64,000 bases of DNA from Mytilus trossulus (taxonomy: Eukaryota). Each line of letters opens with the position of its first letter. The first letter of the stretch is position 1. Under the pieces are notes generated by a model, which did no database searches, was not told where the DNA came from, and worked only from the letters and a program-made list of their open reading frames with translations. Positions 1-64,000 of this stretch are shown here, piece by piece. A program made the position numbers and the translations under genes. The stretch lies in NCBI RefSeq assembly GCF_036588685.1, contig NC_086376.1, forward strand, positions 74,751,630 to 74,815,629. Direction: 5' to 3'.

Positions 1-200
1 GCCAATGAGACAACTCTTCACAAGAGACCAAAATGACACAGTAATTAACAACTAAAGGTCACCGTATGGCCTTCACCAATGAAAAAAAGTCCACATAGTT
101 CACATAAAAAAAAGACAAATGCAAGACCATCCAAACGAGAAAACTAACTGACTAATTTGTGTACAAAATAATAAACGAATAACAAATATGTTCCTTTTAT
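1..200 (+). repeat. Copy of a high-copy dispersed repeat (GCCAATGAGACAACT...GGTCACCGT..GCCTTCAACAATGA family)
   Basis: The same motif recurs at about 1520-1670 (reverse), 14050-14130, 19285-19460, 30415-30770, 34640-34720 (reverse), 48410-48670 (reverse), 50220-50290 and 53920-54150. Confidence 0.8.
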
Positions 201-2657
201 AGTGTGTTATAAGGTAAATGCCAAAAAATACTGTCCTAGTATTGTCAGCGCTTTTTCTAGTTTGATTATTTTTTAATTGCAGCTTACGATTAAGAAATTT
301 CACACAGCTATCGTTTATAATATTGCAGTATATCTTTTTCCAAAAATCTCGGGACCAGCTGTTTATTAAAGGGACGTTTATTAATTTATTTTTTAACTGA
401 TTCTAATCGGTGATGAAAATGTATTAAGGGTAAAAGGTTGCGGGTTTAATAACATTCCATGTTTAAGGTTTATTTTTAGGAAGTATTTTTTAAAAACCGT
501 CTATCAATTTAAAACTACTTGACCTAAATGGGAAATAATGTTATATGCTTAAAAAATAGTGGACTCAGGCCCTAGACGTCCCTATTATGTTAACTGAGTG
601 TGACACATGTCAATGACAGGAAGAATAAAAGATAGAATGCATCTCTTTTTTTATCTTTTAATCTTTCTGCATTATAATAAGTATAATTCTCAACAGGTCT
701 TTATTCAAGCTGACCTACAAACGTTTGTTTTGGTCCACTGATATTGCATTTCGTAATCCATTCAGCGATTTAAACTGATCATCAGTCTGTGTGGTTATAA
801 TCTATGTGGACCAACCTGCCGTATGTAATAAAAGTGCTAATTAGCTGCATAATTGTAGTATTTAGAGACACATTTTTCGTAATTTGGATAGCTAAACGTC
901 AAAAGGAGTAATACTGTCAAATATTTACTCAAATTAAGACTTATATTAAAACAACGACCGGACAATTATTTGTACATGGGAAGTTAAACACGTAAAAGGA
1001 AAGAAGTGAGTATTCTTTAATTTCCGAAATTTTTGTATTGGATAAGTTTTTAAAAACAAAATATTTTATATATTTTTCTTCTTTTTAAATTCGATAAAAA
1101 TACCAAAATACCCGAATCGATTCAGGAAACATGAACATTCATTACAATCATATTTGCAAGACGTTTTTTTTTTAATATTATATGTTAGTATTTAAAAATG
1201 CAATGATATTTTATAAAATATTCGAGTATATAAACATGTTGTCTACTTCTTTCATGTGTAGACCAATCCACGTTCCAGATTATTCATTTAGACAATTTTA
1301 TCTTCACGTAAAAATACCCCCAAAAAATAAATGAAACGTATAAGCTGTGTTCCTTTTCTATAATTCGAAAACAATATTCTAGCTCACCGTCTTTTCAAAT
1401 AGTTTATATTAATTAATGATATAAACAAATAATGTATAACGATGAAAATTAGACGGAGGTATTTACAGATATCCCCCCCCCCCCCCAATGTATTGAGAAA
1501 TGCAAATACCATTGTAAAGTAATTTTTGGGGTCCGTTATAGCTTGCTGTTCGGTGTCAGTCAATGCGCCGTGTTGAAGACCGTACTATTCTATATAATGT
1601 TTTTTTTCTTTTACAAATTGTGACTTGGATGGAAATTTGTCGCATTGGCACTCATACTTCATCTTCTTATAATTATATCTTTGTATAATTGGGACCGGTT
1701 TGTGACAAAACTTCGAAATGGGTGCAATTTGTATGACTATATTTATCTTTCAATTTTAAATTTCAAATAGGCTGACACCTTGAATGAAGTTGTAACATTT
1801 TTGTGGTCATCATAGTTACTCATTGATTAATGTCTTTGACATATAGTAGGTTTCAGCTAATAAAGAAAATCATTTGAAGTTAAGAAAGATATTAAGCTCT
1901 AAATTCAAAACAGAAATAACTGAAACATTCTTTCAAATTACAACTGCTTTCCAAAATCGTTCCTAACAAAAATCTCCATTTTAAACACATTTCTCTAGTA
2001 CAAGACTATCGATTTACATTAAGACAAAACATATATCCCCAGGCTCTGAAAAAAATCCGGACATGCAGATTTAACCGGCTATTTCTAGTATTTTACTGGT
2101 TTTTCTTCTGGGACATAATAGCTCGCTCGGACAGTAAAAAGATTAAGCTTTTAATAAAAATAGAAATCTTTCATCAGATCCGCTTCAAATGTTTTTATTT
2201 CAAATAATTTGCCTTAAGAAATACGATTTATTTTCCCACACAATGCTGGTATTGTAATGTTTTCTCGGGTACCTGGTATCGGGTTCAGAAACTCTCATTA
2301 GTGTACATGCTCTTGATCTTTACTGTATTATAACTACTTTAGATGAAGTGTGTACTTTAAAATTCAGGTAGGTGGAATCTATAATTATATGAGGGTAGTA
2401 GATATTCATCGTGTGAAGACTTTATTCGTTTGCTTGTCATTTCTCTATTCCTCAAGTTTCCAGTTGGGAAGTCAACATGAACCTTAAATGAAAGGTGTTT
2501 GAGTATCAAATTTCGTGCCCTCCGGACTACCTAAACATCATAATTGATTAAATTGTAATCTTGCTTTACAATGCTGCATGTTCTTCTGGGTATATTTTTC
2601 AGATATATTTTTCAGATATACCTAAGACCAAAATCGGATGTAGAAAGTTTGTAATGC

Positions 2658-2958
2658 TTTTATGCTCCGACCCCCACGAGGGACAATAAGGTTAACCATT
2701 GTCAGTCCGTACGTCTGTCTGTTGGTCCGTACATTTACCTGTCTATCCGTAGGTCCCGAAATTGTTTTCAGTTCTCTTACTAAGTTTGACTCAACCAAAT
2801 GTTATATAACAAAAACATAATGTAGCTTGCTCATAACCACAAACCTCAGATCAAGTTCTTATTTTATTGTCGCCACTTTTATTGTTCTGGTGTTATGCCC
2901 CTTCATTACTGTATATGCAAGCGGGGATCATCTGTGTCCCACGGACACATTCTAAATG
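2658..2958 (+). mobile_element. Short non-autonomous Helentron-type (HINE/DINE-like) element
   Basis: Starts in a T-run, has a (GTCC/GTCT)n microsatellite near the 5' end and ends in a TGTGTCC-CAC-GGACACA hairpin. Confidence 0.55.
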
Positions 2959-3726
2959 TTTGTCATAAGCAAAGCGTGGACCAAGGATCTTTATTTCAAT
3001 CGGTTTGATTTTCTCATCACTTGAATTGTTCACATTTGATTTACTCTAAATCCTACAATCATATCAATTCAAATCCATCCAGAATAGAAACAGGTCACGG
3101 TGATCCAGTTTGTGTACGTTGCTAAAATGTCAGTTTTGATGTTTGCCTCAATATAACAGTCGTGCTGGAGTTACATCAAGAAAGAAAAAATCCATTAAAA
3201 CCGGTGCCAGTGACCTTCTTAAACTTGCACTCAGTGAGTGAGGTGACACATTATGCTTCGTGTAGATGTCTTCACTGTGACTTTGAAATGAAGAACCGCA
3301 ATTAAAGATCTAGCTCTTGCGCTTTTTTATATGCCCTTCAAAACTTTGACCGGACGTTTTATGGTATACAAATGTCCAGCGTCCGTCCGTCTGTATGTAT
3401 GTATGTATGTCCGGCTTTCACATGCCACGGTGCGACCATAACTTGAGAACCGTTATCAAAATGTCATGAAACTTAACATATAGTTGTTTCTTATGATGGT
3501 CAAACGATCTGTATACTTTTTGAGTTAGGAGCTTTTATAACTAAAACAGGTGTGCGTTTTTCTCTCTCGCATGTACGCCGTATCTCAAAACGATTTATGA
3601 TGTATTTTGCTTCAAACTTTACACATTTCTTATTTATATTAATATCAAGATCTGTATACTTTTTGATGATGTCAGATTCAAAATTTTATTTATTGAGGGG
3701 GGGGGTTCACATATCGCACTAATGAC

Positions 3727-5022
3727 CAGGGGCGTAGCTAGAAAGAAACGACGTGGAAGCAACTACCGCCGAGCGGAGCGAGGCGAAAAATTTTTGAAAC
3801 CCTATTATCGCGGCAGAACTTTTTTTTTCGGTTTTGGGGTCATAGGACGGTTAAAAGAGGCGCTATATGTAAATTAAAATTCATGAATGAAAAACTATTA
3901 ATTATATAAATCTTCTGAATAGAGTTATGTATAAACAACACATATTTGTGATACAGAATCTACTCAAAACTGTCCAATATCTGCTCTATGGGTCTGGGCA
4001 GAAACAAACTTCTCTATTACTTTGTCAATATTTACACTGAAGTCCCGATGAATATGCAGTATTTCTATGTAACGGTCGTTGTTCATTGTTGATCCTACAT
4101 TTGTTGTCAATTGCATACGTAGTACCGTGGTTGATAGATCTCCATCATGGCATGGTAGCACTCGCAAGATGTTATAAACCAGCGTACGTGTTCGGCATCG
4201 AGCGACCTCCCAATCGAATTCGCCAAAATTACATGCCAAGTCAGTTTCATATGTCTCAGACAAATTTCTGATAATACTTGGCGCGATTCCACTCTCCAGT
4301 TCCCTTATCATATGATATATGAACGCAAAAAAAATAATGAGACTTTCCAATACTGCTTTGACGTAGTTGCAGGGTAATTGGCTCCGGTAGTCAGTGGACC
4401 ACATCGCCTCGGCATATTTTTTAACGATATCGAAGGGATCTGATAATTCTAATGCCGATTGGTACATCTCATTACAAACTGATGAACTGTACACTGTAAA
4501 ATTTGCATCAAAACTTCATGTTTTAGACTGAGTATTACAAATTCAAATCTTGTTAAATATACAAGCTAGTTACTTCCGATTTTGTCATAACCTCCAAAAT
4601 AAAAATTATTTTGAAACGTTATTTAATGTTATGTCATCGATAAAAAGAGTGACAACATAGTTCTTTCCTTTAACATTCAATTTATAAATTTTTATTTTGC
4701 CATTTCTTTCTTGCTTGCCGAATCCATGTGCACGCAATTGTGTGTTAGCGTATAGGGAGCTACGATCTTTTTCTGCATGACTCGAAAACTTGTTACTATG
4801 TTGTCAAATTAATATCCGGGATAGATGGATAGACTACAACAGTCTCCGAACGATAAACAAATATCATAATCATAATAGTCTTAGTTAATACATACATCAC
4901 GCTGTCCGATTCCGATTAACCAACTCATCTCTCTCTCTTCTGTTTTTTTTTTTTTTTTTTTTTTTTTTGTGAAAACGACGTGGAAGCACGTGCTGTCGTG
5001 CCTCCGGGTAGCTACGCCCCTG
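3727..5022 (-). mobile_element. hAT-like DNA transposon derivative with 5-bp TSD (hAT5-type), 1296 bp
   Basis: Perfect 14-bp TIR CAGGGGCGTAGCTA / TAGCTACGCCCCTG; TSD ATGAC at 3722-3726 and 5023-5027; 16-bp subterminal direct repeat AAACGACGTGGAAGCA at 3746 and 4973. Confidence 0.85.
3964..4493 (-). CDS. Diverged hAT transposase C-terminal (dimerisation-domain-like) ORF inside the hAT element
   Basis: The C-terminus LTTNVGSTMNNDRYIEILHIHRDFSVNIDKVIEKF resembles the LKTYLRSTM..ERL..L..L.IHRD..ID.D.VID.F pattern of THAP12/ZMYM1-type hAT transposases. The frame opens right after a TTTTACAG acceptor-like site. Confidence 0.5.
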
Positions 5023-5297
5023 ATGACTATTGCTTAAAACTTACACACTTTTAGTTATATTAACCTAAAGATCTGTATATGTAATGATGATTCAAAAATT
5101 TATATTAGAGTTATTGAGTTTTTTGTAAAAGAAAAAGGCGTGATTCATATGTCGCGCCCTATCTCCGAAACTGTTTATATGATTATTGCATAAAACTTCA
5201 CACACAAGACGAAGGGCGTATCATGCGCTCATGGCGCAGCTGTTTATTGCTGTTCATACATTTAGTTTGTGTCGTGGATAGACACTACATATCGAAT

Positions 5298-5440
5298 ATG
5301 GGGACCAACTGAAGCCCGCCTCCGGATGTCGGGACTTTTTCGCTGTGTTAAAGACCCATTGGTCACCTCTGGTTGTTTTCTGCCCTTGGGTAGGGTCGTT
5401 ATTCTTTGACACATTTTCCATTCCCAATGTCAATTTTATT
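5298..5440 (-). repeat. Copy of a second dispersed repeat family (AATTGAGAATGGAAATGGGGAATGTGTC.AAGAGACAACAACCC)
   Basis: Related copies at about 8923-9022 (reverse), 54525-54835 and 60926-61097. Confidence 0.7.
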
Positions 5441-6045
5441 AGGTCTCTTTGATATAAATATGAATGTTCCCTTTTTGTAAATCATAAAAAAACCGACGCA
5501 AATTCTTTAACTTTTTGGATACTTTGTTTCGTGACTCGTATGAGATGTACTTGTAAAATCTATTTAATTTTAAATTCCATAAAATAGATTAACCTGCAAA
5601 ATTTCTCAAGAAAAAAAGTTTTACTTGGTCAATGGACCTTACAGTTTCGATAAACAAAATAATTGCTACCTTTGTGAAATGTAACCGATTAGTTAAATTC
5701 GAGCGACAAATTGGCGAGTCTGATAAAACGATTTGAACAATTACCACATAAAAGTACAGTACAACTGGAAACAAAAGATGCATGCGATCCCGAACAAAAC
5801 ATAATAAATAAATATAAAGTTTTCTTAATTTTTTGCTTCCTGCTTAAAAAAAAACCCATGTCCTAAAGCTTGTTTTAATTCAAAATTCCCGTCGTGTTGA
5901 ATAGTAAGTCATTTATTCTACAAAAAAAACAATCCCAAGTAAACCTTAAGATGCACAACACATATATAATTACATTTTGATCATATATCTATGATTTGTA
6001 ACAGTATTAAACTATTTTTGTTTGTTTCAGATCTTAAAAAAAGTC

Positions 6046-6615
6046 ATGCAAACTCAAAAGACGACACGAGGATTTTCTGTCCGAGCGTTTTCAGAAGGTC
6101 TGAAGAGGAGGCTATCCCCAAAGGGAAAAGAAATACAACAACCGAAAGGAATACTTCGGAACAACTCATCTGAATCTATATCATGTGTTTACTGTGATCA
6201 AAACAATAATACCAGATCTTACACAGGAACAGATACTCTCCGCAGCCGGATTGGCAATATACCAGGATGCCAGACGTGTGCAGCAATGAATACGGACAAT
6301 TCGTCTAAAAAGAGCGTTAGATTTAACACCGTTGTTCGGGAGAGGAACTACATAAGATCGGATGAGGAAAATCCGACAAACAGGAAGTACAGAAAAGTTT
6401 CATCGGACTATAATAGTGCAAAAACCACAAAACCTTGCTTTCAAGCAGCAATGTTCGCATGCAGTATATGTCACATAACAATGAAAACTGAGAGTGAATT
6501 CATAACACATCAAAGAAAACATGGAATGAATAACACTCAAATTTTCCAATATCAGATGCCACACCAGTACCAGGATTATAGACCAATATCCCCACACATG
6601 TTTGTTCGACAGTAG
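6046..6615 (+). CDS. Uncharacterised 189-aa protein with one C2H2 zinc finger and PP1-docking-like motifs
   Basis: Acceptor TTTGTTTCAG ends at 6030 and ATG is at 6046 (implies an upstream non-coding exon). C2H2 finger FACSICHITMKTESEFITHQRKH; KGILR and KKSVRF motifs. Confidence 0.6.
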   Translation: MQTQKTTRGFSVRAFSEGLKRRLSPKGKEIQQPKGILRNNSSESISCVYCDQNNNTRSYTGTDTLRSRIGNIPGCQTCAAMNTDNSSKKSVRFNTVVRERNYIRSDEENPTNRKYRKVSSDYNSAKTTKPCFQAAMFACSICHITMKTESEFITHQRKHGMNNTQIFQYQMPHQYQDYRPISPHMFVRQ

Positions 6616-6932
6616 GCCGATTTGGCTACATATGTTTGTTCGGCAGTAGACCAATATCGCCACCAATATTTGTTCGACAAGAGGCCAATTTCGCCACACA
6701 TGTTTGTTCGACGGTTGGACAAAATCGATACTTCGACAGTAGGCCAATTTCACCACAAATGTTTTCTCGACAGTAGGCCAATTTCGTCACAAATGTTTTC
6801 TCAACAGTAGGCCAATTTCGCCACTAATGCTTGTCTGACAGTAGACCAAATGCGCCAAACATGTTTGTTCGGCAGAAGACACAAATGCTTGTTCGACAGT
6901 AGACCAAATGCGCCATAAATGTTTGTTCCGCA
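6579..6932 (+). repeat. 34-bp minisatellite, about 11 degenerate copies (TAGGCCAATTTCGCCACACATGTTTGTTCGACAG)
   Basis: Units visible at about 6579, 6613, 6647, 6681, 6740, 6774, 6808 and 6842, plus shortened units. Confidence 0.9.
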
Positions 6933-7639
6933 ATCATGCAATGTTTGTGATTTTTTAAAATCTAGTCGTTATAAAAAACAATTATGTTCAAGATAAAATG
7001 TATAGCATTTATTGCGTATAGAAAGGAGCAGAGTTTAAAATTTTAAATGCATGAAAGTAAACCAACTGTGATTGTCGTCAAAACTTTACAACTATGATGT
7101 TTTACGAATCATCGTGCACAACTTTTTAATATAAATCATTTTATCAAATTTTTAAAGTGAAGTTTATGCATGTAACGAGAAGACAGCATGACTATCAAGA
7201 CATCTGCATTATTTAAATATTTTCGATTTTAAATGTAACACATTTTAAAACATATTTTATGTACTAATGTATTAAATATTAAAATAATGAGTTCCTTTTA
7301 TTGAAAATTTAAAAATCTCGCAAATGACAAATTTGACACATCAAAATAACACTATCATTGCATTCACTTTATTTATGATCACAAAAAAATGTAGGTGGAT
7401 ATACTTGTCATACCGCCTACGGAAATTTGGTATCAATGCAACACACTTTAATATGAACCTGTACTTAAATATGAACAGGCGGAAACCTAGTTGAAATCAA
7501 ACAAGAGAAACGGAACTCTTTGTTAAAGCAGGGGAAACAAGCCAAATTGGTGTATTTAAACTTTCGAAAATTCCACCTGACATCAAATATAATTGGCCTA
7601 TTCCTAATAGAATTAGAAAAACCAAAAAAAAAAAAAATA

Positions 7640-8856
7640 ACATTGGGCAATGAACCGTAAAAATATGAAGGTCAAGGTCAAATAAAATATCCTTGACCTA
7701 TTGTATACAGTATAAGAACAATAGACAAAAGTACAAACACTTAACTTTAACCACTGAAGCATGACAATAAGGTCAAGGTAAGATAAAAAGTAAAAACACA
7801 AAAATACCGAACTCCGAGGAAAATTCAAAAGGAAAATCCAAAATCAAAAGATGACACCTATTAGATGGACATGTACTCCTCACAATCATCCCAAATTGGA
7901 ACTATTTACAACTTGTAATACTGTAACGCAAGAACACCGGATAGTATCGATGAAGGGCAGAAGTTACCGTTTAGAAAGAAATCACTATATCGGGAAGATG
8001 TCAATCATTCAATACATTAAATATAGTTGACCTTTTGCTTATAGTTTAAGAACAAACAAAAACTTAACACTGAGCAATGAACTGTGAAAATGAGGTGACG
8101 GTCAAATAAAACCTGCGACTGACATGTTCATCATAAAATATTTCCATACGCCAAATCTACAATGTAGTTGGCCTGTTGCATTTAGTGCTAGAAAAAAAAG
8201 ACAAAAACTCAAAAAATATAACTTTGACCACTGAACCATGAAAATGATGTCAAAACGGTCAGATGAAAACTGCCAGCAAGACCTGTACACCTTACAATCA
8301 TTCCACACACAAAATTTGTTAGACCTATTGCATTCAGTATAAGAAAAACCGACATAAACTCAAAAACTTAACTATATCCACTGAACCATGAAAATGAGTT
8401 CAAGGTCAAATGACATTGCAAGTTGGACTTGTAAACCTAACATTCCTTCCATACACTGAATATACTGTACCTATGGCTTATAGTATCTTAGATATGGACT
8501 TGACACCCGAAACTAAACCTTGTTCACTGATCTATGAAATGTGGTCCAGGTCAAATGAAGACCATCTGAACGCACATATTAAATATAGTTATCTTATTAC
8601 TCATGATGAAAAAGAAATTAACAAAACAAAAAATCTTAACTTGGCTTATTTTTTCAAGTAGTCACTGAACAATGAAAATGAGGTCAAGGACAATGGACAT
8701 GTATCAAACAAAAACTTTTAACATAAGGCATATGTATACAAAGTATGAGGCATCCAGGTCTTCCACCTTCTTAAATATAAAGCTTTAAAGAAGTTAGTTG
8801 ACGCCGCTGTCGCCGCCGGATTACTTTCCCTATGTCGAGCTTTCTGCGACAAAAAT
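7640..8856 (-). mobile_element. Degenerate Helentron-type element with an internal array of about 150-bp units
   Basis: CACTGAACCATGAAAATGAGGTCAAGGTCA recurs at about 7650, 7752, 8075, 8229, 8379, 8525 and 8663; GCC-type microsatellite and terminal-like sequence at 8800-8856. Confidence 0.6.
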
Positions 8857-10126
8857 GAAAAAAGGTCATATATTTTAAAAACTTTTCTACAATACATGTG
8901 AACTGCAAATACTTAAGTTCATAGCTACATTGAAGACCTGTTGGTGACCTTCTGCTGTTGTTTTTTTTATTTGGTCGGGTTGTTGTCTCTTTGACACATT
9001 CCCCATTTCCATTCTCAATTTTATCAATCACAAGTAAAATATGGAAACAGAAAAAAATTATCAGGATACCGTCTTTTGTCATAAACACTGTTGTTAAACA
9101 TATATCTGATACATGTAAGTACAACAAAACAACAATATGCATGCCAAAACTTATGATCGCTTGATTTTTAATTCGACTCATAGTACACGATTTCATAAAT
9201 CACCTATTTTGGTTTAAATAAATAGGTGTTGTGAAAATGCTACAGAACAAGTTATATATCCTTGATGTAATGACGCTGTTCGCATTAATTTACTATCCAT
9301 CTTATGATATTTTTAGGAAGTGTCATAACTTATTAATATATAAAAAGTTGTTGATAAAAAAAAGTAATCCAGGCAAAATACGGATTTTACTTTTTTTGCA
9401 ATTTTCCGTGTTTTTTTTTTAAAGATGAAAATAACTTCTTTGAAGTAAATATAGATAGTTTGATGTTAAAGTTTGTGAGACAACATTTACTTTGTCAAAC
9501 AATTATAGAATTTCATTAAACTTAAGCAGAAGCCTTTTTTTATGATTAAGCCGGTATAACTGCGTGTCTGCCATGAATAAAAAAAAATAAGCATTAAATT
9601 TATTTGTTTTATTATTCTGTCACTGTATTAACTAATTGAAAATATTTTTGTTGTAGTTAGGTTCAGATTTAGCTACAACCTCAGGGTGGTCATTTATTTT
9701 AATAACTTTGTTAAGTCTTCATGTCAGGTATTAACATTGACAGAATTCTTTTCAAAATACAGATGTAGCATCTAGAGTAACAAGTCGATTTTGTTTCAGA
9801 CACATAAACTCAGACTCAAGTCATGACCGTCAACTTGACACTTTAATCTGACAGCAGCAACACAATATTTCGCGAAACAATTGTCGACTTTTGTATCAAA
9901 TTATTCATTAGAAGTATATCCACTTTACTTTTAAACCTTAAAGACTTTTCTTCAAACCTTACAAATAAGAACTTTTCATTTAAAATTATAAACCTCGTGT
10001 ACATGTTTTACTTTTATGGCCAATTTAGGTATTAGAAGTATACCTGTTGGTAAGCGAGTTGGAAATTAAAGACATTATTTTACCTTTTTATTTGTGTTAT
10101 TTATGAGAAAAACAAATCATAGATTA

Positions 10127-12068
10127 CTAAAATGAAAGTTCCGTTCTATCGTATGTAAAGAATTTCCCGGTATCTTCTACACTCAAGGAGTCAATAACTT
10201 CAAGCATCATTCTAACAGATTCTTCAGTACTGAACAGTTTGGGAACACCTTTGTGATATGGACGAGACAGGTCGGTATCTACAGTACCCGGATGTAAAGA
10301 TATACATGTGATTTTATTTTTCCCACGTCCAAGCTCTATGCTAAGATTTTTAGTAGTCATGTTGAGAGCAGCTTTAGACAGCCTGTAACTGTACCAGCCA
10401 CCAAGACCTGAAATGAAAGTCAGCAAGATTGTTATTGGTTCACATGACACGAAACACTCAAGTTTTAACATATCTTAACAGTAAATTATGACATGATTGT
10501 AACCTGCTAAAATAAGACATATCTGCAATGTGCATGGTTGAATAAATTGTTGTTCAGATTGTCTTTCACAGGATATGATTGGTCAAGCATAGGTTCAAAA
10601 TTTTCCGTAGGGACCTATTTTAATTTCAATTATTCTCTCTTCAGAACGATTAAAGCAGTATTTACTGATAGTCGAGATGATTACGACCGGCTTTGCTCTT
10701 ACCGACACAACTAAGCAAGCAACGAAAGGAGAGACGGCCTTGTTTTAGCTAACTTATCCAAGTTTTAACTAAATAACGAAGTCGGGCTATGAAGATTAAA
10801 CTCAGCAAATGATTGCAAATAACTCTTTATTAATTTCGTGCGTCCGAAGCGCTTTTCCAGATTTACATCCATACATTTCTCCAGAAAAGCCCCAAACCCA
10901 ATTTATTTTCCATTGGTACCAAAGCACAGACTACTGAGCTGATGAAACCATCGGGGACTAACAGTCCATCATGACATCAGTGGTTTAAATCAAATGCTAG
11001 TAAAATGACCATTTAGTTTGATCTGCTCTTCAATATTTCTATTAGATATTGGATATATAAATATGTTTTGGCCTGATCATCACCGAAGAGACATTAAATG
11101 TCGAAATGTGTATCTGGTGCATCAAAGTGTGTACAATCAATGTTGTTGTTTTTGCTCACCATTATCTGTAATTGACCCAACTTTAGCAGACATGTTGACA
11201 AGAACACCCGTATGTTTAGAAGGTTGTTTCCCAATGTCACCATTTCCTTTCTTTAGAAGAGGAGCAAAGAATTTGGCCATTATCAATGGTCCTATTGTGT
11301 TTGTAGCAAATGTCTGACTCAGTCCCTGTAGAGAGAAAAATAAGTCCAGAAAATCGAAATATTTTTTTATTTTTCAAAATTTTTAAATGTATTATTGCTA
11401 ACACCAAATTGCTTTAACAGTCTAAACTTCAAGTTGAATGATTTTCCATTGCCATTGCTTAGACAGAAGGAGCTGTTTTCCGTGTGACTATCAATTTAAG
11501 GCCATAGTTGCATTAAAAACAGTAAAATCAAACTGCAGCATAAAAAACCGTGGAATATTGGATAGAAGAGACATGCTATATAGAACAAAGTGAAATGTTT
11601 GTTGCAAATCAAATTCTTATATATTCCGTTTTGTTATTTTAAATTATCTTTACAAGTGTTCATTTGGAATTGTTTTGGGCGATGGCTTATGAATTAAACA
11701 TTTATTTCTTAGACGTGGCACATAATGGTAGTGGATATCTTTACCTCTTCCGTAACATCTCTCAAACTGGTTTCCCCTTTCCCCGATGGATGCAGCATTC
11801 CAGCTGAATTGATTAACAAATCGAGTCGTCCATAGCTTTCAGTTGTCTTGTTGCATACGTTTTCAATGTCTGTCGTCTTGGTAACATCTAGCTGGTGTAT
11901 GTGTAGTCTGTTGGGTACATCACTCTGTAGTTGTAACAGTTCACTGGCTTTGTCTGGAGATCTGCATGTAGCAATAACCACTGACTGTGGATCCCTTGAT
12001 AATAAAGTCCTACAAAACTGCAGACCAATTCCTTTACTGGCTCCTTGTATCAGTGATATCGTAGTCAT
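10127..12068 (-). CDS. CsgA/C-factor-like short-chain dehydrogenase/reductase, 256 aa
   Basis: Exons 12068-11745, 11325-11160 and 10407-10127 join in frame with GT-AG introns (771 nt). Rossmann motif QGASKGIG, NSAG, catalytic YRLSK, LHPGTVDTDLS. An acceptor at 12089-12088 implies an upstream 5'UTR exon. Confidence 0.93.
11078..11119 (+). ncRNA. Degenerate minimal type I hammerhead ribozyme motif (Penelope-element type)
   Basis: CATCA-CCGAAGA-GACA(TTAAA)TGTC-GAAA-TGTGTA-TC-TGGTG: stems I and II pair; the core has U4->C and loop 3 is no longer palindromic. Confidence 0.5.
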
Positions 12069-13761
12069 TATTCCCGAAAGCTCAACCCTGAAAGATAATT
12101 CTTGTGTGAAGACAAATGTATAGAGTTTATTAATAGCGAAGAGTATATTTTAAATTAATAAATGTAATCTTCTGAGAGAATCCCGAGGATTGACTTAAGT
12201 GTAGACATTTTTTTCAAAATAGCTGTACTAAACTAAGAGGTCGTGACTAATTGATTACATTTTTTCGCGTAAGATGCTAGTGAAAATAATAATGTATCTG
12301 CTTCTATCAAAAAAACTGATCTCGAACTATAAATAACCGGGTTTAAACGGCATGAGGAAAAAGGCAGATGCCATTAGTGGCGCAGGACCAGCTGGCCCTT
12401 ATATGTAGCACCCGATCCCACTTAATCTTATTGTGGTTCGTGTTTCTCACTCTAGTTTTTATGTAATGTTAAGGGTAATATTTTCTTGTTTGGAACTTTT
12501 AAAATTTTGTCATGTCATGTTGGGCCCTTATTTAGCGATTAATACGATATGGATATTTCTAAAATTCAAATTTCTTAAGCGAAATCTTGTGATTTTTTTA
12601 TAGAAAAAAAGGTTGAGATAACATATTAGGATAATCCAAGACAATTAAAGTTATAATGTAAAACGTTGTTACATATGTCACAAAATGAACACCTTATGAA
12701 TGAAAAAAAAAATCGTCAAGGTTTCCTCAGAGTCCCGTGTCTCGTCTGTGACTGCTATATTGTCAGTGTAAAAAATGTTGACTGCTATCAAATAAGTTCG
12801 TTTATCGGTATAAAAATATAGAAAGAAAATGTTTTCTTTAAATTTTAAATCTTGATCTTGAAGAAACTTCTGTCTAAGTCTCGTTAGATTCCATGAACGT
12901 TTGACACAGTTATTGAGGAGGACCATGAAAATGTCGACTTAAAAAAACCTAAGCTTAAATTCAAATCTGTATTTGCTAATCACAGGATAAAAAAACAGAC
13001 CAACTTTCAGTCAAATACTGAAAATGCTTTCAAAATTTTGCTCCACTTGTGATGTTATTCCTTAATTTGAACAAAAAGTCTGTCAAAGTTTCGTACAATT
13101 CTTTGGCTTTATAACCAAATTATTGATGTCTACAAAATAAAATTAGACGGTATCAAAACGTTGACTGCAAAAAATACCCTAACATTTTAATATATAAATA
13201 AATAATAAATAATTGTTTTTGTGTACTTTTATATGTATGTTAGAGCCAATGAAACTTTAACCACAGCCTGAATCAAATATTGCCTATCACGGTCGATGCC
13301 GAAGACGATGACAATGTAGGACCACTTAATTAAGGTAACACGATACCAAATGGCATATCTCCCGATTTCCAAACTTTTTGGCACGCGTGTTTGAATTGAA
13401 TTACATCGGAATATGTAATAAAAAATGGGGGTCACCATTTTTGTTTTCTTGGTATTTTCAAATAAAAACGTCAATTTTGGCGACAAATTTACTTAGGTAT
13501 ATAGGGGAAATGCCTATTTTCGGCTTAGTTTTTTTAGATTTTCCAATGGATGGCTATGTTCTGATATACGGAGAAAAACAAAAAACTAACATAATATCCA
13601 GGATTGCATACTGAATCTATACACGTATAGAAATTCATAGGTCATCATCCTTGTTTCTGAGATAAATGGCTTCAAAGTTGATTGATACCCTTAGAATTGG
13701 CCTACAGACAAACTAAGATGTGACAAAAGACAACCGAAACTTAAGTTACTGATTTCGGACA

Positions 13762-14002
13762 GCCCGTCGTACCGTTCGTTCGTTCGTCCGTCTGTCCCGC
13801 TTCATGTTAAAGTTTTTGGTAAAGGTAGTTTTTGATGAAGTAGAAGTCCAATCAACTTCAAACTTTGTACACATGTTCTCTATGATATGATCTTTCTAAT
13901 TTTAAAGCCAAATTATAGTTTTTACCCCAATTTCACGGTCCATTGAACATAGAAAATGATAGTGCAAGTGGAGCATTCGTGTACTGGGGACACATTCTTG
14001 TT
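13762..14002 (+). mobile_element. Helentron-type element fragment
   Basis: (GTTC/GTCC)n microsatellite, one satellite-like unit, and a 3' end GTGTAC-TGG-GGACAC...CTTGTT similar to the 2658-2958 element. Confidence 0.5.
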
Positions 14003-14231
14003 CAACAATATTTAAAAAAAAATAAGATAAAGATAATGTAAGAATAGCAATGAAAAAATTCCCATCAGAGACCAAATGACTAAGAAGAGTTAATAACACA
14101 ACATGTATAGGTCATCGTACTGCCTTCAACTTAGCTGCAAGTTAGATAATTCAGTTTGTATCCGGATAGAAGCAAGTAAAGGGTTACTCTCAGGTCGTAT
14201 ACATATTTCTCTGCTTTCAGTCTATTTATAC

Positions 14232-14376
14232 CAGTGGCGGATCCAGAAATTTTCAGCCCATTGGCTGCCTAAGAAGGGACCCGATCTCGTCACGCTTCAG
14301 TGATTCCCTATATAAGCAACCAACTTTTTTTCTCAAAAGGGGGCCCTGGCCCCCTGCCCCCCTAAATCCGCCTCTG
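14232..14376. mobile_element. hAT-like MITE (CAGTGGCGGAT...ATCCGCCTCTG)
   Basis: Imperfect TIRs; 5-bp flanks TATAC/TTTAC; related reverse-orientation copy at about 15343-15500. Confidence 0.65.
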
Positions 14377-16276
14377 TTTACCAATAGTCTACTGGATATA
14401 CCAATTATATAAGTACAATGAATATTAATTGGTATTTTTCAGTATACGAATGCGGTTATATAAATAAAATGTTATATAGATATAACCTAAGAAATTGACT
14501 TTTTTACAGTGATTTGCGATCAACATGTAAATCTATTCGTGGTGTTTTGATTATTTACTTTACATCTTTGTTAATTTTGAAATGTAAAAAATATATATCT
14601 GAGTCCCTTTGGTCCGAAGTTCTATGTTTAATATGGATAATAATAAATAAAAAAAAAAACCAGATATCCCGTTACACGATTTTTTAAATTGGGAAATTCT
14701 GGCGGGAAAAAAAGTTGTCTCCCATTGACAACATAAACTGTTTATATAATGAAAAACCTAAACACATAAATTGCAACATAGTATTGAAAAACATACATAC
14801 CTTTATCTTCAAAGTTGCATAGAAGTAGCTTGCAAAATACCAAATATCCTAAATGTTCACCTGTACACAACAAACACCGGTTAACGTGCCAAATCGAATC
14901 GGCTTATGAATATTTTGTTGTAAATTGTGACAAGGGAGATAACTCAAAATATAACTTTATGTAATTTATTATTTTGAACATGATTTGTATATACAAGTCC
15001 TTGTTATGGAAAAGCAAATGATTTCCAAATTAATTGACCAACAACAAACAATGTATATAGAATTATAACAAAATCAAAATGATTAACAAGTAGTCCGTCG
15101 CGAAGGATAGAAATTGATTGAATTGAATATATAATTTACTGGTATTAATATTTTCGACTAGGAATTTGTGTAGTGGTAAATATATTGATAATGATCAATA
15201 ATTTGCCTTTTTAAAATCCAAAAACCTTTCTATAATGTAATACGTATACACAAATTCGGGAGAAGGATTCATATAGAATTGAATAAATGACCAAAGATTT
15301 TCGACTTTTTAATTTTTCAGTCAAGTCAGATATCTTGGGCCCCATATGCGGGCCAAGGAGGGGCTTGGGGCCCGGACCCCCTTTTGGTGGGGGAAATTTG
15401 GTTGATCATATAGGAAATCTCTTAAGCATAACGAGAGCGGCCCCTCTTAGGTCAGTCAGCCCCCCCCCCCCCTTTATGAAAAATTCTGGATCCGTCACTG
15501 TTGGCATCGCTCGGCATTAATTTAAAAACTTTATTTATAAAGTTATTGTGATGAGTACCATATCTTAAAAATTATAGTTCGAAGTTATTGCCCTAAAGAC
15601 TGCCAGAAAACTTTAAGGGACAAATTATATATACAAGTTCCTAGCTAGTCGGACTAGACTTGGTCTAACTCTTGAAGACATGTAACTATTGTTATTGTTA
15701 TTCTTGTAAATTGTTGGGTACTTCCCTTAAAACAGTTCACTAAATAAAATATATATCTGAACATCCAGTGGTTCATACCTCCAAAAACTTATAATAGGAG
15801 TATATAATAGTATAAAAATACTACTTTACCTTACTTACGTTTTTAAAACAGAAAAATAATCTTTATGGATCGTCTTCATATTGCAGTAAAATATTGGTTC
15901 TTTAGCTCATCACTTAAGATCTTCTAGAAATTTTCAAAACGGAAAAAAAAGTAAGAAAATAGTTGTCCCCATATGATAACCATTGGATGCAAATTAGGTA
16001 ACGAACGGTAAACATGTTTTTAGCAAAAACAAAACATATGGCATACGGCAATAAACGAAAAACTAATGTATGACGGGTTCCTCGCTTGGGACAGGAAAAC
16101 AATGATTGTAGCAGGGTTCAACACATTTATTAAAGCTCAATCTCCCTTTATATGAATTCGAACAGCGGTAAGTGGTGTAAAAGCAAACATTTAGAACATT
16201 AAAAACATAAAAATAAGTTGAAAATGCTTGTCTAATCAGACTGGTTCTAAGCAACAATTTCAAAAACTACAAATGA

Positions 16277-16492
16277 CAAAACACAAAGTACTTATCTAAG
16301 AATACTCAGAATCACCGAACAAAACACAGAGTACGTATCTAAGAATACTCAGAATCACTGAACAAAACACAAAGTACGTATCTAAGGACATTCAGAATCA
16401 CTGAACAAAACACAAAGTACGTATCTAAGAATACTCAGAATCATTGAACAAAACACAAAGTACTTAACCAAGAGTACTCAGAATATCACTGA
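16277..16492 (+). repeat. 43-bp tandem repeat, 5 copies
   Basis: CAAAACACAAAGTACGTATCTAAGAATACTCAGAATCACTGAA at 16277, 16320, 16363, 16406 and 16449. Confidence 0.92.
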
Positions 16493-17266
16493 AAGCTAGT
16501 TCAAAGCCTACATTCAAATAATGAATAGACTATGATAACTAGACCCTACTGTATCATCTTCAAATGGGCTATGGAAAGAATGCATATGCAGTATGAGCAA
16601 TTGATCAGTTCCTGCATCGCTAAAATCAAATTATTGGCAGCATGCTGGACCATGAGCGTAAATTAGTGAATGACAATAAAGATTTATTAGCTATAAATCT
16701 TTTGAAATAGATAATAATAACGATAGAGATATTAGGTAACTTTGAATAATACTTTTTAGAAGTGTATTCAAAAGATCATTAAGTATTATCTTAGCCTGAT
16801 AGTGTACTTCAGGTAATGAGCTAGAGATATAAACAACATTAATGGAAAAATAATATATGTGATATCTCGTTTGTAGTAAATATCTGAAGGTACAGCCAAA
16901 CCTCAAAACCAAATAATTGTATCTATGAAAGAAAATAGTTCAGTTTAAAAATAATTAAGCACAGCAAAATCCCTGACTTTATACATATATAGGCGTTGTT
17001 TGTTGCAAGCCAAGACGTTTTTCCAGACACAAGCATAGTCGCAAATGAGAAATATACACATCGTAATACTGGGCAAAGGCAAATTCGTCGTCTAAAATTG
17101 GAAAATGTTTTGTTTTATAAATGCTGCAGCCAGTAAATCTTTCAAACCATTTATTTCTATTCTGTCGAAATGAAAATGAATTGTTGTCTGGGACACCGGC
17201 AACAACAAATTCATAAACTTTAAAATGGTCCAGAGATGATCTGCCAGGTATTCGTTTAATCAATAT

Positions 17267-17722
17267 ACAGCTATCAAATCAGTGTTACAACCATGCTTGA
17301 ACATCTGAAGGTGATCAACACTACAACAAAGAAAAATCTTGCATCAGTCACCATGTTATATCATGAAAATTCAACATCACAGTCAATAAATACCTAATAC
17401 CATCAAAAGAACGCATACAGCCATTATCTCCCACACTTTTTTCACTTATATTCATTTTTCACCAGAACAATAAGGTTGTGGAATTCCTTACCATACCAAG
17501 AAGCATGTGGCCCAGACTTAGAAGCATTTAAGTCTTGTAAAACCCCATATGTGTTGCTAAATCAAATCATGTTTGTATCTACATATTAAAAAAAAAAAAA
17601 TGTTTTTGAAATTATTGTAAATATGTTTAGATTTTAATTTGTTTTCCTAGTATGTGCCTTCTTATAATCTTCAACATATTAAGTTAAGAAGTATTATGTA
17701 GATAGATAGATACTAGATAGAT
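17267..17722 (+). mobile_element. Old, frameshifted 3' fragment of a CR1/L2-group LINE
   Basis: Remnant peptides SVTTMLEHLK and [15 protein letters not shown]; (AGAT)n tail. Confidence 0.6.
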
Positions 17723-18164
17723 AACTGATCACGGCTCCTAGTCAATATAAAATGCCGTAGTCGAGCGCACCTGCCACGACGTTTGGTATTCGAACTCACA
17801 ACTGACCGTCTCACGTTAACTCAGCACGTTAATGTTTGTCACACTATCTAAAAAAATAAATTATACCCGGGAATCTTATATGAAATGAATTCGTATCTTT
17901 CGTAGCAGTCATTCGATTCGAATTTCTTGTATTATATGTTTCTGGGTGGGCTAATATGAAATAAATAGTAACTTGAGACATTTGAAGAAAAATAGAATGA
18001 TTTCTAAATTTTGCATAGATAAATATATAATGACAATCAATTTCTATTAATAAATCTTATTCTGTCAACCATTTTGGATCAAATAAGGATGTAATGCTTG
18101 GAACAAAGATAACAGATGATAAAAATCTTTCGAATCGAGACGACAATACCAAATTTGGTCAGAT

Positions 18165-18297
18165 TTTAAATGCGCATGTCTATACCAATACATCCGTTTT
18201 TCCAAATTCACTTCCGGGGTTTGCCGGGTTCTGAATCACACCTTCGCTAAAAAACTGATATAAACTAAAATTTCAAGCATACCAGACATTCTGAAAC
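18165..18297 (+). promoter_or_regulatory. Putative WDR1 promoter / 5'UTR
   Basis: NRF1-like TGCGCATG (18171), CCAAT (18185) and ETS-type ACTTCCGG (18210) about 90-130 bp upstream of the ATG, in locally CpG-retaining DNA. Confidence 0.5.
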
Positions 18298-21200
18298 ATG
18301 ACAGATACAATTCCTAGTAAGAATATATATATTTCTCTCTTATTTTTATTTAAATTGTAAGTCAAAGAACACAAATTTGTACTAATCTGATGTTTTCCGG
18401 TTTGTTTACATCTGTAAATATTTTCTCTCTCTAAAGTCTTGTATAGCCATAGGACGGATTGCATAAAATGCTGATATAATTGTGTTTCCTCTTTAAGAAA
18501 ACAATTTGTGAATCAACAGGACGCACTTAGTTTCCCTGTTCTTTCATGTATTGATTAAAAGTTATGAAAGGTGTTCAACTGACAACTTTAATAGTACTAC
18601 AAAATGTACAGAACTTGTCAGAAGCCCCTCCCTTACCTTAAATTCTCCCTCGCCACGCTCGTCTGAATTTAAAACATTTCTTTACTAAATCCTTGGTATA
18701 ATAAATAAAACAAAACCTTAGATATAGGTTTAGTTGCTCGCAGTAACTTCGTTTTTCTTTTCTAGTAAGCAATGTTTAATAACATTATAAACCAACATAT
18801 TATAAATACAAACACATTTGTCCAATACATTTAAATGGACTATAATTAAACAATTCATAATCATATATATGTACACATTCTTATGACACAATAAACTGCA
18901 AAAACTGTCGTAGTTACTGTGAGCGAGCAATTTTCGATAAATGACACCCACAAATTTTCTTTATATAATATAACGGGACCCCACTTTTTAAACCGCCAAA
19001 GTATTTCACGAGCATATTTTACCCATCTATATTTATAACCAAAACAAGAACTTGTTATACAACTACTCTCACTAACCAACCTTGAACTTATAAATAGTAT
19101 CACAGGGGAAAAACCCCAAGTCTCAACGAAAAGAAATTTAATTATACACCATGCAGATTCATGCAATTTTGCCAAGGTGACAAGTTCAACATGGATATGG
19201 TTGAGATTAAACAACATATTTACTTATGTGGAAACTAACAACAATCCTTTTAGTTTTTGGGTTGTGCATATATATATAAAAAAAAAGATGATGTGGTATG
19301 ATTGCCAATGAGACAACTCTCCAGTCTCCACAAGAAACAAACGACATATGAATTAACAACTATACATGTAGGTCACCATATGACCTTCAACAATGACCAA
19401 AGCCCACATCACACATTCAGCTATAATTTAAAAGGCCCAAAATGACAATGTAAAACAATACACCTAATCGCTATTTTTTCCATGGGGGATAAGTTCTAAA
19501 ATTACACAACTTTTTCATCCAGTTGAAGCTATCTGGGACCCTGTTTAAACAATTCACCATGCATGATACTTTTTAATGAGACCTGTTTAAACTACCGTAA
19601 ATACTTCAAATAAAATATTTTTTTACTTCAATTTTAATTTCGAAAAAAGTGGATCATACTATATCAAAGTTTCTTGATGATCACTTTCTAAAGTTTTTTC
19701 TCCCTCAGCTCACTACTGATGACCTCCATTTTTCGGCTGGTGACCTAAACAGGAAGTTGTATAAATGACTGTTTTTCCCAGAATGGACTAAATAGCGATA
19801 AGGTGTATTCAAATTGACAAAAGAGAAAACTAATGGCTTTATATATGTACAAAAAAATAACAAAAAACAAATATGTAACACATAAACAAAAGACAAACAT
19901 TGAATCATTTACAGAATTCATAAGAAGAATTATGATTCGATAAAAATTTTTGCTCTTGGAAATTTCAAACTGCCATGAGCATAAAAAAACACTTTCTTTT
20001 TAATACATATAAATGATATTAAAAGTGGTTCTATACAAATGTATCCCAATTTTTTTATTTTATATAAAGTCTTTGGATTACCCATGATTGCTTAGGCCAA
20101 ATAAAAATATATGTGTGGTTCTAGTGACCCTACCTTCCCTACTTTTTCGTCTTGAAATTAGCCTACCCTAAAGATTTTATTGTCATTTTTCATCAAGCAC
20201 TGTTAAAGTCAGAATGATGCTCCCATAGACTCAATGCAAAAAAAAAACATAAAATATAAAAAAAAATCCCTACCTACTATGCCTACCTACCCTAACTTTT
20301 TTCAGATGTAACTGGAACAACACATACTATTTTATGTTGCCTTAAAGCAAAGGAAATTGTCAATATTTAAAACTCACGTTATATCTTCAACTTGCAGGAA
20401 TTAAATATGTTTTACAAGTAGCTTCAGTAGTTTTTACAAAGTACAGGGATACAGAAGCTGGATTAACTGACAAAATTATACTAAAAATGTTCAAGAATTC
20501 TGCAAATGACAGAAAAAACTTGAAATGTTATACATTTTGTATATAAACTGTAATATGTATCTTTTGTCTAGTTAACAAGAGAAAAGAATCGATTTTGAAT
20601 AAACTTTTTCTTTAACAGGATGTATTTTTGCTTCACTGCCAAGGACAACCAGAGGTGTCCCGATAGTGTTAGGAGGAGATCCCAAAGGCAAAAACTTTCT
20701 GTACACAAATAACAACAGTGTTTTTATTAGGGATATTTCAGTAAGTAAATCAAGTGGTTGCCCTTGAATTTGAATTAAACACTCAAAAGTCTGTTACCCA
20801 TTTTTGCTTTTTATGGGAAAACACACAATATGTATAATCATGGTAATATGTATATTCTTAAAATTCTAACCATGTTCAAATCAAGCAATTTATTGATAAT
20901 AAATCATGCTATATAATTAGGATATGAACAAAACATTCTTTGTTTGATGTTGCTGGTTTGTTGCCTTGTATGATTGGGTAGATAATTAGGGCTTATTTGG
21001 TAAACGGCATAATATGTTTTAGACAAGAATACTACAAAAGGAAATGAGTTTATTCACATATTTTTCACTACATTAGTTTTATCAAAAATAACAAAAGTTG
21101 CAGAAAGTAGTACGTACTTGTTGTGTGAATCTATCAGGTCTATATAGACAAAGGAAAATAACTTACAATTTGGCGTAAGTATCATTATGGGTGTTTCTTT

Positions 21201-24200
21201 GCTAAATACAAAACAGTGATTAATTTTTAAAAGTTTTAAATTCAAATTTGAAGGAATATTACTATCTCGTTGTGTGATACCAAGCACTTTGATTAAATTC
21301 TGTTTGGACTCTTTGTGATACTGTAAATTAAGAAATTATTGCGTGCATTTATTATTGCGATTTTTTCATTTAAAACTTGAATGCAATTTTAATTTTTACG
21401 ATTTTGCGAAAAGTCATGCTTAATTCAGTAAAAATATTACAAAATGCGAGATTTAATTATTGCGTTTACAACTCTTGCATTTTTCGCAATAATAAAAACC
21501 TCGCAATAATTTCTGAATTTACAGTAATTAATAAATGATATATTTTAGGACCCATCAGTAGCAGACATTTATACACAGCACTCACTCAATGCTATTTCAG
21601 CTAAATATTCTCCAAGTGGATTCTATATTTGTAGTGGAGGTTAGTAGCTCGATTAAATCTTAAGATAGAAAGTAGAGCATTAACTTAATGTACAAACAAA
21701 ACAAATGTATATATTTTGTTGACAAAAGAAAAGAAGAAATTATTGGCTTAACATACTGATCATAACTTCTTAACTTGTTCCCAGAAAAAATTAAATGTTT
21801 CTCAACTTACAAAAATCTAGAATTAGTTGTTCGCAATAGTGAAGCAATCTATGGAATTGACAAAAGTTTATGATGTACAAATGTCTTCTCCAAAAGTGGC
21901 GCAAGAGACTGTCTAGACCTTGCATGAGGTGTTAGCTTTTACTAATTTTTGCAGGCCCTAATAAGTATAATTTTTGGGGGAAGTAACGTCATTAATAATT
22001 TAATCATGAAAAATTGATAAAAAAAGAAGTATGGATTTACCATAAAACAATTGTGAAAAGTTTCAAACTGAAATACTTTAATTCCACTATACTTGATTCT
22101 GTGTGTTTAACTATTACATGTAAAATGTACACAAATAGATAAAAAAAAAAAATTTGGCATGAAAACTTGAAATACTTGATTTAATCAACAATATCTAAAA
22201 AAAGAGCCAGCTACAAAATTACTGACTGTACTCACTACTTGGGGCACTCCACCTTATAACATGTATAAAAACTGACAACCATGATATGAGCAAAGCTGAC
22301 ATTCGTCTTCAATGTTAAAAGACAAATAAACAATCAAATGTCAATATAAATTAAAGCATGCTTTTGACATACATGTAGCTGTTTGTATATTTTGTAGATG
22401 CCTCAGGAAAGGTCAGAATTTGGGACACAGTAAACAGGGAGCATATATTAAAGGCAGAATACCAGCCTTTAGGGGGTTGTGTCAAAGACATTGCATGGTC
22501 AGGTGACAGTACAAAGATTGCAGTATGTGGTGAAGGAAGAGAAAAGTATATATTTTAAAATTTTAGGTTTTGTAAAACTAAGTCTATGTCTTAAGATGGT
22601 TTAAGGTTTTCTATGAAGAAAAAGAAAAAATAAAGAATTTAAACGAAATTTCTTTTAATTAAAAAAGGGGTTTGCTTGTGAAATACTAGAAATTGTCAAT
22701 TTTTAATGTCAAGTTTTTTGTTTAAGTTAGTTTGATATGAACCAATTATGATAATATAGTTTATTTATACATATCAGTATGAAGATCCTTAAAAGGCTGC
22801 CCTCTTTGTCGAGCAACTTTGAATTACCAGTAGTAAGCAATGTTGCTGTCCATCAGATTGCCTTTTTCTGAATTTTCTGTCAACAGGCAAAACATCTCTC
22901 TGTGTGAACACTTTAGTTTATTATTTCAACAAAGCTTTCTGTATTTAACATTAAAATGATAGTCTATTGCATAACTGGAAACACATTTTTTTATGGAACA
23001 ATTATCATCTTTATACAAATATCTCGGTTTTGAATTGGAATTACACAGAAAAGTCATATAACCCTTGTTATGATATGATTATTTTTTTTTATAGAATTTA
23101 AGGTTATAAAAAAATAATAAAATATCTCATTTTTCATTTAAGGTATGCCCACGTGTTTAATATGGACTCAGGAACTTCAGTGGGAGAACTAAGTGGTGTG
23201 GGTAAATGTTGTCTGACAATAGCATTTAAAGAACAGAGACCATTTAAAATAGCTATTGGTTGTGAAGATAAGAGTGCTGCATTTTATGAAGGCCCACCAT
23301 TCAAATTCAAAACATCATATAAGGTATGATACAATGTATATAGATTTGACTTTAGGATTTGATATAAATAACCATTCCCAACATCACATAATTAAATTTT
23401 GTTGTATAACTCCTAATCAGATGTCATTTATCCTGAAAAAGAGGTAATACTGTACCAGAAGGAACTCTACAATCTTCTTGACCAATTTTTAAGTGTTCTA
23501 TATTGTAGATAAAGCATCTGACATTGTCCCAGTATTATTTTCCCATGGACAAACATAAAGAAAGGGGAATAAAATGACTTTTTGGCATCTTTAATGATTC
23601 TGAATCAACTGAAACAAAACATGCACCACCCTAATCTTCATTTGGTCCTTTTATTGATGAGTATATAAATTTATTTTCTGAACATCAAGAATATGAATAA
23701 TTTCTATCCAGTCTAGATATATGGGGATTAAGCAATTATAATCAGTTGCATAGAACAGTAGAACTATTTTTTTTCCATTTGGTAGTACTATAAAATCATG
23801 TCTGGCAGTACATTTGTCAGAAATTGAAACTTTCCTTAGTGAAGGTATTAGCAAATATAATCTTGAAGTACACTTTATTTATTATTTTTCAGGACCATAC
23901 CAATTTTGTTAACGCAGTTAGATATGCACCAGATGGAAGTGTATTTATAACAGGAGGTGCAGATTGTAAGGTAAGTAATGAGTGTGTGCACAATTTGATA
24001 GTTGGTCAAATACATACCTCCTGTTTACAGATACTGGAATTTATCCATATCCTGGTATCAAAGAAATATTTTCACACAATTGTCAATTGCTATTGAACAA
24101 AATTACTTTATATTTAGTCTGCAGTTTGACAGTGATGAAATGTAAGGTGTGTGAGCTTTTCCCCATAGTTCAGACACCTGCTTCAATGCATTACCTTACT

Positions 24201-27200
24201 CTGAATTAAGAGTTGGGTAAGCTCTGGGTATAATCTTTTTAAAAATAAAAAAAATCAGTGTTTAGTGTGAAAAAAACTTCAGATTATTTTCTATTCATGA
24301 AAGACTCCAAAATAATTTACCCACAAACATTAGTTGGTTTACGGTAGTAAGAGAGCATGCAAACATGAAAATCACATTTTTAGCATACCTGACATACCTT
24401 CATTTTCTTTTTTTCAGGCTTTTGTGTATGAAGGTAAAACTGGAGAAATGATTGGAGAATTGGGTTCTCCTGCCCATAAAGGTGGTATTTATGGAGTAAG
24501 TAGAACTAAAACCTATGTGACATGCTTCTTCAAAGTGGTATCTGTAGCATAAAATAACTTTTATGTCATGCCATAGACTGAATTCTCAATTTTTGTTCAT
24601 TCAATATTGAGTATTTTCAACAATTTGTCTATAATACTCAATATTCAAGGCAATCATTTATGAAAAAAATTTCTGTACTGTATGTGTAGGAATTGTAATA
24701 CATGAAAGATAAAGTAAAATGTATACATGTAAATGGATTTTGATCCTGTCACACATTTGATTTTCATCAAAACATTGGTTAATTTAGGAATTTACTGTTA
24801 GTGTTATAAAAAAAGGGAATGGACTAATACCCCAATGAAGAGAATTACCATAAAAAAAAAGGATAAAATTGAAATGTTTCATCAAAAAGTTTATAAAATT
24901 GGGAAAGGACCATTAACTGGTTTAGAAAAATTGAGTTTCATTACTTTGTTACAGATGTGTTTTAGTCCAGACAGTTCTGAAGTGTTAACAGTATCAGCTG
25001 ATAAAACAGCCAAAATATGGAATGTGGCTAGCAGAGAATTAGTTGTGTAAGTAAATAATAGTGAATTAGCTTATATGTGTTTGTCTAAAATTGTACTGTC
25101 CCAAATTAGACTGTTAATTTTCTGTTATAGCTGATTATAGTGTATGGGCTTTCTCAAAATATATCTGCTTACTTTTATAGTAACATTTTTGTTTAATTAC
25201 AGTTCCTTTGAAGTGGGGAAGACAATGGACGAAATGTTGGTTGGTTGTCTATGGCAAGGAGATAATATAATGGCTGTAGCTCTCTCTGGATACATATATT
25301 ACTTCAACAAAAATGATCCATCTACACCACTAAAGGTTACAAAGGTAATATAAGATCACTTTTACATTATTTGATATTATCTCTAATGAATCTTGGTGTT
25401 CTCAATTCAATGATCCAGAATTCGAATGCACAACTTCCTGCCTGTAGGAATTCAAAGTTTAAAGAGAATTTTTGAGTTATGTAAAAAAGTGTGAAGTCTT
25501 ATTGATTAAATTTATTTTGGTTAAACTCTCAGCCTGATTGATAACAATATATATAATTTTCTGACCATAGAATAAGTTCAAATAGGAAAGGATAGAAATT
25601 ATATATTTATAAATACCTTGTTAGCAAAAAAATGAAACATTATGAATAAAAGAAGGTTAAAAAGAAACATCATTTAGGGTGATTAACCGTATATTGCCCT
25701 CATGGAGAGGAGACAGCTAAAAATGATATGCAAAATGAGATCTACCAATAGGCAAACAGTAATGCATTAAACATGTTAAAGGTAAACACAATTATCAAAA
25801 TGGCATAAGTTGTCATGTGAGCAATTCTATCTCTTAGGAGCCTGTTGTCAACAAGTTCTTTAAAATTACATAGAAAATTACATGTTAAGGAACCCAAAGA
25901 AAAGAAATCACATGCTAATAATAAAAAACGATGTACAAGCATTTTTCTTTCTTTCAGGGACACAACAAACCAATTACAGCTATGGCACTCAGTGAAGACT
26001 GTTCTACTATTTATACAGGGGACCAGTCTGCCAGAGTTGATATCCTTGCATTTCATCTTTGACTTTTATCATATGATATGAAGTTGTTGTACAAAGCAAT
26101 AATGCAAAGACCTAGCCTTTGTACAGTACTGCTGAAAATCCATTATTTTGAAAAGCAATGGAAAAGATTTTTCATTTATATCTGGGTTCTTTCTGAGTAT
26201 TGTGTATGAGTATTTTCTAAACACAGTTTTTTGTTTTCTCCGTTTTAAACAAAAGGAGGGACAGTTTTAATCTTTTCAATGTCAATTGTTCATGTGTAAC
26301 TTTCTCCTTAAAGGCATGGAAATAAGCAGAGAAATGTAAAGTAGTGCTAATTTGCAGAATCAAAATTCATACTGTAAACATAACAAAAATTAAACTCTTG
26401 TGAAAATTTCCCAAAAGACAGATGATAGGCATTTCTCAGGTTTGCCAATCACAGATCTGTTTTCCCCAGAGTATCTTGAATAGAACGGTTGGTATACCAG
26501 CATGTGCAATGCACAAAGTTGTTCTACTCCTTTTTATTAAACAAAATGTTCCTTAACCTTTTTTACTTCTGTGGAATGCTGCATCTGGAGAAAATGATGT
26601 GTTTAATGGTAAAGGCCATAGCAACCAAATACAGGATATGGTTGTTGCAGACGGTAATCTGATCTCTGTTTCCATGGACGACACAATACGATTTACAGAT
26701 CTTAGTCAAAATCAATTTGGGTAAGCTTTTTCACAAGATTTAATGTTATTGAAACAGAATAATAGTTCATGAAAAACCATTTCAATAAATTCAAGTCTAG
26801 ATGCTAAATTCAAACCAGACACATTTCATTAAGTCATGAATTAATTCCAAGATGTAATCTAAAAATCTGGTTACTTTACAAAAAAATACATGTACTGAGG
26901 ATTCATTATTTATTTGGATACCAATTTTCATGGTTTGTTGGTATAGTTTAACCACAAAATTAAATGTTCAAAGAATGATGAATTGTCGATAGGTTTGTAC
27001 GCAGACTTTAGCAAAACCACGAAATTAAATATCCACGAATATGCAAGTTTTCTTTAGTCCACGAAAATTAGTACCCACGAAAATAAATGAATACACAGTA
27101 TAATAATTTACAGACCTAAAAACACTTCATTTATTCTTGATTCCTGGCTAAATAGAAAAAAAATAATAAGAAATGAGAATTGTTTATTTACAGGGATAAC

Positions 27201-30200
27201 AGTATAAAATTAGATTCTATGCCAAAAGCAGTAGCAGCTAATGGTTCAGGACTGGTAGCAGTAGCATGTATTAACCATGTAAGTACTTCTCTATCAAATG
27301 CAGTCTTCAAAACTGAAACAAAAAGTTCAAAAGTTTTATTGATTTTCTGTATTAATATAGACAATTTTTAAATTATTTCATTTTAGCTGAATTTGAACAA
27401 TCACATAAGATATTTTTATTTTTGAATTCAAACTTTTCAACTTAAACTTCATTTCAGATCATAGTATTCAAGAATGGAACGAAGATAATATCTCAAGGAG
27501 TAAGCTTTGAGCCTGTCAGTGTAGATGTTTTAAAGGGAGGTTCAATTGTAGCAGTAGGAGCTCAAAAGGTATGAAATTAAAAAAAAGTAGATTTTGTGGT
27601 TGAACTCTTACAAGCAGTTCACCTAAGATAGTTATATCTCAAAGCTTTTGGTTTTGTACATTAATGCTGCTTTTAGGTAGATTATTTAAAACAATTTTTG
27701 GATTATTTGACAAATTGTAGTTAATATCATTTTGATATTTCAAAAACTTAATAAAAAGAACATGTCACAGGGCTATTTTCATTATACAGATTGTGCAAAA
27801 GTTTGTTTGAAGAAAATTAAGAAACATAAAGGATAGAATTATCATAAAATATGCTCTTTGAAAATAAAAATAAAATAAAAATGGGGTCAAATGTATAAAA
27901 TAATTTCTCTTTTAATTCCAGGGCAATAAAGTACATTTGTATGATGTTTCAAGTGGAGGGCTGACAGAAGTGCATGTTTTAGACAACACAGGTGTTGCAT
28001 CAGCTGTCCAATTCTCACCTGATGGGCAGTATATAGCCACAGGGGGTGCAGACAAATATGTTAGACTGTTTTCAATGGCAAATTATGAGGTAAGTGTAAG
28101 AAACAGGGGAAAACAGGGGAACATGCAAATACACAGCAAAATTTGCTCACATGAATTTCACATGAAATTCACGTGAAAAATTTCCATTGTAACCATTAAA
28201 AACTTGTCTTGACCTTAACTTTAAAAAAATCTAAATAATTTCTAATTTCTAATTATTGAATACATATGTAACTTTTGATATGAAGCTTGGAAACTTTCGT
28301 TGCAAGAATGTTCTTTTCATTTCATTGCCTTCAAGTTTTTGCTTGACTTTTATTCTATTTAATTGAAACAGGGCACAGATAAGATTAGAATCAGGAAATT
28401 ATTTTTAAATATGGCGTAATTCCACAATACCAAGTTTTAACTGGAAGATACTGTAGATTCATTTATTTTCCTGGCTACCAATTTTCTTGAATTCAGTTAA
28501 ACTAGCATTTATGGAGATTTATACATGTGAGATTCACCTCAATCGAGCTTATACATGAAAATTTTCATGTGAATATCAAATGAATCTTATGTGAAATTTT
28601 TCACATGAATTTCACGTGAAATTTACAACAAAAAATTTGAAATTTTTCAAGTTTTTAATTAAATTTGAAAATTTAGATGTTGTTTAAAATACTCTATTTA
28701 AAAAATTCATGTGAATTTCACATCAAAATAATTTACGTGATTTTCATTGAAATTCACAGAAACTCATTTCACTGAGCTTCACGTATAAGCTTGTTTGAGG
28801 TGAAATTCATGTCACATGAAATCCATGTGAGCGAAATTTGCCTGTGTACTTTCGAGTCATTATTATTTGTGGGAAACCAATTAACATGGATTTCATGGAT
28901 AGAATTGAACCACAAACTTTAATATTTGACAAATTACAACTTATTATAGTATTATATGCAGATTCTTTTAAACCAAAAAGAATTATTAAAAATCTCCATA
29001 AATGCTAGTTTAACTGAATTCAAGAAAATTGGTAGCCAGGAAAATAAATGAATCTACAGTATCTTCCAGTTAAAACTTGGTATTGTGGAATTACGCCATA
29101 TTTAAAAATAATTTCCTGATTCTAATCTTATCTGTGCCCTGTTTCAATTAAATAGAATAAAAGTCAAGCAAAAACTTGAAGGCAATGAAATGAAAAGAAC
29201 ATTCTTGCAACGAAAGTTTCCAAGCTTCATATCAAAAGTTACATATGTATTCAATAATTAGAAATTAGAAATTATTTAGATTTTTTTTAAGTTAAGGTCA
29301 AGACAAGTTTTTAATGGTTACAATGGACAGACTTAGCACTAGTAATCAGTGAATTTAAGTGATGTCTATTTTTCATTTAGTTGGCTTTATACATTACTTA
29401 TATCAATTGCTTATAAGCATTTTTTTCACTTACAATTTGTTGTTTTTATAGTTAGAATGAAAACAAAGAATATGGGGTATCCATCCATGACACAAAATCT
29501 CTTATAATTATCTATATCAAAAGATGAAATCTGTGATTTGTACCTTATAGTATCAAAGAGTGTAAAATACTGTGTCCTTGGATTGCTGTCTCATTTACAT
29601 ACATGTATATCTCCTGTTTGTAGAGTCTCTAGTTGTATCATGCATTAAAAATTCAATTCAAAAGTATTATCTTTTAAAATACATGTAATTTCAATGAATA
29701 ATATAGAATTCTGTATGATATTTTGATTTCTAAATGTGTTTAAAACGTTATGTTTCAGAATCTAATTAATTTCCCAGCACACACAGCTAAAGTTACATGT
29801 CTTGCATGGAGTCCTGACTCATCAAAGTTTGCTACTGGTAGCATAGATACTAATATTGTAATTTGGAAACCAAGTCAAGGAATGTCACCAAAAATTATTA
29901 AAGGTAGGTTAGATATATTTGTAGTGGTTAATAATAAAGTGACATAAACAATAGTCCATTTGCAAATTACCGATTTGATTCAGTTATTACACACTTTTAA
30001 AAAGAATTACTTCCCTTTGTGAATCCCTGACTGGTTCCATACCGGACAAAATTGGCTTTTGCCAATGCAAAGCATAGCAAATTGAATGTGGTGTATAGGC
30101 GGTTCAACTACTTGTTTATGAAAAACAATTTCTGATGACAAAAGAATTTAGCTTAACAAATTAATGTAATTAAAGGATTTAAAAACTTTAAAGTTTACTC

Positions 30201-31454
30201 ACACTACGCAGAGGTATTTTTGCTCTTTCTGCTAGCTTCCCATTTGAAAATAAAAATTAATGTCTTTCCTAAGGGAGACAACTAAAAAGGGAACTCTAAT
30301 TACAAGGTCAATTGATGGGAATTGTCAAATAGCCTATTGAAATCTATTTTATTGAAAATAACAATAGTTAGTTTAACAGTTCTCTTTCAACGAATTTAAA
30401 ATTCAAAAGGATGATTATGAAAATAAGGAGATTTGATATGATTGCCAATGAGACAACTATCCACACAAGGACTAACTAAGGACAAGGGGGTATGTAACTA
30501 TAGGGTCATGCTTTCGTCTTCAACCATGAGGAAAACTAATTTTTGTGTTGTCAGCTATAAAAATCTTTACATTACAAAATGTTAAATGAATCAAACAAAA
30601 TAAACCAGCAACATTATTTAAGACAAAACAATAATAAAAAAACAAATATGACCAATAGCAATCACTGACATTCACTGACATCCACTGAACAATAGCTACC
30701 AGACTTGGTACAAGCCCATCAAGAATGTGGTGGGGTTAAACATGTTTGTGAGCACTCAATCCTCTACAGTATTGTTACAGCACAATATAATAACTATGTT
30801 TGATCTTGTAAGGATGGTTTTTAAAATTAACTTATGCAATACATTTCTCTTGTGGTTATTTAATCTAAAATTGTTTAAATCATATTGATGTTAAATGTCC
30901 AAGCCGTTTTTTTCTGGACTTGAAAAACTCCTTATTACACCATAGTTTATATGCTTACACCTGTTATTTGCTAGTTAGATACAGCATTAACTATTTTAAA
31001 GATATTGAACTTACTACGTTGTTATAGGGCTCTTCACTATTAGTTCTGCCATATTGGATAGGGGGGGGCAGATTTTCATAATGGAGGTAAAAATGGTGTG
31101 AAAAATACGGGAAAACATCATTAAAATAGAGCAGTTGTTTGGAAACACAAATAAGATTTCCCATACTTTCATACTATTTCCACCTCTTTCTAAAAAATCT
31201 GCCCCCTATCCAATATGGCCGAACTAACCGTGAAGAGCCCTATTACATTACCAGTTGAAGATGTTTTTTATTGATCACAGATAACACAGTATATTCTGAA
31301 TGATTTTATGTACTTGTTGATTCCCAAATGATATATATTTGTATTTTCAGGAGCCCATCAAATGAGTGTAGTAAACAAATTAGTTTGGTTAAATGACAAA
31401 GTGCTAGTATCAGCAGGTCAAGATAGCAATGTGAAACAGTGGGATAATGCATAA
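18298..31454 (+). CDS. WDR1: WD repeat-containing protein 1 / actin-interacting protein 1 (AIP1), 599 aa
   Basis: 16 exons join in frame (1800 nt): 18298-18316, 20619-20740, 21549-21639, 22398-22545, 23143-23323, 23893-23970, 24418-24495, 24955-25046, 25203-25344, 25958-26039, 26567-26720, 27194-27278, 27458-27568, 27922-28089, 29759-29903, 31351-31454. Diagnostic peptides [57 protein letters not shown] at 31528. Confidence 0.97.
20095..20341. mobile_element. PIF/Harbinger-type MITE
   Basis: TIRs GGCCAAATAAAA / TTTTATGTTGCC flanked by TTA on both sides. Confidence 0.65.
21321..21524. mobile_element. TA-flanked MITE (CTGTAAATT...AATTTACAG)
   Basis: TIR CTGTAAATTAAGAAATTATTGCG / CGCAATAATTTCTGAATTTACAG; TA on both sides. 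Confidence 0.85.
26040..26566 (+). other. U12-type AT-AC intron of WDR1
   Basis: 5' splice site ATATCCTT at 26040, branch site TTCCTTAAC at 26549-26557, AC at 26565-26566. Splicing restores [21 protein letters not shown]. Confidence 0.95.
26895..27098. mobile_element. About 200-bp TA-flanked MITE, family CTGTGGATTCAT...ATGAATCCACAG
   Basis: Other copies at 28849-29059, about 31764-31969, 31972-32222 and 34823-35020; partial copies at about 52118-52230, 53267-53415 and 54165-54243. Confidence 0.85.
28132..28846. mobile_element. TA-flanked MITE with CACAG...CTGTG ends and internal TTCACATGAA repeats, containing captured flanking DNA
   Basis: TIRs CACAGCAAAATTTGCTCACATGAATTTCA / TGAAATCCATGTGAGCGAAATTTGCCTGTG; TA at 28130-31 and 28847-48. 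Confidence 0.8.
28183..29327. repeat. 338-bp near-perfect inverted repeat (28183-28520 vs 28990-29327)
   Basis: The arms are reverse complements; one mismatch noticed at an A/T run; spacer 469 bp. Confidence 0.93.
31026..31241. mobile_element. MITE with about 50-bp TIRs (AGGGCTCTTCAC...GTGAAGAGCCCT)
   Basis: Long imperfect TIRs including GCCATATTGGATAGGGGG / CCCCCTATCCAATATGGC; TSD is AT or TA (ambiguous). Confidence 0.8.
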
Positions 31455-34400
31455 ACCAAAAGACATTTGGTGTATCATGTGATTTGGTGCAGGAACTACA
31501 TTTGTATCATGTGATAGTCATGTGACCAATAAATCTTATGTTGATACTTAACATACTTCAGCTGAGGATTGTTGGTACAGCCATTCCCTAGATACTTTTT
31601 AAATAATATTTATAGTCATTCTTTTCAGTATCAGAAAATCAATAATGATACTCTTTTGTACTTTTAGTATCCAAATTACACAAAGGAATTTTTATAGCAC
31701 ACAGATGATACATACTGTTTTACACCCAAAAAAAAGTAAACAGTAGATCTCTAGATTAAATATTACTATTCATTATTATTCGTTGGATACCAATTTTCGT
31801 GGATTTCGTGGGAACAGACGCACCATAAAATTAAATGTTCAACGAATACCAAATTTTCTATAGGCTTGTATGCAGATTTCTCCAAAACCACGAAATTAAA
31901 TATCCACAAACATATAAGTTTTCCTCAATCCACGAAAATTGGTATCCACGAAAATAAATGATTCCACAGTACTGTAAATTCATATATTACATTGGTGTAC
32001 TAGTTTTTCATGGAATTTTGGGGTTAAGGTGAACAATGATTTTGAGTACTGGTACTCAGTATAAAACTGTTTTTTTTAGGCTTGTATATAGAATTTATTC
32101 TAACCACAAAATCAAAACTCCTGAAAAAATACTAGTTTCCCCCAGGCTTTCCCCTCAATGGAAGTCTATTTCCCCTCAATGGACAATAAAATTATACCAC
32201 TGAAAAATAAATGAATCCACAGCAGAAAATCAGAAAATGAATTTTGACCTCTTTTTGTAACTATATGTATAGACATAATTAATATAGAAATTTTCATAAA
32301 AACATAATCTTCATTGTTCTGTTTGGCAGTGATTATATGTGTAAAAAAATAACTAAAATTGCACAAAAAGCTTTTGTGGCAGTGATTAAGGTGTGTAAAT
32401 AGCTAAAGTTGCACTTCTAGATTTAATAACAGCATAGTTTCACAATCATACACACAATGACTATCAGTTTGAATCTTTTCCAAGGTAATTGATGTACCAA
32501 TATCTAATACAGATGGCTAAGGTGCAATTTATTAATCATGACAAACAATTTACATTTCTTGTTATTCATATAAATCTTACTTTGTACTTAAAAGTATGTT
32601 TTAATTGTAATAAAACAATAGATTATATTTTTTTGTTTTCATGGAATGTATGAGTGATCAACGAGGACAAAATTGTATGCACTTATGAAAAAAAGCATTT
32701 GCTGTTCACACATGTATTGAGTTAAATATCTAGGAAATCCAAGGAGTTTAAAAATGTAGCATACCATATCTGAATGGGTCTTTTCAAGTAAAAAAGCACA
32801 TATATATGATTTTATATTTATAATACATAGAATTCCTGTAAAGAGTATAAAACCACAGATATTTGTAATAATCAGGTTCTCTGGAATAAATATGAGTGAT
32901 CGAACAACAAATTATTCTATGAATAAACATACTGCTTGAATAAAAATTCAGAATCGGCAAAAATAAATTGCATAGCACAAAGGCCTAGAATAAATGTTTT
33001 CTGCTATAGTTGTTATCTGATATTGTTTACCTTTGTTATTTGTGTAACCATAGTTACAGCAATATTATTTTTGTTGCCTACCATTGTTTTTTAATTGTAT
33101 TAGCTAAACACTATTATTTGTATTTTCGTTTGATCTTCAAACTTTATTTCTTTGAACTTGATATGATAAAAAATATAGAAAAATCAAACACAAGGTGACC
33201 TAGATATAAGATTAACAACAGTCAAAAGATGGAAAATAAAATAATATTACTGGTAACAGTGCAATGATATTTTGTGTTACTAATCAAGTGATTAAAATGT
33301 CAAGTTAATTTGTATTTATTTACTTATTAAGGTAAAAAAAGAAGTCAATACATACAATTTGAAATTACAAAAAAGAAAATGAAGTACAGTTGTGTGAAAA
33401 TATGAAGAAACTTTTGAGTCTGTGAAAGTTCATAAAATATTGGAGAATTTAAGAACATGTATATAGCTTCATGTGACATGTCGAATAATATGAGGTAAAT
33501 TGATGCATTGTTATCCTAAATTCTTTAATGTAAATGTCATATCTTTTGTTATTTTTATTATTTTCATTATTGTGTTAATTTCTACCATGTGATTTTTTTA
33601 AGAACAAACTATGCAACTTATTTTTGGAAGGTTAAGCTTTTTGGTATATAGATTTGCTGCCATGGTCTGAATGTATGCATGTATTATCTTTCTTTTATTA
33701 TAGAAAAAAGAAAATAAATATATTTATATAACTTTGCAGTGTTACTTTAATGACATAATATATGACTGTATTTATACAATGGAGTTGTGAAAAAAAATCT
33801 GTAATTGCTATTTTCTCAAGTTTTCCTTTTATTTTTTTCAACCTGTGGCCAAGCCTGAAGTCTGATAAATAGAGAATTCATGGATACACCTAACTTTTTA
33901 GAATTTCACTTTAAGCATATCAATGTACAAGTTATCACTTTTCAAAAAGAATTGACTGTTCATCAATAGATTGTTATTTTAATTAGTCAAGAAGCCAGGA
34001 GATGAAAACATATAAAAATAATGAGGTGTGTTATGACTATCCATTAAAGACCAAAGGACAAACATATGAACAAAAGTCTAAACATTGAACTGTCATGAAT
34101 TGAAAACACATAAACAACATTGAAAAAAACCCAATATGTTGAGATATCAAGACAAATCATAAAATACAAAATCAAATGAAGAAGTAAAAAACCTGTAATA
34201 TTAAACCTTGCTACCACAGCTGAGGTTTTCCTTAGTGATTACCTCCCTTGGACCATTGAAAAGTTAAATAAATTAATACTTGGTATGATTTTGACTTTTC
34301 CAAATCAAATCGCTCAGAAAAGGATGGAATCACAGATATGTTATTGTTTAATAATTCTTGAGGACACCAATTTCATATTTCACTTGTAAAGAGTTGGCAT

Positions 34401-34822
34401 ATCAACCTCAGTGTTCAATTAATTCTTTTCTAGATACAAAAATGAAACTTTATTTTACAAAATCAAATACAAACAGTTTTCTCTTTTGAGTGTTTCCAAA
34501 ATATATATATTCCAACAAAGCATTTCAACTTTTGGAAAAATGAAATAATTTAATTTTGTGATGGTTTACAGTATAGGTTCGACTTGCAGGCACTTTTCAT
34601 AGATTAAAAAAAAACATGACAAGATCCTGTGGTTTGACTCATTGTTGAAGATGCTGCTCTGACCTATAGTTGTTTATATACTTGCCTTTTGGATATATAG
34701 TTGTCTCATTTGCATCAGGCATCATTGTAATATTAAACCAGAGTTAAGTGGCTTTTTTAAATCCAATTCTATGCTTCCTTTCTTTCGTTATATTTCTTGA
34801 TCAAATTGGGAGGTGTTGAATA

Positions 34823-35020
34823 CTGTGGATTCATTTATTTTCGTTGGTACCAATTTTCGTGGATTACGGAAAACGTGCATGTTCATGGATATCAAATTTC
34901 GTGGTTTTGCTGAAGTCTGCATATAAGCCTATAGAAATTTTTTATTCGTTGAACATTTAATTTTGTGGTTCACTTGTAACCACGAAAATTGGTATCCAAT
35001 GAATAATAATGAATCCACAG
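34823..35020. mobile_element. Well-preserved copy of the CTGTGGATTCAT MITE
   Basis: TA-CTGTGGATTCATT ... AATGAATCCACAG-TA. Confidence 0.9.
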
Positions 35021-36129
35021 TACTAGAACAACACCTGAGATTAACTCCACCACATGCAACAAATTACTTCCTTAGATGAAAATTCAGATGGATTCAAAGA
35101 ACAATTGTTGTTATAACTGATATGGTAGGTATGAATCTTGGTTGAAATATGTACTACATATTGTATTACTTGAAAAATCGTAAAGATAAAAGATATCAAA
35201 GGGACATTCAAGCTTATAAGTTGCAAAAATAAATAGACAAGACCATGACAAAAACTAAATATGACCAAAAGACACAAAATACAAAATAGAAAAAAAATGA
35301 AAGGATAAGCAACAGGAACCCCACAAAAAACTGGGGTGATCTCATGCTCTGGAAGGGTAAGCAAATTCTGCTCAACATTTAGCACCCTTTGTGATGCTCA
35401 TGTAATTACAAAAGCAATGATAAGTCTAATTCCATAGGTCACATTTGAGGAAAAGAGGATTGGGATAGTGGTTATCAAGTAAAAAGTCATGATTTTAAAT
35501 GCAAACTCTAGAATATAGTATAAACTTGGAGATATTATACACTCCATATGCAGGTATTGCTTGTATGTTGAAAAATTTAATTGGAAAGTTCATAATCACA
35601 ATTGGGAAGCTGAAATCATCTATTGCCTATTGTCATAAAGTTTTGTTCTCAACTGACTGTGACACTCATAGTCATTGTCAACTTTTAGATGATGCCTTTG
35701 TCTATTAAAATGTCTATTTATTTTCAAGTTAGATGAGATGAAGATGTGTTCAACATAGTAAAAAAAATGAATAAGGGTTAAGTTTCTTTTGTAAAAAAAA
35801 TGTGATCCCCAATTTGATGACAGAAAAAAATCTGAATGCTAACCCTTCCATACGTGGTAGGTCTTTTCACAACAGAACACCACTGCGAACTGCCGAACAC
35901 CACCGAACACCCCAAAAGTTTACATGTTTACAGTTTCCACACATTATACCTTATATAGTGTTTAATGTTTGAAAAATAAATCTGGTTGATAGCATTGAAA
36001 AACTATTGAATTTGTTCACTCTATTGTATGTTTTGTTTGTTATTCTTTTTTTTGAAAAGGGAAAGATTTATCTGTAAGGAACGATGTATAATTTAAGAGT
36101 GTTTATTTTCAATTTCAATCTTTTTCTAG

Positions 36130-36400
36130 ATATAGGCCCCTAATCCGGAAAAATATCACCTACCAACCGTTATCGACTTTGGATTTTCTGATGCATTCTG
36201 GGAGGCCAACCTGTTAGGTCATATTTTACATCTTTAGGGAGTGCCTTTGACAAAAGAATCACTATAATCAACTTTTTTGTTCTATCCTTAGTTGAAACTA
36301 AACCAGATATACCACTACCCGATCCTTGCAATGCTTAAACTGCACTTACGATACACCCCCTAATTTACATATCGCACAAACATGGCGGACCTTGATCTGT
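36130..36400 (+). promoter_or_regulatory. Putative TBC1D12/14 promoter / TSS region
   Basis: Local CpG retention and a YY1-type AAACATGGCGG at 36378-36388, about 300 bp upstream of the coding ATG. Confidence 0.4.
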
Positions 36401-36677
36401 CAAAAATGGGAGGAACAACAAAAACATCTGAATATAACAACAAAACATGGACTTATGAAACAAAATCAAGTGTCACAGTCTCTGTTTATACATCATTTAT
36501 TTAAGTGTGAGTTTAAATAAGATAGTTTGGCTCTACTCTGCCTCAAGTTATATGGCTTCTAAAGCATACCCGACAACAATAAATTTTTGAAGGAAAGAGG
36601 AATGTTTATTTTAGCGTGATGTTCTTTGAGCAAACCACAAAAAACTATGAATAACCTTTGTAAAACGTTTTATTATA

Positions 36678-39600
36678 ATGGGAATTTTCCAAAATTCTTT
36701 TGACCATCTCGAAAATAGAGAAAAAATGCGCATTGGAATGTCTGAGAACACAGATTCAACATCTAGTTTTCATTTAGTTAATTCAAAAGTAGATATGGGG
36801 CCAACTGATTCAGTGTCATTTGTGAATCCAAATCCAAACAAACTAATTCACAAGGAGGTTGAAAAAGGGAAATTCAGTTTATCTCTCCGTAATGACTATG
36901 AAAGAGATCTTTTAATAAAACGCTTGGATGAAAGTGCCGACATTTCCAGTGGTGATGACAGTTCTCCTTCCAAAAGTCTATGTCCAGCAGATGCTCAAAA
37001 CATAGATGATTCACAGGGGTCATTTGATAAAATGGAGATTTATAATGACGATGAAAAAGAAGCATATGATAATACTGACGATTGTGACAGTGATGGGAAA
37101 GAAGCAAAGTCCACTTTGAAACCTGTTGATTCAGGATTGATTATTTCACCAATTAGATTAACAGAGGATATGCCTATCAATATCAATGATGATGAAACAA
37201 AATTTTCCTCAGTGACTAGTAATATGCAGCAAAAATTGGTATATATTCCAACAACAAAACAACTTGTAGCAGAAAGCTCAAGTCATGCAAATTATTCTAA
37301 TACTCATGATCAAAATGCACAAAATACAAATAGACCTGACCAGTTGAATGAAAAAGATAGCAATGATTTAAGTTCTTCAACAGAAACAATTTTGAATGAA
37401 AATGGTGGTGTTAAATTCAGTATACAAGTGAATGACACGTCTAGTCTTGGTGGTGAAAGTGATTCCCTTTTGTATCTTAGTTTAAGCAAGAATAAAGACA
37501 ATGATCAATTATCGTTGAATAATTCTGAAAATGATACATGCATGCCCCGTATAAATACTGGAGATTCTTTACTTCGGACATTCAATGATACTACAAGTCT
37601 TTCTAGTCTTAGTACATGTACAGATTTTTCAATATCAGCAGCATCTATGGACGAAGGTTGTGATGGAACTGGACTTTGTATAGATACTGGGGATGGAGAA
37701 TTTATGGAGATTAGTTTACATTCCAGAAATTCTTTTGAAAGAAAAAAGAACCCATCTCAGGATAGTGGGTTTGAAGACAGAGGTTCTAAATCTAAAAAGA
37801 AAGGATTGTCTGTGTCAGATTTTTTAACCAGGTATGGTTATTTTTCATCAATATCTATGTACATTAAATGTTAGTTTTCTTCTCAATTAGCAGTAATAAA
37901 AAGAAATATTTTATATGAATCAAATTTAAAGTAGATACAATTTCAAAACTTTTGGATATAAGTCCATGAGCAACATCCAAATAAGTCTCAAAATTCTAAT
38001 GGTCAATATATGATTTTCAACAATAGACAAATTGTCTTAACAACATTAACAACATGCTTTTCTCTGAATCGTCTCTATTCTTGAAAAATTATCAATAAAA
38101 ATATTAAAAAAAAACTTTACCTAAGCTGGTTCATAGGTTGACTTGTGTTCAGTATGTAAACACATGCAGCTGTGTCTGATCTGATGTAGGACATTAAATG
38201 TGAAGCTGTGTAGAGAGGGAGACCCTTTTCAGTTCAGTATTAACTATTCATGTACATGTAGACATACATGTACATGTACATTTATTTTCTGATCATGCCA
38301 TTTGCTGTCATTTTCTCGCCTTCATTCTGTTTTGAACTACATTTTTTCCGCACATTGCAAATATACACAAATGTTGTACATTGCATTAATTGTTATTTTT
38401 CTCTTCATGAATACTAAGTAAATATATGTGTCTTGAATATTGGCCCACTGGACATTGAAGTTGAACTGTACAAAGCTTTTAAGAAACAGTATGTGTATCT
38501 TAACCTGCATGTTCATGTACAATGTATATGTATCAGACAATACATGTACATGTGCACAACCATTGAATGAATAAATGTAAACTTCAATCTTGGTCCTGTA
38601 CATGTACAAATGTACATCATGTACATGTACATGTGTATTTGCAAACTGTTCCTGCTTTAATTAAAGCAATATGAATGATGTACAGGTACATTTCATATAC
38701 ATGTACATGTAATCATGAAGAAATTGCTAACATGAATGTTGCTTAGAAATTATATATAACCCCCTTCCCTCCTTAGATTTTATAATTAAAACCAGTTATT
38801 AGACTTGCACAGGTCATCCTTATGGTAAGAGCTTGTTCTCAATTTGTTTAAACAATTCACATTTGATGATACAAATGTATGAATGACAAGATGTGCACAG
38901 AACAGGTTTAATACATTTTAGGTATGGTATTTTACATCAATACAATGATCATTTTAATAAATGCCTTTTGTCATGTTTGTAAAAGTACGGTTAACCTGTA
39001 TATTTTCTCTTAGTTTGCAAATGTACATGTATAGGTATGGTACATGAAATAAAATTCAATACATGTAATAGCAGGTCAGTTTAAAAAGGTTTGCAGTATA
39101 TTGTGTACAAGCCCTGTTAAATTTACACACACACACTTTATAAGGAAGGAAATCTTGTAGTTATATCCTGTTCTAAAAACACTTGTTTAAAGTTGTGTAA
39201 GATTATAAATTATATTTTAATAATGTCATGAATGTTCAGCAGAAGGATCCTTTTATAATCTGTTTCTCAAATATATCTTTGTTAAATTTATAAGTCAATA
39301 TGGATTCAGAGAAAGTGAGGAAGGTAATAGGTTGAGGTAAATATTATTTTAAGATTTTTTTCTTCAGAGTTTTTAATTTTTTTGTTTGTCATCATTTATC
39401 ATACCTCCCCTTTTTTTGATGATCAATACATTTGAATGGGTACATGTACATATATATAGTTGGAACTCCCCTATATCCTGGGTTGGAAACCCCCATTTTA
39501 AGAATGACTGGATCTGTCTCTGGCTTTTGGTGACATATATTTGCTTATATTTACAGCATTTTGTCTCTCCAATTAAACCACATCTCATTATTTTATAATG

Positions 39601-42600
39601 TATATATCATTGTATATATTTGGGATGAAATTGAAAATTATGTTTATTTTGGATTTTGTGAAATTTGAACTGTATTTGACATTTCTTCATGAATGTGACA
39701 AATGTACAAAGTACATGTATATATATATGTTAAATGTGTCAGGTTTAGATTTAAAACCATGAAATACATTAACAAGCCAGGTAGATTGGCTCCTCCAGAA
39801 TCATTTGAAAATGTGTCATTCAAAACTAAAAAATACAAGACTTTGCACTATGTATATTTACATCATGTATATATACATGCATATTGTATGTCATGAGAAA
39901 TATTTTCTGAATTACAAATTTCTGCCAACTAATAAAGTTATTCTCCTCGAATCCTCAACCCCTAGATTTGTCATTGCTTATAAAGAAACTATAAACTAGA
40001 ATCAGTACTACAGAATTCGACTTTCAGAACTATCTGGGGTAAACATTTACTGGTAATTAAAATGTCTACTTTAATGAAATTTGGATAACTTTTTATGTTA
40101 TGATTAACGTAATGTGAATGTGAGCCAATTGACCAGATGTCCAATATGTTTCTCCGTTAAGAATGTATCATGTATTTCTAATACCACATAAATACAACAG
40201 GGAAAAATGTGATTCTACTTTGTAAACCTGTAAAGGTTGTAATGAGCCCCATCATTCAGGATTGATGTAGTGGTACATGTACACATTTAAATAAGGTTAC
40301 TGATTTGTGTTGCAATATATACAGATATACATCATGTACAGTGTACATATATATAATTTTATCTTATTGCAAGGGGAGAAAATTTATGCTGTATCACACT
40401 TAATGTGATATTAAGTTTGATTTATAACTATTTTTAACAAACAGCCTTACATGCATGTACTTGAACTGCTTAATTCATCTGTTCATTAATAGTATTTATT
40501 AAATCTCAGTGTAAATCATCACACATATATGTTGTACATTAATACATGCAGGATTAATTTGATTTTTGAAATGGACAAAGAAAGGTAACTCTCAAAAAAG
40601 TTTGTTTATAACATTTGACTTTATGCAATATTTAAGTGCATGATTTGATGTGTAGTTGAAAAAGATGTGGAAACATTTATACTTCATGGACATGATGATG
40701 CATAAGTATTTTGTACTTATACCATGTATACACTTCTTTCACTTGAAGTTAAAAGAATATGTACAGTTGTACATGTATTATGAAGCCTGAAGGTTTTGTT
40801 GGCAAACAATATTGGTCCAGATCATTTGTATAACGAATCACATAAAAAAAGGAGGCATTGTCACTGTCTTTGGCCACATTTCCAAATATACATATACATT
40901 TGTCAATTAGAATTAGATCAAATTGTAGGTTAAACTAACACATCTTGTTATATTTGAAATAAAATACACATGTATTGAACATTAAAAGATACATTAGTAC
41001 AACAGTTCAACTTCTGTTAAATAACTTGCTAAATAGTGAATTCGACAGCCCAAGGCTTTTGAATGTCCACTAGACAATTATGATTTTAATTTAGTCATAT
41101 ATGGACAGTTTAGTTTTATATTGCATTTCAAATATATATTTAAAAGCTGACTAAAAAATACTAGTAATAGTTGAATGCATGCCTATTACATGTACACAAG
41201 GAAACAGCAGAAATAGACCGATATAAGTATTGTCATGCTTAAGGAAATCTTTTAGAAAATCAGGAAATAGATAAAATCGAAGACAATTGATTGAGTTCAG
41301 TATTTTTTTTCGTAATTACATGTTCATCAAATTGATGTTTAGTAATTAACATGCAATACATTAAGATGGATTATTTACCATCATAGATATAACAAAAGTT
41401 GGGGAAAGTAATAATTATTTTGGTTTTCTCACCAGTCTTACTAAATAAAATGTTTGAAACAAGTTTTTGAATTAAAAGTAAATACTAGTACTTATTGGAC
41501 CTTAAAATTTGTATTGTGGCAAATTGTTCTTGCAGTTTAAGTTACAATTTAAAATTGCTTATAGATTCTGATGGTTTATGCACCTTCAATATCTAGGTCT
41601 TTGATGTAAACTGGTTAGATCTAAGATTTATTTTGATATTTTCCTGCACCTGCTTAATTGATTTATGTAGATGTTACATCATTTTAAGACACATTTTTCT
41701 CATACAAAAATAAATACAGTTTCAATTGATATTCTTATATTCACCAATAGTATATATAGTAAGACACTTTCAATTAAAGACAGTAAAACGCTTGCCAAAG
41801 TGGGGCGTCCGTTTGGCTGTGCGGGACGTATCAAGTTCGCAGTCACGTCCGGTTTAGAAGGGGGATGTTAAATCCGATGCCTCATGTACATGTAAAGAGA
41901 GTGCCACGCTCTTTGCACGTTAAGAACCCTTGCAACAAATCTTTGAGGGGTCCGTAGGTGGCCTGTTGCAAGGCAAAATTTCTGTCCCTATCCAACATAC
42001 GCTTATTTTCCAGTGGCAGTCCAAATTTCTCCGACCATCATCCCAGATGGCCTCTATTGTATCAACCTACCTATTTTATTTATTGTGAACTTGTTCTCGT
42101 CCTGAATATGCATGAAATATTTGCCACTGGACGTTAAGCAACCAACAATCAATCAAATCAATTAAAGACAAGTTTTAATTAAAGATGCCTAAAATTATGT
42201 AAAAAGCCCTATGAACATTGATGTAGAGACAGGGTCCCCCCATCAAAGTTGAATAGTAGCAAGGTCTCTACTCCATGAAGAAATGTTAGGAACCACTATT
42301 TACAGATAAATATTGAGTTTGACCCATTATACATAATAACAAAGAACAAGTTAAATATTTGCTTGCATTATATATAAAGACACTCATTGACAATATGCTT
42401 TTATTCATAGCAAATTTAAAATGAACTTGTGAATGTTCATACCTTAGTTAGAAATGTGGATATAAATTTTAATCATAATTATTATTTAAACAAAATTATG
42501 TAAAATTGTGGCTAGAGTAGCAATCTAACAATCTCAATATATCTCAGGATGATAGATAGATAAAATATTGATTTCATCAAATTATCATATAGATCATTAT

Positions 42601-45600
42601 TTGTTTTTGTTTTTCAAATCAATACACTTCCTTTTCCCTTTTACTTAGATTGTAGTTCTAGGTTATATTAGGTCTTCAATACTGATCATTCATTTTAAAA
42701 CTGAAAATACCTCAAGTGTTCAAATTTGCCTTAAGCATGTAGAGATATTTACGAAGTCATTTAGATTACATATATGGTTGTCATAAATAACTAATGACCT
42801 TAAACAATGACTATGAAGCTTCTTGTTAAATATGTAGATCACATTTTATGTTGCAGAATGTTTTAAAATACTTCAGTAATAAAAAAAAGATTGGGTCTTG
42901 ATTAGAAGTTTAACTGTATAACATCTAACTGTAAATTTTAGGCCTTTTAAAGATGAAAACAGAAAGTTCAATTAAATGTTGAACAAGCTATTAGGATAGA
43001 ATTGATCAATCCATGAATTTCATTAGTGTGAATATTGATAAGAACTGGAGAACTGTAAATTTTAGGCCTTTTAAAGTGAAAACTGAAAGTTCAATTAAAA
43101 TGTTGAACAAGCTATTTGGACAAAATTGATAAATCCATGAATTTCATTAGTGTAAATTTTCATAGAAACTAGATGCAAATTCACTGTATTGTTATATAAT
43201 TATATAAAAGGTATCATAAGAAACTGAAGGTACCATTTTAATTAAGCCATATATAGGAAATTGACAATCATAAAAGTAAATTGAATCTATCTTGTATATA
43301 GATTTGAATTAGATTTTATAGATGCACTTTGTTCAAATAGCCTAATGACCCTTAAAAAAATGATTTAGAAATATTTTAAGCTGATATTGAACAGTTTTTT
43401 TTAGGTTATATATTATTAAGAATATAAACAGGCAGAGAGTCATATCATTTTTACATACAAAAAAGTCATGACTTATTAGTTAACAATTGTTTGAATATGT
43501 TAGAGAAAATTCTGTTCAGATAAAGCTTCATGTGATAAATTCATTCTTATACAATGTTCTAGTTTGTTATTTCAAATCATTGAAATGGATTAAGTCAGTT
43601 TAGTGGCCATGGTATGTCAATGATACATGGTATGCAGCATATATATAGGCACATCTCATTCTACAGGGATATTATTTGCTCCGGCCCCCTCATGCAGTCC
43701 AGGTCCAATGAACACTAACAAAGTCATCTTGGGATAACATTTCAGTCATCAGCTTCATGGAACTCGCATATTGATATTATTTATAAAAAAGCATGCTCTC
43801 GTCTATCTGTGCTTCGTCAAGTTAAATATTTATTAGATAGGAGTTCACTTATACGTATTTATTATGCTTTTATTAGACCTATATTAGAGTATGGTGATGT
43901 TGTATGGGGCAATTGCTCCCAGCACGAGTCTGAGCTTCTTGAAAGTATTCAGATAGAAGCCGCTAGAATTATTACAGGCTTACGACGTAATTCCTCCAGA
44001 CAAAAACTTTATATTGAATTAGGTTTAGAAACTCTGGAGAATAGACGTAATAAACATAAGCTTATACTATTCTATAAAATATTAAATGGGATGACACCTG
44101 CATACTTATATGAGTTAGTCCAGCCATATCTTCCCAGACAAACCCCTTATACTTTGAGGAATGAAAATAACACTTTTCATCCGCCTCTTGCTAGAACTAG
44201 CTCTTATTTTAATAGTTTCATTCCTTCCACTATAAGACTTTGGAATAGTCTTCCTTTGAGTTTACAAAAATCCCCAAGTTTGGGTATATTTAGAAGTGGA
44301 CTGGAAAAGTTTTATAGGACTGATGATATATTTAAACCTTTCAACTATGGGATAAGGAAACTTAATATAAGTCATTGTCAACTCAGAAATAATGCTAGCA
44401 ACCTAAAATCTCATCTGTTTAACCAGTTCTTATCAGAGAACACTGTTTGTGTAAACTGTAATCACCCTGTTGAGGATAACAAACATTTCTTTTTCATTTG
44501 CCCTAAGTACAATGATGTAAGACAGATCCTTCTTGATTCCATTAACTCCATTGCTGACAATGTTGATATAAATATTGAATTATTACTTTTTGGAAACAGA
44601 TTATTTTCATATGATATGAATATTGCTATTTTTAAATCTGTTCATAAATATATCAGTGACACTCATCGTTTTGTTTAAAACTTACTTATTTTTTGCTTCA
44701 TTTAGTTTTATTTTTTATTTTTTTTTCTTCTCCACTTAAACATTAATTCATTTTATCCACTAAGCAAGCTTAGTGTCTCTTTCAAGCCATATATATATAT
44801 ATTTCTAATGACTTATAAAGGATATTTGCATGTTTCAAGGTTCTTGAATATATGATGAGTAATTGCCTATATATACTTAAATATACTTTGCATTTAGTAA
44901 GTAACACTGTAAACATTTATTTTCTTGTGTGTGCTCATAAGTAGCATGCATATTCCACTATATTGCATTATTTTAAATACAGTTGTTATAATTGAATTAT
45001 ACCTTGAACATGTAATATGGAGAGAGCTTTTATAGGCTGTGCCTGTTGCTCAATCCTTTTCATATCTTAATGAATAAAATATGTTTAAAATCTAAAACAA
45101 AGTACAGAAGAGATAAATTTTGAATTATTTAAAACACTAAATTTTCTCTAAGATACAAGAATATATCTGAATTTTTAGACTAGAGAAAATTGTATATACC
45201 GTTACATTGAGTATTCTATGTTAAGATTTGAATGTTATAGATATTATCTAGATTCAAGCCTGAGGCCTTCATACATAGAAAATGCATTTACAGTTAAATA
45301 AGGCATAAAAGTTATTCATGAAAGTCAAACAATTTACATGCATTTTACGACGCTGAAAATAGTGAGGATTAATATATGTACAAACCTATAAAATTTGTTA
45401 AAAAAATGAGAGAATGAAAGAAAGGGTTTGGAGGAAGAATACTGGTGGAACCTTGTGATACAGGTTTATATCTAGTACCCTGGGGTAAAAGCTCTCTGAT
45501 TTATATACCTCTGTTATATAATGTTTATTGCATATGCAGAAATATTTGTTATGATAATGCACTATGCAATATCACCACCAGATGGTTTTTTAACTAAATC

Positions 45601-46239
45601 ACTTTGTGCATACTATGCATACAAATAACATCAGTAAACTGCTTTTGTTTAATGGAGCGATTTTTTTTTAACCACAGCTATCTTCGAAGATTTACATATG
45701 ATGTCACGTTGGCTAATTATCCAGCAACAGGAACAGAGCGATACTAAAACTAAAGTTAAAAAAAAAACTTTGCTCACTTTCTTCAATGATCATAATAATC
45801 AATAATGTTATTTTAGAAAATCTTAAGAAAATCATATAATAAAAAGAATGTAATTGGTTATTTTTTTCAGAAATCTGTTTTCCAGAAAAGCTAAAGAATC
45901 TGAAGATGATGCTGAGCAAGGATGGAAATTATTTGGTAGAATTCCTCCAAAGCAAGCTCCTGATAAAGATCCTCAACAGATAACACAGGAATTCAATAAC
46001 AAACTCAGATCAGTAGCTCAACCAAAGAATAGTAAACATACTGATATAGAAGTCATGTCTACCACTGCTCTTATTCTAGAGAATAGACCACAGTAAGTCT
46101 TAACTCAGATCAGTAGCTCAACCAAAGAATAGTAAACATACTGATATAGAAGTCATGTCTACCACTGCTCTTATTCTAGAGAATAGACCACAGTAAGTCT
46201 AATACAGTAACATACTGTCAGTGTTCTGTCTTCATACCC

Positions 46240-46271
<32 letters not shown>

Positions 46272-49200
46272 TTGAAGACAAATGTTAAAGCTCTGTTAAA
46301 GTCAACGTTCTGTTTGAAAACTGTTAAAGTCCAGTTTATGAGTCCAAATAAAGCCCCCTCCCCCCTTGGAAATTCCTGGCTACATGCCTGGTCTTATGTC
46401 ACAGGTTAAAAGTTGAAAATTTTTCTTCAATTTCAGTTTTGAGTTTCAGATTTCAGAACTTGCACATTTCAAATTCATGGGGAATGTCATATGGGGTTTT
46501 CCAATAGCACATCAGATGATCTGTATCAACCTTAATTAAACACCAATAGAATCCCAAGTGTTTCGCTCAAGGAATTATAATGATTGAGGGTTGATCATTT
46601 ACACTTAATTATACACCTCAAATAGATGTTTTTCATAAGAGTTGTTACATGATGTAAGACTGATTAGGGGTTAAAGCCATTGCAAGAGTGACTGATATCA
46701 AATTTATTTTGTATGCTGGATACAGCAGAATTGTCATTTTTTTCATACAATTTACTTGTACTTACATTGACTTTATACAGCTATTTATATAATAAATAAA
46801 AAAATAATTTAGTGGAACAATTTATAAAATTCATGGTTAATGTTAACCAGGAAAATACTAAAAAATTGTCTCTCTACAAGAAAAAGGTAGATGAAGCTAA
46901 GTCAACTGCTGTCAAGTCTTGATATATACAAGTATTGGTGGAAACTGCTTCACATCCTCATGAATCTTAGCACTGAATAAAGTCTAATAAATGTTGCTTT
47001 ATGTCAATATTTTCAATATTTGATTTTCTCAGCCTGAAATTATGTGATCAAATGAAACAGAAGCTAAACGTTTAAACAAATGATAGTTCAGTATGTATGA
47101 GGCAGAAAAGAAAATGATGATAATCGCAATACAATTATGAATAAAACTTAACATTGTAAGATCTGTGCTATTATTAAGATTCATGTAGAAATCAAAATAG
47201 TTGAATTTTCCCCCTTCATTTACATAACTATATGTTGTCGACTATATGTTGTCCGTAATAGAATGCAAAGCCGTAATAATTATGGAGAAATTGGAACGAA
47301 AAAAGATTTTAAAAGCTAAGATAGTATAATTAATATCTTCCATGTCTTAAACATTCTATCTCGGTTATTGATTTTTCCTAAGAATAATGTTAATGCTATC
47401 TTTGATGATTGTACAAGATTAGAATTTCCAATAAAGCATAGAACAAAGTAACATGATAGCTAATTAAGCCTTTAATTAATAGGAATCTACCAACCAAAGA
47501 TCCAGAAGAGGCAGAGAAACACAGACAACAGTATGAAGCAATGGTAGAGGCTGCTAGGAAAAAGGGTAGGGGAGAAACATCAGATTTCAACACTCAGACA
47601 ATGCTACTATAATTGGGCTTGGGCCTTAATTATTAGCTTAAGATGTCTGCAGTGCTAAATGTAATACTTCAATTATTTGGGCCCCTAGATGAAAAATTAT
47701 TGTCTTTTTCCTTGCTTGTATACATTTTCATTTTCAACCAATGGTAATTATGACCATCCAATATGTTTACTCAATGTAATCAGACAGACATCAGACAAAC
47801 AAAGTTACTTGATTGTATAGGTAATTACTAGAAATCCTTATCTTTTGATCAACCAATTTCTGTTGGTTTAAAGAAATAGATGATATTTGATAGAAACCTT
47901 AATTTTATATTTTCATAATTATCTAGATTATGTCCTCATCTTGAGGCCCTCTTTTTTAAGTTTTATGTAAATCCTTTACTTAAATACAGATGCATACATT
48001 CTCTTTAAGTTTACTTAAATCAAGATCCAGTTTTGTGACACGCTTATTGACAAGTTCTGTCTGTCTGTCTGTACAAATTTTGTTCAGGTCTGATAATTTG
48101 ATGAAGAGTTATGGTCCTTGGACTTAGAAAATTCACTGAGATAAGCAGTTTTCCAGTATTCAAACAAGAAAACTAGCGGCTTAATTTATGTAACAGAAAA
48201 TGAACATAAAACAAATGAATTTGAATCTCAAATGAACCAAGTGTCTCTATCCATTTAGCTATCTGTTTTTCTGGGTTCTTTAAGTAAAGCAACCACTTTA
48301 ATGATCCGTGATCAATTCTCACTGCAAACTTTCTTCCGTTCAGGTATAAGGTCAGATTTTGCAAGATGAGATCCACAGTTGTAAACTTTGACTTGTTAGT
48401 CATTGACAAAATAGAGGGGGGGGGTATGAGGTCCAAACCAGTAATTTGACTTTGGTTCTTTGTTTTAGTAGGCACTTTATATAGATTAGACCGTTGGTTT
48501 TCCCGTTTGAATGTTTTTACACTAGTAATTTTGGGGCCCTTTATAGCTTGTTGTTCGGTGTGAGCCAAGGCTCCGTGTTGAAGGCCATACTTCAACCTAT
48601 AATGGTTTACTTTTTAAATTGTTATTTGGATGGAGAGTTGTCTCATTGGCACTCACACCACATCTTCCTATATCTACTTGATTGATGACTTGATAACAAT
48701 ATTCAGCACTTGCTTATTAAATTTTTATGACATGAAGGTGTGGGGGCATTATTATTTTTGTCTGAGCTTGTCCATTCATTCCATAGCAGGTCTTAAATTT
48801 GATTACGGTAGCTTGCAATGAAGTTGTGTTCAAATCCAATAGACCACTTTCGAGTTCATCCGTCACCGGAAAAAACTCTTCAATTATACGCGCCTTTATC
48901 ACCGTCATTTGTGCGTTTAGGGGCGTCGTCACTTCCTTCCAATGTTGAGCGAGTGGTTGGAAAACTATAATTCTATATTGTACGAATTATTCGGCAAATT
49001 GAATTCTCAAAATTGACAATCAACACTGCTGTCATTGGGGAATTGTCAGTAAGTACCTACAGAGCAACCATTATTTCTAGTTTATCCTGCACAAAGACGA
49101 TCACTAAGACGCTTGATGAACGTAAATAGTGCAGGGATACAGGCGAGCCCCTCTATCTGGTAAATGACGTCATAAAGGCGTGCATAATTGACGAGTTTTT

Positions 49201-52200
49201 GCCGGTGACGGATGAACTCGAAAGTGGTCTATTGAAACTAAGAACATGTTCATTATGATGTAAACTTTTAAAAACTAGAGTTTTAACCCACGTTTGCATG
49301 GTTCTGTAACCATGAAATAATTAAACAATTAAAAATCGAATTTAAATCAAATATACACACGTTCTTTAATATTGAAGGTAAACTGATATTTTCATTGTTT
49401 GTCATTTTAGAATTAAAGGAATTAAAGATGAAGAAAAAACAAAAGCAACAACAATTGAAAAATGAAGACAAAGTTGTTTGTGCAGCTAAAAGATGGACAG
49501 ATGAAATATTACCAAACTGGGAAGCAATGTATGTTAATTTCATTTTGTTGTTAACAACATGTTTACATTATGTCATAATTGAAAATTTATATTGTACAGT
49601 TACATTACATAATATATTGTAATAATGTTTTCTTGATCCAAGAAATTGTATCAAAAGTTTGTAATCAGCAAATTAAATTTTAAAATGTTTAAGAAAACTT
49701 TAAATTATATTAAAACAATGAGTAAATTATCAAGAACTGCCCACAAATTTCAATTTAATTTTCTTTTTTCTGTTTGTTAGGGGTGTTCTATTGAAATAGA
49801 TGAAAGGGTTAAGCAGGGAAGTATTTTTTGGACATGGTTGTTAGTCATTTAATGTGAGATGAAAATTTGATGTATGCAAATTATTTAATGAAAGTATCTT
49901 AGTTGATATCCTTTCCTATTCTCCAATATCTTCATGGAATATCCTAGCCATCATTTATTGTCTGTATGTAAGACTTGCTTTATAAGATGGCTCACTAGCT
50001 AAACCGCATTAATAAAAATCAACCAAACTTGATAATCTACTACATATTATGTAGTGTTGTATATCATACACTTCATTTTAATGACAACCTTTTTAGAATA
50101 TATTCGAAAGATATGAAATAAACAAGGAAAAAGAAAGTAAAAAGATAGGCATGTCAGTATGATTTAGAATTATTATTGAACACTTATAAAATATTTTCAC
50201 AACATATTTCCTGTACAAATATAAGAAGATGTGATATGATTTTCAATGAGATTTCAATGAGACAACTATCCATCAAAGTTCAAATGAAGTTGATGTACAG
50301 TGTCTGTTTTGAGTCAGTATAGGTTTAGCTGCATTATATACTTTTTTACTCATCTATTATCCTTATGTAATTTGATTGATGTCTAAGGAGGGGAGAATTA
50401 AGTACATATCAAATGCATAGATTTATTAGTAAATACTTAGAAAGAATACTTGAAAATTTCGGTGAATGTGTTTTTGTGCTTGCCGGGAGGATTGAAAACA
50501 CAGTGACGATTGGATCACCACTTACATAAAGCTGGCGTTGATTGGTCCGCATATCTTAACTTATGATACTAAATAATAGGATTTAATATCTGAATTAGGG
50601 AAACGGGGATGTAGTTTGTATATATACTTACATCATGAACTTGAAAAGTGTGAATAATTTAAAAGAAAAAAAAGAAAAAAAATAATTTAATGGAAACATC
50701 GTGAAATTTTCATGTAGATTTTTAAACTTGGAAATATCAAGTTTTTTTCTGCTTCATTTTTAGCAAGACAACTACAAGATTTAATCGCATTTTGTAACAA
50801 TATTAAGAATCTTATTACCGGATATATTTAAAAAAAATGAAGGAAAAATAATGATAGCATATTTATTGACTATAGTTGCTTTCCCTTGCTCATAAATTAT
50901 AAATGAGGAGATGTGATATATAATTTCCAATGAGACATCTAACTTCCCGAGTCGAAAGAATGAGGATATAAAGTGTATACTGCATATAGAATTAAATCTA
51001 TAAAAGGTGCTTGCATGTCAAAATGTGAAACAATTAAAAAATATAACATTAATTTATAACCTAGGCCTTATATAATAGATCTTTTTGAACATTTTTCTCA
51101 GGAAATCACAAAAGAAAACAAGAGAGTTATGGTGGCATGGTATTCCTACTAATGTTAGAGGAAGAGTGTGGCAGCTAGCATTTGGAAATGATCTCAATGT
51201 TACTAAAGGTATGGTTTAATGCTAAGCAATATATGATATATTAAATTTTATTAGAAGTCCCTAAAATTTTTGGGTTCCATGGTTTCTTCAATAAATCATC
51301 TAGTACAAATCCATTTAAAATTTGTGTTTTGTTGATCAGTTTTATAGATATGCAAGTTTTACAGCGCTATCATTATTGAGGATTGTTGCTTGGTTCTAAG
51401 CTGATCATGATGATTAATGTGTCGTTTGTATTTAGGGATGTTCAAGAATTAAATGCATGGTGGGCATGGGAGGCGCTTTTTAAGACCAAAATCGTGCATA
51501 CTTTAAAATTTTAAAGTTCTTACAAAATTCTATACAACCACCCATGAGAAATAAAATTTGGGTGTTGGCTATTTCCCAGCCACAATCCATTTATGAATAG
51601 TCAAAAGGCTCTTTATTCAAATAATTGATCAGAATTCAATTATGACATTAAAATTCAATACCACTTCCTGTTTTGCTATTTCATGGCAATACATGTAAAG
51701 AATTTAAATTTTGCAGATCATTAGGAAGGAAAAATGGTGGCCTATATGTATTATTACTAAACAGTTAACAGAATAAAAATGAGAACTACTTAGACCACTA
51801 AGCCACCATAGCTTGTTAAAAAGACTATTTTTATTGTTGCATAAGAGATTTTTCCACCCAAAATAAATCAAGTCGTGATCTACAAACATATAATGATCCA
51901 AAACACAAAACATTTCTAAATGAAATACTATAAAGCAAACACTGTTTAGATTTGGTCTGTTTTTAATTCAAATGTTTGGAATGATAGTTTATGGAATCAT
52001 CACGTATTGATATAAGATCAAATAAAGACTGCATTATATATTGCTAAAAATAATTCAATATGATAAAAGCACTTTGAAAGAATATAAATTTCAATTCTTC
52101 TTTGAAATAATGTTAAACTCTGGATTCATTTTATATATTCGTGGGTATCAATTTTAGTGGATAAACGAAAACTTGTGTTTTTGGAGATAGATTTTATTGG

Positions 52201-55200
52201 TTTGCCAATCACTACATACAAAGCCTATAGATAATCACCCTTCTAAAATGGAAAACATAACTAGAATATTAAATCTATATTTCAGTTATGATAAGTGTAA
52301 ACATCTTTGATCAGTTAAAACCATATGAAAAACTAGGTTTAAATTATTTGATTATTGTTTCTTATTGTCTTAAGAAGGAGTTGTGTTAAGTTTTCAGTTT
52401 ATCCAACTTTACCGGTTAGGAAAAAAAAATCTTATTTAAAATTACGCAAGATTAAACTATACCTGCATGTATGCAATTTGCTTTTCTACATGTGCTGTTG
52501 TCAATTTAATCTTTTTGTTATTTTCAGAATTATATGAAATTTGTTGCAGTAGAGCTGATGATAGAATTAGAATGACTATTGAAAGCTCTGAAATCTACGG
52601 CAATTCTGAAAGTAAGTTTAGTAACAAAACATGTATAATAAAACAAGCAGGTCCTGGAGTTTCAAGTAATTGTTGTAACAAATGTGACAGGATTCACATT
52701 TGAAATTTGTAAAGTGGTATTCTACGACAACATGTACAGAATCACAATATTATTCGTCAAAAACATGAACTTGTAATTGCAAATATAAAGTTAATGAATA
52801 AAATGTCCTTCATTTGGATTTGTTCTTCTCTTAATATTTCAATTTATAATTTCAGCAACATTAGGACCTATTTCACTGTGACTGATTTATGATTCAGTGG
52901 TTTTTGACAATTTGAATCATTTGATCTATTGTCTATGAACTTAAATCAGCTTTTTGGACAAAAAAATACTGATTTATTTGTGGTTTAGTTGAAAGAATGA
53001 TGTGGTCAATAAGATTTTAATATGTCATTCTTTATTTCAGCCTCCTCAGAGCCTCCGTCCAGTAAAGAGTCCAGTGTAGAACTTATCAAATTAGATGTTT
53101 CTAGAACATTCCCACAACTTTGTATTTTCCAAAAAGTAAGTTTGATTAAGAAAGTATTCATGCTAATATCATAAGAGGACTTTCAAACCTGTAAAAAAAT
53201 TAAATGATGATAATTTCAAAGACTAAACCTGGTTGTTGTTAATCATAGAAATATAGGTTGGAAATACTGTGGATTCATTATTATTCGTTGAATACCAATT
53301 TTCATGGGTTTCATGGGTACAGATGAACCACAAAATCAAATGTTCAACGAAAACCATATTTTTAATAGGCTTTGTATACAGAGATTTTCAAAACCACGAG
53401 ATCAAATATCCATGAAGTTCAGTCTAGTAAATGTTTTTTCATGTCAAATCATCTAAGTATCTTGTTGCTTAATATTAGAAATAGGAAAAATGTATATAAA
53501 TAGAATAGAAAAGCATCAGCATTTCAGATTTCAACTACTTAAAAAAAACCAAGAAGACAAGGGACCATTTATAAAAAAAACAACATTAAAAATAGTTCAC
53601 ACCATGGCCAAAATAAAAGATAGGAAAAATGAAATATTCTTGACTTTATTGTGAAATCAAACTTTGAAAGGATACAGATACAACTTTAATATGATTAACT
53701 TTTTCAGGGAGGTCCGTATTATGATTTACTTCATAGTTTACTTGGTGCCTATGCATGCTACAGACCAGATGTTGGATATGTAAGTAAATGTATATAGGTT
53801 CTTATAAATTCTATAAATTGTGTGATATATATAGAGGTACTAGTAGATTCTATGAACTGTGGGATAGTATTTATCATTGTTACACAACAGGTGGGTTATC
53901 TTCTTTATAAAGATAAAACAAAGTGGAATGATTGCCTTTTAGACAACTCTCCATCAGAGACCATATGATGTAGTTTTTAGCATGTGTGTCACCATTTAGC
54001 CTTCAACAATAAAAAAACTCCATACAGCATTGCAATCTTGAAAAACACTGAATGAAAGATTTAAATTAATCCAAATGAGAAAACAAACAATATACGAATA
54101 ACAATTATTAATATACGAATAACAATTATGATATACAGCAACAAGCGACAGAATTACAATCAAAATCGAAACCACAAATTAGGTATCTACAGTTTTCCTC
54201 AATCTTTGAAAATTGGTTCCAATGAAAGTAATAGATTCCACAGTAATCTAGGATATTTAATTTTGTCCCCAGAAGATTCATATCCATTAATCGACAGTTA
54301 TAATATTTCTACTTTCAGGTCCAAGGTATGTCTTTCATTGCTGCTGTATTACTCCTCAATATGGATGTAGCTGATGCCTTTGTTTGCTTTGCTAACCTTC
54401 TGAATCGTCCATGTCAAGTAGCCTTCTTCAGGGTGGATGAGGAATTGGTAAGAATTGGTTAAATTGCTGTTTGTATAAGATTTTATAAGACGTGTGAAAA
54501 ATATTTGAAATTGAAAAAATTACTAAAATTAAAAATGGAAATTGGGAATGTGTCAAAGAGACAACAACCCGACCATAGAAAAAACAACAGCAGAAGGCCA
54601 CCAACAGGTCTTCAATGTAACGAGAAATTCCCACACCTGGTACGTCCTACAGCTGGCCTCTTAACAAATATATACTAGTTCAGTGATAATGAACACCATA
54701 CTAATTTCCAAATTGTACACAACAAACTAAAATTAAAAAAAAACAAGACTAACAAAGGCCAGAGGTTCCTGACCTCGGACAGGCACAAAAATGTGGCGGG
54801 GTTAAACATGTTTGTGGGATCTCAACCCTCCCCCATAATGCACAGAATTGACAAAGTTCTGATCCAATATAGGAGCTCCAGTAAAAGCCCCTTTTAGGAA
54901 GTTTGACAAATCTGATCTAATCACTTCTGTGTGTCACCACTATAATATTTTTTTGTCTCCCTGATTGTTTGCTAAAATGGCTATGTTTTCTGCCAACCTG
55001 ATAAACTGTCCAATACTCAGTGTAGATTGTAGATTACAGCTCATTTTGAATGTACATATTTTCAAAGCTTAAGTTTGTCATCAACTATATATAAGTAATT
55101 TGTTTTCAAGATATCTTTTTAAAAACATTTAACATTGGTTTTTTAGCTCACCTGGCCCGAAGGGCCAAGTGAGCTTTTCTCATCACTTGGCGTCCGGCGT

Positions 55201-58200
55201 CGTCGTCCATCGTCTGTCGTCCGTTGTCTTCGTTGACTTTTACAAAAATCTTCTCCTCTGAAACTACTGGGCCAAATTACACCAAACTTGGCCACAATCA
55301 TCTCTGGGGTATCTAGTTTAAAAAATGTGTGGCGTGACCCGCCAAACCAACCAAGATGGCAGCCATGGCTAAAAATAGAACATAGGGGTAAAATGCAGTT
55401 TTTGGCTTATAACTCAAAAACCAAAGCATTTAGAGCAAATCTGACATGGGGGTAAAATTGTTTATCAGGTCAAGATCTATCTGTCATGAAATTTTCAGAT
55501 CAATCAGAGAACCCGTTGTTGGGTTGCTGCCCCTGAATTGGTAATTTCATGGAAATTTTGCTGTTTTTGATTATTACCTTGAATATTATTATAGATAGAG
55601 ATAAACTGTAAACAGCAATAATGTTCAGCAAAGTAAGATTTACAAATAAGTTAACATTGCCAAAATTGTCAGTCGACCCCTTTAGGAGTTATTGCACTTT
55701 AAAGTCAGTTTTTAACCATTTTTCCTAAATTTTATATATCTTTTACAAAAATCTTCTCCTCTGAAACTGCTGGGCCAAATTACACCAAACTTTGCAACAA
55801 TCATCTCTGGGGTATCTAGTTTAAAAAATGTGTGGCATGACCCGCCCAACCAACCAAGATGGTCGCCATGGCTAAAAATAGAACATAATGGTAAAACACA
55901 GTTTTTGGCTGATAACTCTCAAACCAAAGCATTTAGAGCAAATCTGACAGGGAGTAAACTGTTTTAGGTCAAGATCTATCTGCCCTGACATTTTCAGATG
56001 AATCAGAGAATCTGTTGTTGGGTTGCTGCCCCTGAATTGGTAATTTTATGGAAATTTTGCTGTTTTTGATTATTATCTTGAATATTATTATAGGTAGAGA
56101 TAAACTGTAAACAGCAATAATGTTCAGCAAAGTAGGATTTACAAATAAGTTAACATGGCCAAAATTGTCAGTCGACCCCTTTAGGAGTTATTGCCCTTTA
56201 AAGTCAGTTTTTAACCATTTTTCTTAATTTTATATATCTTTTACAAAAATCTTCTCTTCTGAAACTGCTGGGTCAAATTACACCAAACTTGGCCACAATC
56301 ATCTCTGGGGTATTTAGTTTAAAAAATGTGTGGCATGACCCGCCAAACCAACCAAGATAGCTGCCATGGCTAAAAATAGAAGATAGGGGTAAAACACAGT
56401 TTTTGGCTTATAATTAAAAAACCAAAGCATTTAGAGCAAATCTGACAGGGAGTAAAATTGTTCATCAGGTTAAGATCTATCTGCCCATACATTTTCAGAT
56501 GAATCAGAGAACCTGTTGTTGGGTTGCTGCCCCTGGATTGGTAATTTTAAGGAAATTTTGCTGTTTTTGGTTATTATCTTGAATATTATTATAGATAGAG
56601 ATAAACTGTAAACAGCAATAATGTTCAGCAAAGTAAGATTTACAAATAAGTCAACATGACCAAAATGGTCAATTGACCCAATAAGGAAGGAGTAATTGTC
56701 CTTTATAGTCAATTTTTAACTATTTTCATAAAATTTGTAAATTTTTACTACCGGTAACATTTTCAATAGAAACTATTGGGCCAAGTTCATTATAGATAGT
56801 GATAATTGTAAGCAGCAAGCATGTTCAGTAAAGTAAGATGTACAAACACATCACCATCACCAAAACATTATTTCGTCATGAATCCATCTGCTTCCTTTGT
56901 TTAATATTCACATAGACCAAGGTAAGCGACACAGGCTATTTAGAGCCTCTAGTTTTATATTCATATCACATATCAAGACATTATTATGAATATCTCTGTC
57001 AATTTTCCAGCAAATCTTATTTATTATGTATGGTTATATCAGACTTTTCGTAATTGTTTGTTTCTTTATTTCAGATGAAGGTTTATTTTCATACGTTTGA
57101 AGATTTTTTTGACGAGAATATGCCTGGATTATACTCACATTTTAAAAAACACAAAGTCACTCCAGATCTGTATATTACTGAATGGTATGCATTATATTAT
57201 TTCACATACATAATACATATATTTATGGCAAAGTATGAAAGATACTAAAGCCCTGTTAATACTATTATTGTGAGGGCCATTTCTTCTACAGTGTGCTTTA
57301 GAATGTTTCACAGCCAAACTCAATAGATTAGTATAAATTATGATTCTAATATGACTTACTTCTATTGCTTTATGAATAAACCCGTGCTCTAAATCCAATA
57401 AAAAAATTTTGCACATCCGTATTTTGACTACTGCAGAATAATGAATTTTATCAAATTTACATGCATTTAATATATTTCATTAACTTAAAACACTCCCAAA
57501 CTCTTAAATGATGCACATGTTGTTACTAATTCATTTATGATGACTGTAATGTGTTGCATTCTGAAATTGACATATTTGACCTAGATACAACAACTGTTCA
57601 TGCTGGCTGTTCAAAAACTTCTCCCTCTGAAAAATCACAGTGCCAAATGTTTGCTTCTTTACAAACATAAAAAAGGGGTTCATGGAAGAGCCTACACAAT
57701 CACTTAACCCTTATACATATCTGACATAAAAATGACCTTAATTGTCCTAATCAGAATCGAAATAATTGATGCAAGCTATACTTTATTGTCGTTTTAACAT
57801 GGGTAGGCATTATATTCATGTTATTTTAGCCCTTACTGTTGCTAGGGCAAAAATAATCACAAATATAATGCCTACCCATGTTAAAACTACAATAAAGTAT
57901 AGCTTGCAACAATTATTTCTTAAATAAACAACAACTAACTCAAAAACAATAGACATAACGCACTGATAAAAGAATTCTCTCAGTTTGTAGTCTTGCTGAA
58001 AGTCAATAAAAACTGACAAATGAATCATGTTCTACCCCTACTAAAGTATATCAGTACACATCCAATTTAGTGTAAAGACATAAACAATCTGAGAAGGGAA
58101 TGCTCACGTTCCTATTCCATACCTTTATACACTGACAATTAGATATTTTATATTCATGTCATCAAACTTTTATAGCACTATGATCTGCATCTACTTTATA

Positions 58201-61200
58201 TATGATATTTATTTTTCATTTGCAGGATATTCGCTTTATTTAGTAAATCACTGCCTTTAGATATTGCTTGCAGAGTATGGGATGTATTTTGTAGAGATGG
58301 TGAAGAGTTTCTGTTCAGAACAGCTTTAGGTAATAAGAATGAATAACAAACAAGTTGCTTTCTTTAAAAAAAGAAATGCAATTGTAAACCCAAATGCTTG
58401 TTTGGCATTATATATATATTAGATAATTGTTTAATAAAGATGTATTGTCTTATATTACTTTTGTTGTGCAGAAGAATTAGAAACTGACATTGCCTGTTTA
58501 CTTAATGTAATACCGGCACCACACATCAACGTATAGATCCGACGTACGTTGGTCGAGGTAAAAAAAATCATGCACGCTACCAATTATACGCTAGTAATTT
58601 TGATGCATTCAACCTGTCAATCATATCTGTATCGTGTGCACAACGAGCTTACAGCGTGTATTGGGTGTGCGTGAAGCGTACCTAAGCGTTTCTCCTAGTC
58701 TTTCTACATTCCCAACTGCAGGTCTGTCTATATGTGAATGTTTGTCAATAAGTCTGTCACATTCGCCCGTCTGTTTACATGTTTACCAGTCCGTCTGTGT
58801 CCACTGGTTCGTCTACATGTTCACGAGCTTTGAAATAGCTTTCGGTAAGTGCGATTATTTCAGTGATTTGTGTCTATTGTTTTTATGTAAGTGATTATTG
58901 TGCACCGTACCCATATTTTTAGGGACGCGAATCGCAACTGATATTTTACAGTTTTTTCTTGCGATGTGATGTCCTTAAGGTTTGGTTCATTTGGGAGGGT
59001 TGGGTTTATGGCCACCACATTGTTTATGTGCCAATGTACATTATAAAGCCAGGAACCTGTAGTACAGTGGTTGTTGTTCATAATTCATGTCGGTCAAGTT
59101 TTTTTCGTAAATTATTTTGTTATCAATAAGGCTGTTTAGTTTTGTTTGATTTTGAATTTTGTTTTTAAATCTTAATGGTCGGGGCATTTAATAGCCGACT
59201 AAATAGTGTTTTTTTCATTTTTGGAGGCCGCTCGGTGACCTTTAAAGACTTACTACCACGTCATTGTAACTCTGGTTGGTACTTGTATCATTAGTGCTGG
59301 ACCATGGTCGATCCTATGCACCTTTGAGGCAGGCGGGATATTTTTGTAGATCTTGTATAGCTCAAACTAATGGGAGTAGTTCCTGTACTTCTATGTCTAG
59401 TCCCATGTTGCATGGTTGGAGAGGGTGTTATATCTTCTGTAGGTTTGATGTAGTTTCACGCGTATCGGACTTCTTCTCCTGAATGAAAACTTTAAGGCGA
59501 CGAGTATTTTTGTATGCAATGCGCTGGACAAACGCTTGAGCTGAATGAAAGATTTTTTTTTTTTTTAAATAATCGTTTTTACACCTATTTGAGGCACGTA
59601 TTTATGATTATATTTCCATGTCCTTGGTCTATCATAGACGTAAAATTTCAAAAAGTGCTAATACTTTTTTTTAAAGATTTTATCTTTAATTGTCCTCGTT
59701 CAAAATATTTTATTTTTTCATATTCGATATCTATTAAATTTTATTTTTAATAACCATTTTTTTTTTATTAAAGACTTTTAAGTTGCAATATTTCACCAAA
59801 AAAAATAACTGTAATTTAGTCATATGCAAGAAAGACTTCCCTTTAATTTCAGTATAAAAAAATCAATAGCTTGCTTTTTACAACATGTACATCTTCACTA
59901 AACGTAAAATTTAAAATAGAATGCTACTAAAACTCTTTCTAAAGATTTAATTTTTAATTTTTAATTATTCTCGTTCAGAATATAAAGCGCATTGTTTACA
60001 TGAATTCTGATCTCATATCTAAACACAGCTGGTTACATCGTTTGACTAATTAAAATACTACGCATGTAGGTTAATATTAGCAGCTTGTAATCGTGTACAA
60101 GAAAATATTATATCATAATAAATTTCAGATCATACGTAAAATATCTCTTTAGCAACTTAAGATGCTAATGCATATTCAACAGATTAGTAAGCTATTGCGC
60201 ATGCATTTGAAAGGTGGTCATAGCTATTGCGCATGTATTTGAAAGGTGGGCATAGAAAGAACAGAAGTGTTCCGAATAACATCCGGTGTTCCGAAAGACT
60301 ACATCACTCGTCCAATATATACTGCGTAAACCCTCAGGGGTTTACGCAATAAAATCTGTTATTTTGACAAAATGGTATGCTGTAAAAATAAACTCCTTTG
60401 TAATATTATTGGATGGGTCTTTTGGTATGAAGGTATGTCAATAAAAAAGGAATAGAAGCAGTAATTACAAGGAAGGCTGATTGTTACAAAGTCAAATTGT
60501 CTTAATTTGAGCAATTTCCTTAATATAATAAATTTTATCCCTTGTGCTGTTTTTAACTTGTGGTGAAACATACTTAAATCTACACCAATATTTTGATGTT
60601 TTATATCAAAGTATATGTGAAGTCATCATACAGTGTACTTAATGTATGTGTATCAGATAAAGTTTGGGTTTCCAATCTAATTGTGAAATGTTTATGCTTG
60701 TTTGTCTCAAAGATGGCAGGGTAAAATTAGTCCCTGCACTATCATCTAAATCAGTATATTAAACAACCAAAGATTTATGAAATAATGTTATTGTGTCAAT
60801 GCTTTAAAAGGCGACTTCTTCCTCTTCCAACATCTTTTCTGTAATATAGGCTATATGATGTTTGCTTTCTCTGTTTTATATTGTTGTCTTTTTCAATCTA
60901 TCTGTCTCAGGTGTACATGATAAAGTAAAATTGAGAATGGAAATGGGGAATGTGTCCAAGCGACAACAACCCCATCATAGAGCCGACAAAAGCCGAAGGC
61001 CACCAATGGGTCTTCAATGTAGCGATAAACTCCTACACCCAGAGCCGTCCTTCAGCTGTCCCCTAAACAAATATGTATACTTGTTCAGTGATAATGATAA
61101 GGGTCTTCTAAAAACATGTTCTGTGCTTTAAATTCACACCTTTTATTGGGTTGGGATCATATTGATTACATTACACCAGCATTATGTATTTTAAGCTTGT

Positions 61201-61461
61201 CAAAGAATGCCTGTATATTTTGATAGCAAGCTTGTTATATATCTAAACTGTTGATAATATCTGTGCTCATTTTTTACAGGTATATTGAAGATGTATGAAG
61301 ATTTGTTATTACATATGGACTTCTGTAACTTAGTGCAATTGTTGACAAAAATACCAGAAGATATCTCTAGTGATACTCTGTTTAAACATATAGACACGAT
61401 ACGAATGAATATTGACAAGAAACGATTCAATCAAGTGTTGGCTGTTAATAAGGAATCGTGA
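36678..61461 (+). CDS. TBC1D14: TBC1 domain family member 12/14 (Rab GTPase-activating protein), about 819 aa
   Basis: 12 exons join in frame (2460 nt): 36678-37831, 45871-46092, 47483-47565, 49411-49528, 51102-51208, 52528-52611, 53041-53135, 53708-53779, 54319-54447, 57075-57184, 58226-58329, 61280-61461. Motifs [30 protein letters not shown]-finger IKLDVSRT, Q-finger [15 protein letters not shown]. The start codon could also be 36726 or 36738. Probably co-orthologous to vertebrate TBC1D12 and TBC1D14. Confidence 0.94.
41783..42157 (+). mobile_element. 5'-truncated SINE (Meta/Deu-like central domain) with 13-bp TSD
   Basis: TSD TCAATTAAAGACA at 41770-41782 and 42158-42170; GCACGTTAAGAACCC motif; tail ACTGGACGTTAAGCAACCAAC(AATC)n. 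Confidence 0.75.
42927..43173 (+). repeat. 124-bp tandem duplication (2 diverged copies)
   Basis: AACTGTAAATTTTAGGCCTTTTAAAG starts at 42927 and 43051. Confidence 0.88.
43725..45095 (+). mobile_element. Young 5'-truncated CR1/L2-group LINE (RT thumb and C-terminal CCHC region, plus 3'UTR)
   Basis: Uninterrupted frame 43725-44678 ([57 protein letters not shown]); AATAAA near the 3' end; 8-bp TSD AACAAAGT at 43717-43724 and 45096-45103. Confidence 0.92.
46002..46200 (+). repeat. Exact 99-bp tandem duplication of the 3' part of TBC1D12/14 exon 2 and its splice donor
   Basis: 46002-46100 is identical to 46102-46200. Confidence 0.95.
48215..48350 (-). mobile_element. Ty3/Gypsy pol RNase H-region fragment
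   Basis: [37 protein letters not shown] matches the YL.GR.F.VRTDH.SL.WL...KNPEGQ.ARW.E.L pattern. Confidence 0.7.
48841..49230. mobile_element. 390-bp MITE with long TIRs (AGACCACTTTCGAGTTCATCCGTCACCGG), AT-flanked, possibly ISL2EU-like
   Basis: 29-bp perfect TIR, AT on both sides, CpGs intact (young). Confidence 0.85.
55143..56954 (+). mobile_element. Helentron-type non-autonomous element (HINE) with three internal tandem units of about 500 bp
   Basis: 5' AGCTCACCTGGCCC-GAA-GGGCCAAGTGAGCT hairpin, (CGT)n microsatellite, units at 55238, 55741 and 56239, 3' sub-TIR CCAAGGTAAGCG, hairpin AGGCT..AGCCT, then CTAGTTTT. Confidence 0.88.
58351..60350 (-). mobile_element. About 2-kb Helentron-type element in the last TBC1D12/14 intron
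   Basis: Minus-strand 5' hairpin TGCGTAAACCC-CTGA-GGGTTTACGCA after a T-run; 3' end GGGTTTAC + palindrome TTGCATTTCTTT..AAAGAAAGCAA + CTTGTTT; interior is CpG-rich compared with the flanks. Confidence 0.65.
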
Positions 61462-61587
61462 TGATAATTGTATGCTAGCTTTCCAAGTCTTTTTTTGAGT
61501 CGTGATGAAAATTGTGTGTTAGATTTCCAAGTCATTTCTTGAGTCGTGATTATAAGTGTGTGTTTAGATTTCCAAGTAATTTCTTCA
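61455..61587 (+). repeat. 44-bp tandem repeat (3 copies) overlapping the TBC1D12/14 stop codon
   Basis: TCGTGATGA.AATTGTGTGTTAGATTTCCAAGTCATTTCTTGAG units at about 61456, 61500 and 61544. Confidence 0.8.
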
Positions 61588-64000
61588 CATGTGCATTGGA
61601 TGTCAAGATGTGTATTATGCATGATATCAAATTATTGCTTTATCCCAAATGGAAGTAGTATTATGATGGTGTGATATGTTAGCTGTGGGAGTGTATGCAT
61701 GTAATGTTTTAAAATGTCAATGGTCAGTAGTTTTTCTGTAGTACACCAAGGATATGAAACCTTTTTTTACTGAGAAACAAAATTAAGATGGAAATTGATA
61801 TGGTGAATATTTTAAAGCTAGATATTTTAGTTTGAATTTGTGAAAAGAAAATAACTTCCTTTTTAATTTTAAAACGCTATTTAAAATCTGGTGCAAAAAA
61901 TGAAAATTGTCTATCATTTATCACTAAAAAGAATGAAAGGTATTACATGATATTATATTCACATTCTATTATATAAACCTTCATTCAACATTGAAAGTCT
62001 TTCACTGGTTTGTTAATTGTTTATTATTATGTATAAGTTGTTATCTGTTCACACATTATTTCCTACCACTGTATGTGCAATTCTAGTGTCAGAGATATTA
62101 TGTATAAAAAGATAAAAGCCATAATTTATTCAATTTGTACATTAATCCAATGTGGAAATAGATATTTTGCATGTCAATATTGTATACACGTATTACCAAT
62201 TTTTTTTGTCTTTTATCTTTCTGTGATGTATACAAATGGAATCAAGTTTTAAAATAACTCTTGAAATATATTTTTTTTTCACCAATTGATTTTGGTACTT
62301 CTTCTGTATCATGCTTTCTGGTATTGATATGTTAGCAAACATTAAGTGGCAATTGTAATAATTAGAAATGGGGAATGTAACTTTTGCAGTGAAACTTAGA
62401 TGAGTATTTCTAATACGTTGTAAATGTGGCATTGTTATGCTAGATATTTTTCAACATGTTAAAATTTCCTTTTTCTTCTTACAAACAGAAATATTTCTAG
62501 ATCAGAAATTTGACTTACAAAAGATTAGGGTTATTTTAGAAAAAGTGTCTCCTGGAGGCAGAAAACCCTTAAAAATAAGTGTTACCAACAACATATTAAA
62601 ATTAAGGTGCAATATTTGTTTTACATAGAAAACTTTTACCTCCACCACCTAAATAATTAATCTTGGTGTTGTTCTCCTTGAAAAGCCCTGATGATATTGA
62701 TAATAAAAAAACAGCTGATAAATTGGCTGACAAATAAAGATAAGAATTTTGATGTGTTGCAAAATCTGATGAGAAAGGAGTATTAAAAGGGAACTTGCCT
62801 TGCCATTTGAGCTTGTAAACCAAAATGTTATATAAATCAATCAAATAACATCCTTCTTATTTTTACAAGACAAGCTGTCAAATTTTAGTTTGTTTTTTGT
62901 CTTTGTTTTTGTCTTGTTTTTGTCTTGCATATTTGATAAGCCCATCAAATTTTCTTGCATTCAAAACTTCCAAAAAAGCATCGTGTTGAGATCTTCAAAG
63001 TTATGACATGAGTGTAAGCAACAACCCTCCTACCCTACAAGAGGTTCTCTACGAGCTGTCTTTTACAAAGATGATTTTTAAAGTGAATAAACTAAATTTT
63101 TAGTAAGATATAACATACATTTAAAATTTAAATTTATCTAAAACTCTGTTATTAAAAAAAAAGATTTTGAGGATCAAAGATTTTTTTACAATTTTTCATT
63201 TTCAAGGGCAATATGACTGGTCATACCTCTTACTATTTATGAATATATTTATGCTATTTTATTAAGTAAGCTTTGTATCATGTTGGTTTACTTGTTGATT
63301 GTCATCTCAATAGTTGAGCAAGAAATATGTGCCATATTAAGTACAAAAATGAGTTTGAATTTTATTTAGGAGCATAAAGCTCTAAGTTACTAAATAACTA
63401 AAAAATAAGAGCAGTGAAGCTCTGGCTTCTATTAATCTTTATTATAAATACAAATGATTATTTAACTTCTTTTTTGCAGTCATTTATTTATGAACTGTTG
63501 TTATAATTTTTATAAAGAATTATGCCAAGCATAATATTGTCTTTCATTAATGATGAGATTATTTGTAAAGTATATATGTATGTATAACTTACTAACCAGG
63601 TCCAGTTTTGTTTTGAAAATCTCACTGTTAAGATATATAGTTGATCCTGTTAACCAGTCTGCAATATAGATGCTATTCTTCCAGTTGTGGCAATGTGATT
63701 TTTTTTGTTGTTATTTGAAACAATGATCTTTAATAAAGGTGAACCTGTTAAAACATTATAAAGCTAAGATGAGTTTTAAAGACAGTGTTGTGGTCTTTAT
63801 GTATTAGGACAATGGAATATTCATCTGGTCTGAAAATTTGTTCATTTTGTCCTATTCCCTTTTCTAAATGATTATGAATTTGTAGGTTTGATATGCTTCT
63901 ATCCTGTGGGTACACATTGTATAGCATTGTTTTGAAGTTTTTGCAATCTATCCAAGTTTGGTTGGTTGGTTGATAAGTGTATTTCCTCAAAAAATAAATT

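Follow-up and report, generated by a model that had tools for sequence, protein, structure and literature searches.

The window, a 64,000-nucleotide stretch of the Mytilus trossulus genome, carries two forward-strand genes (Table 1). A WD40 gene, which we take to be WDR1, lies upstream of a RabGAP-TBC gene, presumably TBC1D12/14 as named in the original prediction. The TBC exon is probably linked to the open frame regarded as the first coding exon, and the putative start region of the gene contains AACATGGCGG, which we assume to be a YY1-like 5′-end motif. The intron at 37832–45870 holds, in its first half, a dense hot spot of the eight-letter word TACATGTA. The three TA-flanked MITEs previously described in the window are present, one with CA..TG and two with CT..AG ends, and the repeat around 56749 is presumably HINE/Helentron-like.

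Table 1 Positions of genes, mobile elements and candidate scars in the window
Feature	Position	Strand	Remarks
TACATGTA as +CATGTA in a dispersed high-copy repeat (~19280–19440), at a TA	19363..19370		Paralog comparison
TA-flanked CT..AG MITE, CTGTAAAT family	21321..21524		
WD40 exons of upstream gene	23794..29947	+	7 TACATGTA in 19–31 kb
TA-flanked CACAG..CTGTG element	28132..28846		Interrupted at 28183–28523 by an inverted copy of 28987–29327
TA-flanked CT..AG MITE, CTGTGGAT family	34823..35020		
AACATGGCGG motif, putative start region of TBC gene	36378..36387	+	1.9–5.5 kb upstream of hot spot
Open frame of 407 aa between stops, putative first coding exon	36651..37831	+	No Pfam match; GT donor at 37832
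TACATGTA hot spot, 16 copies in 3.7 kb	38201..41900		43 per 10 kb, ~22x sampled genome rate
Imperfect CATGTA array of 5.5 periods with 77% matches	38249..38281		Run X1 differs: 40-letter stretch plus one unit
Longest stack, five CA..TG units (CATG, CAAATG, CATCATG, CATG, CATGTG), TA between	38599..38637		
Pure two-unit stack	38698..38711		
TACATGTA in a repeat	39441..39448		Paralog comparison; 10 paralogs each 10 bases shorter
TACTAGTA twice (41159, 41483)	41159..41490		No paralogs; candidate scars
Additional CATGTA in high-copy repeat (41781–42156)	41883..41894		Six letters absent in 76 contigs from 4 runs
TACCGGTA within HINE/Helentron-like repeat	56749..56756		Common to 4/5 genomic copies with same flanks
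RabGAP-TBC exon of host gene	57054..57248	+	Link to first exon probable

The window contains 26 copies of TACATGTA, compared with 3.3 expected (range 2.3–7.4 under Markov models of order 1–4), bearing out the enrichment that the original prediction proposed to look for. The excess is approximately fourfold in 740 kb of sampled DNA outside the window (143 versus 35 expected); a larger sample of 1.07 Mb contains 237 copies, and extrapolation to the whole genome gives 170,000–190,000 excess sites. Within the window the word is found once in positions 1–19,000, seven times in 19,001–31,000, once in 31,001–38,200, 16 times in 38,201–41,900 (where the genome rate predicts 0.7) and once in 41,901–62,000. 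This agrees with the earlier description of a word scarce in the first 19 kb and common in the introns of both genes, all the listed octamers being found in place after a single correction (22115 for 22114). The two companion words are present without excess over the genome rate: TACTAGTA three times (41159, 41483 and 53838) versus 3.5 expected, and TACCGGTA once versus 1.0.

Comparison of paralogs indicates that TACATGTA arises mainly through insertion at TA with the TA duplicated, as had been suggested. At one TA of a repeat with about 10,000 copies, CATG makes up 67 of the 84 four-base fillers in TA-NNNN-TA, against 10,253 empty copies, and the empty copy contains no sequence able to template CATG. 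Twenty scarred copies of this repeat were read and represent seven independent events, 14 of the 20 being a single event amplified within a larger repeat. Among 46 TACATGTA sites with paralogs, the TA is empty in the majority of paralogs at 13 (about three of them noisy, and two being one event), compared with 1 of 275 for control words; 24 are ambiguous and six are of substitution origin. The substitution route, which the original prediction had named as its alternative, holds for those six sites and not for the 13. The same comparison gives an empty-TA majority at 3/18 sites for TACTAGTA, 1/18 for TACCGGTA and 2/25 for TACA(A/T)TGTA. CTAG and CCGG insertions therefore also exist in this genome, as predicted, and are rarer than those of CATG, the window's own examples being candidates. 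Joint variants among the first 100 of 237 fillers listed are CATTG (four), CAATG (two) and CATTTTG (one), and this set includes no CAG, CTG, CAGTG or CACTG.

Individual sites vary in what they record. The site at 19363 does differ from the reverse copy near 34661 by six bases, as claimed, and these six are missing from 62 of 74 paralogs. A two-unit stack (site L078) occupies a TA that is empty in 5/5 paralogs. At 41883..41894, insertion and duplication after CpG decay fit equally well. The TACCGGTA at 56749 had been read as interrupting the Helentron; its presence in most copies with these flanks implies that it was inherited with a repeat subfamily, and neither an interruption of the repeat nor a fresh scar is supported here.

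The fillers correspond to the outer two bases at each end of resident TA-targeting Tc1 elements, again as proposed. Sampled DNA contains 149 DDE_3 profile matches. CA..TG ends are those of the CAGTCATGGG family and of L161, which has TA-CAG..CTG-TA ends and an open DD34E frame, and CT..AG ends are those of MITEs and of L158 and L165 (TA-CTG..CAG-TA), of which L165 also has an open DD34E frame. Among TA-flanked elements of the sampled genome we identified none with CC..GG ends. Intact TA-flanked CA..TG elements number about six in 1.09 Mb, versus 237 TACATGTA in 1.07 Mb. The low copy number of the CACAG family at 28132..28846 (one further end in all sampled DNA) makes it an unlikely main donor, and a donor role for the window's own MITEs, to which the original prediction pointed, finds no support. 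The prediction that scars supply new TA targets is supported, and the targets are preferred ones: in the CAGTCATGGG family, CATG precedes 8 of 72 ends against a background of 0.63% (approximately 18-fold, p = 2e-8), suggesting that scars attract new insertions, and the whole of TACATG precedes 3 of 67 distinct ends (background 0.21%, p = 4e-4). One repeat copy carries TA-CAGTCATG-TA at the scarred TA, CAGTCATG being the first eight bases of the CAGTCATGGG family end. CT..AG MITE ends show no preference for CATG or CTAG flanks (one each of 51 ends).

We are fairly confident that most TACATGTA copies are six-base additions at TA left by excision of CA..TG Tc1/mariner elements, and that the preference for CATG-TA makes such scars landing sites in turn. 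An element would enter a TA and duplicate it, as elements of this genome are seen to do. If the transposase cuts the element out as established for Tc1, each flank would be left with an overhang of two bases, CA, and end-joining that fills both overhangs would yield TA-CA-TG-TA, with an extra A or T occasionally added at the joint, as the observed variants suggest. By the same route, the less common CTAG and CCGG words would come from CT..AG and CC..GG elements. Scars may outnumber intact donors because near-neutral scars pile up while long insertions disappear. New insertions next to an existing scar, with slippage perhaps contributing, would build mixed stacks of two to five units.

The stacks themselves are short. 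Pure CATGTA runs in 1.73 Mb comprise 400 single, 16 double and no triple units, so that no array reaches the three perfect tandem units of a microsatellite; the earlier statement that the word is often iterated as (CATGTA)n is overstated, two pure units being the window's maximum, and the proposed birth of microsatellites from footprints finds no support. It is a serious possibility, if well short of probable, that scars seed TACATGTA and the stacks then grow through replication slippage instead of repeated transposition. Identical units are enriched next to a scar (18 versus a local expectation of 6.4) and variant units are not (4 versus 2.35); with no CATG-CTAG or CATG-CCGG neighbours in the same analysis, re-insertion and slippage are not separable in the stacks. 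Several units (CATGTG, CACATG and CATCATG) resemble short duplications, and the unit count differs between haplotypes: at the longest stack, a second haplotype represented by runs X1 and X3 carries a single unit instead of five (joint 38606–38681). Several six-letter gaps appear in the same comparison. These contig comparisons carry no polarity of gain versus loss, and runs X11 and X16, with less than one-fifth of the words, cover the hot spot partly and are uninformative elsewhere in it. Against growth by slippage, the absence of triples fits a constant chance per side without acceleration, and elements are found directly beside scars.

In a small sample of genes, the likely scars are concentrated within a few kilobases of the gene start in some. 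Across 11 GTPase genes we count 53 TACATGTA in 55 kb near the 5′ edge versus 34 in 91 kb deeper inside; the excess is seen in eight genes (Wilcoxon p = 0.03) and absent in three. In CpG-poor genes the peak lies 2–5 kb inward of the 5′ edge, and the bias across whole housekeeping-gene bodies that had been proposed does not hold: in the gene that carries the hot spot, 20 kb of CpG-poor body has one site. Germline chromatin, favouring either insertion or the fill-in repair outcome, would be the likely cause. We think it rather unlikely that the crowding reflects retention, whether because first introns are older and turn over less, because TATA targets are more numerous there or because the word is selected as a protein-binding site. 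TATATA also rises near the 5′ edge (p = 0.002–0.08) and extant CT-MITE ends have no clear peak there (7 in 55 kb, 5 in 91 kb and 11 in 63 kb upstream), as retention would allow, as would the three genes lacking a peak; however, plain TA and other CATG are flat along the same genes, and strong conservation is hard to reconcile with a hot spot that in part varies between runs or is lacking from some of them. An alternative promoter proxy, the word CAAAATGGCGG, gives no downstream excess (26 downstream versus 39 upstream at 18 unique-looking sites from the first 100 of 910 matches, few of which resembled real starts); this counts against the 5′ peak, although the proxy is unvalidated.

Some observations weigh against excision. 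The ratio of scars to intact CA..TG elements, at least about 25:1, reverses that of rice mariners, for which PMC4423477 gives 2.6–2.8 insertions per excision. The tri-allelic site (empty TA, MITE and footprint) that the original prediction proposed to look for was also not found, no occupied allele turning up at the many-scar TA searched. Among the first 100 of 268 matches and 20 candidate sequences, most are chance matches; the rest include an inversion, an insert of 62 bases and an element of 1,183 bases flanked by a duplication of six, and none of the 20 combines a TA duplication with matching CA..TG ends. In a second search, the 100 matches listed of 259 are either short fillers or empty sites with point changes, and an end-match search at the scarred TA gives four matches versus seven in a reversed control. 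One near case of an occupied site lies in a TA run. These results, with the lack of CAGTG and CACTG noted above, would suit another TA-directed process that writes CATG without lasting insertion, such as integration that a Tc1-type or domesticated transposase begins and then reverses, or the action of another class of CA-ended element. We judge this improbable: each of the three filler types has its counterpart among the end types that TA-targeting elements should have, the genome contains intact Tc1 elements of both the CA..TG and the CT..AG kind, one filler reproduces eight bases of an actual family end, and neutral accumulation could account for the ratio with no new enzyme.

CpG deamination or other substitution in methylated genes, turning TACGTGTA, TACACGTA or TACGCGTA into TACATGTA, is scarcely credible and is refuted as the main source: TACATGTA is indeed 3–4 times denser in CpG-poor bins and six sites have same-length paralogs with a different word, but an ancestral CG (CG to CA/TG) holds for one tandem pair among the 46 sites, density falls to 2.4 per 10 kb in the most CpG-poor class from 4.4 at CpG o/e 0.3–0.45, most other XY-CATG palindromes are near expectation, other CATG is flat along genes, and substitution is unable to produce empty-TA paralogs.

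The original reading of TACATGTA is supported for TA insertion, the match to element ends and preferred targets; it fails for microsatellites and gene-body-wide bias, and finds no support for donors within the window. A broader proposal, which we hold tentatively and at a little under even confidence, is that stereotyped fill-in end-joining is how Tc1 breaks are mended in the mollusc germline, that some 10^5 inherited, near-neutral scars map cut sites 2–5 kb inside active methylated genes, and that feedback between scars and targets sharpens this zone. If true, an eight-letter word would be a countable record of transposition that outlasts the elements; from sequence alone one could test where in an animal germline DNA transposons land or excise, ahead of any removal by selection, and through which pathway breaks are repaired there. 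A six-base peak would be predicted among indels, and TACATGTA would turn up in promoter and first-intron motif searches in these animals without being regulatory. Footprints matter little as a source of microsatellites.

The mechanism is already known; the scale and placement of the scars are the new part. A literature search covering few subscription journals found no account of TACATGTA scars across a mollusc genome, nor of footprints seeding microsatellites. In Caenorhabditis elegans the letters of the Tc1 scar are CATG. The Mytilus scars resemble the worm footprint in TA target, two-nucleotide overhangs (3′ in Tc1, PMC4490562; presumed in Mytilus) and dominant four-base filler. In the worm, however, the +4 scar is somatic (78% of somatic Tc1 excisions; PMC13148408, citing Eide and Anderson 1988), and germ-cell footprints at Tc1 breaks are described as varied and polymerase-theta dependent, not stereotyped (PMC4490562), whereas in Mytilus the stereotyped form is inherited at the extrapolated number of sites. 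The C(A/T)GTA footprints of Sleeping Beauty and Frog Prince (PMC3878927) likewise combine a TA duplication with terminal bases of a Tc1/mariner element, but have a three-base filler of a kind missing from the Mytilus fillers inspected; TACAGTA is weakly enriched in Mytilus (189 versus 158 expected). Stowaway at one Triticeae intron site shows terminal bases within TA..TA and re-insertion beside an older footprint (PMC1925063); this is one plant locus, whereas Mytilus has a genome-wide signal, a measured CATG-TA preference and a positional bias along genes. In rice, as here, excision scars are recorded at genome scale (PMC4423477), but there excisions are fewer than insertions and mostly imprecise (8/94 perfect), whereas in Mytilus a single filler dominates and scars far outnumber donors.

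The eight-letter word TACATGTA, in which CATG fills the space between two TAs, is real and probably an excision scar of Tc1/mariner elements. At the scarred TA of the high-copy repeat at 19363 (the test site), 10,253 copies are empty, with a plain TA, and 84 carry TA, four bases and TA; 67 of these 84 fillers are CATG and none is CTAG or CCGG. Among 20 scarred copies read, 14 have common flanks, representing one event amplified inside a larger repeat, and the remaining six are independent. Fillers of 1–10 bases number 237 at this site; among the first 100, counted per copy, are 22 CATG, four CATTG, two CAATG and one CATTTTG. In a paralog survey of 1.8 Mb, not selected for scars apart from the window's inclusion and requiring at least two paralogs, 13 of 46 TACATGTA sites were empty in the majority (about three of these noisy, and two representing one event), three were shared, six were of equal length with another word and 24 were ambiguous. 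Empty majorities were found at 1/275 sites of twelve control words, at 3/18 for TACTAGTA (CTAG filler) and at 1/18 for TACCGGTA (CCGG filler). Both data sets bear out the original prediction that the word is an insertion at TA. Deamination, which would instead produce it by substitution, thus accounts for a minority of sites. The word at 56749, read earlier as an interruption, is common to 4/5 copies and is probably inherited with them rather than new.

The window, at G000:C4:74751630-74815629, contains 26 TACATGTA compared with 3.3 expected (order-2 Markov), 16 of which lie in a hot spot at 38,201–41,900 (0.7 predicted from the sampled genome rate), within an intron of the RabGAP-TBC gene; TACTAGTA and TACCGGTA do not depart from the genome rate. 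In 740 kb sampled from round-number positions on 13 chromosomes, TACATGTA, TACTAGTA, TACCGGTA and TACATTGTA occur 143, 41, 11 and 42 times, against order-3 expectations of 35, 14, 3 and 23; extrapolation to the 1.30 Gb genome gives 170,000–190,000 excess sites. Since a six-base scar would preserve the reading frame, scars such as the single word at 37613–37620, within a long open frame, could add two codons to proteins.

Binned by CpG o/e, TACATGTA density per 10 kb is 1.0 in CpG-rich DNA, 4.4 at 0.3–0.45 and 2.4 below 0.3. The hot spot begins 1.9 kb and ends 5.5 kb downstream of the inferred gene start. A first placement test, on 18 CAAAATGGCGG sites, gave no downstream peak. The second used 18 small-GTPase loci chosen from 150 listed rows prior to fetching, 12 of them CpG-poor and 11 with a CpG-defined 5′ edge, a proxy for the gene start. 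In this small sample of 11 genes, 53 words fall in the first 5 kb (55 kb in all), 34 further in (91 kb) and 20 upstream (63 kb), with a 5′ excess in eight (Wilcoxon p 0.03; 0.004–0.032 across six threshold sets). Plain TA and CATG outside the word are flat; TATATA is raised too. One locus, L267, resembles the window, with a word cluster 0.9–4.2 kb downstream of a AACATGGCGG word. The proposed bias towards whole gene bodies is not supported: the CpG-poor body of the hot-spot gene (41,901–62,000) has one TACATGTA, and most of the GTPase genes are denser at their 5′ ends.

CATG precedes 8 of 72 exact ends of a 485-base MITE family (18 times background), a preference comparable to that for TATA (20 of 67 distinct ends, 16 times background); the whole TACATG precedes three ends. 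The flanks of the eight CATG-preceded ends are mutually different, and at one of them CATG-TA is native to the host repeat; the preference is therefore for the sequence itself. Scars create CATG-TA, a preferred target of this family.

CATGTA stands directly beside a scar on 18 of 472 sides (1.6 expected at the global rate, 6.4 at the local rate), variant units on four (2.35 expected) and CTAG or CCGG units on none of the 472. One two-unit stack occupies a TA that is empty in 5/5 paralogs. The window's longest stack (38599–38637) has five mixed units; contigs from sequencing runs X1 and X3 have one unit, X1, which may be the source sample, additionally having the reference form. Pure runs in 1.73 Mb comprise 400 single units, 16 doubles and nothing longer, so the arrays are short stacks rather than the nascent microsatellites envisaged earlier. 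The data do not distinguish re-insertion from slippage as the way the stacks grow.

DDE_3 matches scored in the genome number 149, and full TA-flanked elements were found at three of 30 loci inspected. One 53-base end is common to the 485-base MITE and to L199, which holds a broken Tc1 frame. Two results count against such donors. Of 20 candidate pairs in 1.09 Mb, mostly chance or scar pairs, about six are plausible intact CA..TG elements, as against 237 TACATGTA words. A tri-allelic site (empty, element or scar) had been anticipated, but a search of repeat copies and fetched candidates turned up no full element at the test-site TA; one copy carries there the first eight bases of the MITE family's end (from a 35-base match).

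Features of the window and of loci fetched from the same genome
Feature	Position	Strand	Description
WD40 gene	in window	+	Domain match; presumably WDR1 (name only)
RabGAP-TBC gene	in window	+	Domain match; presumably TBC1D12/14 (name only)
Hot-spot intron	37832-45870		
Inverted duplicate in CACAG element	28183-28523		341 bases, 99% to 28987-29327; omitted by contigs from three runs; recent rearrangement or assembly artefact
Replaced segment	38348-39098		751 bases, most stacks; 126 other letters in one X16 contig
End of LINE reverse transcriptase frame	43719-44678		319 aa, weak zf-RVT match; 3′ half of hot-spot intron, where scars cease
Tandem duplication	46002-46200		Perfect, 100 bases, includes TBC-gene exon end and donor; either a recently duplicated exon or an artefact of assembly
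C run	46237		35 bases, after the tandem duplication
Full TA-flanked element	L161		1,353 bases, CAG..CTG ends; open DD34E frame
Full TA-flanked elements	L165, L158		CTG..CAG ends
TA-flanked element	L139:194-2300		2,107 bases, perfect CAGTAAATAGGTGAAA ends; no open frame >100 codons
Element at test site	L059, G000:C3 near 16914027		1,183 bases, CATACATGTGA inverted ends, six-base target duplication
Longer CC..GG filler	L268 near 5280		Repeat copy TA-CCCCGG-TA, paralogs TA
Repeated unit, at least 9 kb	L201, G000:C6:79870000-79879999; L202, C2:82644000-82653999		Copies 98% identical; Tc1-like frame and scarred repeat; source of the 14 scarred copies with common flanks

Published work describes non-complementary two-nucleotide 3′ overhangs at Tc1 excision and varied germline footprints in worms (PMC4490562), a +4 scar in 78% of worm somatic Tc1 excisions (PMC13148408) and, at one plant locus, re-insertion next to a footprint (PMC1925063). 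The chemistry is therefore already known; filling in both CA overhangs would yield TA-CATG-TA. Relative to the literature found, what is new is the inherited, genome-wide, 5′-biased and self-attracting form of the scar, which our search did not find in print. Sleeping Beauty leaves three bases (PMC3878927), whereas the commonest four-base filler here is CATG, and both CAG and CTG are absent from the first 100 of the 237 test-site fillers.
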